This document shows positions 1-64,000 of a DNA stretch of 64,000 nucleotides, piece after piece (position 1 is the first letter of the stretch; each line of letters begins with the position of its first letter). Under the pieces are notes generated by a model. That model searched no databases. It was not told the DNA's origin and saw nothing but the letters and a program-made list of their open reading frames with translations. The stretch is from Clostridia bacterium (lineage in GTDB: Bacteria > Bacillota > Clostridia > Oscillospirales > CAG-272). The DNA is taken from the NCBI GenBank assembly GCA_017621415.1, contig JAGATD010000057.1, forward strand, positions 1,021-65,020. The letters are read 5' to 3'. The translations under genes and the position numbers were made by a program.

Positions 1-60
1 AAACTCCCACAAAAATTCCTAGCTTAAAACGAGTGTTAGATTCACATTTTTGTTCGATAT

Positions 61-93
61 ATAGCGGAACGGTTCACCGTTCCGCTATTTTTT
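61..93 (+). terminator. Rho-independent terminator of an off-window upstream + strand gene
   Basis: Perfect 12-bp stem ATAGCGGAACGG/CCGTTCCGCTAT (61-72/77-88) with a 4-nt loop, followed by a T-run. Confidence 0.75.
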
Positions 94-132
94 GTTGTTA
101 GGCGAAGTGTCCTATAAAGAGTACTTTAATAT

Positions 133-160
133 TGACTTGAAAATCTTTTTGTGGTACAAT
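133..160 (+). promoter_or_regulatory. Sigma-A type promoter for the WYL regulator gene
   Basis: TTGACT (133-138), 16-nt spacer, TGgTACAAT extended -10 (152-160). Lies 30 nt upstream of ATG 191. Confidence 0.5.
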
Positions 161-190
161 TACATTATCAATAAAAAGGGGTAACCGATT

Positions 191-1180
191 ATGCCGCGTT
201 CAGAAAAACAAAAGGGTAAGCTGTTTAGGCTTATGGAAATACTAATGAGGGAAACAGATGACACTCACGGTCTTTCGATGCCCGAAATTATTACTGCGCT
301 TTCCGAATACGGTATATCTGCCGAGAGAAAAAGCATTTATGATGATATAATAACCCTCGGTGAGCTTGGGATTGACGTTATTACCTTGCCCACAAGACCG
401 CCAAAATATTCTCTTTCAAGTCGCAGCTTTGATATGGCAGAGTTGAAAATTCTTGCCGATGCCGTTGCTTCATCAAAATTTGTAACGGCAGAAAAGAGCC
501 GCGAGATAATTGACAAGCTCCGCCATTTTGCGGGCAAACATAGGGCAGGCGAGCTTTCGAGACAGGTGTATGTCGAGGACAGGATAAAGACAATGAACGA
601 TGCTGTTCCAGAGAACATAGAGCTTTTACATAAGGCGATAAATGAGAATAAAAAAATAACATTCAGATATTTTGATTACGGAATAAACAAGCAGAGGGTA
701 TACCGTCACGACGGCGCTCTGTATGTTACAAGTCCTGTATCTCTTGTAAGAAATGATGAGAATTATTATCTTGTTGCCTATGACGAGAGGGAGGGGACAA
801 ACAAAAACTTCCGCATTGACAAAATGGCGGATATAAATTTAAGCGAAGAGAAAAGAAGCAAGGAGTCGACCCTCGACCGCTTTAACCCTGCGGCATATTC
901 CAACAAGGTTTTCGGAATGTATGGGGGCAGAGAGGAGCTTGTCACCCTTGAATGCCGTGAGAGGCTGTCGGGAGTTATAGTTGACCGCTTTGGCATAGAG
1001 CACACCTTTATAAAAAGTGATTTCGGCTTTAGGGTATCCCTCCGAGTAATGCTCAGCCCAAACTTTTATGCCTGGGTGCTTGGCTTTGGCAAGGATATGC
1101 GTATAATTGCTCCTGAGGCGGTTAAAAACGAGCTGCTCACCCGCCTTAGTGAGATAAAGGAGATATACGAGAATGAGTAA
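191..1180 (+). CDS. WYL-domain transcriptional regulator (N-terminal winged HTH + WYL + C-terminal extension)
   Basis: 329-aa ORF. N-terminal HTH-like segment LFRLMEILMRE..GLSMPEIITALSEYGISAERKSIYDDI. WYL-type signature YYLVAYDEREGTNKNFRIDKM. Overlaps the next gene by 8 nt. Confidence 0.8.
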   Translation: MPRSEKQKGKLFRLMEILMRETDDTHGLSMPEIITALSEYGISAERKSIYDDIITLGELGIDVITLPTRPPKYSLSSRSFDMAELKILADAVASSKFVTAEKSREIIDKLRHFAGKHRAGELSRQVYVEDRIKTMNDAVPENIELLHKAINENKKITFRYFDYGINKQRVYRHDGALYVTSPVSLVRNDENYYLVAYDEREGTNKNFRIDKMADINLSEEKRSKESTLDRFNPAAYSNKVFGMYGGREELVTLECRERLSGVIVDRFGIEHTFIKSDFGFRVSLRVMLSPNFYAWVLGFGKDMRIIAPEAVKNELLTRLSEIKEIYENE

Positions 1181-1823
1181 ATACAAGGTTATCGCCTTTG
1201 ACCTTGACGGCACATTAACAAATCCCGAGAGAGGTCAGCTTACAGGCTTTGAATACGCTTTTAAAAAGCACGGTATATCCTATCCGTCAAGAGAATGGCT
1301 AAAAAGGTATATAGGTCCTCCCATACATGACTTTTGGCAGAGGGATTTCTCACTTTCGCTTGAAAAGGTAATAGAGATGATAGAGACCTACCGTGAATAC
1401 TACAATGTTTACGGCTTTCGTGAAAACGATATATACGAGGGGATACACGAAATGCTCTCTCAGCTTAAAGAGAGGGGATATACTCTTGTGGTGGCAACAG
1501 GTAAGCCCGAGCAGATTGCCAAGAGAATATTATCGCTTTTTGACCTTAGTAAGTATTTTGATTTTATAGGCGGCGCCAGCGAGGACGACTCCCGCCACAG
1601 AAAGGCTGATATATTAAAATACACTCTTGATGCGGTTGGAGCCTCCCCTGAAAGAGCTGTGCTTATCGGCGACCGAAAATTTGATGCCGAGGGAGCTTTA
1701 GCCATCGGAGCCGACTCTATCGGTGTAACATGGGGTCACGGTTCGGAAGCAGAGCTTGAAGCTGCGGGATTTACCGCCATAGCCAAATCCCCGAAAGAAG
1801 TGGTAAAATATATAACAAAATAA
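1173..1823 (+). CDS. HAD-superfamily hydrolase (phosphoglycolate phosphatase-like, subfamily IA)
   Basis: 216 aa. Motif I FDLDGTLTN, TGKPEQ lysine motif, motif IV GDRKFD. Confidence 0.85.
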   Translation: MSKYKVIAFDLDGTLTNPERGQLTGFEYAFKKHGISYPSREWLKRYIGPPIHDFWQRDFSLSLEKVIEMIETYREYYNVYGFRENDIYEGIHEMLSQLKERGYTLVVATGKPEQIAKRILSLFDLSKYFDFIGGASEDDSRHRKADILKYTLDAVGASPERAVLIGDRKFDAEGALAIGADSIGVTWGHGSEAELEAAGFTAIAKSPKEVVKYITK

Positions 1824-1825
1824 AG

Positions 1826-1864
1826 AAAAAATCAGAAAAGCCCAAAAGCTTTCCTGATTTTTTT
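1826..1864. terminator. Bidirectional terminator between convergent HAD gene and fbp
   Basis: 13-bp stem AAATCAGAAAAGC/GCTTTCCTGATTT (1829-1841/1848-1860, one mismatch), flanked by an A-run and a T-run. Confidence 0.7.
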
Positions 1865-3806
1865 ATGGGAGGCCTAACCGACTATTCGTGCCCTCTGCAA
1901 TCTCACCCTTTTCGTATGCTTCCTTTAGCAGCATAAGGTCGGCAATCTTGTCAACAATTTTTGCGCCCTCATCGGTGGATATAACCTTGATTTTTTCCTT
2001 TGCGGTTTCAAACACCGCGGTATCATAGGCGATGTCGGCATTTTTTTCTACCGCAGCCTCTATACCGGGAAATGGATTGTGAGCGGAAATCCTCATTCCG
2101 TCGGAATTGTAAATGAGGGTATAGCCTGCAATTCCCGTACGTCCTAAAAATGCGTGACAAAAGCCGCCGTCAATCAGTATAAGCCTGCCTCCTGCCTTTA
2201 TTGGATTTTCGCCCCTCTTTACTGGGATATGACCGTTTATTATATGCGAGCGCTCTCCAAAAAGCCCGAATTCTTCAAGGACCTTTTCTGCAAGGGAGGG
2301 GCTTTCCCAAATCTTGTAATAGGGATTTTTTGGCTCCTTGTGGGTCTTGCTGTCAGAAATAAATATTCTCTCAAAGGTGGTAATTTTTTCTCTGCCTGAG
2401 AGGGGGGAATTTCTGCCGCACCACAAAAACCACATAAAATCAAGAGCTTTGGCTTTTTCCTCTGTACCAAGAGGGGCAAAAAAGGCAAGCCGTGCCATAC
2501 TGTCGCAATAATCCATAAGCTCTCGTCCCTGTCTGCCTCCCGCAGCCTCGAGAGGGAGAAATTCACCCGAATTATCCATCGGAATGCAGCCGTGAAAAAT
2601 AAGATTTCGGTTATAAACCTTATATATACTGCCGCTTTTATATAAAAACGAAATATGTCTTTCCAGTTTTTCAGAGCTTAAAAAAGCGCTGACTAAATAT
2701 CTTTTTACAGCTTCCTCCCTTTCGGTCAGCTTATAGGGTGAGCTTTTGTCCACTGTAACAAAACAGCGAGAGGGAATCTGATATTCAACACCGTTAAGAC
2801 CGATTTTGTTGTCCCTGATTTTGTCAAGAAGCAACCTTTCGTTCATGCCGAATTCAGGATTTCTCAGTATAGCCTGTCCCTCAAGCTTCCACATCATAAT
2901 TGCCACAGTGCAGCGCATAGCCGCAGTCAGCTCGTCGCTGCCGCTTAAAATCAGCCTGCCCCCATCGTCACCCTTGGGAAGAAAGGGGATAAGAGCCTCG
3001 CCACGATAGGTCTTTTCTGCAAATTCGGCAAGGGGTCGCAGAGATATACCGTACCCTACCTCTAAAAAATCAAGATTTCGGTAGCTTAGAGAATTAAAAA
3101 GAGCGCCCATAATACAAAGAGCCGAGCCCGATGCCGCACCCATCCACAAAATATCGTGGTTTCCCCATTGAATATCCACATTAGTTTCGTTAGAAAGCTC
3201 CTCAAGAATTTTGTCAGGTCTTGGTCCGCGGTCAAAAATATCGCCCACTATATGAAGCCTGTCAACCGCAAGACGGCGAATCGCCATGGAAAGGGAAAAA
3301 ATGAAGTCTCGCTCCTTTTTTATTCTTAAGACTGTTTTTACGGTATATTCCAGGTCGGATGAGGAACTGTACATTAGCTCGTATATTATCTGCCCAAGCT
3401 TTCCCGTTTCTGAAAGTGTTGACCTGACCCTCTCTCTTGTGTACTTTTCGCTTATTAACCTGAGAACAGAAAAAAGTTTTTTAATTATAGCTTCGGCCTC
3501 TTCCTTACGAAGACCCTCAAGCTTTTTTTCAGGGTAATAAATAAGAGTTGCAAGTCTTGCCCGCTCATTATCGGAAAGCTCGTTGTTAAAAAGCAGGTCA
3601 ATCTTTCGTCTGATAACCCCCGATGCAGACCGCCTTATATGCGAATATGCGTCATATTCACCGTGCAAATCGCTTAAAAAATGCTCTGTGCCCTTAGGCA
3701 GGGTGAGCCGTGACGCAAGGCTTATCACCTCGGCTGCGGCCGCGTCGGCGCTTACGTATTTTTCGGCTAAAACAGAAAGATATTTCTTTTCATTTACATC
3801 AAGCAT
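1863..3806 (-). CDS. fbp: Fructose-1,6-bisphosphatase, class 3
   Basis: Long ORF with metallophosphoesterase-type motifs LSDLHGEYD, GDIFDRGPRPD and WGNHD, and a length typical of Firmicute class-3 FBPase. Start placed at ATG 3806 (MLDVNEKKY), which has a GGAG RBS 8 nt upstream. The track's GTG at 3836 has no RBS. Confidence 0.9.
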   Translation of the reverse strand: MLDVNEKKYLSVLAEKYVSADAAAAEVISLASRLTLPKGTEHFLSDLHGEYDAYSHIRRSASGVIRRKIDLLFNNELSDNERARLATLIYYPEKKLEGLRKEEAEAIIKKLFSVLRLISEKYTRERVRSTLSETGKLGQIIYELMYSSSSDLEYTVKTVLRIKKERDFIFSLSMAIRRLAVDRLHIVGDIFDRGPRPDKILEELSNETNVDIQWGNHDILWMGAASGSALCIMGALFNSLSYRNLDFLEVGYGISLRPLAEFAEKTYRGEALIPFLPKGDDGGRLILSGSDELTAAMRCTVAIMMWKLEGQAILRNPEFGMNERLLLDKIRDNKIGLNGVEYQIPSRCFVTVDKSSPYKLTEREEAVKRYLVSAFLSSEKLERHISFLYKSGSIYKVYNRNLIFHGCIPMDNSGEFLPLEAAGGRQGRELMDYCDSMARLAFFAPLGTEEKAKALDFMWFLWCGRNSPLSGREKITTFERIFISDSKTHKEPKNPYYKIWESPSLAEKVLEEFGLFGERSHIINGHIPVKRGENPIKAGGRLILIDGGFCHAFLGRTGIAGYTLIYNSDGMRISAHNPFPGIEAAVEKNADIAYDTAVFETAKEKIKVISTDEGAKIVDKIADLMLLKEAYEKGEIAEGTNSRLGLP

Positions 3807-3858
3807 AAAAAAAGCTCCGTTACAGTAGGATTTCACCTAAATTATAACGGAGCTTTTT
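3807..3858. terminator. Terminator hairpin of ppiB that abuts the fbp start codon
   Basis: 14-bp stem 3809-3822/3845-3858 (AAAAAGCTCCGTTA/TAACGGAGCTTTTT) with a 22-nt loop. A and T runs lie on both sides. On the minus strand the U-tract runs directly into the fbp ATG, and the fbp GGAG lies in the stem. Confidence 0.7.
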
Positions 3859-3862
3859 GTTT

Positions 3863-4333
3863 TTATACGAGATAAGCCTTTTTAATTCTGACACCAATCT
3901 TGGGTCTGTCGTTATAGTCGGTGGGGATAGATGCTATCTCGTCAACCACCTCTATACCCGAAATAACCTTGCCGAATGCCGCGTACTGACCGTCAAGATG
4001 AGGCGCATCGGCATGCATAATAAAGAACTGGGAGGATGCGGAGTTGGGGTCAAAGGCACGAGCCATAGATATAACACCTCTTGTGTGCTTTATTTGGTTG
4101 TTATGTCCGTTTGCTCTAAACTCGCCCTTAATATTCTCCTTAGCGCCGCCCATTCCGTTTCCGAGAGGGTCTCCGCCCTGAATCATAAATCCGGGAATTA
4201 CTCTGTGGAATGTGAGTCCGTCATAAAATCCCTCCGAAACAAGCTTTTCAAAGTTCTTTACGGTTACGGGAGCCGCATCGGGGTAGAGCTCAAGCTCAAT
4301 TTTACCGCCGTTTTCCATTTCGATTACTACCAT
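3863..4333 (-). CDS. ppiB: Peptidyl-prolyl cis-trans isomerase, cyclophilin type
   Basis: 156 aa. FHRVIPGFMIQGGDP and SMARAFDPNSASSQFFI cyclophilin signatures. Confidence 0.93.
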   Translation of the reverse strand: MVVIEMENGGKIELELYPDAAPVTVKNFEKLVSEGFYDGLTFHRVIPGFMIQGGDPLGNGMGGAKENIKGEFRANGHNNQIKHTRGVISMARAFDPNSASSQFFIMHADAPHLDGQYAAFGKVISGIEVVDEIASIPTDYNDRPKIGVRIKKAYLV

Positions 4334-4416
4334 TTTTTTGTTCTCCTTTTTAAGATTGTTATATTTTAATAAAAATTGCTTATAATTGTTTTAGAAAGGC
4401 TTATCGGAGGCAGGGA

Positions 4417-5481
4417 ATGAATAAAGAAAAGCTCGAATATACAGTTTTAATTATTATAGGCATAATAGGAGCCGGATTTATCGGATTTATGCTTATGGGA
4501 TATATCCTGCCTCTCCTGTCTCCGTTCATAATAGCCTGGTTTGCGGCATTTGCGGTAAGAGGCCCTGCTGACAAGATTTCATCCAAAGTAAAGATAAGCC
4601 CCCGTGTAGTAAGACCTGTAATTGCAATAGGGGCGGTAATACTTGCTTTTTGCGCTGCCGCATTTCTTATATATGGCTTTGTTGATGTTATCAGCCAAGC
4701 CCTTTCGGATATTGCGGACAGGGGGGAGCTCTATATGTTTTTATCGGGTTTTTCTTCTCCGAGCCTGCCATTTATCGAGGGCAGAGTCCCTGAGGGAGTA
4801 GCCGAGGGAATAAGAGATGCGGTAAGAGAGCTGCTTTCGTCACTTCTTTCACTTCTCGGAGGTATCATAACGTCGGCGGTAAGCTTCTTGCCCAAGGCGC
4901 TTATATTCCTCGTTATAACTATTATATCGCTGATTTATTTTTCCATAGATCTTGAAAAAATCAACAGATTTGTAAAATCGGTTTTGCCTGAGAAAACAGG
5001 AAACAAGCTTTCGGCTCTGAGAACTAAGCTTTTTGATGTTGTAGGCAAATATGTAAAGTCTTATTTACAAATAATGCTGATTACCTTTGCGTTGCTTCTT
5101 TTTGGTTTCTTGATAATAGGCATTAAGAATGCTGTTATAATTGCCGCTTTGGTGGCACTTCTTGACCTTTTGCCTGTTCTCGGTGTTGGTGTTGTGCTTG
5201 TGCCCTGGAGCATTTTTTCTTTCGCTATCGGAAAGGGCGGCGTGGGTGTTGGACTTGTCGTTTTGTTTGTCGCTTATACTGTAATACGTGAGCTCATAGA
5301 GCCGAAAATTCTGGGTAAAAGTCTTGATATGCACCCGATAGTCACACTTATCAGCCTTTATATCGGCTTTGCCTTGTTTGGGGTGATGGGGCTTGTTGTT
5401 TTACCCTTAGCCTCGGTTCTTATAGGAGCGTTATTCAAGAAAGATAAGTCCCCCAAGGTCGGTGAGGGGCAGGTCGGTTAG
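4417..5481 (+). CDS. ytvI: AI-2E/PerM family membrane protein, YtvI-like (sporulation integral membrane protein)
   Basis: 354 aa with about 8 hydrophobic segments. The C-terminal conserved core (LLDLLPVLGVGVVLVPW) is typical of the AI-2E transporter family. Confidence 0.75.
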   Translation: MNKEKLEYTVLIIIGIIGAGFIGFMLMGYILPLLSPFIIAWFAAFAVRGPADKISSKVKISPRVVRPVIAIGAVILAFCAAAFLIYGFVDVISQALSDIADRGELYMFLSGFSSPSLPFIEGRVPEGVAEGIRDAVRELLSSLLSLLGGIITSAVSFLPKALIFLVITIISLIYFSIDLEKINRFVKSVLPEKTGNKLSALRTKLFDVVGKYVKSYLQIMLITFALLLFGFLIIGIKNAVIIAALVALLDLLPVLGVGVVLVPWSIFSFAIGKGGVGVGLVVLFVAYTVIRELIEPKILGKSLDMHPIVTLISLYIGFALFGVMGLVVLPLASVLIGALFKKDKSPKVGEGQVG

Positions 5482-6144
5482 CGATACGGGAGTAAAGCCA
5501 TGGCGCTCGGCAGCCTCTTTAATTACAGAAGCCGAGGGGTGTGCATTGTAGTCGCCGATAAAGTAAATCTTATCCTTATAAACGCCCGATGCTCCGCCGA
5601 TAAAGCCGTACTCGTAAGGCGGAAGAGATATTCCGCCTGTTTCAATAAGATAAGAGTCAATACCGGAGCTTAAAAACGCTTTGTGCATTCCTGCATCTCC
5701 GGTTATTGCAGCCGACCCGAATGTGAGACTCGAGCAGGCAGGGTAGCCCTGTGAAACGTTTACTATACTGTACCCAAGGCTTTGAGAATAGTCCTTTATA
5801 GCCTCAGAAACGCTTTTTTCTCTTGCAAACAGGCGACAGTTATGTATTTTTGCGTTCATTTTGCAGTCAAGAGGATATTTTTCCCCAAGTTCGTCTGCCG
5901 AAAATATAAGCTTTATGTCAGGATGTCTGTCTCTTATATCGGTGAAAACATAGGGGGCAATCTCGCAGTATTCGGATGGAGCGATAAGGATATTGTGATG
6001 ATAAAAAATGAGACTGTCGGGGTGGGATGAGATTGCCGTCGGAAGCGACGGATGAGAGGGCAGACGAATAGGGTAAAATCCGTGAAGCGAAAGAGCTCGC
6101 TCGCACTCGTCGCTCATTCTTCCGTCTATTAAAACACTTGTCAT
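5431..6144 (-). CDS. Conserved hypothetical protein (237 aa)
   Basis: ATG 6144 is preceded by AAGGAGG with a 5-nt spacer. Soluble-looking protein. I cannot assign a family by eye. The 3' end overlaps the ytvI-like gene by 51 nt. Confidence 0.7.
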   Translation of the reverse strand: MTSVLIDGRMSDECERALSLHGFYPIRLPSHPSLPTAISSHPDSLIFYHHNILIAPSEYCEIAPYVFTDIRDRHPDIKLIFSADELGEKYPLDCKMNAKIHNCRLFAREKSVSEAIKDYSQSLGYSIVNVSQGYPACSSLTFGSAAITGDAGMHKAFLSSGIDSYLIETGGISLPPYEYGFIGGASGVYKDKIYFIGDYNAHPSASVIKEAAERHGFTPVSLTDLPLTDLGGLIFLE

Positions 6145-6191
6145 ACAATCCTCCTTTTCTCACCGGATTATCTAAATATCCCCGAAAAATC

Positions 6192-6220
6192 AAAAAACTC
6201 TGCCTTTTAGCAGAGTTTTT
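6192..6220 (-). terminator. rpmB terminator
   Basis: Stem AAAAACTCTGC/GCAGAGTTTTT with a 6-nt loop, immediately downstream of the rpmB stop on the minus strand. A/T runs on both sides. Confidence 0.7.
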
Positions 6221-6226
6221 GACACC

Positions 6227-6412
6227 TTAGATACGCTCAACCTTTCCTGAGCGAAGGCAACGGGAGCAAACATAAACGGTAGTGTTAGCGCCGTTAACTT
6301 TAGCTTTAACTCTACGAATGTTGGGCTTCCAGGTTCTGTTGGTCTTACGGTTAGAGTGAGACACGTTGTGTCCGAAGGTAACGCCCTTACCGCAGATACT
6401 GCACTTAGCCAT
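6227..6412 (-). CDS. rpmB: 50S ribosomal protein L28
   Basis: 61 aa. MAKCSICGKGVTFGHNVSHSNRKTNRTWKPNIRRVK is the canonical L28 sequence pattern. Confidence 0.97.
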   Translation of the reverse strand: MAKCSICGKGVTFGHNVSHSNRKTNRTWKPNIRRVKAKVNGANTTVYVCSRCLRSGKVERI

Positions 6413-6490
6413 TTTGACACCTCCAAAAATCCCGCTCTTTCGAGCGTAATTTTATATATTTTTATTTGATTACACAAATCAGCAGATGTT

Positions 6491-6519
6491 ATTATATCAT
6501 ACCAAATCGAAAAAAGCAA
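6491..6519 (-). promoter_or_regulatory. rpmB promoter
   Basis: On the minus strand: TTGCTT (6514-6519), 17 nt, TGaTATAAT (-10 at 6491-6496). Confidence 0.55.
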
Positions 6520-6557
6520 GTAGTTTTTCAAAAAAAAAGAAAAAATTGTAAAAGCTA

Positions 6558-6586
6558 TTTATTTTGACTTATATTTGTGATATAAT
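6558..6586 (+). promoter_or_regulatory. Candidate extended -10 promoter for the Cof-type hydrolase gene
   Basis: TGaTATAAT at 6578-6586. The -35 is only weak (TTTATT, 6558-6563) at 17-nt spacing. Confidence 0.4.
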
Positions 6587-6618
6587 ATTGAAAAATATTG
6601 TAATATAAGGAATAAAAA

Positions 6619-7446
6619 ATGAACAAATATAAGGTGGTCGTCAGCGACCTTGACGGAACACTTCTTGATAACGATAAAAAAATAAGCAAGGAAAATTCTC
6701 TCGCCATATGTGAAATGACAGATATGGGAGTTGATTTTGTTGCATCCTCGGGCAGATGCCTTTCCGAGATGCCAAAGGAGGTTATGAATAATCCTCATAT
6801 AAGGTATGTTTCCTGCTCAGACGGCGCTGTGATATACGATAAGACCACAGGTGAAGCTATTGTAAAAAACTATTTGCCCCGTGAGGTGGCGAAAAAATGT
6901 GTCGACATTCTTCGCGATTATGAGATATTACCGATGACTCATATAAACGGCGGTCTTTATATCGACCGCGACAGATTTGACCACGAAATATATGCATACA
7001 ACAACGTGACAGCGCCCTTTGAGCGTCTTATGGGAGAGATTGGTATTCGCATCCGGGATTGCCTTACGGAAACCGAAAAATCGGATGAATCCGAGCTTTT
7101 GTGCGTTTTCTTCCATTCTCAGACAGAGCTGGAAGAGTGTGTTGAAAGACTTCTTCAGCTTGGAGAGGTGAAAATCGCCTCATCCGAGGAATACAATATT
7201 GAGATATATCACAAGAACGCAGGTAAGGGCAGGGCGCTTTATCCTCTTGCCGAATTTCTTGGATGCGATATCTCCGAGATAATTGCCGTCGGTGACTCGA
7301 AAAATGATTTTGAAATGGTGACGGAAGCGGGGCTTGGTTTGGCAATGAGTAATTCCATGCCGGAGCTTCTCGAGATTGCGGACAAGGTCATTTGCTCAAA
7401 CCTTGAGCACTCTGCAAAATTTATCCTTGAAAATTACATTAAATAA
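6619..7446 (+). CDS. Cof-type HAD-IIB family hydrolase (sugar phosphatase-like)
   Basis: 275 aa. Motif I SDLDGTLLD, motif IV GDSKNDFEM, large cap domain between them. Confidence 0.88.
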   Translation: MNKYKVVVSDLDGTLLDNDKKISKENSLAICEMTDMGVDFVASSGRCLSEMPKEVMNNPHIRYVSCSDGAVIYDKTTGEAIVKNYLPREVAKKCVDILRDYEILPMTHINGGLYIDRDRFDHEIYAYNNVTAPFERLMGEIGIRIRDCLTETEKSDESELLCVFFHSQTELEECVERLLQLGEVKIASSEEYNIEIYHKNAGKGRALYPLAEFLGCDISEIIAVGDSKNDFEMVTEAGLGLAMSNSMPELLEIADKVICSNLEHSAKFILENYIK

Positions 7447-7462
7447 TAGAATTTATAAGACG

Positions 7463-7494
7463 AGCCTCTCATACCTTGTTATGAGGGGCTTTTT
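7463..7494 (+). terminator. Rho-independent terminator after the Cof hydrolase gene
   Basis: 11-bp stem AGCCTCTCATA/TATGAGGGGCT (one G-U pair) with a 6-nt loop and a T-run. Ends 26 nt before the spoVB-like start. Confidence 0.7.
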
Positions 7495-7519
7495 CTATTT
7501 TTCCCTCGGAGCGAGGCTT

Positions 7520-9052
7520 ATGAGTAGTTCAAAATACAAATTTTTTAAAAGCGGCGCAATGCTTACTGCCGTTGCTCTTGCTATGCGAACCGTATCTATG
7601 TTTTTCGGTGCGTTTATTTCAAGGGCAGTGGGTGCTGAGGGAACGGGCATTTATACACTGGTTATGACTGTTTATTCTTTTGCGGTCACCTTTGCGACAT
7701 CGGGGATAAGTCTTACTGTTACAAGGCTTACAGCATCAAGAATAGGCGACGGTAGACCGAGTGAGGTAGGTCGGATTCTCAGAGGCGCATTGATTTATGC
7801 CTCTGTTTTCGGCGCTCTTGCCACTCTTTTTCTCTTTTTCGGTGCGGATTTTCTCGGAGGAGCCGTGCTTGGTGACAGAAGAACCGCACAGTCGCTCAAA
7901 ATTCTTTCCTTTTCGCTTGTGCCCATAGCTCTCGGCTCGGTTTTTTCGGGGTATTTTGTCGGAGTTAAGAGGGTTGGATTTAACGCAGCGGTACAGGTAG
8001 CCGGTCAATTTTTTAAAATCATATTAACTGTTATACTTGTCACAAGAGTCTCAGGGGAGGGAATTTTAAAATCTGTATCAGCCCTCTGTCTCGGAATTAC
8101 ATTTACCGAAATTGTGGCATTTGTATTTATTTTTGGCGAATATCTTTTTGACAGAAGAAAGAATACAAAAATAAAAGCTCCCTGTGTGCCCGAAATAAAA
8201 GAGGTTGCAAAAATGGCTCTTCCTCTTGCCTTTTCTGCCTATGTGCGCTCGGTTCTTTTGAATATCGAGCATATACTTATACCGAGAAAGCTAAGGGAAA
8301 GCGGAGAAAGCGAGGCTGAGGCATATTCTCACTACGGAACTCTTCACGGAATGGCGCTGCCGCTTATTCTTTACCCAATGTCGCCGCTGTCCTCCTTTTC
8401 GGGGCTTCTTGTGCCCGAGTTTGCTGAGGATATGGCGGCGGGAAGAAATGACAGAATGAAGCGCATTGCCTCAGATGCTTTAAACACCACCCTCTCGTAT
8501 GCTGTGATAACCGCAACTTTAATTTATATGTTTGCCGAGGAGCTTGGGTATGTGATATACGATTCCTACGATGCGGGCTATTATATTTCAACACTTGCTC
8601 TTGTTATTCCAATAATGTATCTCGACCATGTTACAGACTCGATACTAAAGGGTATCGGCGAGCAGGTTTTCTCAATGTGGGTAAACATCACCGACTCCTG
8701 CCTTTCGGTTATTCTTGTGTGGTTTTTAATACCGCGTATGGGTATTATGGGATACGCGTTGGTCATTGTAATTATGGAGGGTTATAACTTTTTGCTTTCC
8801 GTATGGAGACTGCAAAAGCGGGTCGGCTTTAGCATAAAACCTCTGGAATCGATAGTTATTCCTCTTCTTTCAAGCGTACTCTCATGCTCATTAACGGGCA
8901 TGCTATTCGACCTTCGGGGCAGTACGGCATCAGCACCGCATCTCACTCTTAAAATTATTTTTTCGGTATGCATAACAGTTGCCTCATTCGTTTTATTTAG
9001 CCGTATTCAAAACAACAGTAATGCTAAAAAACTAAAACGAAAAGCAAAGTAA
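7520..9052 (+). CDS. spoVB: MOP-superfamily flippase, SpoVB-like (stage V sporulation protein B / polysaccharide biosynthesis protein)
   Basis: 510 aa with about 14 TM segments. Start moved to ATG 7520 (MSSSKYKFFKSGAML) with a GGAG 8 nt upstream. The track's upstream extension overlaps the Cof gene and the terminator. Confidence 0.75.
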   Translation: MSSSKYKFFKSGAMLTAVALAMRTVSMFFGAFISRAVGAEGTGIYTLVMTVYSFAVTFATSGISLTVTRLTASRIGDGRPSEVGRILRGALIYASVFGALATLFLFFGADFLGGAVLGDRRTAQSLKILSFSLVPIALGSVFSGYFVGVKRVGFNAAVQVAGQFFKIILTVILVTRVSGEGILKSVSALCLGITFTEIVAFVFIFGEYLFDRRKNTKIKAPCVPEIKEVAKMALPLAFSAYVRSVLLNIEHILIPRKLRESGESEAEAYSHYGTLHGMALPLILYPMSPLSSFSGLLVPEFAEDMAAGRNDRMKRIASDALNTTLSYAVITATLIYMFAEELGYVIYDSYDAGYYISTLALVIPIMYLDHVTDSILKGIGEQVFSMWVNITDSCLSVILVWFLIPRMGIMGYALVIVIMEGYNFLLSVWRLQKRVGFSIKPLESIVIPLLSSVLSCSLTGMLFDLRGSTASAPHLTLKIIFSVCITVASFVLFSRIQNNSNAKKLKRKAK

Positions 9053-9059
9053 AAGAAAT

Positions 9060-9092
9060 GCGCCTTGAACGCTAAAATTACGTTCAAGGCGC
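9060..9092. terminator. Hairpin between the convergent spoVB-like and CNNM genes
   Basis: Perfect 12-bp stem GCGCCTTGAACG/CGTTCAAGGCGC with a 9-nt loop. No strong T-run on either side. Confidence 0.55.
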
Positions 9093-9112
9093 TAAAATGT
9101 AAACTACAATTT

Positions 9113-10444
9113 TCAATTTTTAAAGAAAGTCTGCTGTTCACCGTCGGATGAGTCTTTGTCCTTTTCTTCGTTTTCATCCTCGTCTGCCTCGTCCTCACGG
9201 AGGTCGGTTACGTGAACATTTTCGATACGTCGACCGTCGAGCTCAAGGACCTCAACCTTAAGACCGTGCTCTTCAAATACGTCGCCAACCTCAGGGAGTC
9301 TACCGAGAGCCTCCATAGCCCAACCGTTTATGGTTACAAGGTCGCTCTCCTCGTCGGTGGTTATATCAAGAAGGTCAAAGAGCTTGTCGGTGTTGGCTTT
9401 ACCGGAAACTATGTATTCCTTTTCGCCGATTTCCTTTATTTCCTCGACAACCTCGTCGTGCTCATCCCATATCTCACCGACAATCTCCTCAAGAATATCC
9501 TCAAGAGTAACAATACCTGCGGTAGAGCCGTACTCGTCTGTAACAACAGCGAGGTGCAGCTGCTTATCCTGCAGCTCCTTCATAAGCTCGTTTACCTGTT
9601 GGGTTGTCGCTACAAACATAACAGGCTTGATTATATCGGTAATGGGTGTGCTTTTGCCAAATGCTTTGGTGTAAAAGTCCTTGTAATAAAGAATTCCGAT
9701 AACGTTATCAAGGTCGCCCTCATAGATAGGAATTCTAGAGTATCCCGATTCAGCAAAGGTTTTTGCAATGGTAGCCTTATCCGCATCGGCGGGCAGCGCG
9801 GTTATATCGCGTCTGGGAGTAAAGATGTCGCTGACCTCAAGGTCGCCAAACTCGATAGCGCTCTTGATAAGCGAGCTCTCCTCCTCGTCAATTCCGCCCT
9901 CCTCCTCGGCTTCCTCGATAATGGAGATAAGCTCCTCTTCTGTCATACCCTTGTCGTCAGAGGATTTGAAGATTTTGGCAAGAAGTGTCTGCCAAGCCTT
10001 GAAAACGAAGTTGAACGGGGTAAGAATAATGCGGATAAAGTTGATTATAGGGGCAGAGAAGAGTACAAACTTCTCAGGCATATTTTTCGCGATGGTCTTG
10101 GGGGATATCTCTCCGAACACAAGGACAACAACGGTGAGAACAACCGTTGACACAGTTGCGGCAAGATCCGCGTTTGATGCGAGAATTCCCGTAAAGAAGA
10201 GAGTACCGAGAGATGCGGCGAGAATGTTTACTATGTTGTTACCTATTAGTATCGTAGAAATAAGCGAGTCGTAGTTGTCCTCAAGCTTAAGAGCGAGGGC
10301 GGCTTTCTTATTTCCTTTTTCGGCCATAGTCTTGACTCTGATTTTGTTGAATGTGGAAAATGCGGTCTCGGTAGCCGAGAAATAAGCCGACATAATCACG
10401 CAAATAACGATTATCACAAGATAGGTCACTAGATGAGGTTCCAT
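9113..10444 (-). CDS. CNNM/DUF21-CBS-CorC_HlyC family protein (hemolysin-like, putative Mg2+/Co2+ efflux)
   Basis: 443 aa. N-terminal 4-TM CNNM domain (SAYFSATETAF), a tandem CBS region, a C-terminal CorC_HlyC-like domain, and an acidic tail. Confidence 0.88.
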   Translation of the reverse strand: MEPHLVTYLVIIVICVIMSAYFSATETAFSTFNKIRVKTMAEKGNKKAALALKLEDNYDSLISTILIGNNIVNILAASLGTLFFTGILASNADLAATVSTVVLTVVVLVFGEISPKTIAKNMPEKFVLFSAPIINFIRIILTPFNFVFKAWQTLLAKIFKSSDDKGMTEEELISIIEEAEEEGGIDEEESSLIKSAIEFGDLEVSDIFTPRRDITALPADADKATIAKTFAESGYSRIPIYEGDLDNVIGILYYKDFYTKAFGKSTPITDIIKPVMFVATTQQVNELMKELQDKQLHLAVVTDEYGSTAGIVTLEDILEEIVGEIWDEHDEVVEEIKEIGEKEYIVSGKANTDKLFDLLDITTDEESDLVTINGWAMEALGRLPEVGDVFEEHGLKVEVLELDGRRIENVHVTDLREDEADEDENEEKDKDSSDGEQQTFFKN

Positions 10445-10521
10445 AACAGTTTTTTAAAAAACACCTTTCAAATTTTGTTTTAATTCATAACGTGTCATAA
10501 CGTGCCGGTGCTGAAAACAGC

Positions 10522-10564
10522 AAAAAAAGGCATAACCGTACCCAAAAATGCGTGCGGCTAAGCC
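10522..10564 (-). terminator. Intrinsic terminator inside the 5' leader of the CNNM gene (attenuator)
   Basis: Minus strand: GGCTTAGCCGCACGCA-TTTTT-GGGTACGGTTATGCC (about 12 of 15 positions paired), followed by TTTTTTT. Lies about 80 nt upstream of the CNNM ATG. Confidence 0.6.
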
Positions 10565-10626
10565 TGAATAGACGAATATTTGGAAATAAAGTTGGGACAA
10601 TTATCCGCGTCCGCGCCGTCGTCCAT
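10558..10626 (-). CDS. Candidate 22-aa leader peptide (uORF) MDDGADADNCPNFISKYSSIQA
   Basis: AGGAGG (10631-10636), 4-nt spacer, ATG 10626. The TAG stop (10558-10560) lies inside the 5' arm of the leader terminator. Confidence 0.35.
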   Translation of the reverse strand: MDDGADADNCPNFISKYSSIQA

Positions 10627-10680
10627 GATTCCTCCTGGTTTAAATCACCGAGCCTATGCTCAAAGCGTTATGTAATATAT

Positions 10681-10709
10681 ATGCTACCACAAAAAAAACG
10701 AAATGTCAA
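10681..10709 (-). promoter_or_regulatory. Promoter of the CNNM leader transcript
   Basis: Minus strand: TTGACA (10704-10709), 17 nt, TGgTAGCAT (-10 at 10681-10686). Confidence 0.5.
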
Positions 10710-10786
10710 GAGTTTTTTCAAAATAGATGCCTTGTTCTGTTTTTTTTACAAAATTCCAATAAAATTAAAGAAAATTTCAAATTCTA

Positions 10787-10815
10787 TTGACTTATTGCTT
10801 TTCCTGTGCTATAAT
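10787..10815 (+). promoter_or_regulatory. Near-consensus sigma-A promoter for the membrane protein gene
   Basis: TTGACT (10787-10792), 17 nt, TGcTATAAT (10807-10815). Confidence 0.65.
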
Positions 10816-10854
10816 AATAAAAAATGTGCCGGAAGAGAGGTAGTTTTTACATAA

Positions 10855-11547
10855 ATGCCCACGTTCGAACAAATAATTACTGCCGAATTTGATTTTGCGG
10901 CAATGAAAGAGCTTATCTTTAAGATATACACACATCCCTATGTCGACAAGGCTGTTCAGTTTGTGGCTGAATTTGTTGAAAGCATTTCTCCGTTTTTGTG
11001 GGCGGGTATACTTTTGGCGCTCGGTTTGGTTTTGTCTAATTTCGGCAAGAAGCTGTTAGCTGTGCCGCTTGTGGTTGGAATTGCCGGCATCGGTTTTCTC
11101 GGAGGTGCGGTTTATCTTGCGCCCCGTATAGCTGCTTTTGTTGACGGTGTCGAATTCATTAAAGCCTTTATATCAATAGACCCTATTGTGGTCGGTATTG
11201 TATTTGCCGCTATCGGCGCAATCCTGTTTCTTCCTATTTATTATTTTGGATATGCCGCAGGATTTGGCTATTTGGCTTATCTCTTCGTTTATCCGTTTTG
11301 CAACACCCTGTTCGAGAGCTCTACCGCTATGATTATAGGTCTTGGCGCTTCCGTTGCAGTAGCTGTTGTTGCTTTCATATTCCGTAAGTGGATAGAGATG
11401 GCGGTTACCTCTGTCGCGGGCGCATACATCGTTATGTGGGCGGTTTATGTCGCATTCCCGCTTCCCGAAATCGTAAATTACATAATTTGGGCAGTCTTTG
11501 CTGTTGAGGGACTTATTGTTCAGATCAAAACACGTCGCAGATATTAA
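10855..11547 (+). CDS. Integral membrane protein of unknown function
   Basis: 230 aa with 6-7 hydrophobic segments and a basic C-terminal tail KTRRRY. Has its own promoter and terminator. Confidence 0.7.
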   Translation: MPTFEQIITAEFDFAAMKELIFKIYTHPYVDKAVQFVAEFVESISPFLWAGILLALGLVLSNFGKKLLAVPLVVGIAGIGFLGGAVYLAPRIAAFVDGVEFIKAFISIDPIVVGIVFAAIGAILFLPIYYFGYAAGFGYLAYLFVYPFCNTLFESSTAMIIGLGASVAVAVVAFIFRKWIEMAVTSVAGAYIVMWAVYVAFPLPEIVNYIIWAVFAVEGLIVQIKTRRRY

Positions 11548-11568
11548 AGTATTAATATGTATGTTTTT

Positions 11569-11603
11569 TACACGGTCAGGCATTCTGACCGTGTATTCTT
11601 TTT
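11569..11603 (+). terminator. Rho-independent terminator
   Basis: 11-bp stem TACACGGTCAG/CTGACCGTGTA with a 5-nt loop, then TTCTTTTT. Confidence 0.8.
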
Positions 11604-11651
11604 GTCAAGCGGGTGTTGCTATCTTTTTATTATTAAAGTTATATATATATA

Positions 11652-11680
11652 TTGACTTTTTTATTTATTTGTAGTAAAAT
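11652..11680 (+). promoter_or_regulatory. Promoter for the transketolase operon
   Basis: TTGACT (11652-11657), 17 nt, TAAAAT (11675-11680). Confidence 0.55.
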
Positions 11681-11766
11681 ATTAGAAACGGTGCTAAAGG
11701 GCACCAAATTACAGTGTCTCAAAAATATTAAATATTCTAACCACAAAGTATGGTAAAGGAGCAACA

Positions 11767-12606
11767 ATGGACAAGAAAAAACAACTTGAACTTTCTCGCA
11801 TAGCGAATGACATCCGCATTGACGTTATTGAGGGCGTTTATAATGCAGGCTGTGGCCATCCCGGCGGCTCTCTCTCAATGGCCGATGTTATGGCTTATCT
11901 TTATTTTGAGGAACTTCGCATTGACCCCAAAAATCCTAAGTGGGAGGATAGAGACCGCTTTGTTCTCTCTAAGGGACACACAGCGCCCGTTCTTTACGCA
12001 GCACTTGCTGAGCGCGGATTCTTCCCCAAGGAGGACCTTAAAACTCTTAGAAAAACCACATCTTATCTCCAGGGTCACCCTGACATGAAGGGCACTCCCG
12101 GTGTCGATATGACAACCGGCTCTCTCGGTCTCGGCTTCTCCGCAGCATGCGGTATGGCTCTTTCCGGTAAGATTAACAATAAGGATTACCGTGTTTACAC
12201 CGTTCTCGGCGACGGTGAGAGCGAGGAGGGACAGGTTTGGGAGGCTGCTATGTTTGCGGCTCACTACAAGCTTGATAACCTTGTTGCGGTTCTTGACTGG
12301 AACGGCTTGCAGATAGACGGACCTATCGCTGAGGTTATGAATCCCACTCCTCATGACGAAAAGTTCCGCGCGTTCGGTTGGCATGTAATTTCTATATGCG
12401 CTCACGACCTTGAGGCGATAGAGGCAGCATTTGCCGAGGCTAAAACAGTTAAGGGCAAGCCCACTGTTATTATTGCTAAGTCGGTTAAGGGTAAGGGTGT
12501 TTCCTATATGGAAAATGCTTGTGAGTGGCACGGTCAGGCTCCTAAGGAGGACCTTTATAAGGTCGCAATAGAGGATCTTGAGAAAATTGCAGAGAGCTTG
12601 AAATAA
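11767..12606 (+). CDS. Transketolase, N-terminal (thiamine diphosphate-binding) subunit
   Basis: 279 aa. GHPGGSLS and GDGESEEGQVWEA motifs. The split tkt arrangement is common in Clostridia. Confidence 0.93.
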   Translation: MDKKKQLELSRIANDIRIDVIEGVYNAGCGHPGGSLSMADVMAYLYFEELRIDPKNPKWEDRDRFVLSKGHTAPVLYAALAERGFFPKEDLKTLRKTTSYLQGHPDMKGTPGVDMTTGSLGLGFSAACGMALSGKINNKDYRVYTVLGDGESEEGQVWEAAMFAAHYKLDNLVAVLDWNGLQIDGPIAEVMNPTPHDEKFRAFGWHVISICAHDLEAIEAAFAEAKTVKGKPTVIIAKSVKGKGVSYMENACEWHGQAPKEDLYKVAIEDLEKIAESLK

Positions 12607-12620
12607 GGAGGAGTAGAACA

Positions 12621-13565
12621 ATGGCAGATAAAAAAGCAACCAGAGAAGCCTATGGCGCAGCTCTTGCTACCTTAGGTGAAAAATATGATTTCGTAGTTCT
12701 TGACGCTGACCTTGCGGCAGCGACAAAGACAGGCGTGTTTAAAAAGAAATTTCCCGAGAGATTCTTTGACTGCGGTATTGCAGAGGGCAATATGGTAAGC
12801 GTTGCGGCAGGTATTGCTACAACAGGCCAAAAGGTATTCGCAACCTCCTTTGCGATGTTTGCTGCAGGCAGAGCCTATGAGCAGATAAGAAACTCTATCG
12901 GTTATCCCCATCTTAATGTTAATATTGTGGGTACTCACGCATCTATCACCGTTGGTGAAGACGGCGCAACCCACCAGTGCAGCGAGGACCTGGCTCTTAT
13001 GCGTACCATTCCCGGTATGACAGTTATTTCTCCCGCTGATGCAACCGAGGCTTATGCGGCTGTTGAGGCAGCTCTTCTTCATGACGGTCCTTGTTATCTC
13101 CGCTTTGGCAGATTTGCAGTTCCGGATCTTACCGCAGAGATGTCTGACTACAAGTTCGAGCTTGGTAAGGGTGTTACATACCGTGAGGGCAGCGATGTTA
13201 CCATAGTAGCAAACGGATATATGGTTCACCTTGCGCTTGAGGCAGCGGATATTCTTAAAGCTGAGGGAATTTCCGCAGGTGTTATTAATATTCATACAAT
13301 AAAGCCTCTTGATACAGAGCTTCTTACAAAGGCTGCAAAAGAGACAGGCGCAATAGTTACCGCGGAGGAGCACAGTGTTATCGGCGGTCTTGGCGCAGCT
13401 GTTTGCGAGGCTCTCTCTGAGACCTGCCCCGTTCCTGTGATGCGCGTTGGCGTTCAGGATACCTTCGGCAGAAGCGGTAAGGTTCCCGAGCTTCTTGAGA
13501 TGTACGGTCTTACTGCGGCAAACATTGCTGAAAATGCGCGCCGTGCGATAGCGCTCAAGAAGTAA
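12621..13565 (+). CDS. Transketolase, C-terminal (pyrimidine-binding) subunit
   Basis: 314 aa. FDCGIAEGNMV motif. Follows the N-terminal subunit after a 14-nt gap containing an AGGAGG RBS. Confidence 0.93.
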   Translation: MADKKATREAYGAALATLGEKYDFVVLDADLAAATKTGVFKKKFPERFFDCGIAEGNMVSVAAGIATTGQKVFATSFAMFAAGRAYEQIRNSIGYPHLNVNIVGTHASITVGEDGATHQCSEDLALMRTIPGMTVISPADATEAYAAVEAALLHDGPCYLRFGRFAVPDLTAEMSDYKFELGKGVTYREGSDVTIVANGYMVHLALEAADILKAEGISAGVINIHTIKPLDTELLTKAAKETGAIVTAEEHSVIGGLGAAVCEALSETCPVPVMRVGVQDTFGRSGKVPELLEMYGLTAANIAENARRAIALKK

Positions 13566-13593
13566 ATTCTAAATTTTAGGGAAGGTTCGGGAT

Positions 13594-14295
13594 ATGAAAA
13601 GAATATTATTAAAGCTTTCGGGCGAGGCTTTGGCAAACGGCCAGCAGAATGAGATTTATGACGGTCCCTATGTTGACAGGGTTGCCGCCGCAATAAAGCA
13701 GTGTGCCGATGACGGTCTTGAGATTGCCGTTGTTGTGGGCGCCGGCAATATATGGAGGGGCAGAAGCGGTACTGAAATGAACCATACCGCAGCCGACCAT
13801 ATGGGAATGCTTGCAACGGTTATCAACTCCATTTATCTTAAGGATGCTCTTATACGCGCGGGAGCCAGAGCTGAGGTTATGACCGCAGTTCCTATGATGC
13901 CCTTTGCCGACGGATATTCGGCAGATAAAGCAATCAGTGCGCTTGAGAGCGGTAAAATAGTTATCTTCGGCGCAGGACTCGGCATTCCCTTCCTCTCTAC
14001 CGATACGGCAGGGGTGGTAAGAGCCGCTGAGATTTCGGCAGATGCTATGTTTATGGCAAAGAATGTTGACTATATTTATACCGATGATCCCAGAAAAAAT
14101 CCCGATGCCAAAAAGCTTGAGACGGTTAAAGCCTCCGAGATGCTGGCAATGAACCTTAAGGCTATCGATTCAACAGCCGCAGCCTTCTCTATGTCAAACA
14201 ACCTTCCTATACACGTTTTCGGCTTTACCTCTCCCGAGGATATAGTAAAGGCTCTCAGAGGCGAGCGTGTAGGCACTATAATTCTGGCAGAATAA
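13594..14295 (+). CDS. pyrH: UMP kinase
   Basis: 233 aa. KLSGEAL N-terminus and GAGNIWRG motif. Conserved pyrH-frr synteny. Confidence 0.95.
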   Translation: MKRILLKLSGEALANGQQNEIYDGPYVDRVAAAIKQCADDGLEIAVVVGAGNIWRGRSGTEMNHTAADHMGMLATVINSIYLKDALIRAGARAEVMTAVPMMPFADGYSADKAISALESGKIVIFGAGLGIPFLSTDTAGVVRAAEISADAMFMAKNVDYIYTDDPRKNPDAKKLETVKASEMLAMNLKAIDSTAAAFSMSNNLPIHVFGFTSPEDIVKALRGERVGTIILAE

Positions 14296-14323
14296 GAGAA
14301 ATAAGAAAGGCAAGGAATAAAAA

Positions 14324-14878
14324 ATGAAACTTGATACTAAAGATTACGAAGCAAAAATGAAAAAAACCATTGCTTCCTATTCCGAAAACCTCTCCACAAT
14401 AAGAGCGGGAAGAGCGAATCCCGATGTTCTTAAAAAAATAAATGTAGACTATTACGGCTCGCCCACAGCTATTTCGGCAATAGCTGAAATTAAGGTTACC
14501 GATGCTCGTACAATAGTTATCACCGCTTGGGATAAGTCTGCTATCAAGGGAATTGAAAAGGCTATTCTCACATCCGATCTCGGAATAAATCCCCAGAGCG
14601 ACGGAACTGCTATCCGCCTTAACTTCCCCCCCACAACCGAGGAGAGAAGAAAAGAGCTTTCTAAGCAGATAGCAAAGCTTGGCGAGGACGCAAAGGTTGC
14701 TATTCGTAATATTCGCCGTGATGCAAACGATAAAGTAAAGGCGGACAAGAAGAACTCGGTTATGACCGAGGATGAGGCTAAGCAGTCCGATAAGCTTGTT
14801 CAGGACCTTACCGATAAGTATATTAAAGAGATTGACACTCTCACCGCAGCAAAGACTAAGGAAATAATGGAGATTTAA
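14324..14878 (+). CDS. frr: Ribosome recycling factor
   Basis: 184 aa. LSTIRAGRANP and IRNIRRDAND signatures. Confidence 0.96.
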   Translation: MKLDTKDYEAKMKKTIASYSENLSTIRAGRANPDVLKKINVDYYGSPTAISAIAEIKVTDARTIVITAWDKSAIKGIEKAILTSDLGINPQSDGTAIRLNFPPTTEERRKELSKQIAKLGEDAKVAIRNIRRDANDKVKADKKNSVMTEDEAKQSDKLVQDLTDKYIKEIDTLTAAKTKEIMEI

Positions 14879-14900
14879 TCTCCCGATAAGGAGCTTTTCA

Positions 14901-15638
14901 TTGAAGATTTTCGGCAAAGATAAGAGCGAAGAAAAAAAGCTGGATTCGGTTGCTATAATAATGGACGGAAACGGCCGTTGGGCAAAGGCTAGGGGTCTTG
15001 ACAGAACAATGGGCCATAAGGCGGGAGCAAAGATAGTTCAGGGAATACTTGAGCATCTTCGCGACCTTGGAATACATCATGTGACTCTTTATGCCTTCTC
15101 TACCGAGAATTGGAAAAGACCTAAGCGTGAGGTAGATATGCTTATGGAGCTTTTCTACCAGTATCTTGATACCGTTGTTTTGAAAATTGTTAAGGAAGAC
15201 GAGAGCTTTTGCATGAGGATAATAGGCGACAAGCAAAGACTTTCCGAAAAGCTGAGAAACAAATGTATTGAGATAGAGGAGCTTTCGGCAGGACGGCCCT
15301 TTATCTGTAATCTTGCATTAAACTATGGCGGTCGTGACGATATTGTCAATGCGGCAAACTCTGCCATAAATGACGGTCACACCGAGCTGACAGAGGAGAT
15401 TTTGTCAAGGTATATATATACATCATCGTCTCCCGACCCTGACCTGGTTATTCGAACAGGCGGTGATTTCAGAATTTCAAACTTCCTGCTTTGGCAGATT
15501 GCTTATTCCGAATTTATAGTTCTTGACACACTATGGCCTGACCTTACTAATGAGGATATAGACAGGTGTATTGAGCATTTTTATAAGCGAAACCGCCGCT
15601 TTGGCGGTCTTGACCCTGAAGAAACAAATAAAGCATAA
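14901..15638 (+). CDS. uppS: Isoprenyl transferase (undecaprenyl diphosphate synthase)
   Basis: 245 aa. IIMDGNGRWA and FSTENWKRP motifs. TTG start with AAGGAG 7 nt upstream. Confidence 0.94.
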   Translation: MKIFGKDKSEEKKLDSVAIIMDGNGRWAKARGLDRTMGHKAGAKIVQGILEHLRDLGIHHVTLYAFSTENWKRPKREVDMLMELFYQYLDTVVLKIVKEDESFCMRIIGDKQRLSEKLRNKCIEIEELSAGRPFICNLALNYGGRDDIVNAANSAINDGHTELTEEILSRYIYTSSSPDPDLVIRTGGDFRISNFLLWQIAYSEFIVLDTLWPDLTNEDIDRCIEHFYKRNRRFGGLDPEETNKA

Positions 15639-15657
15639 CTAGAGGTTTTTTTATACG

Positions 15658-16515
15658 ATGAGAATACGTACTGTCACATCGGCAATAATTCTTGCCGTAA
15701 TGGTACCTGTGTTGATTTTTTCAGAATATCTTATATACCCTATTGTTCTGGGATTGGTTGCTGTAATGGCCGTTTTTGAGCTGCTTCGGGTTATCGGAGT
15801 TCATAAGCTGTGGAAAATATCTATTCCCGCCTATGTTATGGCGCTTGCACTTCCGATTTTGACTCACGATATCTTTCTTGACCAGAATCCCGAGTTTCAG
15901 AAAAATTATATGCTCTTTGCCGTTGCTACGGTTTTTGCGTATATGCTTTATATTATGGCTATTGCCGTTTTTTCAAAGGGGGAAATAAAGTTTTCTAAGG
16001 TTGCGGAGGTATTTCTCACCGTTACCTATGTTGTAATGTCATTTACAGCCCTTTGCCTTTTGAGGTACATAACCGATGGCACAAATGATATGGGAACATT
16101 CTGCTTCTTCCTTGTTTTCCTCGCTGCTTGGGGAACCGACGTTGGAGCGTATCTTGTAGGCTCTCTTATCGGAAAGCACAAGCTGATACCCGATGTCAGT
16201 CCCAAAAAGAGTGTTGAGGGTGCTGTTGGCGGTGTTGTTTTAGCTGTGATTTGCTTTGTTATATACGGTGCTGTTGTTTCTCACTTTACCGAGCTGCAGG
16301 CAAATTATCCGCTGCTGGTTATAATTGCCGTGGTTCTCTCTGTCGTTTCGCAGATAGGTGACCTTATTGCCTCGCTTATCAAGCGTGAATATGGAATAAA
16401 GGATTACGGAAAGCTGCTTCCGGGACATGGCGGTATAATGGATAGATTTGATTCTATTCTTGCGGTATCGCTGCCTCTTGTTATGATATGCCTTTGGGCA
16501 TCGCCTTTTAATTAA
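15658..16515 (+). CDS. cdsA: Phosphatidate cytidylyltransferase
   Basis: 285 aa, multi-TM. Signature SLIKREYGIKDYGKLLPGHGGIMDRFDS. Confidence 0.94.
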   Translation: MRIRTVTSAIILAVMVPVLIFSEYLIYPIVLGLVAVMAVFELLRVIGVHKLWKISIPAYVMALALPILTHDIFLDQNPEFQKNYMLFAVATVFAYMLYIMAIAVFSKGEIKFSKVAEVFLTVTYVVMSFTALCLLRYITDGTNDMGTFCFFLVFLAAWGTDVGAYLVGSLIGKHKLIPDVSPKKSVEGAVGGVVLAVICFVIYGAVVSHFTELQANYPLLVIIAVVLSVVSQIGDLIASLIKREYGIKDYGKLLPGHGGIMDRFDSILAVSLPLVMICLWASPFN

Positions 16516-16655
16516 GACATTATCCTTTTGTAGGATAGCTTTAAACCGCCGCGCCGTGATGTGTGGCGGTTTTTGAAACCGTAGAACAAAACAACGCGGT
16601 TTTATCGCTGACAAAAGTTTTATTATATGCCTTATGGCTTAAGACGGAGACTATA

Positions 16656-17804
16656 ATGAAAAAAATTGCTATTCTCGGCGCAACCGGCTCTGTTGGAACA
16701 CAGGCGCAGGATGTAGCCCTGATGAGAGGATACGGGGTCGATTTTTTATCCTCCAACAGTGATGTTAATAATACAGAATCTGCGGCCCGCAGGTTTAAGC
16801 CCCGCTTTGTTGCCATGGCAGACGAGGCTGCTGCCTCAGAGCTAAAAGTGCGCCTTGCTGATACCGATACAAGGGTCCTTTTAGGAAAAGAGGGAATACT
16901 TTACGGTATACAGGAAACCCAGGCTGACACTGTAGTAAATTCAATTCTCGGCGAGGCAGGTCTTTTGCCGACCCTTGAGGTTATAAAGAATAAAAAAAGA
17001 CTGGCTCTTGCCAACAAGGAGTCGCTTGTTATTGCGGGCGATATAGTTATGGCTGAGGCTGAGAGGGAGGGGGTAGAAATACTTCCTGTTGACAGCGAGC
17101 ACTCAGCAATATTCCAGTCGTTAAAATCAGGCAGCCGCTCAGAGATAAAGCGCATACTCCTCACCGCCTCAGGAGGACCCTTTTTCGGCAAAACGAAAGA
17201 GGAGCTGACAAGAGTCAGCTTAGAAGAAACTCTTGCCCACCCCACCTGGAAAATGGGAAAAAAGATAACCGTAGACTCAGCAACCCTTATGAACAAGGGC
17301 TTTGAGCTTATTGAGGCGGTGCATCTTTTCTCGGTAGGGGCTGAAAAAATAGAAATTTTGATACACCGCGAGAGCATACTTCACTCTGCGGTTGAATATG
17401 CTGATAATGCGGTGATAGGCGAAATGTCTGTCCCTGATATGCGCGCATGTGTGCAGTATGCGGTAGATTATCCCGAAAGACGCGATGCGGTAATAGAGCC
17501 GCTTGATTTTACAAGTCTTTCAAGGCTTACCTTTGCAAAACCCGATACCGAGGCATTCCCGCTGCTTACTCTTGCAAGAAGAGCTGCGGCAGATGGCGGT
17601 GCTATGGGGGCTGTGCTTAATGCGGCAGATGAGGAGGCGGTCTCGGCATTCCTTAAGGGCAGGCTTTCATTTGCAGGCATATCAGACGTTGTTATAAGCA
17701 CTTATGAAAAAATGACAGATGCTTCTAAGCTATCATCGCTTTGTGACATTCTCGACGCGGCAAAAGAGGCCCGTCAAATAGCAAAATCATATATCAAGGA
17801 GTAA
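16656..17804 (+). CDS. dxr: 1-deoxy-D-xylulose 5-phosphate reductoisomerase
   Basis: 382 aa. Start moved to MKKIAILGATGSVG (NADPH-binding motif). LANKESLV motif. Confidence 0.94.
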   Translation: MKKIAILGATGSVGTQAQDVALMRGYGVDFLSSNSDVNNTESAARRFKPRFVAMADEAAASELKVRLADTDTRVLLGKEGILYGIQETQADTVVNSILGEAGLLPTLEVIKNKKRLALANKESLVIAGDIVMAEAEREGVEILPVDSEHSAIFQSLKSGSRSEIKRILLTASGGPFFGKTKEELTRVSLEETLAHPTWKMGKKITVDSATLMNKGFELIEAVHLFSVGAEKIEILIHRESILHSAVEYADNAVIGEMSVPDMRACVQYAVDYPERRDAVIEPLDFTSLSRLTFAKPDTEAFPLLTLARRAAADGGAMGAVLNAADEEAVSAFLKGRLSFAGISDVVISTYEKMTDASKLSSLCDILDAAKEARQIAKSYIKE

Positions 17805-17809
17805 CTTTC

Positions 17810-18856
17810 TTGCAAATTCTTTCAACAATTTTTTGGGCTGTTTTGGTCCTTGGATTTCTCATTTTTATCCACGAGTTCGGTCATTTTATATTTGCCCGTA
17901 TTTTTAAGGTGAAAATTAATGAATTCTCTCTGGGAATGGGACCACGACTAGTCTGGTACGATTCCAAAAAAACAGGCATACGCTACAGTCTTGCTATGTT
18001 TCCTCTCGGGGGCTTTGTGGCAATGGAGGGGGAGAGCGATGAAAGCGATGACCCAAATTCCTTTGATAAAAAGCCGGCTTGGCAAAGGCTTATAATTTCG
18101 CTTGCGGGCCCCATTACCAATATTTTTATCGGTTTTGTGGCTATGGTTATTCTCACGGTCTTTATTGACGTGGGCGGAACTACTGTGGATAGATTTTATG
18201 ACAGAAATGAGGGCATAGTTTCCTCTGAGAGCGCAGGCCTTATGTCAGGAGATACCATTCTTTCGGTAAACGGCAGAGGGGTAAAATATCTTGACGACCT
18301 TTCATATGAAATAATGCGCTCGGGCAACGAGCCCTGCGACCTTTTGGTGCTAAGAGATGGCGAGAAAACCGAAATAAAAAATGTTATCTTTCCCACCGCG
18401 ACCGAGAGCGGCCAGGTGTTCGGCGTCAGAGATTTCAGTGTCAATATAGTAGAAAAAAATCCCCTGTTCTTTATAGATTACTCGGTAAGGAAGACCTTCT
18501 TGCTTGTTAAAATGTGCGTTGAATCGCTCTTTGACCTTATTACCGGTCGGTTTTCTGTTGAGGCGGTCTCGGGGCCTGTGGGTATTTCAGAGGCTATCGG
18601 CGAGGCAGCGAGAACAGATATTTTAAATCTTGTTTATCTTGCGGGATTTATAAGTGTAAACCTTGGAATAATGAACCTTTTGCCTATTCCGGCTCTTGAC
18701 GGCGGCAGGTCGCTGGTTCTGATTGCCGAGATAATTACAAAAAAGAGAATTCCGCCTAAAATCGAGAACACGATAAATGCGGTGGCGCTTGTTTTGCTCC
18801 TGGGACTTTCTGTTCTCGTTATGTTTAAGGATATTTTTACAATTATAGGCCGCTGA
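17810..18856 (+). CDS. rseP: RIP metalloprotease RseP (site-2 protease)
   Basis: 348 aa. HEFGH zinc site, central PDZ-like region, NLLPIPALDGG motif. TTG start with AAGGAG upstream. Confidence 0.92.
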   Translation: MQILSTIFWAVLVLGFLIFIHEFGHFIFARIFKVKINEFSLGMGPRLVWYDSKKTGIRYSLAMFPLGGFVAMEGESDESDDPNSFDKKPAWQRLIISLAGPITNIFIGFVAMVILTVFIDVGGTTVDRFYDRNEGIVSSESAGLMSGDTILSVNGRGVKYLDDLSYEIMRSGNEPCDLLVLRDGEKTEIKNVIFPTATESGQVFGVRDFSVNIVEKNPLFFIDYSVRKTFLLVKMCVESLFDLITGRFSVEAVSGPVGISEAIGEAARTDILNLVYLAGFISVNLGIMNLLPIPALDGGRSLVLIAEIITKKRIPPKIENTINAVALVLLLGLSVLVMFKDIFTIIGR

Positions 18857-18881
18857 CCTCGGTGTCAGGGCGGAGAGATTT

Positions 18882-19958
18882 ATGGATTATAATTCATATA
18901 GAAGAAAGACAAACGAAGTGCGTGTCGGAAGCCTCCGTATAGGCGGCATGGCTCTCATAACAGTGCAGTCTATGCTTAATACAGATACCCACGATGTTGA
19001 GAGCTGCTACAGGCAGGCTCTTGCGCTTGAGGAGTGCGGTTGCGATATTTTGCGCCTTACCGCGCCCGATGTGGAGTCTGTGTCGACATTTGCCGAGCTG
19101 AAAAAGAGGGGTATAAAAATGCCCCTTGTGGCTGACATACACTTTAACTATAAAATAGCTCTTGCGGCAATTGAAGCAGGGGCCGATAAGATCAGAATAA
19201 ACCCGGGCAACATCGGCTCTCTTGAAAAAACACGCCTTGTTGCGGAGGCTGCAAAGGAAAGAGATATTCCTATCCGCATAGGAGTAAACTCGGGCTCGGT
19301 TGACGAGACCTTGCTGAAAAAATACGGCGGGCCCTGCGCCGAGGCTTTGGCTGAGAGCGCTATAATGCATGCTGCTATCTTAGAGGAGCTTGATTTTCAT
19401 AAGGTTGTACTGTCAGTCAAGGCATCGGATGTTGAAACAATGATAGAGGCGAACCGCATCCTTGCGGAAAGGACAAGCTATCCCTTGCATCTCGGTGTAA
19501 CCGAGGCCGGGGCAAGGCTCAAGGCTGCAATAAAAAGCAGTGTAGGAATAGGCTCGCTTCTCTCGCAGGGCATAGGTGATACTGTGCGTGTCTCCCTTAC
19601 CGAGGACCCAACGGCAGAAATAGCTGTTGCGAGGGAAATACTTTCTTCACTCGGTCTGTCCGAGAGACAGGGTATGGACATTGTTTCCTGTCCCACCTGC
19701 GGAAGAACAAAAATTAACCTTATTTCACTTGTTGAAGAGTTTGAGGCTAGGGCAAAGGCTGCGGGTCTTGACAAAAAGAATATCAAGGTTGCAATAATGG
19801 GCTGCGTTGTCAACGGACCCGGTGAGGCGAGAGAGGCTGACATCGGTGTTGCGGGCGGTGCGGGACAGGCAATCCTCTTTAAAAAAGGCGAAATAATTAA
19901 AAAGATAAAAGAAGAAGAAATAATTAGCGAGCTCATAAGAGAAATAAAGCTCATATAA
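18882..19958 (+). CDS. ispG: 4-hydroxy-3-methylbut-2-en-1-yl diphosphate synthase
   Basis: 358 aa. TIM-barrel N-terminal domain. Cluster cysteines SCPTCGR and GCVVNGPGE. Confidence 0.94.
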   Translation: MDYNSYRRKTNEVRVGSLRIGGMALITVQSMLNTDTHDVESCYRQALALEECGCDILRLTAPDVESVSTFAELKKRGIKMPLVADIHFNYKIALAAIEAGADKIRINPGNIGSLEKTRLVAEAAKERDIPIRIGVNSGSVDETLLKKYGGPCAEALAESAIMHAAILEELDFHKVVLSVKASDVETMIEANRILAERTSYPLHLGVTEAGARLKAAIKSSVGIGSLLSQGIGDTVRVSLTEDPTAEIAVAREILSSLGLSERQGMDIVSCPTCGRTKINLISLVEEFEARAKAAGLDKKNIKVAIMGCVVNGPGEAREADIGVAGGAGQAILFKKGEIIKKIKEEEIISELIREIKLI

Positions 19959-19982
19959 CAAAACAAAGAAAAAAGGTGTCTT

Positions 19983-22900
19983 ATGTCGGCGGAAAAGAAA
20001 TTTTTTGATGTATTTTCAAGATATACTCCCTCAGAAGAAAAGAGGGAGCTGCTTTTGCGCGCGCATTCGGCACGCTTCAGATATACAAAGGAGCCGTTCA
20101 GGTTTGAGGTGGACCTTTCCTTTGACTCTCACGAGGATGCAGAGCTTATTTATGAAATAGAAGACGAGTGCCGCGCTCTTTATAATGCCGAGTCCTTTAA
20201 GATTTTACCTCATTTTCCTCCGTCGGCATTTGACGACAGATATTTTGACGAGGTAGCCTATGAGGCGGCATATTGCGGTGCTGTTACTCACGGCTTTTTC
20301 AGCGGAGCTACATACCGAGACGACGGTGAAACGGTTACGATAGCAATTCCCTTTGAGCAAAACGGAATAGATTTTGTACGAAGCGCAAATACCGAAGATA
20401 TTTTCGCAAACATTCTGAAAAGCAGATATGACATAACCCGTACGGTAAGAGTTGTAGAGGGTGCGGGAGCAGAAGCGAGACACGAGGAGTGGGAGCGTAA
20501 AAGAGTTGATATAATGAAAAGGGCGGAGGAGGAGAGCCGCGAGCAAATGATACGTGAGCGCGGAGAGCTTGCCCGCCGCAGAGAAGAGGAAGCCAGAGCC
20601 AATGACCCAACATATGACTTTGAGGCTAAGGCGGGTATATCTCAGGCAACAGGCACACTGGACATTATCAGCGATACCACCTACCGCATTGGCGCAACAA
20701 CCTATAAGTTCGATGAGTCTGAGCTTATCTTTGGCGAGGATTTTGACGTTTTAGAGCCGACCCCTCTTGCTGACGCTCCTAAGACCCACGGCAGACAAAT
20801 CTTTCTCGGAACAGCCTTTGAGGTAACAACAAAGGAAACAAGAGCAGGTGACAAAACCAACTGTATGATAGGTATTTCAGACGGTGCATCTGCTATTTAT
20901 GTAAAGAAAACTTTGAAAAATGAGGAGCTCGGCTGGGTAAATGACCTTGCAGGCGCTGTTAAAAAGGGTAAGAAAAAGTTAACACAGCTTGCGGTTCTCG
21001 GCAGAGTTCAGCTAGATAAATTTGATAACGAGCCCTTCCTTTCTCCTTTCGGAATTAAGAGAATAAAGATCGAAGAGAGAAAGGATCTGGCAGAAGAGAA
21101 GCGAGTAGAGCTTCACCTGCATACAAATATGTCACAGATGGATGCTGTGATAACCCCTGCCGAGCTTGTTGATACTGCTGTGCGCTGGGGTCATAAGGCT
21201 ATTGCGGTGACCGACCACGGAAACGTGCAGGCATTCCCTGAGGTTATGCTTGCTCTTGAGGGCTCGGGCGCCGACCTTAAGGTGCTTTACGGAACCGAGG
21301 CTTATTATGTAAACGATACGGCAAAGTGCATTTTCGGTAACAACTATCCCGCGTTTAGCGAGGAAATGGTAGTCTTTGATATCGAGACCACAGGTCTTTC
21401 AAACCGCACCTGCAAGATAATTGAAATAGGCGCGGCAAAGATACGGGGAGGCGAGGTTGTAGAGACCTTTGATGTTTTTGTTGACCCCGAGTGCCCTATC
21501 CCCGAGGAGATTACAAAGCTTACATCTATCACGGATGATGACGTTAAAGGCGCGCCAAAGGAGAGGGAGGCAATCGAAAGATTTCTTGAATTTGCGGGGG
21601 ACAGGCTTCTTATCGCCCATAACGCAAACTTCGACATTGGATTTATCCGTGTTGCTGCCGACAGGTGCGGTCTGCCCTTTAACAACAGCTATCTTGATAC
21701 CCTGGGACTTTCAAAATTCGTTAACCCCGAGCTTAAAAACCATAAACTTGACACAATAGTAAACCACTATAAATTAGGCGATTTCCACCACCACAGAGCA
21801 TCAGACGATGCCGAAATTACCGCCAGAGTATTTATTGAAATGCTATCCCGTCTTACAAAAGAGGGAATTACCGACTTTGACGGTGTAAATGCGGCTATGG
21901 GTGAGGTGGTTGATCCCCTTAAGCTCAGCGCGTATCACCTTATAATATTTGCGAAAAACAAGGTAGGACTTAAAAACCTATATAAGCTTATCTCCTATAG
22001 CTACCTTAATTATTACGGTGGCTTCGGCAGGCAGAAAAAGGTGCCCAGAATGCCAAAATCGGTAATAGAGGAGCACAGAGAGGGGCTAATAATAGGCTCC
22101 GCCTGTGTTTCGGGTGAGCTTTATAACGCTGTTCTTGACGGCAAAAAGGAAGAGGAGCTCGAGGAGCTTGTCGCCTTTTACGATTATCTTGAAATTCAGC
22201 CGATTTGCAATAACCGCTTCCTTGTGGCTGAGGGCAAGGTTGCCGATGACGATGCTTTAAGAGAAATTAACAGAAAAATATATCTCCTTGGCAAAAAGCT
22301 AGGAAAGCCTGTCTGCGCCACCTGTGATGCTCACTTTGTAAACAAAGAGGACGAAATTTACAGGCGAATTCTCCTTGCGGGAATGAAATTTAAGGATGCT
22401 GATAAAGACGAGCCTATCTATCTTCGTACAACAGATGAGATGCTTGAGGAGTTCTCATACCTTGGCGAAGAGGCATGCCGCGAGGTAGTAATTACTAACC
22501 CCGGCAAGATTGCCGATATGTGCGAAAAAATCAGGCCTATTCCCGAGGGCAGATACGAGCCCGACCTGCCGGGAGCTAAGGAGGAGCTTGAAAGCTCCTG
22601 TTGGAAGCGCGCCCATGACTGGTACGGCGATACATTACCCGAGGTTGTTGAAAAAAGGCTTGAAAAGGAGCTTACATCCATTATTAAAAACGGCTTTGCC
22701 GTGCTCTATATGATAGCCGTAAAGCTGGTTGCCTATTCCGAAAGCCTCGGCTACCAGGTAGGCTCACGAGGCTCGGTTGGCTCGTCATTTGTCGCGACAA
22801 TGTCGGGTATATCCGAGGTTAACCCTCTGCCCCCTCATTACAGGTGTCTCAAGTGCCGTTATTCCGAGTTCTTCCTTGACGGCTCGGTAGGCTCCGGCTT

Positions 22901-24428
22901 TGACCTGCCGGATAAAAAATGTCCCGTCTGCGGTGAAATGCTTTACCAAGACGGTCACGATATTCCCTTTGAGACCTTCCTCGGCTTCCACGGTGATAAA
23001 TCCCCCGATATTGACCTTAACTTCTCGGGCGACGTGCAGGGTAAGGTACATAAGTACACCGAGGAGCTCTTCGGTGAGGGACAGGTGTTCCGTGCGGGAA
23101 CTATAACAGGACTTGCTGACAAGACCGCATGGGGATATATCGCAAAATACCTGGAAGAGCGTAAAATAAAGATACCCAAAGCCCAAATAGGCTATATGGT
23201 AACCAAAATAATGGGTATAAAGAAGACCACAGGTCAGCACCCGGGCGGTATTATAGTTGTGCCTAAGGAGTATGATATTTATGATTTTACTCCTATCCAG
23301 CACCCTGCCGATGACCCTAATGCCGATACGGTAACTACCCACTTCCAGTTCTCCTATCTCCACGATACAATTCTGAAGCTCGATGAGCTTGGGCACGATA
23401 TTCCAACCAAGTATAAGATGCTTGAGAAGTACACGAACACCTCTGTTCTTGACGTTAAAATGAACGACAAGACAATTTATGAGCTCTTTGTGTCAACAAA
23501 GCCCCTGGGAATTACCCCTGCGGATATTGGCGGCGCTCAGCTCGCAACATTCGGTATTCCCGAATTTGGCACAAGATTCCTCCAGCAGGTTCTTCTTGAC
23601 GCAAAGCCAAAGAACTTTGCCGACCTGCTTCAGATTTCGGGCCTAACCCACGGTACAGGCTGTTGGCTTGGTAATGCCGACGAGCTTATAAAGGCGGGAA
23701 TTTGTGACATTTCGGGCGTTATCGGCTGTCGAGACGATATAATGAACGCGCTTATCCGTTACGGTCTTGAAAACTCGGTTGCCTTTAAGATTATGGAAAG
23801 CGTGCGTAAGGGTAAAGGACTTACCGACGAGTGGAAAGAAATAATGAGGGCAAACAACGTGCCCGAGTGGTATATTGACTCCTGTCTTAAGATAAAATAC
23901 ATGTTCCCGAAAGCCCATGCCGCAGCTTACGTTATGTCGGCAATACGATTGGTCTGGTACAAGATTTATTACCCCATGGAGTTCTATGCCGCATTTCTTA
24001 CAGTTGCCCCCGGAGGCTTTGATGCCGAAATTGTGGGCGGCGGACTTGATAATGTTGAAAATACTATAAAGGAAATTGAAGCCAAGGGAATGGAGGCATC
24101 GGCAAAGGAGAATGAAACCTGCCAGACCCTCTATATGGTAAGAGAGGCGATGTCAAGAGGAGTAAAATTCCTTAACGTTGATTTAAAGAAGTCTGATGCA
24201 TCGGCATTCCTGCCCGAAAACGGAAAGATAAGAATGCCCTTTAACTCGCTCCCGGGACTTGGCGACACCGCCGCCGAGAAGATTATCGATGCAAGAAATT
24301 CAATTGATATCTATTCAATAGAGGAGCTTCGAGAGCATACCGGAATTTCTAAAGCAGTTATTGAAATTCTCCGCCGTAACCACGTGCTCGACGGTCTCTC
24401 CGAAACCAATCAGTTCTCTATGTTCTGA
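19983..24428 (+). CDS. polC: DNA polymerase III PolC-type (alpha subunit with 3'-5' exonuclease)
   Basis: 1481 aa. PHP motif ELHLHTNMSQMDA. Exonuclease motifs VVFDIETTGL, HNANFDIGF and HRASDDA. Zinc finger CLKC..CPVCG. Polymerase core follows. Confidence 0.97.
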   Translation: MSAEKKFFDVFSRYTPSEEKRELLLRAHSARFRYTKEPFRFEVDLSFDSHEDAELIYEIEDECRALYNAESFKILPHFPPSAFDDRYFDEVAYEAAYCGAVTHGFFSGATYRDDGETVTIAIPFEQNGIDFVRSANTEDIFANILKSRYDITRTVRVVEGAGAEARHEEWERKRVDIMKRAEEESREQMIRERGELARRREEEARANDPTYDFEAKAGISQATGTLDIISDTTYRIGATTYKFDESELIFGEDFDVLEPTPLADAPKTHGRQIFLGTAFEVTTKETRAGDKTNCMIGISDGASAIYVKKTLKNEELGWVNDLAGAVKKGKKKLTQLAVLGRVQLDKFDNEPFLSPFGIKRIKIEERKDLAEEKRVELHLHTNMSQMDAVITPAELVDTAVRWGHKAIAVTDHGNVQAFPEVMLALEGSGADLKVLYGTEAYYVNDTAKCIFGNNYPAFSEEMVVFDIETTGLSNRTCKIIEIGAAKIRGGEVVETFDVFVDPECPIPEEITKLTSITDDDVKGAPKEREAIERFLEFAGDRLLIAHNANFDIGFIRVAADRCGLPFNNSYLDTLGLSKFVNPELKNHKLDTIVNHYKLGDFHHHRASDDAEITARVFIEMLSRLTKEGITDFDGVNAAMGEVVDPLKLSAYHLIIFAKNKVGLKNLYKLISYSYLNYYGGFGRQKKVPRMPKSVIEEHREGLIIGSACVSGELYNAVLDGKKEEELEELVAFYDYLEIQPICNNRFLVAEGKVADDDALREINRKIYLLGKKLGKPVCATCDAHFVNKEDEIYRRILLAGMKFKDADKDEPIYLRTTDEMLEEFSYLGEEACREVVITNPGKIADMCEKIRPIPEGRYEPDLPGAKEELESSCWKRAHDWYGDTLPEVVEKRLEKELTSIIKNGFAVLYMIAVKLVAYSESLGYQVGSRGSVGSSFVATMSGISEVNPLPPHYRCLKCRYSEFFLDGSVGSGFDLPDKKCPVCGEMLYQDGHDIPFETFLGFHGDKSPDIDLNFSGDVQGKVHKYTEELFGEGQVFRAGTITGLADKTAWGYIAKYLEERKIKIPKAQIGYMVTKIMGIKKTTGQHPGGIIVVPKEYDIYDFTPIQHPADDPNADTVTTHFQFSYLHDTILKLDELGHDIPTKYKMLEKYTNTSVLDVKMNDKTIYELFVSTKPLGITPADIGGAQLATFGIPEFGTRFLQQVLLDAKPKNFADLLQISGLTHGTGCWLGNADELIKAGICDISGVIGCRDDIMNALIRYGLENSVAFKIMESVRKGKGLTDEWKEIMRANNVPEWYIDSCLKIKYMFPKAHAAAYVMSAIRLVWYKIYYPMEFYAAFLTVAPGGFDAEIVGGGLDNVENTIKEIEAKGMEASAKENETCQTLYMVREAMSRGVKFLNVDLKKSDASAFLPENGKIRMPFNSLPGLGDTAAEKIIDARNSIDIYSIEELREHTGISKAVIEILRRNHVLDGLSETNQFSMF

Positions 24429-24530
24429 CCCATCACAACATAACCTCCTAATGTTTGCGACCGGGGTTCCCCGAAACGAGCAATGTTAGTTTTAGGGGTG
24501 CGACAGAGCAAACGCATAACTCAAAACTTT

Positions 24531-24576
24531 GAAAAAGAGGCTAGCTCAAACACAAATTACCGCATTTGAGCTAGCC
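24531..24576 (-). terminator. Terminator of the minus-strand small-protein operon
   Basis: Perfect 12-bp stem GGCTAGCTCAAA/TTTGAGCTAGCC (24539-24550/24565-24576). The minus strand continues CTCTTTTTC. Confidence 0.7.
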
Positions 24577-24588
24577 CCTATCTATATG

Positions 24589-24966
24589 TTATTTCACAAA
24601 CAGTAAAAGTATAAGCAGTATAGCGCATTCGCTGTCTCCGTCTTTGGAGAAAAAGAGAAATGCGGCAACCGCTATTATAAGTATTTCTTCAATTCCGATA
24701 TTAGAAAAGAGTCCGCTAAGCGTGCCTCCTGAGCCCGAGCTTCCAAAGAGGCCTGACAGTATCGGCAGGTTGAATAGCCCTGTGGGCTCTGCTTTTTTTG
24801 AATTTTCTATTACGTCATCCGAGGCGGCGCTTACGCTTTCTTCCGTGACCGGTAGAGGCTCGGGTGTCGGAGCTTCGAATACAGGCGCAGGCTCCGAAAA
24901 TGCGGTGCCGTTATAGTTTTCCGGCGGTGCGCTGATTTCAGTGGGGTAAAAGCTTCTTGAATACAT
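24589..24966 (-). CDS. Hypothetical small membrane-anchored protein (125 aa)
   Basis: GAGG RBS 7 nt before the ATG. Pro-rich N-terminal half, Gly/Ser-rich middle (GLFGSSGSGGTLSGLF), C-terminal hydrophobic region ILIIAVAAFLFF..AILLILLLFV. Confidence 0.6.
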   Translation of the reverse strand: MYSRSFYPTEISAPPENYNGTAFSEPAPVFEAPTPEPLPVTEESVSAASDDVIENSKKAEPTGLFNLPILSGLFGSSGSGGTLSGLFSNIGIEEILIIAVAAFLFFSKDGDSECAILLILLLFVK

Positions 24967-24970
24967 TCTG

Positions 24971-25288
24971 CTACCTCGCTTTCATCATATCCAGAATTTC
25001 CGCTACCGAAATCATAGAGTCAATAGCCTTTGCCCTCTCTGCCGAAACATAGGGCTTAAGCGCTCCCAGAAGCTGGGCTCTTTTTGCCCTTGCGGGAGCT
25101 TCTGTTCTTACGGTTGGCGGCGGTGTGGGCGCTTCTGTCATTTCAACTGAGGTCGGTGATGGCTGGGCTGCGGCTTCAGAGGCGGTGTTTTCCGAGTCCG
25201 AGCTTGCAAGCCTTGATATTTCCTCAACAAGGCTCGGGTTTTCCATAATAAGCTGAATAATTCTGCCGATGTCTGGTGTTTCTTTCAA
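24971..25288 (-). CDS. Hypothetical small protein (105 aa)
   Basis: TTG start directly after the upstream TAA stop, with a GGGGG RBS 8 nt upstream. Helical ends flank a Pro/Thr/Ala-rich linker. C-terminal LLGALKPYVSAERAKAIDSMISVAEILDMM. Confidence 0.55.
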   Translation of the reverse strand: MKETPDIGRIIQLIMENPSLVEEISRLASSDSENTASEAAAQPSPTSVEMTEAPTPPPTVRTEAPARAKRAQLLGALKPYVSAERAKAIDSMISVAEILDMMKAR

Positions 25289-25510
25289 TTACTTTGCCCC
25301 CTTTTTGTATTTGTTGATAAGATACATTGCCTCGGGCATAGAAATTTTGCCTCCCAGGGCAATCTGCCTCAGCTTTTCAAGCTCAGCGTGGCTCGGTGTC
25401 TTTTCCGGCAGGGTGAGCCCGTAGGTTTTTGCGATAGACTGTACCTTTGCCCACAGCTGGTCGTCGGGCAGGGCTGCGAGAGCCTCAATTTCTTCGCGTG
25501 AAAATTTCAT
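25289..25510 (-). CDS. Hypothetical small protein (73 aa)
   Basis: Start placed at ATG 25510 (MKFSREEIEAL). Predicted helical, with a Lys-rich C-terminus. First gene of a three-gene coupled set. Confidence 0.55.
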   Translation of the reverse strand: MKFSREEIEALAALPDDQLWAKVQSIAKTYGLTLPEKTPSHAELEKLRQIALGGKISMPEAMYLINKYKKGAK

Positions 25511-25583
25511 ATATAAATTCCCCCTTGTTATTTCCTCGCTACAATATATGCGAAGCAAGAAAAAATGTTATAAGGAGAAAAAA

Positions 25584-26093
25584 ATGACCTGTCTTTGCTT
25601 TTCCGACTCCCACGGAGTAACAAGATATATTAAGGAAGCCTTAAACCGCCACAGGGATGCTGAGGCTGTGTTCTTTCTTGGCGACGGACTTTCGGATATA
25701 GAGACGTTTGTAAATGCCGATATAGGAAAGCGCGCCTGGTTTTTTGTCAGAGGGAACTGTGACTTTTACGGCAGTGTAAACGGCATAGAGGCAAGAAAGC
25801 TTGAAGTTATCACTCTTGAGGGACAAAGAATTGCCTTTACTCACGGAGACCTCTACGGTGTTAAGTACGGCTTTGACGGAGTGGTAAGGCTTGCCGAAAA
25901 TTCCTCAGCCGATATTGTTCTTTTCGGTCATACACATTTCGCTACGGAAAAATACGTTCCTTTACTGCTATCCGACAGAGGCGTAAACCTCTTTAATCCC
26001 GGCACGGTGGGCGGTATCGGAGCAGAGCCAACCTACGGAGTTTTAACTCTTTCGCCAAAGGGCGCTTTGTTTTCTGTTATGAATTTTAAGTAA
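25584..26093 (+). CDS. YfcE/MJ0936-family metallophosphoesterase
   Basis: 169 aa. Motifs FSDSHG, LGDG, GNCD, THGD and GHTH. AAGGAG RBS before ATG 25584. Confidence 0.88.
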   Translation: MTCLCFSDSHGVTRYIKEALNRHRDAEAVFFLGDGLSDIETFVNADIGKRAWFFVRGNCDFYGSVNGIEARKLEVITLEGQRIAFTHGDLYGVKYGFDGVVRLAENSSADIVLFGHTHFATEKYVPLLLSDRGVNLFNPGTVGGIGAEPTYGVLTLSPKGALFSVMNFK

Positions 26094-26191
26094 AAATGTA
26101 ACCAAATTGTAACTTGATAGTATTTTTTGTTGCGGATTTGCTAATTTTGTGGTAAAATAGTATCAATATGCATATAAAGGGGGTGTTTTTA

Positions 26192-26812
26192 TTGGAGCTT
26201 CGGGAAATTGTTGCGAAAAACATATCTGAGCTTCGTACTGCTAATAAAATGACCCAAATATACCTTGCAGAGCGCCTTAATTATTCGGATAAGGCGGTGT
26301 CAAAATGGGAGCGAGCCGAGGCGATACCCGATGTAACCGTGCTTAAGGAGATAGCCGACATATTTTCGGTTTCGGTAGATTATCTTCTTGAGGCAGAGCA
26401 CAACGCTCCCCCTGTAACAACCGCAAAGGCGGAACGCATACATAAGGCAAATCAGAGCCTTTTTACTGCATTTTCTATTGTTGAGGTTTGGTTTATTGCC
26501 GCCGCTATATTCGCTATGCTTATGTTTCGCGGTATTGATACATTTCCGGCATGGCTTGTGTTTATTTACGCAATTCCCGCAGGGGCTGCCACAATGGGAG
26601 GCTTTAATCTCTTTTGGCAAAAAAGCATACTGATAGGCGCTGCCTCTCTTTCGGTTATAGGCTGGGGAATTATCCTTTCTATATATCTTTCAATGCTTTT
26701 ACTCACAGGGCTTAATCTTTGGGCTCTCTTTATCGTTGGCGCTCCGATGCAAGCGATAATTGTACTGTTTTCGGTTCTTATCTATCTTAAAAAGAAGGGA
26801 GCTAAAAAATAA
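26192..26812 (+). CDS. Membrane-anchored XRE-family HTH transcriptional regulator
   Basis: HTH segment NKMTQIYLAERLNYSDKAVSKWERAEAIPD followed by 4 TM segments. An in-frame TTG at 26192 has an AAGGGGGTG RBS. The track's ATG at 26168 has none and sits about 10 nt after a TGgTAAAAT -10 element. Confidence 0.75.
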   Translation: MELREIVAKNISELRTANKMTQIYLAERLNYSDKAVSKWERAEAIPDVTVLKEIADIFSVSVDYLLEAEHNAPPVTTAKAERIHKANQSLFTAFSIVEVWFIAAAIFAMLMFRGIDTFPAWLVFIYAIPAGAATMGGFNLFWQKSILIGAASLSVIGWGIILSIYLSMLLLTGLNLWALFIVGAPMQAIIVLFSVLIYLKKKGAKK

Positions 26813-28735
26813 ATGCCTCCGAAAATGAATCCTTTACACAGGCCGATGACCGACGGTATAGAAAAGCCGAAGAGGCTAAGAGACTATCCCTCATATATTT
26901 TAAAAAGGATGCGGGGCTTCTTTTCACGTCTTTTTTACATAGTCTCCCTTGTTTGGGAGGCGGCGCCGTTTCTTCTTCTGGCTATGATATTCTTCTGCGC
27001 TCTGAACGGTGTTTTGCCGGTCGTCGGTGCATATATATCAAAGGACTTACTTAATGTTATTGCCGAGCTTCTCGGTGTATCTGCCACAGACAGTTTAGAG
27101 GATAATTTGTTTGTGGTTATGCGCCCTGTTATGATTTTGTTTGGCGCATATTTTATCTATCTGTTTTCAAACAAGGTGGTATCAAGGCTTAATACCATGG
27201 TTACAGGCCTTGCGGGTGAGCTTGTTGTCAATCACATAAAGCTTAAAATTGTAGATAAGGCGAAAACCGTTGACCTCGCCTCCTTCGACCGCCCCGAGTT
27301 TTACGAAAAGCTTGAGAATGCAAACAGAGAAGCGTCAATGCGCCCGATACACATACTTTCAGCTACTTTTAACGTGCTTTCAGCCCTGATAAGCTCGGTG
27401 TCGTTTATTGCGGTGCTTGCAACCCTCAGCCCATATGCGCCTGTTATAATAATTCTTGCAGCCGTTCCCACGGCTATCGTTAATTTCGTTTACCGCCACC
27501 GCAATTTCAGATATATCCGTATGCACTCTAAGGAGAGAAGAGAGATGAACTATTACTCTTCTCTTATGGTGAATAAGGATAATGTAAAGGAAATAAAAAT
27601 CCTCGGTCTCGGCGACAGATTTATTGATAAGTATAAGGATGCCTTTAAGAGATATTACAAGGGGTTGAAAAAGCTTATTGTAGGTGAGAGTACAACACAG
27701 CTATCCATTGCGTTTATTTCAACTCTTGTAAATTGCGCACTGTTTATTTATGTTGCATACACCGTGGTGTTCGGTGACGGTCAGATAGGCGATTACTCGC
27801 TCTATACAGGCGCTCTTACATCAATTTCAGGCTATATTTCAACCGTATTTACCGCAACAGCAACCATTTATGAGGGAACCTTGTTTATAAATAATATGAT
27901 GGAGTTCATGGCTGAAAGGTCAAGTGTTGTTCCCACGGTAAATGAGCCTATAAAGGTGACAAAGGGGCTTCATACGGTAGAATTTTGCAATGTTTCGTTT
28001 AAATACCCCGGCAGCGACAGGTTTGTTTTAAAAAACATTAATCTTAAGCTTGAACCCACCGATTCGGTAGTTCTTGTGGGACTTAACGGAGCAGGTAAAA
28101 CAACATTTATAAAGCTTTTAACAAGGCTCTACGACCCCACAGAGGGTGTAATTTTGCTTGACGGCAGGGATATAAGAGAATATGACGTTGAGTCCTTACA
28201 CAACCTTTTCGGCATAGTTTTTCAGGACTTTGGCAAATATGCGGTAAGTGCCGCGGAGAATATAGAATACGGTGACTTAAGACGTAACCACGAGAGAGAA
28301 GACGTTGTCACTGCCGCAAAGCGGTCGGATGCTGACGAGTTTATCCTTAGTCTGCCTGACGGCTACGATACCCCACTTACCCGTATATTTGAGGAAAACG
28401 GAATTGAGCTATCCGGCGGTCAGTGGCAGAAGCTCTCGGTTGCCAGAGCCTTTTATAAGGAATCGGATATTATGATTCTCGATGAGCCAACCGCCTCTCT
28501 TGATGCTATTGCGGAGCGTGAGGTCTTTGACAGATTCAGCGAGCTTGCTAAGGGTAAGCTTACAATATTTGTCTCTCACCGACTTTCAAGCGCAACCTCT
28601 GCCAGCAAAATAGTGGTGATAAACGGCGGAGAGATAAGCGAGGTGGGCAACCACCTGTCCCTTATGGAAAAACGTGGCGAGTACTACCGTCTCTTTACCA
28701 CACAGGCAAGCAGATATATTGATGAAAACAACTGA
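26813..28735 (+). CDS. ABC exporter, fused permease/ATP-binding protein
   Basis: 640 aa. N-terminal 6-TM exporter domain. Walker A GLNGAGKTT, signature LSGGQWQK, Walker B MILDEPTASLD. The ATG directly follows the regulator's stop codon. Confidence 0.9.
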   Translation: MPPKMNPLHRPMTDGIEKPKRLRDYPSYILKRMRGFFSRLFYIVSLVWEAAPFLLLAMIFFCALNGVLPVVGAYISKDLLNVIAELLGVSATDSLEDNLFVVMRPVMILFGAYFIYLFSNKVVSRLNTMVTGLAGELVVNHIKLKIVDKAKTVDLASFDRPEFYEKLENANREASMRPIHILSATFNVLSALISSVSFIAVLATLSPYAPVIIILAAVPTAIVNFVYRHRNFRYIRMHSKERREMNYYSSLMVNKDNVKEIKILGLGDRFIDKYKDAFKRYYKGLKKLIVGESTTQLSIAFISTLVNCALFIYVAYTVVFGDGQIGDYSLYTGALTSISGYISTVFTATATIYEGTLFINNMMEFMAERSSVVPTVNEPIKVTKGLHTVEFCNVSFKYPGSDRFVLKNINLKLEPTDSVVLVGLNGAGKTTFIKLLTRLYDPTEGVILLDGRDIREYDVESLHNLFGIVFQDFGKYAVSAAENIEYGDLRRNHEREDVVTAAKRSDADEFILSLPDGYDTPLTRIFEENGIELSGGQWQKLSVARAFYKESDIMILDEPTASLDAIAEREVFDRFSELAKGKLTIFVSHRLSSATSASKIVVINGGEISEVGNHLSLMEKRGEYYRLFTTQASRYIDENN

Positions 28736-28748
28736 TTTGTAAACAAAA

Positions 28749-28790
28749 GCTCCCAAAAACCGTGATTGTAACGGAATTTGGGAGTTTTTT
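28749..28790. terminator. Bidirectional terminator between the ABC exporter and the M3 peptidase gene
   Basis: Stem CTCCCAAA/TTTGGGAG (28750-28757/28777-28784) with a nested CCGT/ACGG helix, followed by TTTTTT. Confidence 0.65.
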
Positions 28791-28791
28791 A

Positions 28792-30600
28792 TTATGCTGC
28801 GTTGTTGTTCGAGCCGTCTACAAAGTAATACGAGCCCATAACCGAATAATAGATTTCATCGGCAAGGTCTCTCAGCGCGTTCTCTCTGAACGGTGAGGGA
28901 AGAGACACACGTGTCAGCTCTTTTATAAAATCAGAGCTCTCGTTTCTGTCTATAAGCGCCATGTATGCATCACTGCCCGCTCCTTTGTTTTTACATTCTG
29001 TAAAGAATATATCAAGGGATACGGTAACCGAGGTGCAGTAGGATTGAACGTAGAATGGCTCCATTACCAGGTGATAAATCATTATATCCTCAAGGCTTTT
29101 AAAATGCCTCGGGTTAAGATTCATAGACTCGGCAGCCGCGGCTACAAGTGTGTTCAGTCTTTCTTCGGTTATCTCCTCAAAGGAGAGCAAATAGGCGAGA
29201 GACTCAAATTTTGCGTAAAAGCCCTGGAAGATAAGCGCTTCAAGCATTGACTGCATTTCTGAGTAGTAAAGGTACTTATACTCTCTCTCACTTATACTGT
29301 CTCCGATAGCCGAGAGCACAAGAAGCTCGAGTGCTGTTGAGGATACCTCAAGCAGGTCAAGGGATGCATCAACATTGTAATTTACATAAGCGTCGTAAAA
29401 ATGCCCAAACTCGTGGGAGAGCGTCATATAGTCGTTAACACCGCCCGAGAGTGTCACAAAAACAAAGGGAGACTCAATGTCGTAAAGGTAGGTGGTAAAA
29501 GCGCCTCCAAGTCGGTTGTTTTTTTGTTCATCAACCTCGTAAAGACCGCAGTTCAGCATATACGCATATGCCGCGGCTGCATCGCTGTCAATCTTTTCAA
29601 GCGCAGTGTAGACCCGATTTATAACTTTTCCCCTATCGGGAGCCGGAGACAGATGGGTCTTAAAATATCCTGCAAAGGCATTTGACACAAGCGAAGCATA
29701 AACCGGTGTTACATACCGAGATATATCGGATATAAGAGCATCAAGATCCCCCTCTGTATAGCCGTGACCGAGAATTTCATAAGCATATTCCGAATAGCTG
29801 CCGTAGCCTAAGGCATCTGCCAAGCGGCGCCTGACCTTAAGCAAATCAATAAATGCTTTATAGCTCTCTTTTTGTACCGCCTTGGCATAGAGGGCATCGC
29901 AGTCCTTAATCGCCTTTTTTAGTATAGGTGAGTCGGGGTTGTATTTATCCTTTAAATCCGACACTATATTATCGTATGTGTCGGTTGATCTTCCGTAGGT
30001 TATTATAACATTTGCGGTGGAGAGAGAGGCATATTCCGCCTCAATTTCGGCCTCGCTTTCAAGCAGTGAAACAACAAGGTCATTATACATTGTTCCGTCA
30101 GCATATTCCTCGACAAATCCCTCCCAGAAAAGCTCATCTTCAAGCTTTTTCGCATATGGAGATTTTGCAGCCGCCTCAAACAGCTCCTCAAATGCCCGTG
30201 TAAGCTTTGGCGATGCCTCTTTGAGGTATTCGTACTCGGCAGCAATAGCTGTGTCCGAAGAGTCCTTAGAATTTTTTATCATCATGTATGTGAGCATTGT
30301 ACTGAAGGACTTGTAATTTTCATTAAGGGAGAGTATCCCGTCACAGATTTCTTCATAGGACAGGCTGCTATCGTTAATAGATGCGGTGATGATTTTAGCC
30401 TCGTTTACTATCTTATCGGTGTCGGGGCGTGAGTAAGCAATGCTCTCAAAAGAAACCGTCTCTCTTGCATTTTCGCCAAGGGGCGGAACAAACACCTCCT
30501 CGGCAGGCTCGGGAGCTATAATATCGGGCATCACCGGTACGCAGGAGGCAAGACCAAGCGAAACAAGAGCCAGCATAAGCGCTGTAATCTTTTTAAGCAT
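28792..30600 (-). CDS. M3-family oligoendopeptidase (PepF-like) lipoprotein
   Basis: 602 aa. Lipobox LGLASC at residues 16-20. Zinc motif HEFGHFYD. Confidence 0.85.
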   Translation of the reverse strand: MLKKITALMLALVSLGLASCVPVMPDIIAPEPAEEVFVPPLGENARETVSFESIAYSRPDTDKIVNEAKIITASINDSSLSYEEICDGILSLNENYKSFSTMLTYMMIKNSKDSSDTAIAAEYEYLKEASPKLTRAFEELFEAAAKSPYAKKLEDELFWEGFVEEYADGTMYNDLVVSLLESEAEIEAEYASLSTANVIITYGRSTDTYDNIVSDLKDKYNPDSPILKKAIKDCDALYAKAVQKESYKAFIDLLKVRRRLADALGYGSYSEYAYEILGHGYTEGDLDALISDISRYVTPVYASLVSNAFAGYFKTHLSPAPDRGKVINRVYTALEKIDSDAAAAYAYMLNCGLYEVDEQKNNRLGGAFTTYLYDIESPFVFVTLSGGVNDYMTLSHEFGHFYDAYVNYNVDASLDLLEVSSTALELLVLSAIGDSISEREYKYLYYSEMQSMLEALIFQGFYAKFESLAYLLSFEEITEERLNTLVAAAAESMNLNPRHFKSLEDIMIYHLVMEPFYVQSYCTSVTVSLDIFFTECKNKGAGSDAYMALIDRNESSDFIKELTRVSLPSPFRENALRDLADEIYYSVMGSYYFVDGSNNNAA

Positions 30601-30724
30601 AAAACACCTCCCTTAGCCATAATGCTTGTTAGTTTGATTCCTTTACGGCTGATGCTTATATTTTATCCTAAATTATTATGCTCTTCAACAATAAACAATA
30701 AACGAATTGCAAAGATTTTGTAAA

Positions 30725-30776
30725 CGAAAAAACACGGATATACCCTGTTTTTAAGGAGTATGCCCGTGTTTTTCTT
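30725..30776 (-). terminator. Terminator downstream of the glucokinase gene
   Basis: Long imperfect hairpin at about 30732-30769 (CACGG..CCGTG core), flanked by an A-run on the left and a T-run on the right. Confidence 0.55.
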
Positions 30777-30802
30777 TGTTTTTTACCTGTTTTTAAGCCG
30801 TT

Positions 30803-31765
30803 TTATCTGCCAAGAGCCGCAGCTCCGATAATTCCCGCATCGTTTCCGAGAGAGGCGGTGACTATCTGTGTTTTTTTCTTTCTCAGCCTTGTGTACTGGT
30901 CACGCTCAACAGCAGCTCTAAGGGGCTTTAGGAGGAAGTCTCCCTCACCGGAAATACCGCCGCCGATAGAAATGGTTGCAGGCTGGAACACGTTTATAAT
31001 ATTTGTAATTCCCTCAGCGAGATAGTATATGTACTCGTCAACAACCGCCTGTGCGTGAACATCTCCGAGTCTTGCCGCGTCAAAGGGAACTCTTCCGTTT
31101 ATTTTGCCGTATTTCTTGGTTATCTCAAACATTTTAGACTCAACTCCGAGAGCCTCAAGCTCCCTTAGCTTTTCCTCTGTAGAAAGCTTAAGTCCTGTTG
31201 CTGAGGCATATGTCTCAAAGCAGCCGCGTCTGCCGCAGGTACAAAGTCTGCCGCCTGCCTTAATTACGGTATGTCCAAGCTCGGCGCCCGCCGCATTAAT
31301 GCCGCCCTTGAATATTTTGCCGCCTAAGATTATTCCTCCGCCAACACCGGTGCCAAGAGTAATCATAACAGAGCAGTCAGACCCCTTTGCGGAGCCCTGA
31401 AGCGCCTCGCCCAGTGCTGCTGCATTGGCATCGTTATCAATATATATTTTCTTAGCGGGGAATATAGCTTTGAATTTATCGGTAATAGGATAATCAATAA
31501 AGGGTATGTTGTTTGAATATTCAACAACACCTCTTTCGGGGTCAATGCTTCCCGGAACAGCCATACCTACATATTCGATGTCAGAGGTTTTAAGACCGTT
31601 TCTTTCAATAAGCATTAATGCGGTGTTAGCCATAGCCGAAGCAACTGCGTCAGCTCCCTCGGATACAGGCGTTGGAACAGAGATTTTATCAATTATCTTA
31701 AGGTCACCGTCGCATAAGCCTATCGCGATATTTGTGCCTCCAAGGTCAATTCCTAATGTGTACAT
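30803..31765 (-). CDS. glcK: ROK-family glucokinase
   Basis: 320 aa. Start at ATG 31765 (MYTLGIDLGGTN) with GAAAGGAAG 7 nt upstream. ROK zinc motif CTCGRRGCFETYAS. Confidence 0.9.
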   Translation of the reverse strand: MYTLGIDLGGTNIAIGLCDGDLKIIDKISVPTPVSEGADAVASAMANTALMLIERNGLKTSDIEYVGMAVPGSIDPERGVVEYSNNIPFIDYPITDKFKAIFPAKKIYIDNDANAAALGEALQGSAKGSDCSVMITLGTGVGGGIILGGKIFKGGINAAGAELGHTVIKAGGRLCTCGRRGCFETYASATGLKLSTEEKLRELEALGVESKMFEITKKYGKINGRVPFDAARLGDVHAQAVVDEYIYYLAEGITNIINVFQPATISIGGGISGEGDFLLKPLRAAVERDQYTRLRKKKTQIVTASLGNDAGIIGAAALGR

Positions 31766-31910
31766 TATGTATCTTCCTTTCAATATTGCTGATGTGAATT
31801 TCTTCTATAATTATATATTTTTTATGCGTTTTTGTCAAGTCCAAATTGACGAAGCGAATTACAGTTTTTTTCGTTCATAAAAAATTAACATTAGCTATTT
31901 TTTAAAAGTA

Positions 31911-31939
31911 TTGCAAAATACACAAAAATGGTATACAAT
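31911..31939 (+). promoter_or_regulatory. Candidate promoter of the nifS-nifU operon
   Basis: TTGCAA (31911-31916), 17 nt, TACAAT (31934-31939). Confidence 0.5.
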
Positions 31940-31996
31940 ATATTCGGTCAAACGGCAAGAGCCCAAAGGCTTTGCTATGATGAAAGGTAATTTGAA

Positions 31997-33181
31997 GTGA
32001 AAAGATTTGTATATGCTGACAACGCGGCAACAACTCCGGTAAGCCGCGAGGTAATAGAAGCTATGACCCCGATTTTTGAAACAAGCTGGGGCAATCCCTC
32101 AAGCCTGCACGAAAAGGGCAGGGAGGCTAAGGATATTCTTGATGACGCAAGAGAGCGCATAGCCAAAGTATTTAACTGCGACTCCTCTGAGATATACTTT
32201 ACCTCCTGCGGTACAGAGTCTGACAACTGGGCTATCCGCGGCGCTGCAATGCGTATGAAGGCAAAGGGCAAAACTCATATAGTTACTTCCGCTATTGAGC
32301 ATCACGCAGTTCTCCATACCTGCAAGGCTCTTGAAAAAGAGGGCTTTACGGTTGATTATGTGGGAGTTGACGCTGACGGCATTGTTAACCTTGACGAGCT
32401 TCGCTCCCTTGTAACCGAAAAAACAGCCCTTGTTACGGTAATGTATGCCAACAACGAGGTTGGAACTATTGAGCCCATTGAGGAAATTGTTGAAATAGCC
32501 CATGCCAAGGGTGCTCTTATGTTCACCGATGCGGTACAGGCTGTCGGAAATGTTGATATAGACCTTTCAAAGCTCAAGGTAGATATGCTTTCTCTCTCCG
32601 GTCACAAAATTCATGCGCCAAAGGGAATAGGAATGCTTTATATCCGCAAGGGTGTTGTTATAAATAACCTTATCGAGGGCGGAGGCCAGGAAAGGCGCAA
32701 GAGAGCAGGCACCGAAAACCTACCTTACATTGTGGGACTTTGCCGCGCGCTTGAGATAGCTAAGGAAAACCTGCCCGAGCTTGACGAGGTTGCAAAAAAG
32801 CGTGACAGACTTATTGAGGGGCTTACTAAAATTCCTTACTCCAAGCTTAACGGACACAGAACATTGCGTCTTGCAGGTAATGCAAACGTGGGCTTTGAGT
32901 TTATTGAGGGCGAAAGTTTGCTTCTATGGCTTGATATTGCGGGAATTTGCGCATCAACAGGCTCTGCCTGCTCAACAGCATCTCTTGAGCCGTCTCACGT
33001 GCTTATCGCTATGGGTGTCCCTCACGAAAAGGCGCACGGCTCGCTGCGTCTTACAATTTCACGCGAGACAACCGACGAGGATATAGATTATATTATCGAG
33101 AACGTTACCTCGGTAGTTGAAAAGCTTCGTAATATGAGCCCCCTTTGGGAGGATGTTGTGAAGCGTGAGCAAACAGTATAA
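31997..33181 (+). CDS. nifS: Cysteine desulfurase, NifS type
   Basis: 394 aa. PLP-lysine motif SGHKIHAPKG. Active-site loop STGSACS. GTG start. Confidence 0.93.
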   Translation: MKRFVYADNAATTPVSREVIEAMTPIFETSWGNPSSLHEKGREAKDILDDARERIAKVFNCDSSEIYFTSCGTESDNWAIRGAAMRMKAKGKTHIVTSAIEHHAVLHTCKALEKEGFTVDYVGVDADGIVNLDELRSLVTEKTALVTVMYANNEVGTIEPIEEIVEIAHAKGALMFTDAVQAVGNVDIDLSKLKVDMLSLSGHKIHAPKGIGMLYIRKGVVINNLIEGGGQERRKRAGTENLPYIVGLCRALEIAKENLPELDEVAKKRDRLIEGLTKIPYSKLNGHRTLRLAGNANVGFEFIEGESLLLWLDIAGICASTGSACSTASLEPSHVLIAMGVPHEKAHGSLRLTISRETTDEDIDYIIENVTSVVEKLRNMSPLWEDVVKREQTV

Positions 33182-33208
33182 CAGCATAACAGAAAAGAGG
33201 ACATATAA

Positions 33209-33625
33209 ATGAAATACAGTGAAAAGGTAATGGATCATTTCACCAATCCCAGAAATGTCGGTGAAATTGAAAATGCTGACGGAGTTGGCGTTGTAGGTAA
33301 TGCAAAGTGCGGAGATATAATGAAAATGTATCTCAAAATAGATGATAACGGAGTTATCACCGACTGCAAGTTCAAAACATTTGGCTGCGGCGCGGCAATC
33401 GCAACATCTTCTATGGCTACCGAGCTTGTTAAGGGACATACTGTTGAGGAGGCTCTTAAGCTTACCAACAAGGCGGTTGTTGAGGCTCTTGACGGACTTC
33501 CTCCCGTAAAGGTTCATTGCTCGGTTCTTGCTGAGGAGGCTATCAAGACAGCTGTCGCAGACTACTATAATAAGATTGGCAAGCCTGTTGATTTTGAAAT
33601 AGAAAAGTCTCACGAAGAGGAATAA
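33209..33625 (+). CDS. nifU: Fe-S cluster assembly scaffold, NifU/IscU type
   Basis: 138 aa. Three cluster cysteines in the contexts NAKCGD, FGCGAAIA and VHCSVLA. Confidence 0.93.
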   Translation: MKYSEKVMDHFTNPRNVGEIENADGVGVVGNAKCGDIMKMYLKIDDNGVITDCKFKTFGCGAAIATSSMATELVKGHTVEEALKLTNKAVVEALDGLPPVKVHCSVLAEEAIKTAVADYYNKIGKPVDFEIEKSHEEE

Positions 33626-33635
33626 ATGTTTTTTC

Positions 33636-33663
33636 AAACGGCTCTGCTATAAGAGCCGTTTTT
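33636..33663 (+). terminator. Rho-independent terminator after nifU
   Basis: Perfect 10-bp stem AAACGGCTCT/AGAGCCGTTT with a 6-nt loop and a T-rich tail. Confidence 0.75.
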
Positions 33664-33736
33664 CTTGTTGTTTCAACACAAGTCGAAGAATATGTTAACA
33701 ATTGTTGTCAAAAAATAGCTAAAATGGGGATTTGAA

Positions 33737-34756
33737 ATGAAAATTCTTGTAGGTTTAAGCGGTGGAGTTGACAGCGCATACGCAGCTTTAAAGCTTATCC
33801 GCGCAGGGCATACTGTAGAGGGCGCAATTCTTAAAATGCACGAGCATACCGATATTTTAAGCGCCCGCTCGGTTGCCTCTGAGCTTTGTATACCTCTTCA
33901 TGAAATTGATGTTACAAAGAGGTTTGAGGAGATAGTAAAAGAGGATCTTATTAACTGTTATCTTAACGGAAAAACTCCAAACCCTTGTATAATATGTAAC
34001 GAGAGAGTTAAGTTTGCGGCTCTTTATGAATATGCGGCGAAAAACGGCTTTGACAGGATTGCAACAGGCCATTATGCTATTGTTTCTGAGAAAAACGGCA
34101 GATTTGCTGTTGAAACAGCTCCCGATACACGTAAGGACCAAAGCTATATGCTCTATAGACTGCCTCAAAATATACTCTCAGCCCTTGTTTTGCCCATAGG
34201 GGAAGAGAATAAGGCAGATGTTCGTGCAAACTCGGCAGAGAGCGGTGTTTCGGTGGCAGGTAAAAAGGATAGCCAGGAAATATGCTTTCTTCCCGACGGC
34301 CATTATGCCGATTATATCGAAAATAAAATGGGAAAATCCCCCGAGGGCGACTTTGTTGACCCTGCAGGCAGAGTTCTCGGGCATCATAAAGGTATCATCA
34401 GATACACGGTAGGGCAGAGAAAGGGGCTGGGCATATCTCTAGGCAAGCGCGCGTTTGTTACAGATATTTCACCCGAAACCAATCAAATTACTCTGTCAAC
34501 AGAAATGACAGGAAAGACAGAAATCGAGTTATCAAGCATAGTATATTCGGGACTTGAGCCTCAGGCGGAAGCGACTGCTAGGTTCTTTGAAGTAAAGCTC
34601 AGATATACGGCCCCTCTTATAGGCTGCATGGCGCAGATGTATTCTGACGGTAGAGTAAGACTTGAATTCGAGAGTCCTGTGATATGCGCTCCGGGGCAGT
34701 CGGCGGTTCTTTATGATAACGGCAGGGTAATGCTTGGCGGCTATATTGAGCGCTGA
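33737..34756 (+). CDS. mnmA: tRNA 2-thiouridine(34) synthase
   Basis: 339 aa. PP-loop GLSGGVDS. Conserved CNERVKF and KDQSYML motifs. Confidence 0.93.
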   Translation: MKILVGLSGGVDSAYAALKLIRAGHTVEGAILKMHEHTDILSARSVASELCIPLHEIDVTKRFEEIVKEDLINCYLNGKTPNPCIICNERVKFAALYEYAAKNGFDRIATGHYAIVSEKNGRFAVETAPDTRKDQSYMLYRLPQNILSALVLPIGEENKADVRANSAESGVSVAGKKDSQEICFLPDGHYADYIENKMGKSPEGDFVDPAGRVLGHHKGIIRYTVGQRKGLGISLGKRAFVTDISPETNQITLSTEMTGKTEIELSSIVYSGLEPQAEATARFFEVKLRYTAPLIGCMAQMYSDGRVRLEFESPVICAPGQSAVLYDNGRVMLGGYIER

Positions 34757-34867
34757 TACAGATGGCTGAGATTCACCTACGCGCGCATATTTATAATATA
34801 TTAGGTAGAAAACATGCACTTTGCGAGAGCGGATATTTCTTGCATATGGTGCTTAAAACGCAAAAAC

Positions 34868-34917
34868 AGACGGTAAACAACCATGAAAAATGGCGAAAAC
34901 CGTCTTTTTTGTATTTT
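34868..34917 (+). terminator. Probable mnmA terminator
   Basis: Stem AGACGGT/ACCGTCT (34868-34874/34899-34905) enclosing an inner CCAT/ATGG hairpin, then TTTTTTGTATTTTT. Confidence 0.5.
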
Positions 34918-35208
34918 TCAGAGTGTAGAAAAAAAACTGACGATTTTGTGCATGGTGCACAAACGCGTAAAAAGGGGTTTTGTTACAAAAAACCGCAAAA
35001 ATTAAGTAAATACAATTTACTATAATTTAAAAACGCTCAATATAGCACCGAAAATGTCTAGTTTTAGGTAAAAACCATTTACCTTAGCTTTAAAATCCAA
35101 GCGCAACAAAAGAATTTGTGTAAATAATTGTTTGCAAATCGAAAAAACACTCGTTTTGCTTAAGTTAGAAAGTGAAGCCCGTCACAAGCCGGGTGGGGGA
35201 ATTCGCTC

Positions 35209-35237
35209 TTGACTTCAAAAAAAACTTATGATATAAT
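35209..35237 (+). promoter_or_regulatory. Consensus sigma-A promoter of the 14-kb ABC/exoprotein operon
   Basis: TTGACT (35209-35214), 17 nt, TGaTATAAT (35229-35237). About 66-nt leader with GGAGG 10 nt before ATG 35304. Confidence 0.7.
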
Positions 35238-35303
35238 ACTTGTATATTATAAGGGCATGTGCGCCCTTTTGATATGAAAGTTTAATTTGGAGGAAATCAG
35301 CAC

Positions 35304-38300
35304 ATGAAAAAGTCGATCTTTATGAGAGTCGTTGCTATGATGCTTACCGTTGCGCTGATGCTTGGTGCCATTTCGGTTACCGCGTCTGCTGCGGGAATAT
35401 CCGATAGCATAGGCTCTTACAAGAACGAAAAGGGTTCGTCTCCTACGCTTGACGAGATGAAAAACCTCATGACGACTAAGACTTATGAGGATTACATTCT
35501 TGAAAAGCTCAGCGGTGAGAACGACCCTGCACGTACGCAAATCGCGATCAATACTTCATCTGCAGACAAGTTTGGAGACAACTTTACCAACGAGGTTAAG
35601 GTGTCTGACAGCGATGAGGTTCAGGCTTCTATCAAAGGAAGCTCCGCAAATTGGGAATCCTTTACCAAGGAGGACGGCGAGAAATCCTGGTTCCTTCCCT
35701 CGGTTAATCCTGACGGCAGCGCAGGTGTTGCGGAGTGGAGATTTGATGTGGATAAGCCCGGCTTCTACACAATCGAAATTGACTATTATGACTGCATTGT
35801 AGATGCAGACACCTACATTGATGAGAACGGCAATTTTGTTGAAATCAAAACAAAGAGCAGTGTCAGCGCAATCGAGCGCAAGCTCAGAATTGACGGTGTG
35901 GTTCCCTTTGATGAGGTTGGAAGCATAACCTTCGATAAGCACTGGAGATATGACTATGTCACAACTTCAGATCCTTACGAGGTTCCCGCAAGCGCTCGTC
36001 CCTTTACAGAAATCGGCTCCTATGCTGAATATGTTCAGATTGCCGAAGGCGAGGGTGCAGGTTACTATAAGTACGTAACCACCACCAAAATGGAGGGTGA
36101 CAAGATGATGCAGACCCTCACTACATATAAAATTAACCAGGACATAAACGGCAACTCTATGGCGCCGTCTGCTGTCGCTGTTTCACAGTGGTCCACCTAC
36201 ACCTGTAAGGACCCCTCCGGTTACAGCGAGGGCGCGCTTAAGTTCTATTTTAGTAACGGTCCTCACTCTATCTCTCTTGAGGCTATAAGAGAGCCCGTTA
36301 TTATTAAGGAAATAAGACTTGTGCCCGCCGAGGCTCCCAGCATTGAGTCCGAGTCATCGGGTAAAATGAGTTACAGCAATTATATTGCAGCTTACGACGG
36401 TGTTCCCACAATAAATGCTGCGCCTACCATTATTGAGGCAGAGTTCCCGGATCTTATTTCCGACTCCTCGGTTACTTCGACTAACGATAATACATCTGCA
36501 ATCACATATCCCATCAGCTCCAAGGCTCAGCTTTACAATGTAATAGGTGAGAACAGCTACAGCGCTATGGGTCAGTGGGCGGCATATAAGTTTACCGTAA
36601 GCGAAACCGGTCTTTACAAGCTTGGCGCAAGATTTAAGCAGGATACTCTTCAGGGTATGTTTATCTGCCGTGCTGTTAAGCTTGCCGGCGGTCAGTACGG
36701 TACTGTTCCGGATGCTCCCTTCGATGAGGCATACCGTGTGCGCTTCGGCTACGACGAGGAGTGGCAGTCCGAGTATATGGGCTTCTACAGCTACGAGTAT
36801 GATTCTGAAGGCAACAAGGTGCTTGACGATAACGGCAACCCTGTTCAGAACAAGACAGAGATCGAGCTTTATTTCGAGAAGGGCGTTGAATATACTCTCT
36901 ACTTCGAGTGCTCTCTCGGTGACCTTAAGGATTACATAAGAAGAGTAGAAACCGCGCTTGATGTAATCAACGAGTGCTACCTCAGAATACTTAAGCGTAC
37001 AGGCGCTGAGCCTGATAAGAACCAGGACTACAGCTTCCTTGATTATATGCCCGAGGTTCTTGTTAAACTTCTTGAGCAGTCAAAGGAGCTTACCAATGTT
37101 GCAGACGAGCTTGAGGCTCTTTGCGGCACAAACGGTTCTCATATAGCAACTCTTGACACTATTGCCCGTATCCTTACTCTTATGGGTTCTGACGGCGGTG
37201 AAAAGATTGCTGAAAATATGGCAAACCTTAAATCCTATCTCGGTACTCTCGGTACCTGGATAAACAGCTCTAAGTCCAGCTCGCTTATGCTTGATTCGAT
37301 TTACGTTGTTCCGGCAGACAGCGATGAGAATGCTATTCCTAACGCAAAAGCAAACTTCTTTGAGTCGATTTGGTTCGAGATTTCCTCCTTCATATATTCA
37401 TTCTTCACTGATTACGATAAGATGGGTCTTACCGAAGAAACAAGCGAGGGCGACGCGGCAGTAAGCGTTTGGCTCGCTATGGGTCGTGACCAGTCCCAGA
37501 TTTGGCGTTCTATGATAGACGCGACAGGCGGCTTCACCGATACATACGGCAAGGGTGTTGCTCTTAAGCTGGTTACAGCGGGAACACTTCTTCCCTCTAT
37601 CCTCTCGGGTAAGGGACCTGACGTTTACCTCGGTCTTAGCTCGGGTGAGGTTATTAACTATGCTATCCGTGATGCGATAATAGGTATCAGCGGAAATGCG
37701 GCTAATCTTACCGCCGAACAGAATGCGGTATTCACCAATTATTATTATATGGACGCAAACGGCAATGAAATCGTTCGAGAAAAGGCTCTCACTGCCGCCG
37801 AAATGGAGGCGCAGGGACTAATTTCTGTTTCCAACGGATACGATTATGCTACGAGAGAGGCGATATTTGCTCCTGCGGCAATGAAGACTCTCAGACTTTG
37901 CGATGTTGCCTACGGTATTCCTATGACAATGTCATTTGCTATGATGTTCTACCGTATGGACGTTCTCGGTAACCTTGGTGTTGAAATTCCCAAGACATGG
38001 GATGAGCTTATCGGCGCGCTTCCTGCTCTTCAGGCAAGTAATATGACGATAGGTGTATCTTATGTATCCGCTCTTGACTTCATGATTTATCAGATGGGCG
38101 AGAGTATGTGGAAGTATGAGAACGGCGATGAGTATGACTCCAGATGGGCAGGCGCTGAGATAAACCTCGACTCTAACATAGCCCTTGAGGCGTTTGAGAG
38201 AGTTTGTAGCTTCTACACCGAGCATTCTCTTCCTGTATCCTTCGATACCGCAAACCGTTTCAGAACCGGTGAAATGCCTATCACGGTAGGTGACTACATC

Positions 38301-38876
38301 AGTATTTATAACAGCCTTGTTGTATTTGCTTCTGAAATTGGCGGTCTCTGGCAGTTCGGCACACTTCCCGGTTCGGGCAAGGGTGAGACCTATAACAACG
38401 ATTCTCTTGCAAGCGTAACCGCAACAGTTCTTCTTAACGGTTGCCAGAAGAAGGGTAACGACACTCTTCTTGCGGCATGGCAGTTCGCTCAGTGGCAGAC
38501 CAGCCGTGAGATTCAGGCTAGCTACGGTAACAGCATAGTTGCTCTTATCGGTCCTGCCGCTAAGTACGAGACAGCGAACAAGCTTGCTATAAACGACCTT
38601 TCCTGGACAGCAAGCGAGAAGGCAGCTATCTCTGAGCAGATGGCAAATATGGACGCGATAGTTAACTATCCCGGCTCGTACATTATAGCAAGATATATGA
38701 AGTTTGCATTCCTTGATGCATACAATGACGGCACTCCTCCTCAGGAGGCTATGAAGCGCTATGTTGGTGCTATCAACACAGAGCTTACACGTAAGAGAGC
38801 AGAATTCGGCGACTTCCTCTTCAATGTTGAAGACGATCTTGAAGAAGGCCAGTCTGTTCCTAAGTTAGATCAGTAA
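35304..38876 (+). CDS. Giant extracellular solute-binding protein: signal peptide + two CBM-like beta-sandwich modules + helical linker + family-1 SBP domain
   Basis: 1190 aa. Signal peptide MKKSIFMRVVAMMLTVALMLGAISVTASA with no lipobox cysteine. Two modules carry the pattern AEWRFDVDKPGFYTIEIDYY and AAYKFTVSETGLYKLGARFK (about aa 100-340 and 375-540). The C-terminal 450 aa or so are SBP-like (VSVWLAMGRDQSQIW.., IPMTMSFAMMFYRMDVL.., KTWDELIGAL). Confidence 0.8.
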   Translation: MKKSIFMRVVAMMLTVALMLGAISVTASAAGISDSIGSYKNEKGSSPTLDEMKNLMTTKTYEDYILEKLSGENDPARTQIAINTSSADKFGDNFTNEVKVSDSDEVQASIKGSSANWESFTKEDGEKSWFLPSVNPDGSAGVAEWRFDVDKPGFYTIEIDYYDCIVDADTYIDENGNFVEIKTKSSVSAIERKLRIDGVVPFDEVGSITFDKHWRYDYVTTSDPYEVPASARPFTEIGSYAEYVQIAEGEGAGYYKYVTTTKMEGDKMMQTLTTYKINQDINGNSMAPSAVAVSQWSTYTCKDPSGYSEGALKFYFSNGPHSISLEAIREPVIIKEIRLVPAEAPSIESESSGKMSYSNYIAAYDGVPTINAAPTIIEAEFPDLISDSSVTSTNDNTSAITYPISSKAQLYNVIGENSYSAMGQWAAYKFTVSETGLYKLGARFKQDTLQGMFICRAVKLAGGQYGTVPDAPFDEAYRVRFGYDEEWQSEYMGFYSYEYDSEGNKVLDDNGNPVQNKTEIELYFEKGVEYTLYFECSLGDLKDYIRRVETALDVINECYLRILKRTGAEPDKNQDYSFLDYMPEVLVKLLEQSKELTNVADELEALCGTNGSHIATLDTIARILTLMGSDGGEKIAENMANLKSYLGTLGTWINSSKSSSLMLDSIYVVPADSDENAIPNAKANFFESIWFEISSFIYSFFTDYDKMGLTEETSEGDAAVSVWLAMGRDQSQIWRSMIDATGGFTDTYGKGVALKLVTAGTLLPSILSGKGPDVYLGLSSGEVINYAIRDAIIGISGNAANLTAEQNAVFTNYYYMDANGNEIVREKALTAAEMEAQGLISVSNGYDYATREAIFAPAAMKTLRLCDVAYGIPMTMSFAMMFYRMDVLGNLGVEIPKTWDELIGALPALQASNMTIGVSYVSALDFMIYQMGESMWKYENGDEYDSRWAGAEINLDSNIALEAFERVCSFYTEHSLPVSFDTANRFRTGEMPITVGDYISIYNSLVVFASEIGGLWQFGTLPGSGKGETYNNDSLASVTATVLLNGCQKKGNDTLLAAWQFAQWQTSREIQASYGNSIVALIGPAAKYETANKLAINDLSWTASEKAAISEQMANMDAIVNYPGSYIIARYMKFAFLDAYNDGTPPQEAMKRYVGAINTELTRKRAEFGDFLFNVEDDLEEGQSVPKLDQ

Positions 38877-38888
38877 AGGAGGCCAACC

Positions 38889-39848
38889 ATGTCACAAGCA
38901 GAAACTAAAACAGTTGAGAAAAACAGACCCCTAAGACGTGACGAAATGTCTAAGCTTCAGTGGACCTGGAAGGAAATGAAGAGAAATAAGACGGCCTACT
39001 TTATGCTGTTTCCTTTCCTCATTCTCTTTATAGTATTTACAGTTCTCCCCGTTCTTCTTTCTATGTTCTTCAGTCTGACAGACTTTAATATGCTTCAGAC
39101 TCCCAACATGAAGGGCCTTGATAACTATATCAGGCTCTTCTTGGAGGACGAGATATTCATTCTTGCGATACAGAACACACTTATATTCGCGTGTATAACA
39201 GGTCCTGTATCCTACATTCTTTCGCTCTTGGTTGCTTGGTTCGTAAATGAGCTTCCCCCCAAGATCCGCGCGGTAGTTACTCTGGTATTCTACGCGCCCT
39301 CAATTTCCGGTCAGGTTTATCTGATTTGGAAAACTCTGTTCTCCTCCGACTCTTACGGTTGGGCGAACGCAACGCTTATGGACTTAGGACTTATAACGGC
39401 ACCGATACTCTGGTTTGAGGATGCGGCTTACGTTATGGCGCTTTGTATCGTGGTTGCTCTTTGGACATCCCTCGGTACAGCATTCCTCTCGTTCATCGCG
39501 GGCTTCCAGACCGTTGACCGTTCTATGTATGAGGCGGCTGCCGTTGACGGAATTAAAAACCGTTGGCAGGAGCTGTGGTATATTACACTTCCCACAATGC
39601 GTCCTCAGATGATGTTCGGTGCGGTGCTCGCTATCACAAACTCTTTCGGCTTCGGAGGTGTTGTTACCGCTCTTTGCGGATTCCCGTCGGTTGACTATGC
39701 GGCGCATACAATAATGCACCATCTTGATGACTATGGCGGACAGCGTTACGAGATCGGTTACGCTTCGGCAATAGCGGTTGTGCTCTTTATTATGATGTTT
39801 GCCTCTAACATTCTTGTTAAGAAGGCGCTCTCGAAGGTAGGTGAGTAG
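38889..39848 (+). CDS. Carbohydrate ABC transporter permease (MalF/UgpA-like), pair 1
   Basis: 319 aa, 6 TM. EAA loop YEAAAVDGIKNRWQELWYITLPTMRP. Confidence 0.9.
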   Translation: MSQAETKTVEKNRPLRRDEMSKLQWTWKEMKRNKTAYFMLFPFLILFIVFTVLPVLLSMFFSLTDFNMLQTPNMKGLDNYIRLFLEDEIFILAIQNTLIFACITGPVSYILSLLVAWFVNELPPKIRAVVTLVFYAPSISGQVYLIWKTLFSSDSYGWANATLMDLGLITAPILWFEDAAYVMALCIVVALWTSLGTAFLSFIAGFQTVDRSMYEAAAVDGIKNRWQELWYITLPTMRPQMMFGAVLAITNSFGFGGVVTALCGFPSVDYAAHTIMHHLDDYGGQRYEIGYASAIAVVLFIMMFASNILVKKALSKVGE

Positions 39849-39851
39849 TAT

Positions 39852-40727
39852 ATGGCAAAGAAACTTCGTACCAGAGGACACAGAGTTGTCCTTAACCGTT
39901 CAGCCGGTGGTGACGCAGGTATAACCTTTATGCTCACCATCCTCGGTGTTATAATGTTCTTCCCGATGTACTACGTAGTAATTCAGTCTCTCAAGCCTCT
40001 TGACGAGCTGTTTATGTTCCCCCCCAGGTTCTATGTTATCAATCCTACATTTGATAACTTCTCAGAGCTGTTTACACTTATGAGCGACTCCTGGGTACCA
40101 TTCTCGAGATACATATTTAACACTGTATTCATTACTATCTGCGGTACTTGCGGAAACCTGGTTCTTGCTTCTATGGCGGCATACTCGCTTGCTAAGCTCA
40201 GATTCCCCGGCAGAAACGCAATATTCCAGATGATAGTTATGTCACTTATGTTCCACTCTACTGTTAACCAGGTAACCCACTTCATCATCCTTTCCGCATT
40301 CGGTTGGGTTGATACCTACCTCTCGGTTATTATCCCCTCAATGGCAGGTACCATGGGTCTTTACCTTATGAAGCAGTTTATGGAGTCGTCGGTACCGGAT
40401 ACGGTTCTTGAGTCTGCGCGACTTGACGGCGCAAGCGAATTCAGGACCTTCCTTATCATAGCAATGCCTATGGTTAAGCCCGCGTGGCTGACACTTATGA
40501 TCGAGTGCTTTAAGTCCCTTTGGAACTCGGGAGCATCAATTTATATCCACTCCGAGGAGCTTAAAACCTTTAACTATGCGATTAACCAGATCGTAACAGG
40601 CGGTATTGCCCGTTCGGGCGCCGGCGCCGCAGCGATAGTAATTATGATGATAGTTCCTATCGGTGTATTCGTTCTTAACCAGAGCCAGATCATTGAGACC
40701 ATGGGCTCTTCGGGTATGAAAGACTAA
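39852..40727 (+). CDS. Carbohydrate ABC transporter permease (MalG/UgpE-like), pair 1
   Basis: 291 aa, 6 TM. EAA loop LESARLDGASEFRTFLIIAMPMVKP. 3-nt gap from the previous gene. Confidence 0.9.
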   Translation: MAKKLRTRGHRVVLNRSAGGDAGITFMLTILGVIMFFPMYYVVIQSLKPLDELFMFPPRFYVINPTFDNFSELFTLMSDSWVPFSRYIFNTVFITICGTCGNLVLASMAAYSLAKLRFPGRNAIFQMIVMSLMFHSTVNQVTHFIILSAFGWVDTYLSVIIPSMAGTMGLYLMKQFMESSVPDTVLESARLDGASEFRTFLIIAMPMVKPAWLTLMIECFKSLWNSGASIYIHSEELKTFNYAINQIVTGGIARSGAGAAAIVIMMIVPIGVFVLNQSQIIETMGSSGMKD

Positions 40728-40741
40728 TTAAGGAGGCAGCA

Positions 40742-43735
40742 ATGAAAAATAGATTAGCTAAAATATTGATTCTGTCGCTCGTTGCGTTGTTGCTTTTCGG
40801 CAGCTTCACCTCCTCAGCGTATGAGTCTTATGACACTTATACCTATTCAATAGACGGAAAGCCTCTGGCTTCTCCTCACGCATTTACTCCCGAGCCCGAT
40901 ACTTATGATTCTAAGAGTATGGGACTCCTTGACGGTAACTATTGGCATTACGACTCAACCGGTGATGCTGTTATTTGGCCTCAGAAGGAGGTCAGCGCGG
41001 GATTTGAGTTTGTGTCTCCTCTTACATACAGCATGAAAGAAGACGGCACAGGACTTCTCGTTTCCTCTTACAAGGTTGACGAATCGGTTATCGATACTAT
41101 TGTAAGCATTCGCGAAGCATTCTCTGCGGTATACGGAGATCCTAATTCTAACAGTACTGTTAAAATTACCATACCTGTTGAGGATGTGGTTTACTCCGGT
41201 AACTCCTATGTAGAGCTTGACAATCTTTTGAAGCATGTCAACAGCCTTATTTTCGAAAGGGTTAAGGCTGCAGGTGAGGGTAAAAAGGTTACCTTAGCCG
41301 CAATTGATTATGCTTCGGTTTATCAGTCTGTTTACGATCAGCTCGGTTTTATGAGCGCAAGGGTTGCTATCCCTGAGGAAGTAGACGGTATTCCTGTTGT
41401 GGGAATAGCCGACGGTGCCTTTGCGGTTCCTGCGGTTGACGAATCCTGGTCTGATGTTAAAAAGGAAGTTTGTGAAAAGCTTTATAAGGATGTACTTGCT
41501 CAGATAGTTGGAATTCAGATTCCCGAGAGTGTTAAAACAATCGGCGCTTCTGCATTTGGCGGTACAACAGGTCTTACAACCGTATATTATCTTGGCGAAA
41601 ATGTGGCAGATTGGAACAAGGTTTCCTTTGATAGAAAAACCAATGCGTATTTTGCGAGAGCAAGTGTGTATTGCTATTCCGAATCCGAAAGATTTGGCAA
41701 TCTTGCTCTTGATAAAGCAGGAACGGCAGATATCGTGTCTGACGAGGACGGAAACCTTTATATTGCCGATAAGCCCAACAACAGAATTGTAATTCTTAAG
41801 GCTAATGACCTTAAGGTTATGGGTGTTATAAGCAACTATATTGACGGAAACAATAAGGACAGAGTTCTTAATTCTCCCTCCGGTGTTTATGTAACCAATT
41901 CCAAGCTTATGGTTGACGGTTCAAGCCGCCAGATATATGTTTGCGATACAGGTAACAAGAGCATAGTTGTATTTGATGAAAACTACAATTATATCAGAAC
42001 AATAGAGCAGGCACCTATTGCGGGTATGCTTGACGAGGGTGAGTTTGAGCCCAGCGCCGTTGCGGTTGATAAGTACGGCAGAATATTTGTTGTTTCCAGA
42101 ACCTGTTACAAGGGCATTATGGTTCTTTCAAGCGATGGAACCTTCACCGGATTTATCGGTGCGCAAAAGGTTACCACCGACTTTATGGATCAGATTTGGA
42201 AGAGCTTCCAGACGCTGGAGCAGAAGCAAAACTCTATTCTTCAGCTTCCCGAGCCCTTCAATAACCTGACAGTTGATGAAAACGGATTTGTTTACGCAAC
42301 CATCAGCTTCACAAAAGCTTCAGATCAGACACAGCAGCAATTAGCTCTTAAGTCAAAGCAACCTGCTTACTCTCCTGTTAAAAAGCTTAACTCCATGGGT
42401 GTTGAGATTATGAAGCGTAACGGCTTCTTCGATCCCGGCGGAGAGGTTATTGACACACTTTCTGCACAAAAGCAGGAGGTTTCTAAGATAATCGACGTGG
42501 CTATAGGAGACGAGGGCTCTTGGACAATACTTGACAGCTCAAGGCAGAGAACCTATACATATGACAAAAACGGTAACCTTTTGTTTGCATTTGGTAACAC
42601 CGGAGACCAGCTTGGTAACAATGCGTCTTGTATAGGAATTGCATATCAGCCGGTATATAATGAAGACGAAACAAACTATGAGGACTACAAGTACAATCTT
42701 GTAATGCTTGACAGCTCGGAGGTCGGTTGTTATGTTACTGTGTATAAGCCTACCGAGTATTGCGATATGATCATGAATGCTTTGCATAATGAAAATGACC
42801 ATAAATTCAGCGATACGATTAATTACTGGCAGGACGTTCTGACCCGTAACAACAACTTTGACCTTGCCTATATCGGTATAGGAAAAGCCCTTTACCACCT
42901 TGGTGAGTACGATGAGGCTATGGAGATGCTTTCCAGCGCATACGAGACCGAGTATTATGCTCTCGCATTTGCTGAGGTTCGTAAGGAATTTATTTCCAAG
43001 TTTATGGTTCCTCTTATTGTAGCTGTTCTCGCACTTATCGTGCTGTTCTTCAAGTTCCTTGGCTATGCCAAGAAGAGAAATAAGGCAACATCGCTTAAGG
43101 TTGGTAAAAAGACCTACGGCGAAGAAATGCTTTATGTGTTCCATCTTGTGTTCCATCCCTTCGACGGCTTCTGGGACCTTAAGCATGAAAAGCGCGGATC
43201 GGTCAGAGCGGCATCAACAATTCTCGGTATTACAATTGTAGCCTTCTTCTATCAGGCTATCGGTACCGGATATATGCACAATCCTAAGGGCGACTATTCT
43301 ACCGTATTTGTTCAGATAATCGCGGTAGTGGTTCCCGTTGTTCTTTGGATTGTAGGCAACTGGTGTCTTACTACGCTCTTTGACGGTGAGGGTAGCTTTA
43401 AGGATATTTATATCGCAACCTGCTATTCACTTGCTCCTCTTCCTTTGTTTGTAGTTCTTTCTACAGTGCTTTCAAACGTACTTACTGTTACAGAGGGCTC
43501 AATCCTGACTCTTCTTGTATCTCTCGGATACGTTTGGGTAGGACTTCTTCTGTTCTTCGGTATGGTGGTAACGCACGATTACTCAACCGGTAAGAACGTT
43601 ATCACAACACTCGGTACTATAGTTGCTATGGCGGTTATTATGTTCATTATACTCCTGTTCTCCAGCCTTGTAATGAAGATGGCAACCTTCCTTATCACAC
43701 TGTTTACTGAGATATTTAACCGTATTTTTACTTAG
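40742..43735 (+). CDS. Exported LRR(BspA-like)/NHL beta-propeller/TPR protein with C-terminal Yip1-like polytopic membrane domain
   Basis: 997 aa. Signal peptide. BspA-type LRR segments (IPEEVDGIPVVGIADGAFA, IQIPESVKTIGASAFGG). Repeated NHL-like blades (GNLYIADKPNNRIVIL, QIYVCDTGNKSIVVFD, GRIFVVSRTCYKGIMVL, GFVYATI, GNLLFAFG). TPR-like helix pair (LAYIGIGKALYHLGEYDEAMEML). One TM, then 5 TM preceded by FHPFDGFWDLK. Confidence 0.75.
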   Translation: MKNRLAKILILSLVALLLFGSFTSSAYESYDTYTYSIDGKPLASPHAFTPEPDTYDSKSMGLLDGNYWHYDSTGDAVIWPQKEVSAGFEFVSPLTYSMKEDGTGLLVSSYKVDESVIDTIVSIREAFSAVYGDPNSNSTVKITIPVEDVVYSGNSYVELDNLLKHVNSLIFERVKAAGEGKKVTLAAIDYASVYQSVYDQLGFMSARVAIPEEVDGIPVVGIADGAFAVPAVDESWSDVKKEVCEKLYKDVLAQIVGIQIPESVKTIGASAFGGTTGLTTVYYLGENVADWNKVSFDRKTNAYFARASVYCYSESERFGNLALDKAGTADIVSDEDGNLYIADKPNNRIVILKANDLKVMGVISNYIDGNNKDRVLNSPSGVYVTNSKLMVDGSSRQIYVCDTGNKSIVVFDENYNYIRTIEQAPIAGMLDEGEFEPSAVAVDKYGRIFVVSRTCYKGIMVLSSDGTFTGFIGAQKVTTDFMDQIWKSFQTLEQKQNSILQLPEPFNNLTVDENGFVYATISFTKASDQTQQQLALKSKQPAYSPVKKLNSMGVEIMKRNGFFDPGGEVIDTLSAQKQEVSKIIDVAIGDEGSWTILDSSRQRTYTYDKNGNLLFAFGNTGDQLGNNASCIGIAYQPVYNEDETNYEDYKYNLVMLDSSEVGCYVTVYKPTEYCDMIMNALHNENDHKFSDTINYWQDVLTRNNNFDLAYIGIGKALYHLGEYDEAMEMLSSAYETEYYALAFAEVRKEFISKFMVPLIVAVLALIVLFFKFLGYAKKRNKATSLKVGKKTYGEEMLYVFHLVFHPFDGFWDLKHEKRGSVRAASTILGITIVAFFYQAIGTGYMHNPKGDYSTVFVQIIAVVVPVVLWIVGNWCLTTLFDGEGSFKDIYIATCYSLAPLPLFVVLSTVLSNVLTVTEGSILTLLVSLGYVWVGLLLFFGMVVTHDYSTGKNVITTLGTIVAMAVIMFIILLFSSLVMKMATFLITLFTEIFNRIFT

Positions 43736-43755
43736 TGCGGGAGGTGTAAATTACT

Positions 43756-46700
43756 ATGAAATTTAATAAAATATTGTCATCCGCACTTGTTTTGGTAATG
43801 CTTCTTTCAAGCATTATGGCGGTTATCCCCGTAAGCGCATCGGCAGCTGATAACAAGCAGGTCGTTGTGAATATGGGAGAGGTTGATCCTGCTAAAAACA
43901 GCAGCGATTACCTTGCAAAGTTTGTAAAGGAAGAATACCTCAATTACAGATATTCCACTGCTGAAGAAATGCTTAAGGAAGAGCTTGAAAAGGGTAATCT
44001 TGACTCTGTATCAGCCGGCGGGTATATCCTTTATATCAATAGATACACAGGCTTTGTATTCTATCAGAACACAAAAACCGGTCAGATACTTACAAGTAAT
44101 CCCACCGACCCCGGAACATCTGGCAGCAGCCTTGACTATTCTGTACTCAGCCAGATCGATATCGACTATAAGGACGTTTCGGATTCTTCCAGCATTGTTC
44201 CTCTGACTTATAAGAGCCTTGAGCAGCTTGAGAACGGATTTGCTCTCTCTCTGTCGCCTATCGCAACTCAGCCTGACGGCAGAGCCGGAATTTCTGTCAA
44301 GTACACCTTGGGTGAAAACGCGGCAAATTACCGTGTTCCCAAGTATATCACCGAGGCTGATTTCAGAGACCACATTGTAAATCCTATGTTTAAGAAGATT
44401 GCTGCTGCTGTAGAGCAGTATTGCGGAGATGTAAGCTTTGACAGCGACCTTAGCGATAATGATGATATCTTCTATCAGGGATATTATGACGGCGGTGTAA
44501 TAAACAGAAAGCTTAATGTTATATCTGCAAATGCCGCAGTTTATGCCAGCGCAGCAGGAAAGATCATTATTGACAAGTATGTTAAGGCTATAAACGACGT
44601 GTTCTCGGCTTACGGATACACTTCATCTGCCGCTGCATTGAAGTCAGGCAACCAGACTCTTCTTACCGAGGTTCCCGTTCTTAGAGACGGTGTGAATGTT
44701 TACAGCATCAAGAATAATAACACAACAACATACAAGCTTGCGAACAACGCGCTTGTTGATATTCTTGGTGATGATTATACCAAGGATGACGCAGCTGAGG
44801 ATTTCGCAGCTACCGGATGCCTTAAAAATGAGGATATAAACGTAGCAAGCTTCGTTGTTTCTATCAACTATACTCTTAGTCCTGATGGCGAGCTTTACTA
44901 CGAGATTCCCATGAGCGCTCCTTATTTTGTAAACAATAACCCCAACTTCTCAATTGTTTCCTTGAAGCCTCTCAGATACTTCGGCGCGGGTATTAAAACA
45001 AATGAGGGATACATCTTCTTCCCCGACGGAAGCGGAACTGTTGTAAACTTTGATAAGATCAACACTATTCAGGCAGACTACAACTCAGCAGTTTACGGAA
45101 ATGACTACGGTTATTCTTCTCTTGACCCCACCAGAGCTCACTTTGAGCAGGTAACTATGCCTGTGTTTGGTATAGTTAACGAGGTTAAAGCAAATGCTGC
45201 AACTGCGTCTCTTGAAAATGTAGAAACTATCACCAACGGCTTCTTTGCGATAGTTGAAGAGGGCTCAAGCCTTATGAACCTTTCTTTCAACGGTTCGTCG
45301 CACAAATATATATCTGCGGCAGCGGTATATAAGCCTCACCCCATGGATATCAGAGACCTTTCTGAGACTCTTTCGGCAGGCGCCAGCGGAAAGTATTTTA
45401 TCGTTTCCGAGGCTAAGTATGAGGGTAATTACAAAACCAAGATAGTAATGCTCCGTGATGAAAAGCTTGCAGGATTTGAACCCGCAGCTTATGAGCCCAC
45501 CTATGTAGGTATGGCTAACTGCTATAGGGATTATCTTTTGAACAAAGGTATTATCGGACAAAATAACAATAATACCAAAAATGATATTCCTCTTTACATA
45601 GAGGTTCTTGGAGCTATGGACGTTACTCAGAAGATTCTCTCTTTCCCTGTGGTTATGTCTACTCCTCTCACTACATTTGATAATGTTGCTACAATGTACT
45701 CCGGCTTTGCTGAGTTGGGTGTAAAGAATGTTAACTTCCGTCTTACCGGCTTTGCTAACGGCGGTATGGCTGCAACCTATCCGGTAAAGGCAAGTTGGCA
45801 GAATTCCTTGGGCGGAAAGAAGGGACTCGAGAACCTTGTTGATGAAGCCGAGGAGATTAACGCTAAGAATGACGGCTCAAACTTGGGCTTGTACCCTGAT
45901 TTTGATTTCCTTTATATCCATAATACCGCACTCTTTGACGGTGTAAGCTATAGAGGAACCGTTGCTGTCATGGTTGATAACAGATATGCATCAAAGCAGT
46001 CCTTCAACGCAGTGCTCCAGCTTTACGAATCAATATTCGCAATGGTAGTTTCTCCCGATTCCTATGACGGTCTTTACGATAAGTTTAATAAAGACTACTC
46101 GAAGTACGGCCTTACAGGTCTTTCGGTAGCAACTCTCGGTTCAGAGCTTAACTCGAACTTTGATATCGATAATTCCATCAACCGTGAGTCGGCTCTCGCT
46201 TATACAAAGAGCCTTCTCGGAAGAATTTCTGAAGAGTATTCTGTTATGACAGACATTGGTAATGTTTACGCAATGAGATATGCTGACCATGTGCTTAACG
46301 CGCCTGTCGACTCCAGCCATTACAAATATTCTTCATATACCGTTCCGTTCTACGGTATGGTATTCCACAGCTATGTTAATTACGCAGGTTCTCCCATCAA
46401 CTATTCCGGTTCTCCTGACTACAATATTCTTCGCGCTATTGAAAACGGAGCGAACCTCCAGTACATTCTTTGCTATGAAAACACTAACTATCTTAAGGCA
46501 GATGCTACTCTTTCTAAGTATTACGGTGTTGACTACAAGAACTGGAAGGATATAATCGTTAAGCAGTACAATCAGCTTAATGCAGCTATAGGCGATGTTC
46601 AGGATAACATTATAACCGATCACAGACCTCTTATAGCTGAGAGAGTTGTGGACAGATACGAAATGTATTCTAATTACTCGGTTCTTATTAACGAATTTGT

Positions 46701-47304
46701 TGAACATGCAGAAACGAAGTTTGAGGCAGAAATTTCAGCTATCGCAGCCGATCTTCGTGCAAACGGAGGATTTGAGGGTAAGACCGGTCTTTGGGTTAAT
46801 ATCGACATTAACTCTGTTGAAGCGGGAATACTTAAAGCGCTTAACATAACAACAGCACAGGCTAAATCCTATAATCTTAATACCTCTGAGCTTAAGCTCT
46901 TCGGTATTGACGGTGAGAGTCAGTCGCTTTATAACGTAATTCTCAGAGTTGCAAGACTGTTCGTAGAGAAGTTTGAGGCAGCTTATCCCGAAGATGCTAA
47001 CAGCTATAAGATCAATCTTTCTGCTGAAACGGTTGAGTACAAGTCCAAGTTCAAGTTTGAAACAACATCTTATGCTGTTGATAAGAACTATGAGACCACA
47101 TCTTACACCTGCAGCAACAACAATGTTGTTATGGTAACTTATACCGATGCTGATACAGGCGCCGCGACAATATTCTTTATCAACTTTAACACATATGATG
47201 TAAAGCTTAAGCTTGATACAGAATTCTATCCCGGAATTGAAAAGCTTGTAGATGACAAGGGTTACTTTACCGTTGAAGCAACGGATTATGTAAAAATTAA
47301 GTAA
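43756..47304 (+). CDS. Large secreted protein of unknown function (1182 aa)
   Basis: Signal peptide MKFNKILSSALVLVMLLSSIMAVIPVSASA. No lipobox, no LPXTG, no C-terminal TM. No catalytic motif I can recognise. From memory it resembles proteins annotated as DUF5696, but this is unverified. Confidence 0.7.
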   Translation: MKFNKILSSALVLVMLLSSIMAVIPVSASAADNKQVVVNMGEVDPAKNSSDYLAKFVKEEYLNYRYSTAEEMLKEELEKGNLDSVSAGGYILYINRYTGFVFYQNTKTGQILTSNPTDPGTSGSSLDYSVLSQIDIDYKDVSDSSSIVPLTYKSLEQLENGFALSLSPIATQPDGRAGISVKYTLGENAANYRVPKYITEADFRDHIVNPMFKKIAAAVEQYCGDVSFDSDLSDNDDIFYQGYYDGGVINRKLNVISANAAVYASAAGKIIIDKYVKAINDVFSAYGYTSSAAALKSGNQTLLTEVPVLRDGVNVYSIKNNNTTTYKLANNALVDILGDDYTKDDAAEDFAATGCLKNEDINVASFVVSINYTLSPDGELYYEIPMSAPYFVNNNPNFSIVSLKPLRYFGAGIKTNEGYIFFPDGSGTVVNFDKINTIQADYNSAVYGNDYGYSSLDPTRAHFEQVTMPVFGIVNEVKANAATASLENVETITNGFFAIVEEGSSLMNLSFNGSSHKYISAAAVYKPHPMDIRDLSETLSAGASGKYFIVSEAKYEGNYKTKIVMLRDEKLAGFEPAAYEPTYVGMANCYRDYLLNKGIIGQNNNNTKNDIPLYIEVLGAMDVTQKILSFPVVMSTPLTTFDNVATMYSGFAELGVKNVNFRLTGFANGGMAATYPVKASWQNSLGGKKGLENLVDEAEEINAKNDGSNLGLYPDFDFLYIHNTALFDGVSYRGTVAVMVDNRYASKQSFNAVLQLYESIFAMVVSPDSYDGLYDKFNKDYSKYGLTGLSVATLGSELNSNFDIDNSINRESALAYTKSLLGRISEEYSVMTDIGNVYAMRYADHVLNAPVDSSHYKYSSYTVPFYGMVFHSYVNYAGSPINYSGSPDYNILRAIENGANLQYILCYENTNYLKADATLSKYYGVDYKNWKDIIVKQYNQLNAAIGDVQDNIITDHRPLIAERVVDRYEMYSNYSVLINEFVEHAETKFEAEISAIAADLRANGGFEGKTGLWVNIDINSVEAGILKALNITTAQAKSYNLNTSELKLFGIDGESQSLYNVILRVARLFVEKFEAAYPEDANSYKINLSAETVEYKSKFKFETTSYAVDKNYETTSYTCSNNNVVMVTYTDADTGAATIFFINFNTYDVKLKLDTEFYPGIEKLVDDKGYFTVEATDYVKIK

Positions 47305-47318
47305 GGAGGGACGCTAAA

Positions 47319-48305
47319 ATGAGTAATAATGTAAAATTAACTACAGAAAAAAAGTCGCCTTTAGATTTTTTAAAGCATATATTTAGGCGCAGAGCGTCTC
47401 TTGATGCAAGAAAGGCAAGGGCGGGCTACGTATTCGTGCTCCCCTTCCTCCTCGGTATAGTTCTGATATACCTTCCTATACTTATCGACTCCCTTTGGTT
47501 CAGCTTCAGCCAGATTTCGGCAACGAGTGACGGTACAGGCAGACTTAACATTGTGTCTGTTGGTTTTGAAAACTATGTTAAGCCCTTTAACACACCGGGA
47601 TTTACCGAGGCGCTTCTCGCAGGACTTCAGCAGCTTTTGTTTGAGGTTCCCGCAATTATCGTATTCTCTCTGTTTATTGCGGTCGTTCTTAACCAAAAAA
47701 TGCTCGGTAGAGCTATGTTCCGTGCGATATTCTTCGTTCCTGTTATTATATCCACAGGTATTATGATGGACTTCTCCGCAGGCGGTCAGAATGATATGTC
47801 AGGCGCGGTAGGCGGAGAAACAAACTCCGGTACAGGCGAAGGCGGAGCAAGCGAAATTATTTCGGTTCTTGACGTTCAGCAGCTGTTTGCAAGCATGAAA
47901 ATAGGCGGAGAGCTTGTTACATACGTTGTAGGAATAGTAAATAACGTGTATAACATTATCAACTACTCCGGTGTTCAGATGCTTATTTTCCTTGCCGGTC
48001 TTCAGTCTATATCTCCTTCGATATATGAAGCCTGCCGTATAGACGGCGCTACAGGTTGGGAGACATTCTGGAAGATTACATTCCCTATGATATCTCCTAT
48101 GATTCTTGTAAATGCTGTATACACGGTTATCGACTCCTTTACCAGAACCAACAACCCGGCGATGCGATTTATTCAAAATGCCTTTGCTCTGCAGCCTGAA
48201 ATGTCAACAGCGATGTATTGGATGTACTTCCTGATTATTGCTTTGATAATAGTAGTTGTTGCGGGAATTGCATCATCCTTCGTGTTCTATCAGAGAAAGG
48301 ATTAA
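47319..48305 (+). CDS. Carbohydrate ABC transporter permease (MalF-like), pair 2
   Basis: 328 aa. EAA loop YEACRIDGATGWETFWKITFPMISP. Unusual Gly/Ser/Glu-rich insert AGGQNDMSGAVGGETNSGTGEGGASE (about nt 47769-47859). Confidence 0.88.
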   Translation: MSNNVKLTTEKKSPLDFLKHIFRRRASLDARKARAGYVFVLPFLLGIVLIYLPILIDSLWFSFSQISATSDGTGRLNIVSVGFENYVKPFNTPGFTEALLAGLQQLLFEVPAIIVFSLFIAVVLNQKMLGRAMFRAIFFVPVIISTGIMMDFSAGGQNDMSGAVGGETNSGTGEGGASEIISVLDVQQLFASMKIGGELVTYVVGIVNNVYNIINYSGVQMLIFLAGLQSISPSIYEACRIDGATGWETFWKITFPMISPMILVNAVYTVIDSFTRTNNPAMRFIQNAFALQPEMSTAMYWMYFLIIALIIVVVAGIASSFVFYQRKD

Positions 48306-48318
48306 GGAGGTGAGCTTA

Positions 48319-49407
48319 ATGGAATCAACAAAAACAACAATAACAAAAGAAACAAAAAATAAGATTCAGGTTGATTATGAAGGTAAGCTCTCCACCAAAG
48401 AGCGTTTGCTTAACAAAATCAAGGCATCCAACACCTGGATAACGGCAATCGTAAATGTGTTTAAGTTTATACTGATGCTTGGTGTATCTTTCGTAATTAT
48501 TTATCCCTTTATCACCAAGATAGCAGGTTCATTTATGTCGCCTAACGACCTGGCCGACGTTACAGTATCTCTTATTCCCAGAGATTTTAACATAGACCAG
48601 TATAAGTACATAATCCAGGATAACGGATATTTCTTCCACATAGATGACCTTGGACAACAGCACCTTGGCGCATTCTTCCACACACTCTTCCTTTCGCTTA
48701 TCTGCGCGGCAATTCAGACTATGGTAGCCTGTCTTGTAGGATACGGTATTGCCAAGTTCAAGTTTAAGGGTAATGTTGCTGTAATGGTTGCCGTTGTGGT
48801 AACAATGATTATTCCTCACAGCGCGCTTCAGCTCGCTTTCAGACAGCACTTTATTTCCTTTGATATTGCGCATGTAATGTCTACGGGAAATATGGGTATT
48901 ATCCAGACTTTAACAGGCGGCAAGAATATCGAGCTGATAAACACCTATTGGCCGTTTATCATAATGTCGCTTGGCGGTATAGCCTTTAAGAACGGTCTTT
49001 ATATCTATATGATGCGTCAGTTCTTTAAGGGTGTTCCCGATGAGCTTGAGGAGTCTGCGTATGTTGACGGCTCGGGTACATTCCGTACCTTTGTTCAGAT
49101 CATACTTCCTCTCTCCGTGCCTATGATGATAACAATATTCCTGTTCTCATTCTCATGGCAGTGGACAGACCAGTTCTATACAAATCTGTTCTTCGAGGGC
49201 GCAGACGCACCTTGGACAATGCCTAAGATCGTATCGCTTCCTGCTTCTCTTGAAATTCTCTATACAGGTCACCCTGTACTCAAAATGTTTACTACAGTAG
49301 TAGAGAACACAGCCAGCCTTATGATCATACTTCCTCTCGTTATTATGTACCTCTTCTGCCAGAAGTACCTGGTACAGGGTATCGAGCGTTCGGGTCTCGT
49401 AGGCTAA
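48319..49407 (+). CDS. Carbohydrate ABC transporter permease (MalG-like), pair 2
   Basis: 362 aa. Start moved to ATG 48319 (MESTKTT) behind AAGGAGGTG. EAA loop EESAYVDGSGTFRTFVQIILPLSVP. Long polar N-terminal extension. Confidence 0.88.
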   Translation: MESTKTTITKETKNKIQVDYEGKLSTKERLLNKIKASNTWITAIVNVFKFILMLGVSFVIIYPFITKIAGSFMSPNDLADVTVSLIPRDFNIDQYKYIIQDNGYFFHIDDLGQQHLGAFFHTLFLSLICAAIQTMVACLVGYGIAKFKFKGNVAVMVAVVVTMIIPHSALQLAFRQHFISFDIAHVMSTGNMGIIQTLTGGKNIELINTYWPFIIMSLGGIAFKNGLYIYMMRQFFKGVPDELEESAYVDGSGTFRTFVQIILPLSVPMMITIFLFSFSWQWTDQFYTNLFFEGADAPWTMPKIVSLPASLEILYTGHPVLKMFTTVVENTASLMIILPLVIMYLFCQKYLVQGIERSGLVG

Positions 49408-49416
49408 GCTTACGCT

Positions 49417-49519
49417 GAATGGCTATATCTTAGCGCATCTTTCGTCAGCGGTTCAATCGCCGTATTCGTATACGACTTCATTCACCGCTAACAAAATCTG
49501 TACCAACCTATAGCCATTC
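49417..49519 (+). other. Structured 3' UTR element (long-range inverted repeat) between the operon stop codon and its terminator
   Basis: 11-bp arms GAATGGCTATA (49417-49427) and TATAGCCATTC (49509-49519) enclose inner helices AGCGGT/ACCGCT (49447-52/49484-89) and CGTAT/ATACG (49461-65/49470-74). Confidence 0.45.
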
Positions 49520-49544
49520 CCATAGTGGAAAACCAAATAAAATT

Positions 49545-49575
49545 AGGAGAGCTCTCTTGAGGGCTCTCCTTTTTT
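49545..49575 (+). terminator. Rho-independent terminator of the 14-kb operon
   Basis: Stem AGGAGAGC/GCTCTCCT (49545-49552/49563-49570), then TTTTT. Confidence 0.75.
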
Positions 49576-49686
49576 GAACAAAAAATCAAAAACGATTCAT
49601 TTAGTTAATCTTTTTCTAAACAAGTACAAGTGTAAGAGAATTTCAACATAAAAAGAGTAAAATTGTTCATTTATCTGAAAATAATA

Positions 49687-49715
49687 TAGACAAATAACCG
49701 TGAATATCTTATAAT
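49687..49715 (+). promoter_or_regulatory. Promoter of the PocR/AraC regulator gene
   Basis: TAGACA (49687-49692), 17 nt, TATAAT (49710-49715). Confidence 0.5.
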
Positions 49716-49744
49716 CGTTATAGAAAGAACAAACGGAGGGAACT

Positions 49745-50563
49745 GTGAGAACATCATTTAATATTGAAAAGCTTTCGGCATTTTTAAAAAGCTTTTATAC
49801 CGTTACGGGCATAAAAATTTCTGTTTTTGACGATGAGTTTAACCACATAATCGAATATCCCGCGCCTATGATAGAATACTGTTCTTTAATTCGTCGCACC
49901 GAGCAGGGGACTGAAGGCTGTCGTAACTGCGATATTGCCGCATTTAGAGAAGCAAAGCGCAGAAGAGGACTTTATATTTATACCTGCCATGCGGGAATGA
50001 CAGAGGTTGTTTCTCCGATAATGCTAAATGACGGAATTTTGGGTTATGTAATTTTATCTCATATGTTGCCAAAGGAGACTTTCGATTCAGCAGTTGAATA
50101 TGCCCTGGGCAGGGCAGAGAGCTACGGAGTCAGCAGATGCGAGGCGCTTCCCGCCATAGAAAAAATGACCCCTACAGATTATGAAAAAATTGAGGCTGCA
50201 TCAAGACTCCTTGATGCAATCACAACCTATTTAAGAGTGACAAATTGGGTAAGCTGGCGCAACGACGATCTTGCATATTCTATTTCAAAATATATAGATG
50301 AAAATTTAGGCTCACACTTGAATACTGAAAACCTATGCAACGTGTTTTATATTTCCAGAACAAAGCTTCACCAAATATCAACCACTGCATACGGAGTAAG
50401 CATTACAAAATACATTCTTGATAAGAGAATGAAAAAGGCAAGAGAACTTCTTCGTATGGGAAAATCGGTAGAGAGTGTTGCCGAGGAGGTAGGATTTTCA
50501 ACTGCAAATTATTTTAGCAAGGTCTTTCACCGCGAGTGCGGTATACTCCCAAGCAAATTCTGA
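49745..50563 (+). CDS. AraC-family transcriptional regulator with N-terminal PocR-type sensory domain
   Basis: 272 aa. GTG start behind GGAGGG. The PocR-like Cys-containing region is CSLIRRTEQGTEGCRNCD..YTCHAGMTEVVSPI. C-terminal AraC HTH (VAEEVGFSTANYFSKVFHRECG). Confidence 0.85.
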   Translation: MRTSFNIEKLSAFLKSFYTVTGIKISVFDDEFNHIIEYPAPMIEYCSLIRRTEQGTEGCRNCDIAAFREAKRRRGLYIYTCHAGMTEVVSPIMLNDGILGYVILSHMLPKETFDSAVEYALGRAESYGVSRCEALPAIEKMTPTDYEKIEAASRLLDAITTYLRVTNWVSWRNDDLAYSISKYIDENLGSHLNTENLCNVFYISRTKLHQISTTAYGVSITKYILDKRMKKARELLRMGKSVESVAEEVGFSTANYFSKVFHRECGILPSKF

Positions 50564-50619
50564 GTTAATGCAAAAATGTTCAATAATAAATAAATATGTA
50601 CAGTGTTTTTAATCACCGG

Positions 50620-50648
50620 TTGACACAATAAGTTTTTTTTGATACCAT
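50620..50648 (+). promoter_or_regulatory. Candidate promoter of the isomerase/epimerase pair
   Basis: TTGACA (50620-50625), 17 nt, TGaTACCAT (50640-50648). Confidence 0.45.
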
Positions 50649-50682
50649 AAAATTAACATTGATATATTAAAGGAGTGTTATA

Positions 50683-52080
50683 ATGAAAGAAAAAATAACC
50701 TTTGCCCTTTTGTTTGCTAACCGTGGCTTCTTTCCGGGCGATGTAATAGCAGATGCGAGACGCGAGATGTGTGAGGCAGTAAAAAATGCCGGCTTCGAGT
50801 ATATTTGTATGGAGGAGTCTGCTACAAGATACGGAGCTGTTGAGACAATTGCCGAGGGTAAAAAATATGCTGATTTTCTTGAGCAAAATCGCGGCAAATA
50901 CGATGGTGTTATTGTTTCTTTGCCCAATTTCGGAGACGAAAACGGTATTTCGGTTGCGCTTAAAAATGCCGGTGTGCCAATACTTGTTCAAGCATACCCC
51001 GACGAGATTGGCAAAATGGATTTTGCGAGACGCAGAGATGCCCTTTGCGGAAAGTTTGCAGTTTGCAATATCTTAAGACAAATGAATATTCCCTATACTC
51101 TTACCGAAAAGTTTGTGATTAAACCCGATACCGCAGAGTTTGCGGCTGAACTTTATAAATTTGGAGCAATTTGCCGAACAGTCAAGGGGATGAAGAACTT
51201 TAATATAGGAGCTATAGGAGCAAGAACCACAGCCTTTAAGACCGTTAGGGTAGATGAGATGGCTCTTGCAGCAAAAGGAATTAATGTTGAAACAATAGAT
51301 TTAAGTGAGCTGTTTGCGAGAGTACGCACTGTGAGCGACGAGGATATGAATAATGCAAAGGAGCGAATTCTCGGAATAACAAGATTTGCAGGCTACCCTG
51401 AAGAAAAGCTTAATACAATGGCAAAGGTGCAGGTGGCTGTTGAGTCGCTTGTGCGTGATTATGATATGGATGCGGTGGCTATTCGCTGCTGGAACGAGTT
51501 TGAAACCGAGCTTGGAATAGCGCCTTGCACAACTTTGAGCCTTCTTAACGATATGGGAATTGCCGCTGCCTGTGAGGTCGATGTTGAAAATGCGGTAATG
51601 ATGAGAGCTCTTGCCCTTGCTGCTGAGTCTGCATCCACACTTCTCGATTTTAACAACAATTACGGTGAAGAAGAGGACAAGGCAATAATGTTCCACTGCG
51701 GTCCTGTGCCTAGCTCTATGTGTGAGGGAAAGGGGCAGGTTTGCGAGCACCTGATGTTTAAAAAGACCTATGGCGATGGCTCGGGTGTGGGTGTAAATAA
51801 AACCGAAATGAAGAGCGGAAATATAACAATAGGCAGTGTTAAAACTGAGGGCGGAAAAATATACGCATTCCTTACCGATGCAAAGTTTACCGACGACCCG
51901 ATTGAAAAGGAATTCTTCGGCTCGGGCAAGGTTGTTAAAAAGGACGGAATAAACGAGGTTGCAAATTATATGGCAACCTATGGCTACAAGCACCATCTGG
52001 CAGTAACCTTCGGCAACTTTAAGTCTTGCATTGCTGAGGCTCTTGGAAAATATCTCGGATATGAGGTTGAAACAATTTAA
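50683..52080 (+). CDS. L-fucose/L-arabinose isomerase-family protein (sugar aldose-ketose isomerase, substrate unknown)
   Basis: 465 aa. The length and the N-terminal pattern (FALLFANRGFFPG), together with the central/C-terminal regions, resemble the short fucose-isomerase family (COG2407-like). Recognised by eye only. Confidence 0.75.
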   Translation: MKEKITFALLFANRGFFPGDVIADARREMCEAVKNAGFEYICMEESATRYGAVETIAEGKKYADFLEQNRGKYDGVIVSLPNFGDENGISVALKNAGVPILVQAYPDEIGKMDFARRRDALCGKFAVCNILRQMNIPYTLTEKFVIKPDTAEFAAELYKFGAICRTVKGMKNFNIGAIGARTTAFKTVRVDEMALAAKGINVETIDLSELFARVRTVSDEDMNNAKERILGITRFAGYPEEKLNTMAKVQVAVESLVRDYDMDAVAIRCWNEFETELGIAPCTTLSLLNDMGIAAACEVDVENAVMMRALALAAESASTLLDFNNNYGEEEDKAIMFHCGPVPSSMCEGKGQVCEHLMFKKTYGDGSGVGVNKTEMKSGNITIGSVKTEGGKIYAFLTDAKFTDDPIEKEFFGSGKVVKKDGINEVANYMATYGYKHHLAVTFGNFKSCIAEALGKYLGYEVETI

Positions 52081-52096
52081 ATTAAAGGAGAAACTT

Positions 52097-52978
52097 ATGA
52101 ACAAGCTTGGAATTTTTATGAACTTTTGGGAAAAAAGCTGGGATGCAGACCATATAAAGTACATAAATAAGGCAGCGGATATAGGATTTGATATCCTGGA
52201 GTTTCAGGCACAGGCTCTGCTCGATATGTCAAAGGATAGAATGCAGGATGTTCGCTCTGCTGCTGAGGCAAGAGGAATTGAGCTGACATATAGTCTAGGT
52301 CTTGACCAAAAATATGATATTTCATCCAAGGACGAGGTAGTAAGGCTCGGCGGTATAGATTATCTTAAGAGGATAGTTGAGCGAGTAAACTTTATGGGCG
52401 GCAGCATTATCTCGGGTGTAAGCTATGCAGGTTGGGGAATTCCAGAGGGACTAACCGATGACAAGAGCGTATTTTGGGACAATAGTGTAAATAGCATGCG
52501 TATTGTGCTTAAGACCGCAGAGGACTACGGCGTTACCTATTGCGTTGAGGCGGTAAACCGCTTTGAGGGCATTCTTATAAACACCGCAGAGCAAGCGCTT
52601 CGCTATGTAAATGAGTTTGACAGTAATAATATAGGAGTTCTTCTTGATACCTATCATATGAATATAGAGGAGAGGTCTATAGGTGATGCAATTCGCCTTG
52701 TGGGCGATAAGCTGTACGGCTTCCACACCGGTGAAAACAACCGTACGCCTCCCGGCAGAGGACACCTTAACTGGGACGAGATTTTCTCGGCTCTTTCGGA
52801 GGTTAATTACAAGGGTCGCATAGTCTCTGAACCCTTCGTTATGACAGGGGGCGAGGTCGGCAGAGCCATCTACACCTGGCGAAACCTTCTTCCCGATATT
52901 TCGGAAGCAGCCCTCGATAATGAGGCAAAGCTCCTTCTCCAATTTGAAAAATCTATGATTAATAAATACGCAAAATAA
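52097..52978 (+). CDS. Ketose 3-epimerase (D-psicose/D-tagatose 3-epimerase family, xylose-isomerase-like TIM barrel)
   Basis: 293 aa. Start at ATG 52097 behind AAAGGAG. Strong resemblance to D-psicose 3-epimerase blocks: EAVNRFE, LLDTYHMNIEE.SIGDAIR, GFHTGENNR.PPGRGH..W, and EPFV..GG. Confidence 0.85.
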   Translation: MNKLGIFMNFWEKSWDADHIKYINKAADIGFDILEFQAQALLDMSKDRMQDVRSAAEARGIELTYSLGLDQKYDISSKDEVVRLGGIDYLKRIVERVNFMGGSIISGVSYAGWGIPEGLTDDKSVFWDNSVNSMRIVLKTAEDYGVTYCVEAVNRFEGILINTAEQALRYVNEFDSNNIGVLLDTYHMNIEERSIGDAIRLVGDKLYGFHTGENNRTPPGRGHLNWDEIFSALSEVNYKGRIVSEPFVMTGGEVGRAIYTWRNLLPDISEAALDNEAKLLLQFEKSMINKYAK

Positions 52979-52984
52979 AAAAAC

Positions 52985-53026
52985 ACAGCGGAAGCTCCCT
53001 AATTTGTGAGCTTCCGCTGTATTTTT
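52985..53026. terminator. Bidirectional terminator shared by the epimerase gene (+) and the aromatic operon (-)
   Basis: Perfect 13-bp stem ACAGCGGAAGCTC/GAGCTTCCGCTGT with a 10-nt loop. ATTTTT on the + strand, and an A-run upstream that gives a U-run on the - strand. Confidence 0.85.
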
Positions 53027-53043
53027 GCTAGAAAACTTGGTAT

Positions 53044-53117
53044 TTACAAAACCTCAGCTATATCGTAGCATAGCCTTCCCCTTGGGGAAGGGGGACCGCC
53101 GTGGCGGTGGATGAGGT
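53044..53117. repeat. Tandem repeat unit A: pseudo-copy of the aroF 3' end plus a double-hairpin module
   Basis: TTACAAAACCTCAGCTATATCGTAGCAT, followed by hairpin CCTTCCCC-TT-GGGGAAGG (53074-53091) and hairpin ACCGCC-GT-GGCGGT (53095-53108). Confidence 0.85.
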
Positions 53118-53152
53118 ATCTATGATTACCGCCAGATAAGAGTTGCAAGTAA

Positions 53153-53226
53153 TTACAAAACCTCAGCCATATCGTAGCATAGCCTTCCCCTTGGGGAAGG
53201 GGGACCGCTTTAGCGGTGAATGAGGA
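53153..53226. repeat. Tandem repeat unit B: pseudo-copy of the aroF 3' end plus a double-hairpin module
   Basis: Near-identical to unit A, 109 nt downstream. Hairpin 1 at 53183-53200. Hairpin 2 ACCGCT-TT-AGCGGT at 53204-53217. A third partial copy (53253-53280) is the true aroF 3' end. Confidence 0.85.
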
Positions 53227-53252
53227 TTGACCTATTCAACTGTTATTGTCAA

Positions 53253-54284
53253 TTACAGCACCTCAGCCATATCGTAGATAAGTCTTTCGGTTTTAGCCCA
53301 GCCGAGGCAGGGGTCGGTAACAGATTTACCGTATACGGGGTTTTCGCATATCTTCTGCGCTCCGTCTTCAAGATAGCTCTCTATCATAAGACCCTTTACA
53401 AGGCCTCTTACATCAGCAGAGTAACGGCAGCTGTGGAGAATTTCCTTTGCTATTCTTATCTGCTCAAGATAATTCTTGCCCGAGTTTGCGTGGTTTGTGT
53501 CAACTACAACCGCGGGATTTTCGAGTCCTGATGACTGATAGGTCTCATAGAGGTGGTAGAGGTCCTCATAGTGGTAGTTGGGGTGAGATTTACCCTGCTT
53601 GTCAACATAGCCTCTGAGAATTGCGTGAGCGTAAGGATTGCCCGAGCTCTTTACCTCCCAGCCACGGTAGAGGAATACGTGAGAGGACTGTGCCGCCTTG
53701 ATAGAGTTCATCATAACGGTTATGTCGCCTGAGGTGGGGTTCTTCATACCGACAGGAATGTCGAGACCCGAGGCGGTAAGTCTGTGCTGCTGGTCCTCAA
53801 CCGAGCGGGCTCCAACAGCGCAGTAAAGAAGCAGGTCGGAGAGGTATCTGTGATTTTCGGGGTAGAGCATTTCGTCAGCGCAGGCAAAGCCAGTTTCGCT
53901 GAGGGCTTTCAGGTGCAATTTTCTTATAGAAATAATGCCTTTAAGCATATCGGGCTGGCTTGAGGGGTCGGGCTGGTGGAGCATACCCTTGTATCCCTCG
54001 CCTGTGGTTCTCGGCTTGTTTGTGTAAATTCTGGGAACAATCATAATCTTGTCGCTTACCTTGTCCTGCACGGTGCGCAGCCTTGAAATATATTCAATAA
54101 CCGCATCCTCTCTGTCAGCAGAGCAGGGGCCTATAACGAGAAGAAACTTGTTAGACTCGCCTGAAAAAATCTTGTTAAGCTCGGTGAGCTGTGAGTCCCT
54201 GAGCTTTGTAAGCTCGGGGGTTATTGGGAACTGCTCTTTTACATCCTTGGGGATGGGCAGCTTTCTGTAAAATTCCATATTCAT
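53253..54284 (-). CDS. aroF: 3-deoxy-7-phosphoheptulonate (DAHP) synthase, class I AroG-like
   Basis: 343 aa. LLVIGPCSADREDAVIEY, RIYTNKPRTTGEGYKGML and YGKSVTDPCLGW align by eye with E. coli AroG blocks. Confidence 0.92.
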   Translation of the reverse strand: MNMEFYRKLPIPKDVKEQFPITPELTKLRDSQLTELNKIFSGESNKFLLVIGPCSADREDAVIEYISRLRTVQDKVSDKIMIVPRIYTNKPRTTGEGYKGMLHQPDPSSQPDMLKGIISIRKLHLKALSETGFACADEMLYPENHRYLSDLLLYCAVGARSVEDQQHRLTASGLDIPVGMKNPTSGDITVMMNSIKAAQSSHVFLYRGWEVKSSGNPYAHAILRGYVDKQGKSHPNYHYEDLYHLYETYQSSGLENPAVVVDTNHANSGKNYLEQIRIAKEILHSCRYSADVRGLVKGLMIESYLEDGAQKICENPVYGKSVTDPCLGWAKTERLIYDMAEVL

Positions 54285-54322
54285 AGTAAGATTACCTCTT
54301 TATTAAAAATCTAATTAAAAAA

Positions 54323-55201
54323 TTATTTAACAGGCTTGTCGAAGAGCGAACGTCTTGCGCTTGATGCGCGCATTTTTTCTCTCATTCGCTTGCCGTCCTC
54401 GTTTGCAAGATAGGTCCTGAATTCGGAAAACTCCTCAATAAACTTGTCCATTTCAGAAAGGAGTGCCTCTTTGTTCATAAGGAAAAGCTCAGACCACATT
54501 CTGTCATTTATCTTTGCGATTCTCGTCAGGTCTCTAAAGGAGTCTCCTGTATACTTTTCGAGCCCCTCAGAATCATTGCAGTTCATAAGCACAACGGCAA
54601 TGCAGTGTGTAAGCTGAGAAAGAAAGGCAATCATTTCGTCATGCTTCTCGGGTGTCAGCTCTGAAATTCTAAGGAAGCCCAGCACCTCGCCCAGCTGCTT
54701 GCAGAGCCTTACAGCCGCTCGTGTATTCTTCTCGGTAGGGGTTACAATATAGTTTGCGCCCTCAAAAACACCGGGGTCGGCAAACTCAACGCCCGACCTC
54801 TCGCGTCCTGCCATAGGGTGTGCGGGGATATACTCAACATCCCCTCTGAGGATTTCCTGCACCTTATATACTACCTGGCTTTTAACACCTGTAACGTCGG
54901 TTATAAGTGTACCAGGGGTAAAGAGGTGCTGGTATTTTTCAATCCACTCAATAAATGTGGTAGGATAGAGAGCAAAAATAATAAGCTCTGATGCTGCAAT
55001 AAGCTCTTCCTCAACCTCAGAGGTGCCGTAGCTTATCATACCGTGCTCCTTTGCGTACCTAATGTCCGCATCCTCTTTTGTAATGCAGCTTACGTTATAG
55101 CCCTTGTCGGTCAATGCCTTTGCATAGCTTCCGCCTATAACACCAAGTCCTATTATTAATATTTTGGTATTTTTATCAAGTTTCATAAGTCTTAAATTCA
55201 A
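54323..55201 (-). CDS. tyrA: Prephenate dehydrogenase
   Basis: 292 aa. Rossmann motif ILIIGLGVIGGS. HPMAGRE catalytic motif. Overlaps the aroA 3' end (start may instead be the ATG at 55186). Confidence 0.88.
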   Translation of the reverse strand: MNLRLMKLDKNTKILIIGLGVIGGSYAKALTDKGYNVSCITKEDADIRYAKEHGMISYGTSEVEEELIAASELIIFALYPTTFIEWIEKYQHLFTPGTLITDVTGVKSQVVYKVQEILRGDVEYIPAHPMAGRERSGVEFADPGVFEGANYIVTPTEKNTRAAVRLCKQLGEVLGFLRISELTPEKHDEMIAFLSQLTHCIAVVLMNCNDSEGLEKYTGDSFRDLTRIAKINDRMWSELFLMNKEALLSEMDKFIEEFSEFRTYLANEDGKRMREKMRASSARRSLFDKPVK

Positions 55202-56393
55202 TTCCTAATTTTTTTATATGTTCAAAGAAAGCGGGATAACTCTTTTTTACCGCCTCAGCACCGATAATCTCACCGCCATACTTACTTGCAAGCACTGCAA
55301 GGGACATAACAATTCTGTGGTCGTTATGACCGTAAAGGGGCTCAAAAGGTTCATGGATCTCGGTCTTATTTACAATCACCTCGTTTTCAAGCACGGTGAT
55401 GTCAGCACCGAATTTAGAAAGCTCCTCTGCCATAACTCTGGCTCTGTCGCTCTCCTTTATCTTAAGCCTTTTTGTACCAATAAATCTCGCTCCGTTTTTA
55501 GCAGCCGCAAGGGTAAAGAGTATAGGCCCAAGGTCAGGGCAGTCTGTAATATCTATTGTAGGCGTACCGCCATCAATAGCCTTGTAATGCTCCTTATAAA
55601 CCCTGTCGCCCTGAAGACTGTCGGGATTAAGGCCGTCAACCAATACCTCGCCGCCGATAAGGTTAAAGGCATCGGGGAAAGCTGCGCCCGAGTAATCACA
55701 TTCAACAAAAACATTGCCGCCTGATGAATAATTCTGCCCGCCCTTAATATAAAGAGTGCGCTCATCCTCCCACAAAACCTCGACACCGTATTCAGCCATA
55801 GCAGCTCGGGTGAGCTCAATGTACGAGCGGCTTTCAACCTCTGTGGTTATATGAATTCTCGAGTCCTCGTTAAGCGCCGAGAGGGCAAAGAGAAGTCCTG
55901 TAATAAACTGACTGCTGATATTCCCGGGCAGGGAATAGTCTCCGGCAGAAAGAGGACCGCAAACTGTGATTTTACCGTCTTTTTGACTGTACTTTAAGCC
56001 CTTTTCCAGACAAATATCCTCATAAACCGCCATCGGTCTCTCCATCAGCCTCGGCGCTCCGATAAACACAGTCTCATTACCTGAAAGCAGGGCAATCGGG
56101 AGCATAAATCTTAAGGTGCTGCCGCTTTCACGGCAGTTAAGCTCTCTTTTCGGCTTTGCTTTCCTTATTTCGCCGCCCGAAATCTCGGCAATGCTGCCGT
56201 AAAGCAACGAGGAGATTCCAAGCTCCGAGAGGCAATCAACCGTTGCCAAAACATCGTCACAGGGAGTTATGTTAACTATTTTTGTGTTTTCACTTGCAAG
56301 CGCAGCCCCGATAAGCAGTCTGTGAGCCATGCTCTTTGATGTTGGGGGAACTATATGTCCTTTGGCTATGCTTTTTTCTATCTTAACATTCAT
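55176..56393 (-). CDS. aroA: 3-phosphoshikimate 1-carboxyvinyltransferase (EPSP synthase)
   Basis: 405 aa. PTSKSMAHRLLI and LRFMLPIA-type motifs. KESDR motif (IKESDRARVM). Confidence 0.93.
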   Translation of the reverse strand: MNVKIEKSIAKGHIVPPTSKSMAHRLLIGAALASENTKIVNITPCDDVLATVDCLSELGISSLLYGSIAEISGGEIRKAKPKRELNCRESGSTLRFMLPIALLSGNETVFIGAPRLMERPMAVYEDICLEKGLKYSQKDGKITVCGPLSAGDYSLPGNISSQFITGLLFALSALNEDSRIHITTEVESRSYIELTRAAMAEYGVEVLWEDERTLYIKGGQNYSSGGNVFVECDYSGAAFPDAFNLIGGEVLVDGLNPDSLQGDRVYKEHYKAIDGGTPTIDITDCPDLGPILFTLAAAKNGARFIGTKRLKIKESDRARVMAEELSKFGADITVLENEVIVNKTEIHEPFEPLYGHNDHRIVMSLAVLASKYGGEIIGAEAVKKSYPAFFEHIKKLGIEFKTYET

Positions 56394-56827
56394 TTCTTTA
56401 AATAATCAATGAGAAAATCAACCGCCTCGGTGTAGCCCTTAACTCCGTGACCTGTTATGGTTTTTATACAGGCGGCTCTGATGTAGCTTACCTGCCTGAA
56501 GTCCTCGCGCTCCTCTACCTTTGAAATATGAATTTCGACACAGGGCAGCATTGTGGATTTTACCGCATCAAGAAGCGCAATGCTTGTATGAGTGTACGCC
56601 CCGGGGTTAATAACTATGCCTGCCGCCCCCTCAAAATAAGCCTCCTGTATCTTGTCAACAAGGTCGCCCTCGTGGTTAGACTGGTAAAACACAGGTGTTA
56701 CTCCGAGAGATGAGCAATGTGCGTCAATCATCTCTACAACACTCTTATATGTATCTGTTCCGTACTTGTCAGGCTCTCGTATTCCAAGCATATTAAGGTT
56801 TGGACCGTTGATTATATATATCTTCAT
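56390..56827 (-). CDS. aroQ: 3-dehydroquinate dehydratase, type II
   Basis: 145 aa. INGPNLNMLGIREP N-terminus and NPGAYTHTSIAL motif. 4-nt ATGA overlap with aroA. Confidence 0.95.
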   Translation of the reverse strand: MKIYIINGPNLNMLGIREPDKYGTDTYKSVVEMIDAHCSSLGVTPVFYQSNHEGDLVDKIQEAYFEGAAGIVINPGAYTHTSIALLDAVKSTMLPCVEIHISKVEEREDFRQVSYIRAACIKTITGHGVKGYTEAVDFLIDYLKK

Positions 56828-56828
56828 T

Positions 56829-58061
56829 TTATCTTGCCTTTATAATTTTTTCTGCTACTGCCGTGGGGACATCGTCAGCATCAATTCTAACGTCTGCCGC
56901 GCCGCAGTAGATAGAATATCTTTCGTTATATCTTTTTGTTATCGCCTCTCTGTCGGAGGATAGAGGACGTGAGCTTGTGGGAACAAGCTTCTCAAGGGGT
57001 CTGTCAATAAAGAAGAGCCTGCCGCCCTCTTTCAGCGCATTGACATTTTCTTTTCTTAAAACAGCGCCGCCGCCTGTTGCTATGACAACACCGCTTTGTT
57101 TAGCAGCCTCTCTTACCGCCTCGCTCTCAAGGTCACGGAAATATTCCTCACCGTGCTTTGCGAATATCTCGGTAATAGGCATTCCCGCCTTGCTTACTAT
57201 CAGCTCATCGGTGTCAACAAGCCCACGCGAAAGTTTCTCGGAAATAAGCCTTCCGACGGTTGTTTTGCCCGAGGCGGGCATACCGATAAGAACTATATTT
57301 TCTTTTCTGCCTTTGATTTTGTCGTAAATTTCAGAAATTGCATCTTCGCTGTATTTCGTGTCAAGAAAAATCTCCGATGCTCTTACCGCCTGGGCTACAA
57401 GCATATAAAGACCGCCCTCGGCAGGAATATTTTTCTCTATAGCAGAAAGCACAAGAGGAGTTCTTAAAGGATTGTATATAGCATCAAGCACACCCTTAAG
57501 CCCGGAGAAAAGAGAAACATCAACAGGGCGCTCAAATATCTTAGGATACATACCGACAGGTGTTGTGTTGATTATATACTCGGTGTCACTGTGCTTTTCG
57601 TAAAGCTCGGAGTAGGTAACAACACCCTCTTTTGCATTTCTGCTGACGGTTATTATCTCTCTTGCTCCAAGGCTTTGTGCAACCGCACGCGCAGTCTTTG
57701 ATGTACCGCCTGTGCCCAAGATAGCAACCTTAAGCCCCGAGAGATTCACACCTATTTTTTTAACAAGGGATGAAAGACCGAAGAAGTCTGTATTGTAGCC
57801 GTAAAGCTCGCCGCTCCTGTTTACAACAGTGTTAACGGCTCCGATAAGACGAGCCCCCTCGTCAATATAGGAAAGATAGGGGATTATAGTCTCTTTATAG
57901 GGGATTGTGACATTTATAGCTTTAAACTCTCTCGCTTTGGCAAACGTGTCAAAGTTATCTCTTGCCACCTCGGTTAAGCTGTAATCATAGTCGGCAAGAT
58001 AGCCGTGTATTTCTTTAGAATAGCTGTGTCCCAGTTTTTCGCCAATCAAGCCGTAATCCAT
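56829..58061 (-). CDS. aroE: Bifunctional shikimate dehydrogenase / shikimate kinase (AroE-AroK fusion)
   Basis: 410 aa. Start moved to ATG 58061 (MDYGLIGEKLGHSYSKEIH), 10 nt after the aroC stop. The N-terminal two-thirds are AroE-like (ILGTGGTSKTA NADP site). The C-terminal third is AroK-like (Walker A GMPASGKTT, DTDELI, ATGGGAV). Confidence 0.88.
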   Translation of the reverse strand: MDYGLIGEKLGHSYSKEIHGYLADYDYSLTEVARDNFDTFAKAREFKAINVTIPYKETIIPYLSYIDEGARLIGAVNTVVNRSGELYGYNTDFFGLSSLVKKIGVNLSGLKVAILGTGGTSKTARAVAQSLGAREIITVSRNAKEGVVTYSELYEKHSDTEYIINTTPVGMYPKIFERPVDVSLFSGLKGVLDAIYNPLRTPLVLSAIEKNIPAEGGLYMLVAQAVRASEIFLDTKYSEDAISEIYDKIKGRKENIVLIGMPASGKTTVGRLISEKLSRGLVDTDELIVSKAGMPITEIFAKHGEEYFRDLESEAVREAAKQSGVVIATGGGAVLRKENVNALKEGGRLFFIDRPLEKLVPTSSRPLSSDREAITKRYNERYSIYCGAADVRIDADDVPTAVAEKIIKAR

Positions 58062-58071
58062 TTTCTTGTCC

Positions 58072-59175
58072 TTACTTTTTGTCGCCGGAGGCGAGATAAT
58101 CTGTGCCGAAGCGCACAGTGAGCATATCGGCAATAACAAGAGCTGCCACCGCATCAACAACTGCCCTCGCCCTGTGAATTATGGCAGGGTCGTGTCTGCC
58201 CTCAATTTTAAGAGCGGTGTCTTTTTTCTCCTTAAGGTCCACCGAGTCCTGCTCCTTGAAAATAGAGGGAGTAGGCTTTATCACCGTGTTAAAGAGAATG
58301 GGCATACCGTTTGTTATACCGCCGTTTATACCGCCGTTATTGTTGGTTTTTGTAATAATTTTACCCTCTCTTACGGCGAAAGCATCATTAGCCTCGCTGC
58401 CGTACATATCGGCAAAGGCAAAGCCCATGCCGAACTCAACACCCTTAACCGCGGGAACGGAGAAGAGCGCATGGGCAAGCATCGACTCCACAGTATCAAA
58501 CCAAGGCTCACCAACACCTGCGGGAACACCGATGATGGCGGTTTCAAGAATACCGCCAACGCTGTCGCCTGCCGCAGCTGCCTTTTCAGCCTCTTTACGC
58601 ATATTAATTTCAGCCGATTCGGTAAGGGTGGGGAACAGTTTTCCCTCAAGGGAGTCAATATCCTTTTCGTAGGACTCAAACCGCCTGTCAGATGCTCCGT
58701 GAAGCTCTATAATATGGCTGCCAAGCTTTATTCCCTTGGTTAAAAGAGCCCACCTTAAAATTGCGCCCGCCGCAACAAGAGCCGCTGTAACCCTGCCCGA
58801 GAAGTGACCGCCGCCTCTGTGATCCTGAAAGCCGTGGTACTTGCACTCTGCCGTATAATCTGCGTGACCGGGGCGTGGTACCCTCGCAAGAAGAGAATAG
58901 TCCTTGCTCTTTGTATTTGTGTTTGGGATTAGAATTGTAAGAGGCGTACCTGTGGTGTAGCCCTCAAACTCACCGCTTGCAATAACAAACTCGTCTTTTT
59001 CAACCCTTGATGTTGAAATTTTGCCCGAGGGTCTGCGCTCTGCGAGCCTTGCGTTTATATAATCCCTGTCAATTTTTATACCCGGTGCAACACCGTCAAG
59101 AACTGCGCCTATATATTCGCCGTGGCTCTCACCGAAAAGGGTGAGGCTTATGGCATTTCCAAATGTATTTTTCAT
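58072..59175 (-). CDS. aroC: Chorismate synthase
   Basis: 367 aa. FGESHG, RPGHADY and GRHDPAI-type motifs. Confidence 0.95.
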   Translation of the reverse strand: MKNTFGNAISLTLFGESHGEYIGAVLDGVAPGIKIDRDYINARLAERRPSGKISTSRVEKDEFVIASGEFEGYTTGTPLTILIPNTNTKSKDYSLLARVPRPGHADYTAECKYHGFQDHRGGGHFSGRVTAALVAAGAILRWALLTKGIKLGSHIIELHGASDRRFESYEKDIDSLEGKLFPTLTESAEINMRKEAEKAAAAGDSVGGILETAIIGVPAGVGEPWFDTVESMLAHALFSVPAVKGVEFGMGFAFADMYGSEANDAFAVREGKIITKTNNNGGINGGITNGMPILFNTVIKPTPSIFKEQDSVDLKEKKDTALKIEGRHDPAIIHRARAVVDAVAALVIADMLTVRFGTDYLASGDKK

Positions 59176-59191
59176 TTTAAAAATCCTGTTT

Positions 59192-60205
59192 TCAGATTTT
59201 TTTAAGACAGAGGTCCATGAAAGCCTCTGTGGTCATTTTTTCTATTCTGAACGAGCCGGGTGTATCAACAAATATTATAGAAACCATAGACCCGTCACAC
59301 TTTTTGTCATGGGTAATAAAGGAGAGGGCGTGTTCGATATTGCCTTTATACTCTGTGGGCAGTCCCGCTTTTACAAGAGCGGAGATAAGCCCGGGTCTTG
59401 CCTTGTCCGATATGGTTGCAAGCATACCGAGAGCAACGCACTCACCGTGGTAAAAGCCCCGCATCTCCTCCTCGGCCTCAATAGCATGGCCGAGAGTGTG
59501 CCCGAAGTTGAGAATTTTTCGAAGTCCCGATTCTCTCTCATCATTTTCTACAACATATTTTTTTATCTTAAGCGAGGATACAACAACTCTTTCTATATTT
59601 TCGTCGTTTATCTCGTTTTCTTCAAGGAATGAGAAAAGCTCCGAGTCGGAGGTCAGCGCCATTTTAATAACCTCTGCCATTCCGTTTGATATTTGTCTTT
59701 TCGGCAGGGTTTTAAGAGTATCAAGGTCGATAAGAACGCCTTTTGGCTGGTGGAATGCCCCGACAATATTTTTAACACCGCCAAGGTTTATGGCAGTCTT
59801 TCCGCCTATTGAAGAATCAACCTGAGAGAGCAGGGTTGTAGGGATGTTGTAAAAATCAATACCCCTCATATAAGATGCCGCAACAAAGCCGCAAAGGTCG
59901 CCAACAACACCGCCGCCAACCGCAACCATACAGTCGGTACGGGTCATGCCGAACTCAACCGCGCTTGAAAGCAGCCGAGTGTAAACCTCGGGGCTCTTTG
60001 CTCCCTCGCCCATAGGCACCGTAACAATGCGGTACTCTTTAGCGCATTTCGCAACCCTCTCGGCATACTCGCTTGGTACACCTGTGTCGGTAACAATAAA
60101 TACCTTTCTGTCAAGGTTAAAGTATTCGCCCGCAGAAGAGAGAAGTGAGCGCCCAACGGTTATATCATAGCCTCGCTCTCCGAGGTCAAGATGAAGTTTT
60201 GTCAT
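59192..60205 (-). CDS. aroB: 3-dehydroquinate synthase
   Basis: 337 aa. VAVGGGVVGDLCGF, IPTTLLSQVDSSIGGKT and NFGHTLGHAIE motifs. Confidence 0.94.
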   Translation of the reverse strand: MTKLHLDLGERGYDITVGRSLLSSAGEYFNLDRKVFIVTDTGVPSEYAERVAKCAKEYRIVTVPMGEGAKSPEVYTRLLSSAVEFGMTRTDCMVAVGGGVVGDLCGFVAASYMRGIDFYNIPTTLLSQVDSSIGGKTAINLGGVKNIVGAFHQPKGVLIDLDTLKTLPKRQISNGMAEVIKMALTSDSELFSFLEENEINDENIERVVVSSLKIKKYVVENDERESGLRKILNFGHTLGHAIEAEEEMRGFYHGECVALGMLATISDKARPGLISALVKAGLPTEYKGNIEHALSFITHDKKCDGSMVSIIFVDTPGSFRIEKMTTEAFMDLCLKKI

Positions 60206-60215
60206 AGCCTTTTCC

Positions 60216-61322
60216 TTAATTCTTTATGTAAGTGCCTGCAAATTTAAGCTTGTCACAAAATTCGCCAAGGTCCTCCATCATAGTAAGACCGTCTTCGGTC
60301 TGCACATTACCCTCTGCCTCAACATAGAAGTAGTATTCCCAGAGCAGCTCCTTCATAGGACGGCTTCTGAGAGTACGCATATTAAAGCCGTGGTTACCTA
60401 TAACGTCAATAGCCTTAGCCAAAGCGCCCGCCTCGTTGCGAACGGTGAAGAGTAAAATCGAGTGCACTCCTGTCTCGTTTGCCACACGCTTGTTTGCAAC
60501 CCTTGAGAAAACCGCAAATCTTGTGGTGTTTCCTCTTGATGTGTTTATATCGTGGTCAACAACCTCAAGGTCGAAAAGCTCAGCTGCCTCTCGGCTTGCA
60601 ATGGCGGCAACTGTGGGGTCACAAAGCTCTGCGACGTACTTTGCCGCAAGAGCGGTGTTAGAAAACTCCTGCTCGGTGTAGCCGTGCTTCTTAATATATT
60701 TTGCGCACTGGGCAAGAGCCTGAGGGTGGCTTATAACCTTCTTTATTACCATAGGGTCTGCGCCCTTTACCGCAAGCAGGTCGTGAGTGACCGCAAGCTC
60801 CAAAATGCGGTTAACATAAAGTGTGCCCGAGAACATAAGGTCTGTAACCTGACCGACCTCACCGTTATAGCTGTTTTCAACAGGGAGCACCGCAAGGTCG
60901 CATTCTCCCTTTTCAACAGCCAGATAGGCGCTCTTAAAGTCGCCAAAGGCAACCTTTTCGGCGGTGGGGTAGAGCTTAGATGCGGCAATGTGAGCAAAGG
61001 CGCCCTCAGTACCGCAGTACGCAATCCTCATTCCCGACATAATTCTGCCTTGATACGCACGGGATACTGCCATATTGTTACGAAGAAAGTTTACATAATA
61101 CTCGCGTATAACCTCGTCTTCAACAAGCAGCGAGTTACGGGCTACTACCTCGTCTTCTCTTGCTGCGTCAAAAATAGCAAGTCCTCTTGCCATTTTGTAA
61201 TCGGCAACAGTCTCGGCAGCTTTCATTCGCTCCACAAAGAGCTTTGCCATTTTTGCATCAATTTCGTTTATCTTTTTTCTCGCTGTGTCAAGGGAGGTCT
61301 CTTTTGATTTTTCGTTAGCCAT
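60216..61322 (-). CDS. pheA: Bifunctional chorismate mutase / prephenate dehydratase
   Basis: 368 aa. N-terminal AroQ-type CM helix bundle (RKKINEIDAKMAKLFVERM). PDT domain (IAYCGTEGAFAH, NTTRF). C-terminal ACT domain. Confidence 0.9.
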   Translation of the reverse strand: MANEKSKETSLDTARKKINEIDAKMAKLFVERMKAAETVADYKMARGLAIFDAAREDEVVARNSLLVEDEVIREYYVNFLRNNMAVSRAYQGRIMSGMRIAYCGTEGAFAHIAASKLYPTAEKVAFGDFKSAYLAVEKGECDLAVLPVENSYNGEVGQVTDLMFSGTLYVNRILELAVTHDLLAVKGADPMVIKKVISHPQALAQCAKYIKKHGYTEQEFSNTALAAKYVAELCDPTVAAIASREAAELFDLEVVDHDINTSRGNTTRFAVFSRVANKRVANETGVHSILLFTVRNEAGALAKAIDVIGNHGFNMRTLRSRPMKELLWEYYFYVEAEGNVQTEDGLTMMEDLGEFCDKLKFAGTYIKN

Positions 61323-61334
61323 TTTCTTTCTCGC

Positions 61335-62516
61335 TTATTTATAGGATTCGGCAAGAGCACGGAACGCAGGAAGCGCTCGCTCGATTTCCTCGGTTTTAAC
61401 GCAGTATGAAAGACGCGCATAGCCGGGAGCGCCAAAATCGTCGCTGGGAACTATCAGAATTTCGTGCTTTTTTGCTCTCTCGCAAAATTCGGTTGCATCA
61501 CCGCTTGGTGATTTGATAAAGAGATAAAACGCTCCGTCGGGCTTTACTGTCTCAAGACCGTATTTTGTAAAGGTGTCAATAAGGAGCTTGCGGTTTCTGT
61601 CATAGATAGAAACGTCAGAGACCTCCCCAAGACAAAGAGGCAAAAGCTTTTGTAAAAGGCTGGGAGCGCAAACAAAGCCGAGGGCTCGTCCCGCACCGCA
61701 CACCGCCTGATAAACCGAAACGAAATCTAAGCATCTTGGAGAAACAAGCACATAGCCTATTCTCTCACCCGGCAGGGACAGAGACTTTGAGTACGAATAG
61801 CAAACAATTGTGTTGTCGTAATATTTTGTGAGGTAGGGTACCTTAACACCGTCATAAACAAGCTCGCGGTAGGGCTCGTCTGCAATGATGTAAATAGTTG
61901 TACCAAGCTCCTCTTCCTTTTTCTTAAGCAGGGCAGAAAGAGCGGTGATGTTCTCCTCGGTAAACACAGCGCCTGTGGGATTGTTGGGGGAATTTATAAT
62001 TATTGCGGCAGTTTTTTCGTTTATTGCCTCCTCAATTGCCGAAATGTCAAGCTGGAAGTCGGAGTCGCACATAACCTCCCTGATTACCGCTCCGCATCTT
62101 TCGATAAATACCTTGTATTCGGGGAAGTAGGGGGCAGGCACAATAACCTCAGCTCCGGGGGTAGTAAGAGCGGTAAGTGAAATTGTAAGAGCCGCCGCTG
62201 CGCCGACAGTCATATAAAGGCAGTCTGCGGTAACATTTTCACCCTGTGTTTTGTTAATATAATCGGCAATAGCAGCGCGAACACCCGCATCTCCCTGTGC
62301 CGATGTATAGCCGTGAAGCAGAATAGAGCTTTCCTCTTTAATGAGCTTCACAAGATTTTCATTGACCGAGTCGGGGGCGGGAACACTGGGGTTTCCGAGG
62401 GAAAAGTCATAAACATTTTCTGCTCCGATTTCAGCCTTTCTCTTTTTTCCATATTCAAAAAGCTCACGAATAACCGAGCGGCGTGCGCCAAGCTCTCTCA
62501 TTTTCTGATTTATCAC
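61335..62516 (-). CDS. Pyridoxal phosphate-dependent aminotransferase, class I (probable aromatic/aspartate aminotransferase)
   Basis: 393 aa. NPNNPTG-like INSPNNPTG. PLP-lysine motif YSYSKSLSLPGERIGY. GTG start behind AGGAGA. Confidence 0.88.
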   Translation of the reverse strand: MINQKMRELGARRSVIRELFEYGKKRKAEIGAENVYDFSLGNPSVPAPDSVNENLVKLIKEESSILLHGYTSAQGDAGVRAAIADYINKTQGENVTADCLYMTVGAAAALTISLTALTTPGAEVIVPAPYFPEYKVFIERCGAVIREVMCDSDFQLDISAIEEAINEKTAAIIINSPNNPTGAVFTEENITALSALLKKKEEELGTTIYIIADEPYRELVYDGVKVPYLTKYYDNTIVCYSYSKSLSLPGERIGYVLVSPRCLDFVSVYQAVCGAGRALGFVCAPSLLQKLLPLCLGEVSDVSIYDRNRKLLIDTFTKYGLETVKPDGAFYLFIKSPSGDATEFCERAKKHEILIVPSDDFGAPGYARLSYCVKTEEIERALPAFRALAESYK

Positions 62517-62554
62517 GGTATTTTCTCCTAAATATATAAAAGTAGATATTATAT

Positions 62555-62582
62555 ATTATAAACACCGAGCGGAAAAAGTCAA
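62555..62582 (-). promoter_or_regulatory. Promoter of the aromatic amino-acid operon
   Basis: Minus strand: TTGACT (62577-62582), 16 nt, TATAAT (62555-62560). Leaves only about a 35-40 nt leader. Confidence 0.55.
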
Positions 62583-62640
62583 GTATTTTTGGGTAAAAAA
62601 ACATTAAAGCAAATAAAAAAACTATAAAATTTCGTTATGC

Positions 62641-62669
62641 TTGAAAAAATAAGATTTTTGTGGTAAAAT
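62641..62669 (+). promoter_or_regulatory. Promoter of the FAD-dependent protein gene
   Basis: TTGAAA (62641-62646), 17 nt, TGgTAAAAT (62661-62669). Confidence 0.55.
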
Positions 62670-62697
62670 AAAAGAAAACTTAAGGTGCGGTGAGCTA

Positions 62698-64000
62698 ATG
62701 GTAAAACTAAGCATAAAGCTGCCTCTCTCTTACAGCAGGGAGGATATAATTTCGGAAATTCTCTCGGCATTGCCTGTTCAAAGAGATGAGATAAGAGAAA
62801 CCGCCATAGTAAAAAGAACGCTCAACCTTTCGGATAAATCGGATATTCATTACGATGCGGCGGTGGCTTTCTCCGCTTCTCCCGAGAGGGAAGCGGGACT
62901 TTTAAAAATGAAAAAAAAGGTCTCGGAATACCCGAGCTATAAATTAACACTCCCCGAGTATAAGGGAGAGATGCGCCCTGTTGTTGTGGGAGCCGGTCCG
63001 GCGGGGCTTTTTGCCGCGTTGGCTCTTGCCGAGTCGGGGGCTTGCCCCATTCTTCTCGAGAGAGGACTCGATGTTGATGCGCGGGGCAAAAGGGTGAAAT
63101 CATTTGCTCACTTTGGAGCGCTGGACCCCGAGTGCAACGTGCAGTTTGGCGAGGGCGGGGCAGGAACATACTCCGACGGCAAGCTTAAGGTCGGCAGTAT
63201 GGATAAATACAAAATGAAGGTGCTTTCCGAGTTCGTTTTGGCAGGGGCTGATGAGGATATTATGTACTCGGCAACCGCCCATGTGGGAACAGATAAGCTG
63301 CCGGGTATAGTTAAAAAAATACGAAATAAAATAACCGCTCTCGGCGGAGAAGTTCTTTTTGGAAGAAGACTTTCGGAAATAAAAATAAAAGACGGAAAGG
63401 TGGCTAGCGTTGTCGCCAAAACAGCCGACGGAGAAGATGCGTTTAAGTGCGATAGCCTTGTTCTTGCGGCAGGGCACTCGGCTCGTGATGTTTTTGAAAT
63501 CCTAAAGAATATAGGCGCTGTGCTCGAGCCGCGAGGCTTTGGAATAGGTGTGAGAATTGAGCACCCGAGAGAATATATAAACGAGCTTGTATACGGCAAA
63601 AATTACCCCGATATTCTCGAGACTGCAAGCTACCACCTTGTCACTCATTTAAAAAACGGACGGAGTGTATACAGCTTTTGTATGTGCCCCGGGGGTACCG
63701 TTGTCCCCGCTGCAAGCGAGGAGGGCGGAATTGTCACCAACGGTATGAGCGAATATCTCCGTAACGGTGAAAACTCAAATGCCGCGTTCCTAGTCTCGGT
63801 GACTCCCGAGGATTTTGGCTCGGATGACCCTCTTTCGGGTATAGACCTTCAGCGGAGAATAGAGAGAAATGCATATTGCTTAACAGGCTCTTATAAAGCT
63901 CCCTCTCAGTCGCTTGCTTCGCTTAAGGATGGGGGACTATCATCCTCGGAGGTGAAGCCAAGCTATAAAATCGGCACACATCTTTTTTCGGTAAATGAAT
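62698..64000 (+). CDS. FAD-dependent dehydrogenase (COG2509-like), 3'-truncated by the window edge
   Basis: Not in the ORF track because no stop is reached. My own translation from ATG 62698 stays open to 64000: MVKLSIKLPLSYSREDI.., dinucleotide motif VVVGAGPAGLFAALALA, GEGGAGTYSDGKL, FCMCPGGTVV. Confidence 0.85.
   Translation, partial: MVKLSIKLPLSYSREDIISEILSALPVQRDEIRETAIVKRTLNLSDKSDIHYDAAVAFSASPEREAGLLKMKKKVSEYPSYKLTLPEYKGEMRPVVVGAGPAGLFAALALAESGACPILLERGLDVDARGKRVKSFAHFGALDPECNVQFGEGGAGTYSDGKLKVGSMDKYKMKVLSEFVLAGADEDIMYSATAHVGTDKLPGIVKKIRNKITALGGEVLFGRRLSEIKIKDGKVASVVAKTADGEDAFKCDSLVLAAGHSARDVFEILKNIGAVLEPRGFGIGVRIEHPREYINELVYGKNYPDILETASYHLVTHLKNGRSVYSFCMCPGGTVVPAASEEGGIVTNGMSEYLRNGENSNAAFLVSVTPEDFGSDDPLSGIDLQRRIERNAYCLTGSYKAPSQSLASLKDGGLSSSEVKPSYKIGTHLFSVNE

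Follow-up and report, generated by a model that had tools for sequence, protein, structure and literature searches.

The seven-gene operon at positions 35304-49407, on the + strand of the window (the whole 64-kb stretch of DNA that was analysed), is best read as one representative of an ancient cassette that is widespread among Bacillota. We consider, with a probability of roughly 55%, that it encodes a composite glycan capture-and-import machine, composed of two CUT1-type translocator modules and exoproteins held by a Yip1-family protein. In such a machine, a secreted DUF5696 protein would bind, and possibly cleave, a glycan, and the products would pass to a giant binding protein and the two permease pairs. 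Both translocators would draw on a common MsmK-type ATPase whose gene lies elsewhere, as knowledge of Firmicute CUT1 systems suggests. No published description of the cassette was found; its genes routinely carry generic names in annotation, with no functional description. The literature searched likewise contained no role for the two large accessory proteins, as the original prediction had held, and the gene order was not found there as an already described utilization locus.

Operon structure and permease pairs

The ORF list and a sequence scan place seven closely spaced + strand ORFs between one promoter and one strong terminator. The promoter (35209..35237, + strand) is of the sigma-70 type, TTGACT-17-TATAAT with an extended -10 TG; it scores 11/12, is the best site in an 18-kb scan, and was confirmed by reading the sequence directly. 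The intrinsic terminator (49545..49575, + strand), the best of the terminator scan and also read directly, is formed by an 11-bp stem with six G-C pairs (stem proper 49545-49570), followed by a T-run. From gene 1 to gene 7, the intergenic gaps measure 12, 3, 14, 20, 14, and 13 nt. The ORF number and strand, the promoter, the single terminator, and the 3-20 nt spacing thus agree with what had been predicted. The AGGAGG-type ribosome binding site claimed for every gene is present in GGAGG-type form ahead of six of them, while the second permease has a weaker GGTGAG. Judged by these signals, the locus is a genuine seven-gene operon, and a single transcript of seven genes, starting from the promoter at 35209, is most likely.

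Genes 2 and 3 encode permease 1 (38889..39848; MalF/UgpA-like, 319 aa) and permease 2 (39852..40727; MalG/UgpE-like, 291 aa), and genes 6 and 7 encode permease 3 (47319..48305; MalF/UgpA-like, 328 aa) and permease 4 (48319..49407; MalG-like, 362 aa). The order of a MalF/UgpA-like protein followed by a MalG/UgpE-like one therefore occurs twice. All four match Pfam BPD_transp_1 above the cut-off as well as NCBIfam models (UgpA-like for permease 1), and the EAA loops expected in each were found in the translations (YEAAAVDG, ESARLDG, YEACRIDG, and ESAYVDG, in gene order). For the last gene, listed as 48256-49407, the start at 48256 was rejected in favor of the ATG at 48319, which has a GGAGG motif upstream and is called in the same way on near-identical public contigs. 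Within the window's clade, median identity reaches 83% for permease 1 and 88% for permease 2.

The original prediction left a choice between two translocators sharing one binding protein and a non-canonical assembly, and the second option is not favored. Identity between the two pairs is only about 25%, positional orthologs of each pair extend from Clostridia to Bacilli, and the modules are separable; the preferred reading is therefore that of two translocators that diverged long ago, in two separable modules, rather than one exotic assembly. In keeping with this, permease 3 is 41% identical to the corresponding second-pair permease of Butyrivibrio and 33% identical to that of Paenibacillus, versus 25% to permease 1.

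No MsmK/UgpC-type ATPase gene was detected anywhere in the 64-kb window; in Paenibacillus cellulosilyticus, a ugpC/msmK-type gene lies directly upstream of the cassette. Firmicute CUT1 systems commonly share an MsmK/MsmX ATPase encoded elsewhere, so that the predicted lack of an ATPase gene stands, but it is the usual arrangement and not an oddity. Well-known CUT1 systems include MalEFGK2 of E. coli, MsmEFGK and RafEFG of streptococci (which share MsmK), and the cycloalternan system of Listeria (Lmo0181). Like these, the cassette combines MalF- and MalG-like permeases carrying EAA loops with a MalE-fold binding domain, and the ATPase may be encoded elsewhere. Unlike them, it contains two complete permease pairs in one operon, a non-lipoprotein binding protein about three times the normal size (with two beta-sandwich modules and a helical bundle), and a Yip1-anchored propeller/TPR protein and a DUF5696 protein obligatorily inserted ahead of pair 2. 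Pfam, NCBIfam, and PDB matches together support the predicted sugar-type (CUT1-like) importer with two complete permease pairs and one giant binding protein.

The giant binding protein and the Yip1 protein

The giant secreted binding protein (gene 1; 35304..38876, + strand, 1190 aa) was recognized from PDB sequence matches, Pfam domains of its homologues, and a structure model. The copy in the window has no Pfam match; its residues ~820-1110 match PDB sugar-binding proteins (5ysb, E = 5e-6), and SBP_bac_1 or SBP_bac_8 is present in homologues. In the model (pLDDT 70), a signal peptide is followed by beta-sandwich modules at ~129-341 and ~375-537, a four-helix bundle at ~541-656, and a predicted MalE-like sugar-binding domain at ~660-1170, with Foldseek TM values of ~0.70 to 7c0x, 5yse, 6dtr, and 5f7v.

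Gene 4 (40742..43735, + strand) encodes a 997-aa membrane-anchored exoprotein. The predicted LRR/NHL/TPR/Yip1-like composition was recovered by Pfam as Yip1 (E = 2.6e-14), NHL, and TPR, with LRR_5 matching weakly, and its PDB matches are NHL propellers and TPR proteins. A signal peptide and a variable BspA-type LRR region extending to ~300 precede an NHL beta-propeller (~330-650), TPR repeats (~680-737), a transmembrane helix, and a Yip1 five-TM domain (801-969). A core of ~730 aa is 60-65% identical across the window's clade. NHL and YIP1 occur as separate adjacent genes in Butyrivibrio and in ~20 metagenome loci, and are fused elsewhere.

Both the binding protein and the DUF5696 protein have ordinary cleavable signal peptides, with no lipid or wall anchor. 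The window's giant binding protein has no lipobox, nor do 104 of the 108 giant binding proteins surveyed or 155 of 161 DUF5696 proteins. As these two proteins are unanchored, and the Yip1 protein is the sole membrane-anchored exoprotein of the operon and consists of protein-interaction scaffolds, we propose that the latter may hold both at the translocators. A precedent is known from Bacillus YknWXYZ, where an ABC transporter has a Yip1-family membrane protein, encoded alongside it, as a working accessory (PMC4887032). This system differs in that YknYZ is a MacB-type exporter and not a type I importer, and YknW is small and has no propeller/TPR ectodomains; its homology to the cassette, known from the Yip1 domain assignment, is limited to that domain.

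Distribution and modular organization

The neighborhood search proposed with the original prediction revealed that the accessory genes co-occur with double permease pairs across many Firmicutes, which rules out a one-off of this genome. Butyrivibrio fibrisolvens, P. cellulosilyticus, and ~80 gut Clostridia MAGs at species level all retain the exact seven-gene order. Module B, comprising the NHL/TPR-Yip1 gene, the DUF5696 gene, and permease pair 2 (genes 6 and 7), represents the invariant core, while module A, comprising the giant binding protein and permease pair 1 (genes 2 and 3), is a frequent upstream add-on. Three cassette copies are present on contig Ga0134096_1000020.

This modularity is the basis of an alternative that we regard as rather unlikely, namely that the operon simply houses two importers that work independently. 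In that case, module A would import one oligosaccharide and pair 2 would be served by an orphan binding protein encoded elsewhere; the DUF5696 protein would be a free secreted glycosidase, the Yip1 protein would have an unrelated role, and no super-complex would form. Such independence is consistent with the low identity between the pairs and with the separability of the modules: of 40 diverse loci, 28 have module A and the other 12 are four-gene forms lacking it, and the module order is permuted in loci L116 and L144. In many diverse loci, pair 2 is also followed by ordinary binding proteins of its own (6/9 four-gene and 14/28 seven-gene loci). Against this, Yip1-DUF5696-pair 2 is intact in 61/63 diverse metagenome loci. 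In the window's clade, wherever the contig allows, the giant binding protein and pair 1 lie upstream in 59/60 loci and pair 2 downstream in 77/77, and the resulting seven-gene order recurs in Butyrivibrio and Paenibacillus. A small binding protein after pair 2 was found in none of 54 loci of the clade, and the lack of anchors on the secreted proteins argues for their retention by a partner.

The DUF5696 protein and genomic context

Gene 5 (43756..47304, + strand) encodes a secreted protein of 1182 aa that had been regarded as unknown, and it proved to belong to DUF5696 (Pfam PF18952, E = 1e-126). In its model (pLDDT 82.4, pTM 0.79), the N-terminal domain carries an invariant TGQILTSNP motif and is followed by a helical insert; a beta-sandwich (366-566) containing P-D-G-S-G as a universal motif then precedes a (beta/alpha)8 barrel (~583-948), and helical and beta-sandwich domains make up the C-terminal part. 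No match to GH profiles or PDB sequences was obtained, so the claim that the operon lacks a recognizable glycosidase holds by sequence but not by fold. The best Foldseek matches are GH129 (5opq, E = 9e-20; 5wzr, TM 0.68), then GH101, GH31, and GH97. The GH129 comparators are the alpha-N-acetylgalactosaminidase NagBb of Bifidobacterium bifidum (5wzn/5wzr) and the 3,6-anhydro-D-galactosidase ZgGH129 of Zobellia (5opq/8rzk); that for GH101 is an endo-alpha-GalNAc-ase (5a55). In DUF5696, as in GH129/GH101, a beta-sandwich precedes a (beta/alpha)8 barrel (E = 9e-20 to 1e-15, TM 0.60-0.68, normalized to target); DUF5696 differs from them in its structure-based identity of 8-15%, its extra N- and C-terminal domains, and the lack of a family-wide barrel carboxylate pair. 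The model thus suggests a GH129/GH101/GH31-type fold, and any enzyme activity is putative.

Catalysis is, however, doubtful: across an alignment of 88 sequences, the barrel shows no pair of catalytic carboxylates shared by the whole family. Near-universal conservation is limited to three carboxylates, E896 and, outside the barrel in the beta-sandwich, D424 and D450. Position 801, the best beta4-side candidate, is Asp in 64 sequences and Asn in 21, with Asn in every sampled member of the window's clade except L027 (Asp). It is therefore conceivable, though we judge it quite unlikely, that DUF5696 is non-catalytic and forms with the Yip1 protein an extracytoplasmic cap or receptor on pair 2, perhaps replacing the binding protein in the window's clade, where none accompanies that pair. 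The SLC3 heavy chains 4F2hc and rBAT are accessory subunits of eukaryotic amino-acid transporters with a GH13-like ectodomain, and 4F2hc has lost its catalytic residues. They offer, by analogy only, a case of a glycosidase-fold ectodomain serving a transporter; DUF5696 has no sequence relationship to them, and both the class of transporter and the domain of life are different. A cap would fit the strongest universal motif, Y-x-F-x-P-D-G-S-G (88/88), whose location in the beta-sandwich is expected for an interface or binding site, the fact that DUF5696 is always flanked by the Yip1 gene on one side and pair 2 on the other, and the better conservation of the Yip1 membrane domain (42% identity to Butyrivibrio) than of the ectodomains (26-30%). 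On the other hand, E616, D717, D728, and D852 are invariant barrel carboxylates within the window's clade, compatible with a subfamily-specific active site, and alignment error at 25% identity may hide further conserved residues. DUF5696 is also the fastest-evolving component (38% median identity), as expected of a substrate-specific enzyme, and we know of no type I ABC importer that works without a classical-fold binding protein.

Diverse copies of the cassette are flanked by many LacI regulators and by GH130, GH43, GH26, GH10, GH5, GH67, GH113, and GH127 genes, and in B. fibrisolvens a GH43 gene lies directly upstream. In the window's clade, the cassette lies among housekeeping genes, with mnmA upstream in 42 loci and a Liv-type transporter downstream, with no CAZyme neighbors and no conserved regulator, a setting less expected of a foraging locus. 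A housekeeping role in this clade, such as recovery or remodeling of the cell's own envelope glycopolymers instead of dietary or host glycan foraging, would suit this syntenic core-chromosome position and the nearly invariant gene order among the clade genomes that the DUF5696 scan retrieved, but is very improbable, given that distant copies occupy plant-glycan utilization contexts with LacI or AraC regulators, that several copies per genome resemble paralogous utilization loci, and that the proteins show no connection to envelope synthesis.

For the composite glycan machine, a further comparison is provided by the Gram-positive polysaccharide utilization loci of Roseburia and Eubacterium rectale, in which a transporter is co-localized with glycan-active proteins (PMC5320581). 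Distant cassette copies resemble these loci in that genes for GH43, GH26, GH130, and GH10 enzymes, together with regulators of the LacI or AraC type, lie next to them. The window's operon differs from them in its housekeeping surroundings and in containing no sequence-recognizable CAZyme and no regulator. To our knowledge, the Roseburia and E. rectale loci described include neither Yip1 nor DUF5696 components, and these appear here as constant partners of permease pair 2.

Organisation of the operon and its overall reading

Seven genes, established by ORF listing and translation, lie on the plus strand within 35304-49407 and are separated by intergenic gaps of 12, 3, 14, 20, 14, and 13 nt. They encode, in order, a giant binding protein (1190 aa), permeases 1 and 2 (pair 1), an NHL/TPR-Yip1 protein (997 aa), a DUF5696 protein (1182 aa; 43756-47304), and permeases 3 and 4 (pair 2; 47319-49407). 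In an 18-kb scan, the best promoter-like score was obtained for TTGACT-17-TATAAT with a TG upstream at 35209-35237, and the best terminator-like site was a hairpin with a T-run at 49545-49575; both were also read directly. GGAGG-type ribosome-binding sites precede six of the genes, and a weaker one is located ahead of permease 2. From this anatomy, we infer that all seven genes are carried on one transcript. ORF listing, translation, and the signal scan confirmed the original prediction of seven closely spaced genes between a promoter and a terminator.

Two further elements were observed within the operon. A short G+C-rich hairpin (AAGGGC-ATGTGC-GCCCTT, followed by TTTTGAT) is present at 35251-35268 in the 5' leader, downstream of the promoter and ahead of the first ribosome-binding site; it may act as a stabiliser or resemble an attenuator. 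A second promoter-like sequence scoring 11/12, TTGACT-16-TATAAT, lies at 46529-46556 within the DUF5696 gene, approximately 790 nt 5' of permease 3; it could allow separate expression of pair 2 or be a chance occurrence. The scanned region holds 47 promoter-like sites, with 35.5 expected.

The best explanation of the locus, to which we assign a probability of roughly 0.55, is an integrated machine for capture, processing, and import. This is the reading put forward in the original prediction, and it is reasonable, although it had to be amended with respect to the ATPase, the protein with a glycoside hydrolase fold, and the nature of the locus as a widespread, two-module cassette. We regard the locus as an importer of the CUT1 type, or a utilisation locus of the Gram-positive kind, whose obligatory accessory parts are new. 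In every locus examined, DUF5696 was accompanied by Yip1 and by a pair of permeases; because of this constant company and the approximately 4,700 clusters of the family, the cassette is likely to represent a common but unstudied Firmicute route of glycan uptake in gut, rumen, and soil. A more specific proposal, which we regard as unlikely, is that Yip1 and DUF5696 proteins form a hitherto unrecognised, obligatory extracytoplasmic accessory class for type I ABC importers. As a tethered cap docked on pair 2, they would channel glycan fragments or act as a non-catalytic receptor, replacing a dedicated binding protein in the window's clade (close gut Clostridia relatives), and one super-complex would also take in pair 1 and the giant binding protein.

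No description of such a cassette, and hence no already described utilisation locus, which was the refuting case considered in the original prediction, was found in the searchable literature on DUF5696, Yip1/ABC, and GH129/GH101 themes. The sole relevant result was the precedent of YknW, the Yip1-family protein of Bacillus YknWXYZ, accessory to an ABC transporter (PMC4887032). Once worked out, the cassette would provide a function for a large DUF, possibly as a new glycosidase family or a pseudo-glycosidase class, as well as a role for bacterial Yip1 domains and an account of how monoderm cells retain non-lipidated binding proteins. Such work would also test whether type I ABC importers form multi-translocator surface machines, a Gram-positive counterpart to Sus-like systems. 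Direct testing is possible in two cultured carriers, Butyrivibrio fibrisolvens D1 and Paenibacillus cellulosilyticus.

Permeases and the ATPase

All four permeases scored above the Pfam cut-off for BPD_transp_1, and their best NCBIfam matches were of the UgpA/GlcT or UgpE/MalG types; genes 2 and 6 are UgpA/MalF-like, and genes 3 and 7 are UgpE/MalG-like. An EAA-x3-G motif is present in each of them, so that the membrane subunits of a CUT1 importer occur twice, and the EAA loops quoted in the original prediction were located in all four translations. The most plausible start of permease 4 is the ATG at 48319 (362 aa), which has GGAGG ahead of it and is called likewise on near-identical public contigs. 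Permeases 3 and 4 measure 328 and 362 aa, and permeases 1 and 2 measure 319 and 291 aa; the extra length of the former, together with a Gly/Ser-rich insert (GGQNDMSGAVGGETNSGTGEGGASE) in permease 3, may correspond to enlarged extracytoplasmic loops docking a partner.

Each permease of the window is most similar to the permease in the same position in the Butyrivibrio and Paenibacillus loci (57% and 42% identity for permease 1, 41% and 33% for permease 3), and identity between pair 1 and pair 2 is only about 25%. Because of this positional similarity and the distance between the pairs, the duplication appears to be older than the split of Clostridia and Bacilli, or else the cassette appears to have been transferred as a unit.

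A MalK/MsmK-type ATPase was found neither in the 64-kb window nor within 10 kb on either side of about 80 related loci, and the sole ABC ATPase in the window is fused to an exporter-type membrane domain. The sharing of MsmK/MsmX ATPases among CUT1 systems is established for Firmicutes, in which an ATPase gene away from the locus is usual and does not exclude CUT1 membership. The absence of this gene is therefore expected: the original prediction correctly noted that the operon has none, but what it considered an oddity is ordinary for a Firmicute CUT1 system. Two kinds of neighbouring genes were rejected as candidates. Pairs of ATPases of about 256 and 236 aa near many loci belong to an adjacent Liv-type amino-acid transporter, and ATPases of about 500 aa are encoded on the opposite strand; neither kind is MsmK-like.

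The three large extracytoplasmic proteins

The giant binding protein gave no hit in a Pfam search. Its residues from about 820 to 1110 align to sugar-binding proteins in the PDB (5ysb, E = 5e-6), and its homologues carry SBP_bac_1 (PF01547) or SBP_bac_8 (PF13416). In the predicted model (pLDDT 70), two beta-sandwich modules and a four-helix bundle accompany a MalE-like domain, which Foldseek matched to oligosaccharide-binding proteins with a TM of about 0.70. The MalE-like binding protein of a CUT1 importer is thus represented here by the C-terminal half of the 1190-aa protein. For the N-terminal half, Pfam returned insignificant matches only (Inhibitor_I42 and Golvesin_C, E = 0.05-0.1), and Foldseek gave no assignment for the beta-sandwich modules since the binding domain dominated the matches.

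The second secreted protein, which had been listed as unknown, belongs to the Pfam family DUF5696 (PF18952; residues 359-979, E = 1.3e-126, 424 bits with a gathering score of 25.6). Its model, for which 38 homologues were used (pLDDT 82.4, pTM 0.79), gave its best Foldseek matches with GH129 enzymes, namely 5opq, 8rzk, 5wzp, and 5wzr (E = 9e-20 to 1e-15, TM 0.55-0.68; the lowest E value for 5opq and the TM of 0.68 for 5wzr), followed by GH101 (5a55), GH31, GH97, GH36, and GH13. The DUF5696 protein is therefore predicted to have the GH129/GH101 fold, with a beta-sandwich preceding a (beta/alpha)8 barrel. A Pfam search at E up to 10 returned only DUF5696, with no relation to a GH family, and a profile search covering the whole PDB sequence set (E up to 1) returned nothing. 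Accordingly, the earlier statement that the operon has no recognisable glycosidase holds for these sequence searches but not at the level of the fold.

Conservation was used to look for the nucleophile Asp and the acid/base Glu that GH129 and GH101 enzymes carry on the barrel. Among 38 close homologues, the invariant barrel residues are E616, D717, D728, and D852; when the Butyrivibrio and Paenibacillus proteins and then 88 diverse sequences were added, the only near-universal carboxylates were D424, D450, and E896, the first two of which are located in the beta-sandwich, inside a universal Y-x-F-x-P-D-G-S-G motif. The clade-invariant D717 and D852 were dropped as catalytic candidates because they are not kept in that wider set. 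Position 801, just past the predicted strand beta4, is Asp in 64 and Asn in 21 sequences; the sampled proteins from the clade of the window nearly all have Asn, with Asp in locus L027. A firm call of D801 as the beta4 nucleophile was rejected, as Asp and Asn alternate in several lineages. A canonical catalytic pair common to the family is not evident from the alignment, in which errors at 25% identity may blur conservation, and any glycosidase activity of the modelled protein is putative. A separate motif at residues 95-116, N-x3-G-x3-Y-x5-G-Q-I-L-T-S-N-P, is invariant in the 38 homologues and belongs to the N-terminal domain, which the Pfam model does not cover; its G109, S114, and P116 are kept in Butyrivibrio and Paenibacillus, and it could form an interaction surface.

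The signal peptide of the 997-aa protein is followed by an LRR region of the BspA type, an NHL propeller, TPR repeats, a TM helix, and a complete Yip1 domain; this agrees with the original description, except that the LRR part is weak. The Yip1 match (PF04893, residues 801-969, E = 2.6e-14, 53.9 bits, cut-off 28.6) covers nearly the full five-TM profile, and an identical NCBI protein is named "YIP1 family protein". Compared with Butyrivibrio, no part of the protein is better conserved than this membrane domain (42%).

Both the giant binding protein and the DUF5696 protein have signal-peptidase-I-type signals. A lipobox is absent from 104 of 108 giant binding proteins and 155 of 161 DUF5696 proteins, and the window's own copies contain neither an LPXTG motif nor a lipobox Cys. 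The lipoprotein or other anchor of the binding protein that is usual for CUT1 systems in monoderms is missing here, and among the exoproteins of the operon only the Yip1 protein has a membrane anchor. Across the clade, median identity to the window is 88% for permease 2, 83% for permease 1, 64% for permease 3, 61% for permease 4, 58% for the Yip1 protein, 50% for the binding protein, and 38% for DUF5696. From this distribution of anchors and these conservation data, we propose that the Yip1 protein may act as a scaffold that holds the secreted proteins close to the translocators.

Distribution, modularity, and chromosomal surroundings

The cassette is widespread and not unique to the genome of the window. 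A DUF5696 profile scan with one genome per species yielded 80 loci, all in uncultured gut Clostridia, Eubacteriales, or Oscillospiraceae from ruminants, horses, and humans. Seven-protein profile searches of the ORFs of these relatives revealed an identical order wherever the contig reaches: upstream, the giant binding protein and pair 1 were recovered in 59 of 60 loci, and downstream, pair 2 was recovered in all 77. When annotated plasmids were searched at the protein level, the cassette was located in the two cultured organisms, whose DUF5696 proteins are WP_073386913.1 (B. fibrisolvens) and WP_110042929.1 (P. cellulosilyticus). In B. fibrisolvens D1, GH43 lies directly upstream, NHL and YIP1 are separate genes, and two ordinary binding proteins follow downstream; in P. 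cellulosilyticus, ugpC, a gene for an ATPase of the MalK/MsmK type, is directly upstream. The accessory proteins therefore co-occur with double permease pairs in the clade, Butyrivibrio, and Paenibacillus, an association that the original prediction had proposed to look for.

The DUF5696 family comprises 4,725 representatives at 50% identity, and with a broader profile, 80 diverse loci (24-37% identity) were recovered from metagenomes. The unit of Yip1, DUF5696, and pair 2 is kept in 61 of the 63 with room for it. Of 40 loci, 28 have the giant binding protein together with pair 1; both are placed after pair 2 in L116 and L144 and are lacking in the rest. Ordinary binding proteins of about 430-460 aa come after six of nine four-gene forms (Pfam-confirmed where tested), and genes for ABC ATPases of 345-348 aa come after those of L136 and L164 (Pfam-confirmed in L136). 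An ordinary binding protein follows pair 2 in half of the diverse seven-gene loci, in contrast to none of 54 loci of the window's clade. Judged from these comparisons, the window locus is a composite of two apparently ancient modules.

Flanks of the diverse loci are enriched in LacI regulators and plant-glycan enzymes, namely GH130, GH43, GH26, GH10, GH5, GH67, GH113, GH127, and an apiosidase-like protein. Because of their gene content, binding proteins, and flanks taken together, the family can be placed in carbohydrate utilisation, and the cassette looks like a platform reused across substrates. Distant copies have the transporter, recognised CAZyme, and regulator that define a Gram-positive PUL; the window has a transporter, a CAZyme by fold only, and no regulator within the operon. 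Three DUF5696 cassettes (L108, L129, and L133) occur on one 213-kb metagenome contig, Ga0134096_1000020. In L133, the Yip1, DUF5696, and permease 4 genes are each broken into several ORFs, which probably reflects decay of this copy or a misassembly.

The clade flanks contain housekeeping genes only and no hints of a substrate: in 42 loci mnmA lies ahead of the cassette, and a Liv-type transporter follows it. The window itself is core Bacillota chromosome (PolC, dxr, rseP, ispG, class 3 FBPase, and shikimate genes), with cysteine desulfurase and mnmA upstream of the operon. A mobile element or recent transfer was rejected as an explanation for the cassette, since its GC content (0.444) equals that of the window (0.448) and its position is syntenic. 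Downstream, a separate unit at 49687-52978, with its own promoter-like site at 49687-49715, encodes a PocR-sensor/AraC regulator (49745-50563), a FucI_C-like isomerase (50683-52080), and a xylose-isomerase-like TIM protein (to 52978). This unit accompanies the cassette in L001 and L003, the closest relatives, but not in the clade at large. In L001, a near-identical public contig, about 3 kb of additional sequence at 19224-22370, with an HTH_3 gene and a gene for an 815-aa Flg_new/PKD surface protein, separates the TIM-barrel and DAHP synthase genes, between which the window has a 275-bp spacer (52978-53253); the difference looks like a strain-level insertion or deletion.

Follow-up and report, generated by a model that had tools for sequence, protein, structure and literature searches.

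Organization of the operon

The window (the whole 64-kb stretch of DNA analyzed here) carries a forward-strand operon of seven genes. The fourth encodes a membrane protein, here called the NHL-Yip1 protein, that combines an NHL propeller with a Yip1 domain. The genes are separated by gaps of 3 to 20 nt, with one promoter-like and one terminator-like site, and are arranged as follows.

35209..35237, +, promoter-like site: TTGACT, 17-nt spacer, TATAAT, TG extension (consensus match only)
35304..38876, +, giant secreted solute-binding protein (SBP), 1190 aa (sequence and profile searches, orthologs)
38889..39848, +, permease A1, MalF/UgpA-like, CUT1 type, EAA motif at aa 215
39852..40727, +, permease B1, MalG/UgpE-like, EAA motif at aa 187
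40742..43735, +, NHL-propeller/TPR/Yip1 membrane protein, 997 aa (ORF translation, Pfam, AF2, Foldseek)
43756..47304, +, DUF5696 protein, secreted, 1182 aa, signal peptide, no lipobox
47319..48305, +, permease A2, EAA motif at aa 237
48319..49407, +, permease B2, 362 aa from the ATG at 48319, EAA motif at aa 245
49545..49570, +, terminator-like hairpin after the last gene: 11-bp stem, 6 GC pairs, T-run (consensus match only)

The promoter-like site agrees with the consensus at 11 of 12 positions and lies 67 nt upstream of the first gene. In the program-made ORF list, permease B2 begins at a TTG at 48256; the 362-aa form is the gene call on a contig that carries an identical NHL-Yip1 protein. 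The boundaries of the NHL-Yip1 ORF were confirmed exactly, and its ATG is preceded, at a distance of 8 nt, by a strong Shine-Dalgarno sequence (aaggagg).

The original prediction placed this gene inside an ABC importer operon, and it is indeed flanked by two pairs of BPD_transp_1 permeases. Both pairs are of the MalF/MalG type and all four permeases have the EAA coupling motif, while the mutual identity of pairs 1 and 2 is just 22 to 26%. No gene for a MalK/MsmX-type ATPase was found within the 64-kb window, in which the sole ABC ATPase is an exporter-type fusion at 26813 to 28735. In Bacillota it is usual for such importers to use a shared ATPase encoded elsewhere, and the missing MalK is therefore compatible with membership in the CUT1 importers.

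The product of the first gene begins with a signal peptide that lacks a lipobox and ends in a family 1 sugar SBP domain; between the two lies an extension of about 750 aa whose fold is unknown. Its sequence matches to sugar SBPs were weak; the profile search matched Lin1841 (5ysb) with an E value of 1.8e-20, and its orthologs match SBP_bac_1. The SBP had been described as untethered, which agrees with the lack of a lipobox in 67 of 70 orthologs, and the DUF5696 protein likewise has none in 78 of 79. Anchoring of either protein as a lipoprotein or by a C-terminal TM helix was considered and rejected, as neither feature is present. The ordinary SBPs adjoining the Butyrivibrio cassette, by comparison, are lipoproteins. 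If their hydrophobic N termini are left uncleaved, the SBP and the DUF5696 protein could anchor themselves, in which case no tether would be needed.

Searches of the PDB with the DUF5696 sequence, both single and profile, gave no significant match, and the predicted fold is the sole lead. Acidic residues conserved in this protein include D424, D450, D531, E616, and D717. The model resembles glycosidases of families GH129, GH101, and GH31: Foldseek matched it to the GH129 structure 5opq (E value of 2.8e-19, target TM-score of 0.59, with parts of the barrel at pLDDT values below 50) and also to NagBb, GH101, GH31, and GH97 structures.

Domain architecture of the NHL-Yip1 protein

The architecture claimed for the 997-aa protein was borne out overall by Pfam, hydropathy, AF2, and Foldseek. 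Its parts, all on the forward strand, are as follows.

40742..40816, +, signal peptide, aa 1-25 (sequence, hydropathy)
40817..40936, +, conserved N-terminal motif, aa 26-65 (YESYDTYTYSIDG.PL.SP.A) (homolog alignment)
40937..41701, +, variable insert domain, aa 66-320, beta/alpha fold with a weak BspA-type LRR signal
41714..42751, +, six-bladed NHL beta-propeller, aa 325-670 (Pfam, PDB, AF2, Foldseek)
42755..42940, +, two TPR-like helical hairpins, aa 672-733 (Pfam, PDB, AF2, relatives)
42998..43060, +, TM helix 1, aa 753-773, outside to inside (hydropathy, AF2)
43061..43207, +, basic cytoplasmic linker, aa 774-822, 11 K+R, with the invariant HLVFHPFDGFWDLKHEKRGS motif
43208..43729, +, five-helix membrane core of the Yip1 domain, aa 823-996 (Pfam, hydropathy, AF2)

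The signal peptide was recognized by eye and by hydropathy as a hydrophobic core followed by TSSA|YE. The motif that follows it is invariant among close relatives and retained across the family, with low model confidence in this region. AF2 predicted, with confidence, a domain of alternating beta and alpha elements over aa 45-320. The LRR repeats that had been proposed at aa 205-290 survive as a weak signal and not as a Pfam domain: LRR_5 matched aa 255-296 with an E value of 0.009 and 16.3 bits, against a cutoff of 27.7, and the structure 4gt6 matched aa 254-298 with an E value of 0.003. LRR_5 exceeds its cutoff in 3 of 29 homologs (about 36 bits), in stretches that need not coincide with aa 205-296. 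The Foldseek list for the whole model was filled by propeller matches. The insert domain (aa 66-320) is missing from the common form of the family, which has a core of about 700 to 730 aa and of which the 997-aa form with its N-terminal insert is a minority variant.

The propeller was confirmed by sequence and by structure, and Pfam NHL matched at 35.5 bits against a cutoff of 20, in agreement with the predicted blades. Foldseek aligned it with the six-bladed NHL domains of TRIM71, TRIM2, and Brat (E value of 3e-14, target TM-scores of 0.72 to 0.75), and the PDB sequence search returned the NHL domain of Thin (E value of 4.4e-8) and the structure 1rwi (E value of 0.007), which we take to be the NHL sensor propeller of Mycobacterium tuberculosis PknD. 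The predicted TPR-like helices also held up in substance. AF2 modeled four helices over aa 672-733 and the PDB search gave a match to a consensus TPR (E value of 2.9e-6), while Pfam TPR_19 (18.7 bits) and TPR_1 (16.1 bits) were both under their cutoffs in this protein and TPR_1 matched 20 of 29 relatives. It is likely that this segment holds two TPR-like hairpins.

Six-bladed propellers of this type also occur as enzymes (lactonases and lyases), and some relatives match SGL and Vgb-lyase models.

The single TM helix proposed at aa 753-773 coincides with a hydropathy peak at 755-773, and the five-TM, Yip1-like domain was confirmed by a Pfam Yip1 match at aa 801-969 (E value of 2.6e-14, 53.9 bits against a cutoff of 28.6). 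This match to PF04893 starts in the linker, at aa 801, spans profile positions 2 to 171 of 173, and recurs in all 29 relatives. Rather than failing to detect a propeller or a Yip1 domain, the searches thus placed both above their Pfam cutoffs. Hydropathy peaks of the Yip1 core cover aa 823-978, and the AF2 helices lie at 821-846, 853-881, 886-913, 916-944, and 949-996. The linker motif FHPFDGFWDLKHEKRG was found at aa 804-819, identical across 29 relatives; the invariant motif, between TM helix 1 and the five-TM domain, is FHPFDGFWDLKHEKRGS. We infer the orientation of the chain beyond TM helix 1, and with it the cytoplasmic placement of this motif, from hydropathy and linker charge. The AF2 model has a pTM of 0.56, and the arrangement of the domains relative to one another is therefore unreliable.

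Conservation of the cassette

The gene order SBP, permease, permease, NHL-Yip1, DUF5696, permease, permease is unchanged in 80 of 80 species-representative loci at 45 to 88% identity, as far as the contigs extend, and loci L001 and L003 have the same seven-gene order. A search begun from the DUF5696 side led to the identical cassette. In Butyrivibrio fibrisolvens and Paenibacillus cellulosilyticus the order is again the same, with one-to-one orthologs of every component; the Ruminiclostridium hungatei cassette has two MalK genes upstream, and those of Cohnella, Marinicrinis, and P. naphthalenovorans have one each, all with the order retained. These MalK-type ATPases beside orthologous cassettes carry OB_MalK/TOBE domains, and none is annotated at the Butyrivibrio locus. 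At the Butyrivibrio D1 junction the NHL and Yip1 parts appear as separate pieces, a split that may or may not be genuine. Orthologs are therefore not scattered apart from ABC permeases: they are linked to them in 80 genomes and five distant genera, and because the cassette order is conserved in every locus examined, this linkage is strongly supported.

The genes that flank the cassette do vary with lineage (GH43, GH106/GH88, luciferase-like oxidoreductases, or none), as might be expected if the NHL-Yip1 protein were a functionally unlinked surface protein that happens to be cotranscribed with two independent sugar ABC transporters. However, its slot between permease B1 and the DUF5696 gene stays the same in every locus examined, in three orders of Bacillota and at identities as low as 26%. 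Such a fixed position is very unlikely to arise by chance without selection for cofunction, and synteny effectively refutes a chance colocation, to which we assign almost no weight.

The family comprises 1205 clusters at 50% identity, and the cassette occurs in at least several hundred species. The fusion of a propeller to Yip1 is not rare; the family is large and already catalogued as "YIP1 family protein." Other database names within it are inconsistent ("nuclease PIN," "PknD," "gluconolactonase"). Carriers of the cassette include abundant gut and rumen Clostridia of the Oscillospiraceae type as well as culturable Paenibacillus and Ruminiclostridium. Our literature search returned no paper on the NHL-Yip1 family and none on DUF5696/PF18952, and a search pairing Yip1 proteins with ABC permeases or SBPs found nothing relevant.

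Conservation is uneven along the cassette when measured as median identity to the proteins of the window over the 80 loci. Permease pair 1 stands at 74% and pair 2 at 54 to 58%, and in the NHL-Yip1 protein, TM helix 1 with the linker stands at 68%, the Yip1 core at 58%, and the propeller at 46%. The SBP (39%) and the DUF5696 protein (37.5%) are the most divergent. By this gradient, the evolution of the membrane and cytoplasmic part of the NHL-Yip1 protein follows that of the translocator core, and that of the ectodomain is closer to the pattern of the substrate-facing proteins.

Comparison with known systems

The operon shares with CUT1 importers (MalEFGK2, UgpBAEC, MsmEFGK) its permease types, EAA motifs, and family 1 SBP. 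It differs from them in having two divergent permease pairs in one operon, in a nonlipoprotein SBP of 1190 aa with a long N-terminal extension, and in two extra invariant components, the NHL-Yip1 and DUF5696 proteins.

The NHL propellers of TRIM71/Lin41, TRIM2/3, Brat, and the PknD sensor have the fold and repeat signature in common with the NHL-Yip1 protein. In PknD, too, a TM helix carries the propeller outside the membrane. Eukaryotic NHL propellers have RNA or unknown ligands as partners, and that of PknD has a kinase, whereas the propeller of the NHL-Yip1 protein is joined to TPR hairpins and to a Yip1 domain and tied to a transporter.

The eukaryotic Yip1/YIPF proteins, which are Golgi and endoplasmic reticulum trafficking factors associated with Rab GTPases, likewise match Pfam Yip1 and have five TM helices and a cytoplasmic N-terminal part, but they lack a propeller fusion. 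We know of no Rab-type partners for Yip1 proteins in bacteria.

The original prediction also held that bacterial Yip1-domain proteins have no demonstrated function. This is incorrect: according to two papers that cite the primary YknW study (PMC3416220), YknW of Bacillus subtilis belongs to the Yip1 family and is an accessory subunit of the ABC exporter YknXYZ, whose assembly it modulates, and it affects the oligomeric state and interactions of the transporter complex. YknW is, like the NHL-Yip1 protein, a polytopic Yip1-family protein encoded inside an ABC transporter operon (YknWXYZ), a likeness that consists of common Pfam family membership and operon context. It is small and confined to the membrane, whereas the NHL-Yip1 protein has a large ectodomain, and its partner is a MacB-type exporter with a membrane fusion protein rather than an SBP-dependent importer.

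The Sus-like utilisomes of Bacteroidota (SusCD with surface glycan-binding proteins and glycosidases) follow a similar logic, by analogy alone, in that a binding protein, a glycosidase-like protein, and a transporter are encoded together, as in the present cassette, where their assembly at the cell surface is presumed. The components are nonhomologous, with an outer-membrane TonB-dependent transporter in the one case and a monoderm ABC importer in the other.

Possible roles of the NHL-Yip1 protein

The NHL-Yip1 protein is a real, widespread, and uncharacterized accessory component. Because it is always found in the same seven-gene sugar uptake operon, across hundreds of Gram-positive species, it is probably an unstudied extra transporter subunit. 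We hypothesize, at roughly even odds (about 0.5), that it serves a conserved, composite sugar uptake machine of Bacillota as a dedicated accessory subunit in the membrane and that its ectodomain tethers exoproteins. The machine would comprise two CUT1-type ABC translocators (A1B1 and A2B2), the NHL-Yip1 protein, the giant secreted SBP without a lipid anchor, the secreted glycosidase-like DUF5696 protein, and one or more MalK-type ATPases, encoded beside the cassette in some lineages and presumably elsewhere in the present genome. The five-TM Yip1 domain and the invariant cytoplasmic motif would pack against the permease core, the ATPase core, or both, while TM helix 1 would hold the propeller-TPR ectodomain at the membrane surface. 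There the ectodomain could act as a scaffold that keeps the two untethered exoproteins, and possibly glycan too, positioned over the translocators. Such a role would be analogous to that of YknW in modulating assembly of the YknXYZ exporter. The architecture, the operon membership, and the constancy of the cassette are observations, and both the physical association with the transporter and the tethering are proposed.

The propeller might instead be a membrane-anchored exoenzyme, such as a lactonase, a lyase, or another glycan-modifying activity, that preprocesses substrate, with the Yip1 domain as a mere anchor beside the transporter. Pfam SGL (SMP-30/gluconolactonase) matches 5 of 29 relatives and is recorded for most Paenibacillus homologs, some of them bearing the name lactonase or streptogramin lyase. 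Foldseek also returned Drp35 lactonase and virginiamycin B lyase (E values of about 2e-8), and one conserved Asp per blade lines the propeller. However, the best matches in sequence and fold are the noncatalytic NHL domains, whose target TM-scores (0.72 to 0.75) exceed those of the enzymes (about 0.6). The Asp in each blade is part of the structural NHL repeat consensus, and a five-TM domain with an invariant cytoplasmic motif, conserved like the permeases, would be needless for a plain anchor. We regard an enzymatic propeller as unlikely.

The NHL-Yip1 protein could also be a substrate receptor or gate, in which the propeller binds glycan or the loaded SBP and the Yip1 domain relays a signal that regulates one translocator, both, or their shared ATPases. 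The Yip1 part is predicted to turn its invariant motifs to the cytoplasm, the side of the coupling helices and ATPases, and M. tuberculosis PknD is a sensor built in this way, its NHL propeller held outside the cell by a TM helix. The NHL-Yip1 protein, however, has no recognizable signaling or output domain, the topology past TM helix 1 comes from hydropathy and linker charge, and the present results fit a passive scaffold equally well. A receptor or gating role seems to us improbable.

An accessory subunit with a tethering ectodomain could, in its fullest form, be part of a Gram-positive "utilisome," in which the Yip1 domain bridges the two ABC translocators and the ectodomain tethers the giant SBP and the glycosidase-like exoenzyme, so that capture, trimming, and import of a complex glycan take place in a single assembly. 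We offer this extension tentatively and consider it somewhat doubtful. If it is true, bacterial Yip1 proteins would be general assembly subunits of ABC importers as well as of exporters.

Implications

SBP-dependent ABC importers are textbook machines of four or five components. This model would gain an additional, invariant subunit in the membrane that has a large ectodomain, as well as another translocator and a partner resembling a glycosidase. The NHL-Yip1 protein would also provide, beside YknW, an independent second example of a bacterial Yip1 protein that functions together with an ABC transporter, and its recognition would tidy the inconsistent database naming of the family. Because the cassette is present in abundant gut and rumen Clostridia and in culturable hosts, it is relevant to glycan use in the gut and its proposed functions are genetically testable.

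Gene order of the cassette in the window and in relatives

The NHL-Yip1 protein is encoded within a run of seven plus-strand genes that are separated by gaps of only 3 to 20 nt.

Genes of the cassette
35304-38876, +, 1190-aa protein (giant SBP), first gene of the cassette
38889-39848, +, permease A1, MalF/UgpA or MalG/UgpE type
39852-40727, +, permease B1, MalF/UgpA or MalG/UgpE type
40742-43735, +, NHL-Yip1 protein, 997 aa
43756-47304, +, DUF5696 protein, 1182 aa (Pfam E value, 1e-126)
47319-48305, +, permease A2, MalF/UgpA or MalG/UgpE type
48319-49407, +, permease B2, MalF/UgpA or MalG/UgpE type

The EAA coupling motif is present in all four permeases. By pattern match only, a near-consensus promoter-like site lies 67 nt 5' of the first gene and a strong terminator-like hairpin lies 3' of the last. 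The ATG of the NHL-Yip1 gene is preceded at 8 nt by a strong ribosome-binding site (aaggagg). In a mechanical ORF list the last permease begins at TTG 48256, which would add 48256-48318 to the gene and make it overlap the previous one by 50 nt; the ATG at 48319, which yields 362 aa, is the gene call on a contig carrying an identical NHL-Yip1 protein. The surroundings (16563-24428, 26813-28735, 30803-34756, and 49745-52978) consist of core genes of a Bacillota chromosome, including those for Dxr, an RseP-like M50 protease, IspG, PolC (1481 aa), an ABC half-transporter of exporter type, ROK, IscS, NifU, and MnmA; the ROK-IscS-NifU-MnmA block 5' of the cassette is syntenic in two relatives' loci (L001 and L003). 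Genes for an AraC/PocR regulator and for fucose-isomerase-like and sugar-phosphate isomerase/epimerase-like proteins lie downstream and may or may not relate to the substrate of the cassette.

More than 760 close homologs of the NHL-Yip1 protein were found in a 90%-clustered collection, under the NCBI name "YIP1 family protein," and when representatives clustered at 50% identity were searched exhaustively with HMMER, 1205 clusters matched at E ≤ 1e-30. With each species represented by a single genome, a scan confirmed at least 581 loci; all 80 of those listed belonged to Clostridia, Eubacteriales, or Oscillospiraceae-type MAGs, with animal gut or rumen as the source wherever a title stated one. 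When ORFs were called in these 80 fetched loci and matched to the seven proteins of the window, the order SBP, A1, B1, NHL-Yip1, DUF5696, A2, B2 was the same in every locus, apart from truncation at contig ends. The same cassette, with one-to-one orthology of its components, occurs on plasmid pNP243 of Butyrivibrio fibrisolvens D1, on a plasmid of Paenibacillus cellulosilyticus (26 to 42% identity for the NHL-Yip1 protein), and in Ruminiclostridium hungatei, Cohnella thermotolerans, Marinicrinis lubricantis, and Paenibacillus naphthalenovorans, and a search begun from a divergent DUF5696 protein led back to it. The original prediction placed the protein inside an ABC importer operon, and its orthologs were indeed linked to ABC permeases in all 80 loci and in the distant genera rather than scattered. 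This synteny contradicts the reading of the protein as an unrelated neighbor of the transporter genes, which we regard as highly improbable; it is very probably a dedicated component of the cassette.

No MalK-type ATPase gene is encoded within the 64-kb window or was found near the cassette in its lineage, and none is annotated beside the Butyrivibrio cassette. In the Bacilli and Ruminiclostridium loci such a gene, with OB_MalK/TOBE domains, lies directly 5' of the SBP gene; R. hungatei has two in tandem, equal in number to the permease pairs, and the Bacilli loci have one each.

MalK-type ATPase genes in relatives' loci
L089:2886-5145, R. hungatei, two genes
L088:5873-6982
L090:4120-5229
L091:4012-5127
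L093:4126-5235

Instead of glycoside hydrolases, the Paenibacillus and Cohnella cassettes have as neighbors several flavin oxidoreductases of the luciferase-like LLM class, an aldo/keto reductase, and additional SBPs (L088:18273-23737; L090:867-3557; L093:438-1772 and 16303-21788). GH106 and GH88 genes follow the Marinicrinis cassette, and a GH43 gene precedes that of Butyrivibrio. The substrate may differ by lineage or may be no simple glycan.

Domain architecture of the NHL-Yip1 protein

Profile matches and predicted fold both assign the protein firmly to the Yip1 and NHL families. Its Pfam Yip1 match covers aa 801-969 (E value, 2.6e-14; 53.9 bits against a curated cutoff of 28.6), and its NHL repeats reach 35.5 bits (cutoff, 20), with TPR_19 and TPR_1 at aa 688-732 scoring under their cutoffs. 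A hydropathy scan gave a signal-like N-terminal segment, a strong TM helix (aa 755-773), and five more hydrophobic segments (aa 823-978), and we infer signal-peptide cleavage and the membrane topology. The AlphaFold2 model, built with 29 homologs as input (mean pLDDT, 74; pTM, 0.56; interdomain arrangement unreliable), has a confidently modeled domain of alternating beta and alpha elements (aa 45-320), a region rich in beta structure (aa 328-670), four helices (aa 672-733), a single long helix (aa 737-784), and a helical bundle (aa 792-996). Foldseek searches of the PDB matched it to the six-bladed NHL propellers of TRIM71, TRIM2/3, Brat, and Thin (E values down to 3e-14; target TM-scores, 0.72 to 0.75), consistent with a PDB sequence search (Thin NHL, 4e-8; consensus TPR, 3e-6). 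The layout originally proposed from the sequence was thus borne out by the Yip1 and NHL scores, the six-bladed fold matches, and the hydropathy segments; its TPR-like helices are likely, and its leucine-rich repeats matched weakly. LRR_5 scored 16.3 bits against a cutoff of 27.7, and 3 of 29 relatives, whose inserts are of the same kind, passed at ~36 bits. Because nearly all of the best 150 clusters are full length at ~700 aa, spanning propeller, TPR, TM helix, and Yip1 domain, the 997-aa form is a minority variant, in which aa ~66-320 are inserted after a conserved N-terminal motif and ahead of the propeller.

Some relatives match lactonase and lyase propeller models, and Foldseek also returned Drp35 and Vgb lyase for the protein itself at lower scores; these matches would suit a membrane-anchored enzyme, a reading that we consider unlikely.

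In pNP243 (NZ_CP146964; L087:11755-13850) the ortholog is annotated as two coding sequences. The first encodes 498 aa with NHL repeats and stops shortly after TM helix 1; the second encodes a 206-aa YIP1 protein whose start lies shortly before FHPFDGFW. The two share a 22-nt overlap, with a +1 frame change located in the cytoplasmic linker. Either the gene has split naturally where the domains meet, or the break reflects a 1-nt indel or an error in sequencing. Two paralogs are present in several Paenibacillus genomes (e.g., P0460 and P0461 of P. hamazuiensis).

Conserved motifs and a gradient of conservation

Three motifs are kept family-wide, down to 24% identity. The first, Y.TY.Y...G....SP.AY.P, directly follows the signal peptide (aa 26-65; 40817-40936); although its sequence is invariant, aa 15-42 have a pLDDT below 50, which is compatible with a partner-binding peptide, or the segment could serve as a "velcro" strand that closes the propeller. 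The second, HPFDGFW..K.E.RGS, sits in a linker that is basic (11 K+R) and predicted to lie in the cytoplasm, and the third, NWCLTTL.DGEG.F.DI, belongs to the Yip1 core.

Identity to the proteins of the window (median over the 80 loci)
Permease pair 1, 74%
NHL-Yip1 protein, TM1 and linker, 68%
NHL-Yip1 protein, Yip1 core, 58%
Permease pair 2, 54-58%
NHL-Yip1 protein, TPR and N-terminal motif, 54-55%
NHL-Yip1 protein, propeller, 46%
SBP, 39%
DUF5696 protein, 37.5%

By this measure, the membrane and cytoplasmic half of the protein behaves like the translocator core, and its ectodomain is intermediate between that core and the fast-evolving exoproteins.

Exoproteins and a possible scaffold

A family-1 sugar-binding domain occupies the last ~400 aa of the 1190-aa protein (profile match to Lin1841, 5ysb; E value, 1.8e-20), and its orthologs match SBP_bac_1. 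Its N-terminal ~750 aa (35304-37550) matched no Pfam family beyond chance level and no PDB sequence; at many positions of this extension an aromatic or acidic residue is invariant among 29 orthologs. The DUF5696 protein had no significant sequence match in the PDB, and its AlphaFold2 model (pLDDT, 74, with the barrel partly below 50) best matched the GH129 3,6-anhydro-D-galactosidase 5opq (E value, 2.8e-19; target TM-score, 0.59), followed by GH129 NagBb and GH101, GH31, and GH97 enzymes.

Both exoproteins have N-terminal signal peptides with AxA-type end sites and lack both a lipobox and a C-terminal TM helix; among their orthologs, too, a lipobox is rare (3 of 70 for the giant SBP, 1 of 79 for DUF5696). 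Classical lipoboxes are present in both ordinary SBPs that adjoin the Butyrivibrio cassette. A monoderm cell must retain an SBP that lacks an anchor in some other way, and the propeller-TPR ectodomain is the sole membrane-anchored extracellular module of the cassette. We hypothesize, as the likeliest reading and at a probability of roughly one half, that the NHL-Yip1 protein is an accessory scaffold subunit: its Yip1 domain would be packed against the core of the translocators, and its ectodomain would keep the nonlipidated SBP, the glycosidase-like DUF5696 protein, or both above the two translocators, the manner of tethering being conjectural. That it is instead a receptor or gate regulating transport seems doubtful.

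Comparison with known systems

In Bacillus subtilis, the Yip1-family membrane protein YknW is an accessory part of the ABC exporter YknWXYZ and affects the oligomeric state of YknX and the interaction of YknX with YknYZ. The NHL-Yip1 protein resembles YknW in family and operon logic but differs in having a 730-aa ectodomain, in its probable role in importers, and in always occurring with DUF5696 and a second permease pair.

The cassette resembles a CUT1 importer to which parts have been added, having the expected permeases and SBP together with extra components. It has no local ATPase in the window, as is common in Bacillota, and orthologous cassettes in Bacilli and Ruminiclostridium have one or two alongside.

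Database names for this architecture conflict and include YIP1 family protein, nuclease PIN, SMP-30/gluconolactonase/LRE family protein, serine/threonine-protein kinase PknD, streptogramin lyase, DUF1282 domain protein, and TPR repeat protein. A literature search found no paper describing the cassette, DUF5696, or the NHL-Yip1 fusion. The NHL-Yip1 protein is a real, widespread, and already cataloged but uncharacterized component, and we rate the cassette as an SBP-dependent ABC importer with unprecedented invariant accessory proteins.

Follow-up and report, generated by a model that had tools for sequence, protein, structure and literature searches.

The window, that is, the whole 64,000-nucleotide stretch of DNA analysed here, carries a seven-gene cassette encoding, in order, a giant MalE-like solute-binding protein (SBP), two permeases, a Yip1/NHL membrane protein, a DUF5696 protein and two more permeases (Table 1). 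Both the order and the strand of these genes are identical in 84 of 84 related loci (63 complete) from uncultured gut Clostridia, and two permeases also follow a distant DUF5696 member of 983 aa. The operon is bracketed by promoter-like and terminator-like sites, both of them consensus matches only. The promoter-like site falls within the 547 nt that separate mnmA from cassette gene 1, and no leader RNA was detected in the window with Rfam. Sequence inspection indicates that the true start of permease P4 is likely the ATG at 48319, preceded by AAGGAGGTG, and not the TTG at 48256 of the ORF list. P1 shares 25% identity with P3 and P2 shares 27% with P4, and a hydrophilic loop of ~100 residues (about 156-252) is found in P3. 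Neither regulators nor catabolic enzymes accompany the cassette, apart from an insertion seen in this window alone. No other CAZyme was found among the scanned ORFs of the window and none recurs downstream of the cassette in 78 loci, where only housekeeping genes and unrelated transporters are seen.

Table 1. Features of the cassette and of the DUF5696 protein (positions in the window)
Feature	Position	Strand	Basis
Promoter-like site (TTGACT, 17 nt, TATAAT, extended -10 TG)	35209..35237	+	11/12 consensus; consensus match only
Gene 1, giant secreted solute-binding protein, 1190 aa	35304..38876	+	SBP domain, AF2, Foldseek
Gene 2, ABC importer permease P1 (MalF-like)	38889..39848	+	BPD_transp_1
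Gene 3, ABC importer permease P2 (MalG-like)	39852..40727	+	BPD_transp_1
Gene 4, Yip1/NHL membrane protein, 997 aa	40742..43735	+	Pfam Yip1, NHL, TPR
Gene 5, DUF5696 protein, 1182 aa	43756..47304	+	ORF; Pfam DUF5696
Sec signal peptide, residues 1-30, predicted cleavage between ASA and AD	43756..43845	+	n-/h-/c-regions; homologue conservation
N-terminal beta-sandwich, residues ~82-199 and 365-566	43999..45453	+	DSSP on AF2 model
Helical insertion in N-domain, ~150 residues (200-351)	44353..44808	+	DSSP on AF2 model
(beta/alpha)8 barrel, predicted, residues ~583-950	45502..46605	+	AF2 model, Foldseek, conservation
C-terminal beta-sandwich, residues 952-963 and 1084-1181	46609..47301	+	AF2 model
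Gene 6, permease P3 (MalF-like)	47319..48305	+	BPD_transp_1
Gene 7, permease P4 (MalG-like)	48319..49407	+	BPD_transp_1
Terminator-like hairpin (11-bp stem, then T-run), operon end	49545..49570	+	consensus match only

Cassette gene 5 starts with an ATG preceded by a GGAGGTG ribosome-binding site. The N-terminus of its product combines the n-, h- and c-regions of a Sec signal peptide, namely a basic MKFNK, a 21-residue hydrophobic core (ILSSALVLVMLLSSIMAVIPV) and an AxA motif (SASA/AD). In the AlphaFold2 (AF2) model, this region forms a helix (residues 3-23) followed by a disordered stretch (24-31), and homologues keep the signal peptide with the consensus MKxxxILSSALVxVML...AxAA. It is the sole hydrophobic segment of the protein in a Kyte-Doolittle scan; residues 1-40 are free of cysteine, which precludes a lipobox, and an LPXTG motif was sought in the protein and is absent. 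These features predict a Sec-secreted substrate of signal peptidase I, in line with the first-pass annotation, which had reported a clear Sec signal peptide with no lipobox, LPXTG or transmembrane segment. Its remark on a low cysteine content and an Asn/Tyr/Ser-rich composition was equally accurate (Cys 0.4%, Asn 8.3%, Tyr 7.7% and Ser 8.5%), as were the ORF and every other sequence feature that it listed.

The DUF5696 label suggested at first reading also proved right. The protein is a clear member of this catalogued Pfam family of no assigned function (PF18952; residues 359-979, E=1.3e-126, 424 bits against a cut-off of 25.6 bits), the match spanning model positions 20-594 of 612. The initial description of a protein with no recognisable motif is therefore valid with respect to characterised families, but not beyond, because the protein clearly belongs to a catalogued Pfam DUF. 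As first noted, it displays no enzyme signature: the Pfam scan matched DUF5696 only and no glycoside hydrolase, lyase, esterase or protease model, the NCBIfam scan gave no match, and PDB sequence and profile searches with the single protein, an alignment of 55 sequences and one of a broader set of 41 returned nothing meaningful. Matches of these three queries to coiled-coil, interferon and beta-trefoil proteins were spurious. PF18952 is the single Pfam domain in 134 homologues of ~1200 aa each and in all distant relatives checked; likewise, a Pfam scan of five very large relatives (1491-2545 aa) detected DUF5696 only, with no CBM or substrate-hinting domain. At E<=0.001, the family comprises 4766 representative clusters (50% identity). 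Its relatives are found in at least 570 species-level genomes, and the 80 closest ones belong nearly all to uncultured gut and rumen Clostridia. No paper mentioning the family came up when the literature was searched for DUF5696 or PF18952.

The AF2 model (pLDDT 84.5, pTM 0.81) consists of a (beta/alpha)8 barrel flanked by two beta-sandwiches, one N-terminal and one C-terminal. Within the N-domain, alignment columns P423-D424-G425-x-G427, D450 and D531 are invariant in the family. The barrel strands were assigned by DSSP to residues 613-618, 658-664, 709-715, 788-794, 829-833, 845-847, 875-877 and 900-906, with a 50-residue insertion directly after strand 3. A cryptic (beta/alpha)-barrel had been suspected at first reading in a central stretch of alternating hydrophobic strands and helices, and the model predicts exactly this: the motifs LYIEVLG (613-619), NVNFRLTGFANGGM (658-671) and GLYPDFDFLYI (711-721) correspond to strands 1-3, with which helices 641-653 and 687-704 alternate. 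The C-terminal sandwich is split by a helical insertion of ~110 residues (967-1076), and the C-terminal region gives a weak Pfam hint of an alpha-amylase C-terminal domain (E=0.036). The PF18952 model takes in only the second half of the N-domain and the barrel; it includes neither the conserved N-terminal hairpin nor the C-terminal sandwich, and it leaves out the two helical insertions.

A Foldseek search against the PDB, as advised in the first-pass annotation, retrieved barrel glycosidases, the nearest being of GH129 type. The best match is ZGAL_3152/DagB (ZgGH129; PDB 5opq, 8rzk), a "GH129-like" exo-alpha-1,3-(3,6-anhydro)-D-galactosidase (5opq, E=4e-21, TM-score on target 0.63), followed by NagBb (PDB 5wzn, 5wzr), the GH129 alpha-N-acetylgalactosaminidase of Bifidobacterium bifidum (5wzr, E=3e-17), which has the highest TM-score on target (0.69). 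GH101 (5a59) was found at E=5e-10 with a TM-score on target of 0.26, and GH31 YicI, a GH31 cycloalternan-forming enzyme, GH36, GH97 and GH13 at 1e-8 to 1e-6. There were 159 PDB matches at E<=0.001, of which the best 50 are all TIM-barrel glycosidases acting on alpha-linked sugars; identity to the structural matches is about 10%. NagBb is, besides, a gut bacterial enzyme acting on alpha-linked sugars, but its identity to our protein is ~10% and a Pfam scan of 41 diverse DUF5696 members at E<=5 revealed no GH129 signature, no recurrent GH family and, more generally, no recurrent Pfam family besides DUF5696. It is also an intracellular enzyme of ~630 residues.

ZGAL_3152 has been described as a distorted beta-sandwich with protruding helices, a TIM barrel and a C-terminal beta domain (PMC5698469), which is the three-domain order predicted for the DUF5696 protein. 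At two co-linear anchors, the first hairpin (~82-117) and the barrel-opening helix, the sequence weakly matches the ZgGH129-like family, above shuffled controls (0/500, 0/500, 1/500 and 17/500). However, identity to ZGAL_3152 is ~11-14% with no profile-level match, and hhalign of the DUF5696 profile against the ZgGH129-like alignment, with full-length relatives taken from marine metagenome loci, yielded a probability below 1% and inconsistent registers. The ZGAL_3152 sequence compared here was rebuilt from a machine-read supplementary alignment figure and PDB alignments, and a homologue search seeded with it returned fragments only. The DUF5696 protein is 490 residues longer, with its helical insertions of ~150 and ~110 residues, and belongs to a gut Clostridia ABC cassette, whereas ZGAL_3152 belongs to a marine Bacteroidota carrageenan locus.

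The GH129 architecture (beta-sandwich, (beta/alpha)8 barrel, beta-sandwich) is thus present in the AF2 model, with TM-scores on target of 0.63-0.69. Since CAZy families are defined by sequence, GH129 membership was judged on sequence similarity, and the PDB sequence and profile searches gave no match to 5wzn, 5opq or 8rzg. GH101 endo-alpha-N-acetylgalactosaminidases and GH31 alpha-glycosidases/transglycosylases share the same architecture, and some of them are extracellular, Gram-positive and coupled to ABC import, but their structural scores are far weaker than those of GH129 (E 5e-10 to 1e-7, TM-score on target 0.26-0.38). The likeness to GH101 is structural only, with no Pfam or PDB sequence match; as for GH31, its signature motifs are absent, Pfam GH31 was not matched, and hhalign against E. 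coli YicI gave a probability of 0.07%. Pfam, PDB searches and hhalign together provided no sequence or profile link from DUF5696 to any GH family. A confident match to a characterised enzyme family, which the first-pass annotation had regarded as fatal to its proposal of a new family, did not emerge from the Pfam and PDB sequence/profile searches. We predict that the DUF5696 core is remotely related to the glycosidase group formed by GH129, GH101 and GH31. The claim of a new enzyme family has to be narrowed accordingly: by sequence, DUF5696 lies outside every characterised CAZy family, but Pfam already lists it as a DUF, so that it is not unrecognised and any novelty would lie in its being an enzyme family.

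The cassette as a whole resembles Gram-positive polysaccharide-utilisation loci with CUT1-type (MalEFG-like) importers: it combines a MalE-like domain and MalF/MalG-like BPD_transp_1 permease pairs with an enzyme-like extracellular protein, and the operon lacks an ATPase gene; in CUT1 systems the ATPase is often a shared one whose gene lies at another locus. Unlike typical CUT1 loci, the cassette encodes two permease pairs but a single binding protein, an SBP of about three times the normal size that lacks a lipobox, together with an obligatory Yip1/NHL membrane protein, and neither a regulator nor a cytoplasmic glycosidase. The SBP (AF2 model, pLDDT 75) has a signal peptide, beta-rich domains in its N-terminal part and long helices, and carries a MalE-like oligosaccharide-binding domain at its C-terminus; its homologues match SBP_bac_1/SBP_bac_8 in this C-terminal part (about residues 800-1100). 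Among the closest folds to this domain are sophoro-oligosaccharide, maltodextrin and cycloisomaltooligosaccharide binding proteins (Foldseek TM-score on target 0.73-0.79). The possibility that the giant SBP hides the enzyme was rejected: its N-terminal domains are modelled as beta-sandwich-like and helical, and the 50 Foldseek matches listed, over ~460-500 columns, include no glycosidase and consist almost entirely of MalE-type binding proteins and MBP fusions. The gene 4 protein, found at the same place in the 84 related loci, has a signal peptide, an extracellular region of ~720 aa with NHL repeats and TPR, and a C-terminal multi-pass Yip1 domain (Pfam Yip1, E=2.6e-14, residues 801-969, with NHL and TPR also matched; hydrophobic segments 1-27 and 748-989). 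A literature query combining Yip1, permease and glycoside hydrolase found no paper. A precedent for gene 4 as a transporter accessory subunit is YknW of Bacillus, a membrane protein with a Yip1 domain whose gene accompanies those of the ABC transporter YknWXYZ and which is one of its four components (PMC4887032); however, YknWXYZ exports a peptide toxin and YknW lacks the ~720-residue NHL/TPR region.

In our view, it is somewhat probable that the secreted DUF5696 protein, through its GH129/GH101/GH31-like core, cleaves or rearranges a glycan to feed a dedicated ABC importer. Following export by Sec and cleavage of its signal peptide, the protein would convert a probably alpha-linked glycan into oligosaccharides outside the cell. 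The products would then be captured by the operon's own giant MalE-like binding protein, and the two CUT1-type permease pairs (P1/P2 and P3/P4) would import them with an ATPase encoded elsewhere, while the Yip1/NHL protein would probably hold the extracellular components at the membrane. The candidate activity suggested by the fold is probably that of an alpha-acting glycosidase or transglycosylase. As the nearest structural relatives are mostly exo-glycosidases and transglycosylases, a depolymerase is not specifically supported; what remains of the first-pass "missing depolymerase of the locus" is the sole enzyme-like protein of a conserved importer cassette. The confident fold assignment and the invariant seven-gene cassette make DUF5696 a testable candidate, and a good one, for a new family of carbohydrate-active, sugar-cleaving enzymes. 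The cassette also suggests a distinctive route of glycan uptake in a little-understood part of the gut microbiota. If active, DUF5696 would fill a gap in CAZyme annotation, the cassette now reading as transporter genes and hypothetical proteins, and might reveal the glycan niche of the carrier organisms. It is doubtful that DUF5696 goes as far as founding a remotely GH129-related GH/transglycosylase family that serves as the dedicated extracellular front end of its own permease pair. We give similarly little credence to the enzyme, instead of a classical SBP, handing its product to the ABC importer within a surface complex organised by the Yip1/NHL protein and the giant SBP; if true, this would be an undescribed glycan-capture machine kept across at least 570 species-level genomes, the closest nearly all from uncultured gut and rumen Clostridia.

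Conservation in the barrel bears on whether the protein is catalytic. Its best-conserved acids are E616, D717, D728, D741, D852 and E896, and conserved polar and aromatic residues cluster in the loops after the barrel strands (E616, D717-F718, D741-N742-R743-Y744, N799-S800-F802 and R810; G835-N836-Y838, D852-S853-S854, N882, N909 and K914). The enrichment of invariant residues on the catalytic barrel face is a trend only (22/96 versus 12/85, p=0.18). In GH129, a conserved Asp nucleophile ends barrel strand 4 (NagBb D435, ZGAL_3152 D486) and is accompanied by a carboxylate acid/base. Equivalent positions were placed manually and tentatively, by order along the barrel, since hhalign to YicI and to the ZgGH129-like family failed to map residues. 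By position, the candidates for nucleophile and acid/base are E797/D803 (strand-4 loop), D833 (end of strand 5) and D852 (after strand 6). The 1182-aa protein has an acid at all four positions, and 239 family members are acidic in 74% (797, D or E), 86% (803), 77% (833) and 94% (852) of cases, with identities of 86% for D803, 69% for D833 and 90% for D852; no compensation between the alternative positions 797 and 803 was detected among them. Tentative counterparts of ZGAL_3152 D486, E517 and E531 are not strictly conserved in DUF5696. The mapping of Asp/Glu pairs suggested at first reading gives nearly invariant E616, D717 and D741, and GH129-type positions conserved at 69-90% only.

This lack of strict conservation at canonical catalytic positions would suit a non-catalytic, glycosidase-derived glycan receptor that has kept fold and pocket but lost the chemistry, and captures substrate for P3/P4. 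In the same vein, the DUF5696 gene directly precedes a permease pair, where an SBP gene is normally found, in the 84 loci as well as for the 983-aa relative, there are two permease pairs but one recognisable SBP, P3/P4 having none of their own, and the long hydrophilic loops of P3 and P4 could dock a large partner. We nevertheless consider a receptor unlikely: E616, D717 and D741 are nearly invariant (and D852 nearly so in the close subgroup), as expected of an active site, one SBP can serve several translocators, and we know of no ABC importer with a TIM-barrel protein as its binding protein.

If the enzyme reading is retained, the chemistry might be transfer. An extracellular transglycosylase could turn a common glycan into a special oligosaccharide, perhaps cyclic or unusually linked, that only this cassette imports. 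In favour of this, the Foldseek matches include the cycloalternan-forming GH31 enzyme of Listeria (5i0d, 5f7u, E ~1e-8), the closest SBP folds include cycloisomaltooligosaccharide, cyclo/maltodextrin and beta-1,2-gluco-oligosaccharide binding proteins, and the cassette encodes no cytoplasmic glycosidase. Yet the best fold matches (GH129) are hydrolases, the Foldseek ranking among SBPs is not substrate-specific, and the sequence holds nothing that separates transfer from hydrolysis, which leaves this variant rather improbable. Finally, a role in trimming or recycling the cell's own wall-associated or capsular glycan, and not food, would explain vertical inheritance of the cassette among housekeeping genes (about half of the related loci directly follow mnmA, and several lie between iscS-nifU-mnmA and the shikimate operon) and would agree with its general freedom from regulators and catabolic enzymes, but seems very unlikely, as no wall-biosynthesis genes are linked to it, the synteny may merely reflect the common ancestry of closely related gut lineages, and MalE-like oligosaccharide SBPs are typical of nutrient uptake.

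The open reading frame at the centre of the operon is as the first-pass annotation described it, with an ATG start preceded by the ribosome-binding site GGAGGTG. Its N-terminus (MKFNK, a 21-residue hydrophobic core and SASA/AD) is a typical Sec signal peptide, which the aligned homologues keep too and which is the sole hydrophobic segment of the protein. The lipobox is missing because cysteine is absent from residues 1-40, no LPXTG motif was found, and the composition (0.4% Cys, 8.3% Asn, 7.7% Tyr and 8.5% Ser) also agrees with that account. The suggested resemblance to DUF5696 proteins was correct: the protein is a member of this family by its Pfam PF18952 match over residues 359-979 (E=1.3e-126; 424 bits versus a 25.6-bit cut-off). 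Since this is its sole Pfam match, the reported lack of a recognizable enzyme signature stands as well. A search of NCBIfam returned zero matches, the PDB yielded none by sequence with the single query or with two DUF5696 family profiles, and a Pfam scan of 41 diverse members (E<=5) disclosed no recurrent second family. CAZy families are defined by a sequence criterion, and by this criterion the protein lies outside GH129, GH101 and GH31.

A literature search for DUF5696 or PF18952 found no paper naming either, and the homologues are annotated at source as hypothetical proteins. The family has many members: 4766 representative clusters at E<=0.001 (2119 at E<=1e-30) came out of an exhaustive HMM search, and relatives are encoded in at least 570 species-level genomes. 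Nearly all of the best 80 are metagenome-assembled genomes that carry the labels Clostridia, Eubacteriales, Oscillospiraceae or Ruminococcus and come from the guts of ruminants, other animals and humans.

Features of the cassette and modelled domains of its DUF5696 protein (nucleotides numbered in the window, residues in the protein)
Feature	Position	Strand	Length	Remarks
Promoter-like site	35209-35237			11/12 consensus plus TG; 5' bracket of operon
Seven-gene operon	35304-49407			DUF5696 is gene 5
Gene 1, giant secreted solute-binding protein (SBP)	35304-38876		1190 aa	
Genes 2 and 3, permeases P1 and P2				
Gene 4, Yip1/NHL membrane protein	40742-43735		997 aa	Signal peptide, NHL repeats, TPR, C-terminal multi-pass Yip1
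Gene 5, DUF5696 protein	43756-47304	+	1182 aa	
Gene 6, permease P3	47319-48305			
Gene 7, permease P4	48319-49407			
Terminator-like hairpin	49545-49570			Strong; 3' bracket of operon
N-terminal beta-sandwich	residues ~82-199 + 365-566			AlphaFold2; split by ~150-residue helical insertion 200-351
Eight-stranded beta/alpha barrel	residues ~583-950			AlphaFold2
C-terminal beta-sandwich	residues 952-963 + 1084-1181			AlphaFold2; split by ~110-residue helical insertion 967-1076

The AlphaFold2 model of the protein, computed from a 55-sequence alignment, is confident (mean pLDDT 84.5, pTM 0.81). The three motifs in which an alternation of strands and helices had been perceived are barrel strands 1, 2 and 3 (613-618, 658-664 and 709-715), with helices 641-653 and 687-704 between them, and the suspected cryptic (beta/alpha)-barrel is therefore supported by the model. 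Foldseek retrieved 159 PDB matches at E<=0.001; among the matches listed, identity was about 10% in every case and all were TIM-barrel enzymes with alpha-linked sugars as substrates. They include the 'GH129-like' exo-alpha-1,3-(3,6-anhydro)-D-galactosidase known as ZGAL_3152 or DagB (5opq; E 4e-21, TM-score on target 0.63), NagBb, an alpha-N-acetylgalactosaminidase of GH129 (5wzr; E 3e-17, 0.69), GH101 (5a59; E 5e-10, 0.26), and GH31 YicI, the cycloalternan-forming enzyme, GH36, GH97 and GH13 (E 1e-8 to 1e-6, 0.26-0.49). As modelled, the protein has the architecture common to GH129, GH101 and GH31. Its domain order is also that published for ZGAL_3152, i.e. a distorted beta-sandwich (35-299) with protruding helices, a TIM barrel (300-620) and an Ig-like domain (621-693) (PMC5698469). 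Most of the nearest structural relatives are exo-acting or liberate small units, so the earlier suggestion of a depolymerase is not specifically supported.

For a comparison with ZGAL_3152 (Zg), its sequence was reconstructed from a machine-read supplementary alignment figure and PDB alignments, and combined with six full-length marine-metagenome relatives. The probability given by hhalign for the DUF5696 profile against this ZgGH129-like set was <1%. In an unfiltered HMM search of the seven sequences with the profile, the first hairpin of the N-domain was aligned repeatedly (query residues 82-117, GYILYINRYTGFVFYQNTKTGQILTSNPTD, with Zg residues 38-73), as was, in one of the seven, the barrel-opening helix (query TYVGMANCYRDYLLNKG with Zg DYVDMAKVYQKEAKARG, the region in which the published Zg barrel begins at Tyr300). 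For two sequences, none of 500 shuffles reached the score (0/500), and few did for the others (1/500 and 17/500). Both anchors are co-linear with the structural match and lend weak support to a true remote homology with the ZgGH129-like enzymes, not to family membership. Judged by eye, YIFFPDGSG (residues 419-427, window 45010-45036), of which P423, D424, G425 and G427 are invariant across DUF5696, resembles YIFPMNGGRF of ZGAL_3152, a motif adjoining, just upstream, the N-domain catalytic residue D202.

Catalytic residues were tentatively paired with those of Zg from their position along the barrel and motif resemblance: VNGTE517HG with VMTD833IGN, FDMFE531G with NAPVD852SS, and D486 with the strand-4 loop TLGSE797LNSNFD803. 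A GH129-type nucleophile and acid/base would thus fall at E797/D803, D833 and D852, and the query is acidic at all four positions. Across 239 family barrels, identity reaches 86% for D803, 69% for D833 and 90% for D852, an acid (D or E) occupies position 797 in 74%, and no compensation between 797 and 803 was found. In the conservation mapping, the GH129-type positions are only 69-90% conserved and the most conserved carboxylate lies elsewhere: E896 (239/239), probably structural, at the barrel bottom beside H871. The other most conserved carboxylates also fall outside the GH129-type candidates, namely D741 (236/239; DNRY motif in the insertion after strand 3), E616 (235/239; strand 1), D717 (227/239; end of strand 3) and D728 (224/239). 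Besides, D424, D450 and D531 of the N-domain are all invariant in a 41-sequence alignment, and a precedent for a catalytic residue supplied by this domain exists in ZGAL_3152, whose D202 is contributed by the partner subunit, on a helix of its N-domain (PMC5698469). Invariant residues tend to occupy the catalytic face of the barrel (22/96 versus 12/85), a trend only (p=0.18). The protein thus combines the predicted fold with a polar pocket that is conserved, but these data do not establish a canonical catalytic dyad.

Gene order and strand of the cassette are identical in 84/84 related loci (L001-L004 and L006-L085), of which 63 hold it complete and the others are cut by contig ends. P1 is 25% identical to P3, and P2 27% identical to P4, so the permeases form two MalF/MalG-like pairs, versus one recognizable SBP per cassette. 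Two permeases also come directly after a distant 983-aa DUF5696 member. Within the cassette, there is no ATPase, regulator or cytoplasmic glycosidase. The cassette is flanked by housekeeping genes: upstream these are iscS-nifU-mnmA, and downstream shikimate genes or unrelated transporters. Across the related loci, CAZymes do not recur among the flanking genes, and none was found among the other window ORFs scanned, which leaves DUF5696 as the sole enzyme-like member of the cassette.

The giant SBP is better conserved among the listed homologues than DUF5696 (50-57% versus 37-42% identity). In its model (pLDDT 75), the C-terminal domain (about residues 700-1190) resembles MalE-type oligosaccharide-binding proteins (TM-score on target 0.73-0.79), with matches to sophoro-oligosaccharide, cyclo/maltodextrin, MalE and cycloisomaltooligosaccharide binders; none of the matches listed has a catalytic fold. 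The N-terminal two thirds are modelled as beta-rich domains plus long helices, including a helical region of ~120 residues (541-657). The protein is ~3 times the usual SBP size. It carries a signal peptide yet lacks a lipobox, an uncommon feature among SBPs of Gram-positive bacteria. As for the Yip1/NHL protein, its place is always after the first permease pair and before DUF5696. Its homologues are shorter in the four loci looked up (717-748 aa versus 997 aa), so the window copy has additional extracellular sequence. A precedent for a Yip1 protein tied to an ABC transporter is YknW, the Yip1-domain subunit of the four-component transporter YknWXYZ (PMC4887032).

On balance, we lean towards a Sec-secreted GH129/GH101/GH31-like glycosidase or transglycosylase, likely alpha-acting, that feeds the cassette importer. 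Exported by Sec, DUF5696 would turn an extracellular glycan, most likely alpha-linked, into oligosaccharides, which the giant MalE-like SBP would capture and both permease pairs import with an ATPase supplied from elsewhere in the genome, the Yip1/NHL protein being the likely membrane scaffold. Of this account, family membership, the predicted folds of DUF5696 and of the SBP, and the operon are shown by the data; the enzyme's activity and specificity and the interactions between the proteins are inferred. The P3/P4 pair has no binding protein of its own, as would be expected if DUF5696 were a pseudo-glycosidase serving as its receptor, a reading that we consider rather unlikely. A transglycosylase that, in the manner of the cycloalternan pathway, makes an oligosaccharide for private use is unlikely, and a function in turning over glycan of the cell's own envelope is quite improbable. 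If activity of the favoured secreted glycosidase is borne out, it would found a new GH family inside a known structural class. The cassette, which combines a giant SBP, two pairs of permeases and a Yip1/NHL protein, would represent an undescribed variant of Gram-positive glycan-uptake loci. As a candidate enzyme, DUF5696 is well founded, occurs widely and can be tested directly.

Several minor observations complete this picture. P3 and P4 have long hydrophilic stretches between membrane segments (~156-252 and, numbered from a TTG start, ~196-277) that recall the P2 loop of MalF, which contacts MalE; by analogy, a large partner may dock there. That TTG (48256) opens the mechanical P4 ORF with a 50-nt overlap with P3, and translation more probably begins at 48319, with an ATG that follows AAGGAGGTG. 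The intergenic region before the cassette (34757-35303, 547 nt) is AT-rich; an Rfam scan of the whole window matched no family. Between CNNM/CorC-type transporter and transketolase genes, a 230-aa ORF (10855-11547) had no Pfam match at E<=1e-5. In one related locus (L004, 16490-21100), two further genes after the cassette encode a 1226-aa protein that weakly matches DUF4962 and heparinase II/III-like families (a polysaccharide-lyase-like fold) and an ABC ATPase; as a single locus, it is only a faint substrate hint. Finally, the interval between the cassette and the shikimate operon (49745-52978) encodes a regulator of PocR/AraC type, a protein of 465 aa whose C-terminal domain is of the L-fucose-isomerase kind, and a TIM-barrel protein resembling xylose isomerase. 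Homologues of neither isomerase-like gene were found in the 84 related loci, and those of the AraC gene in 2/84 only, on the opposite strand; the interval looks more like an insertion specific to one lineage than like a piece of the cassette.
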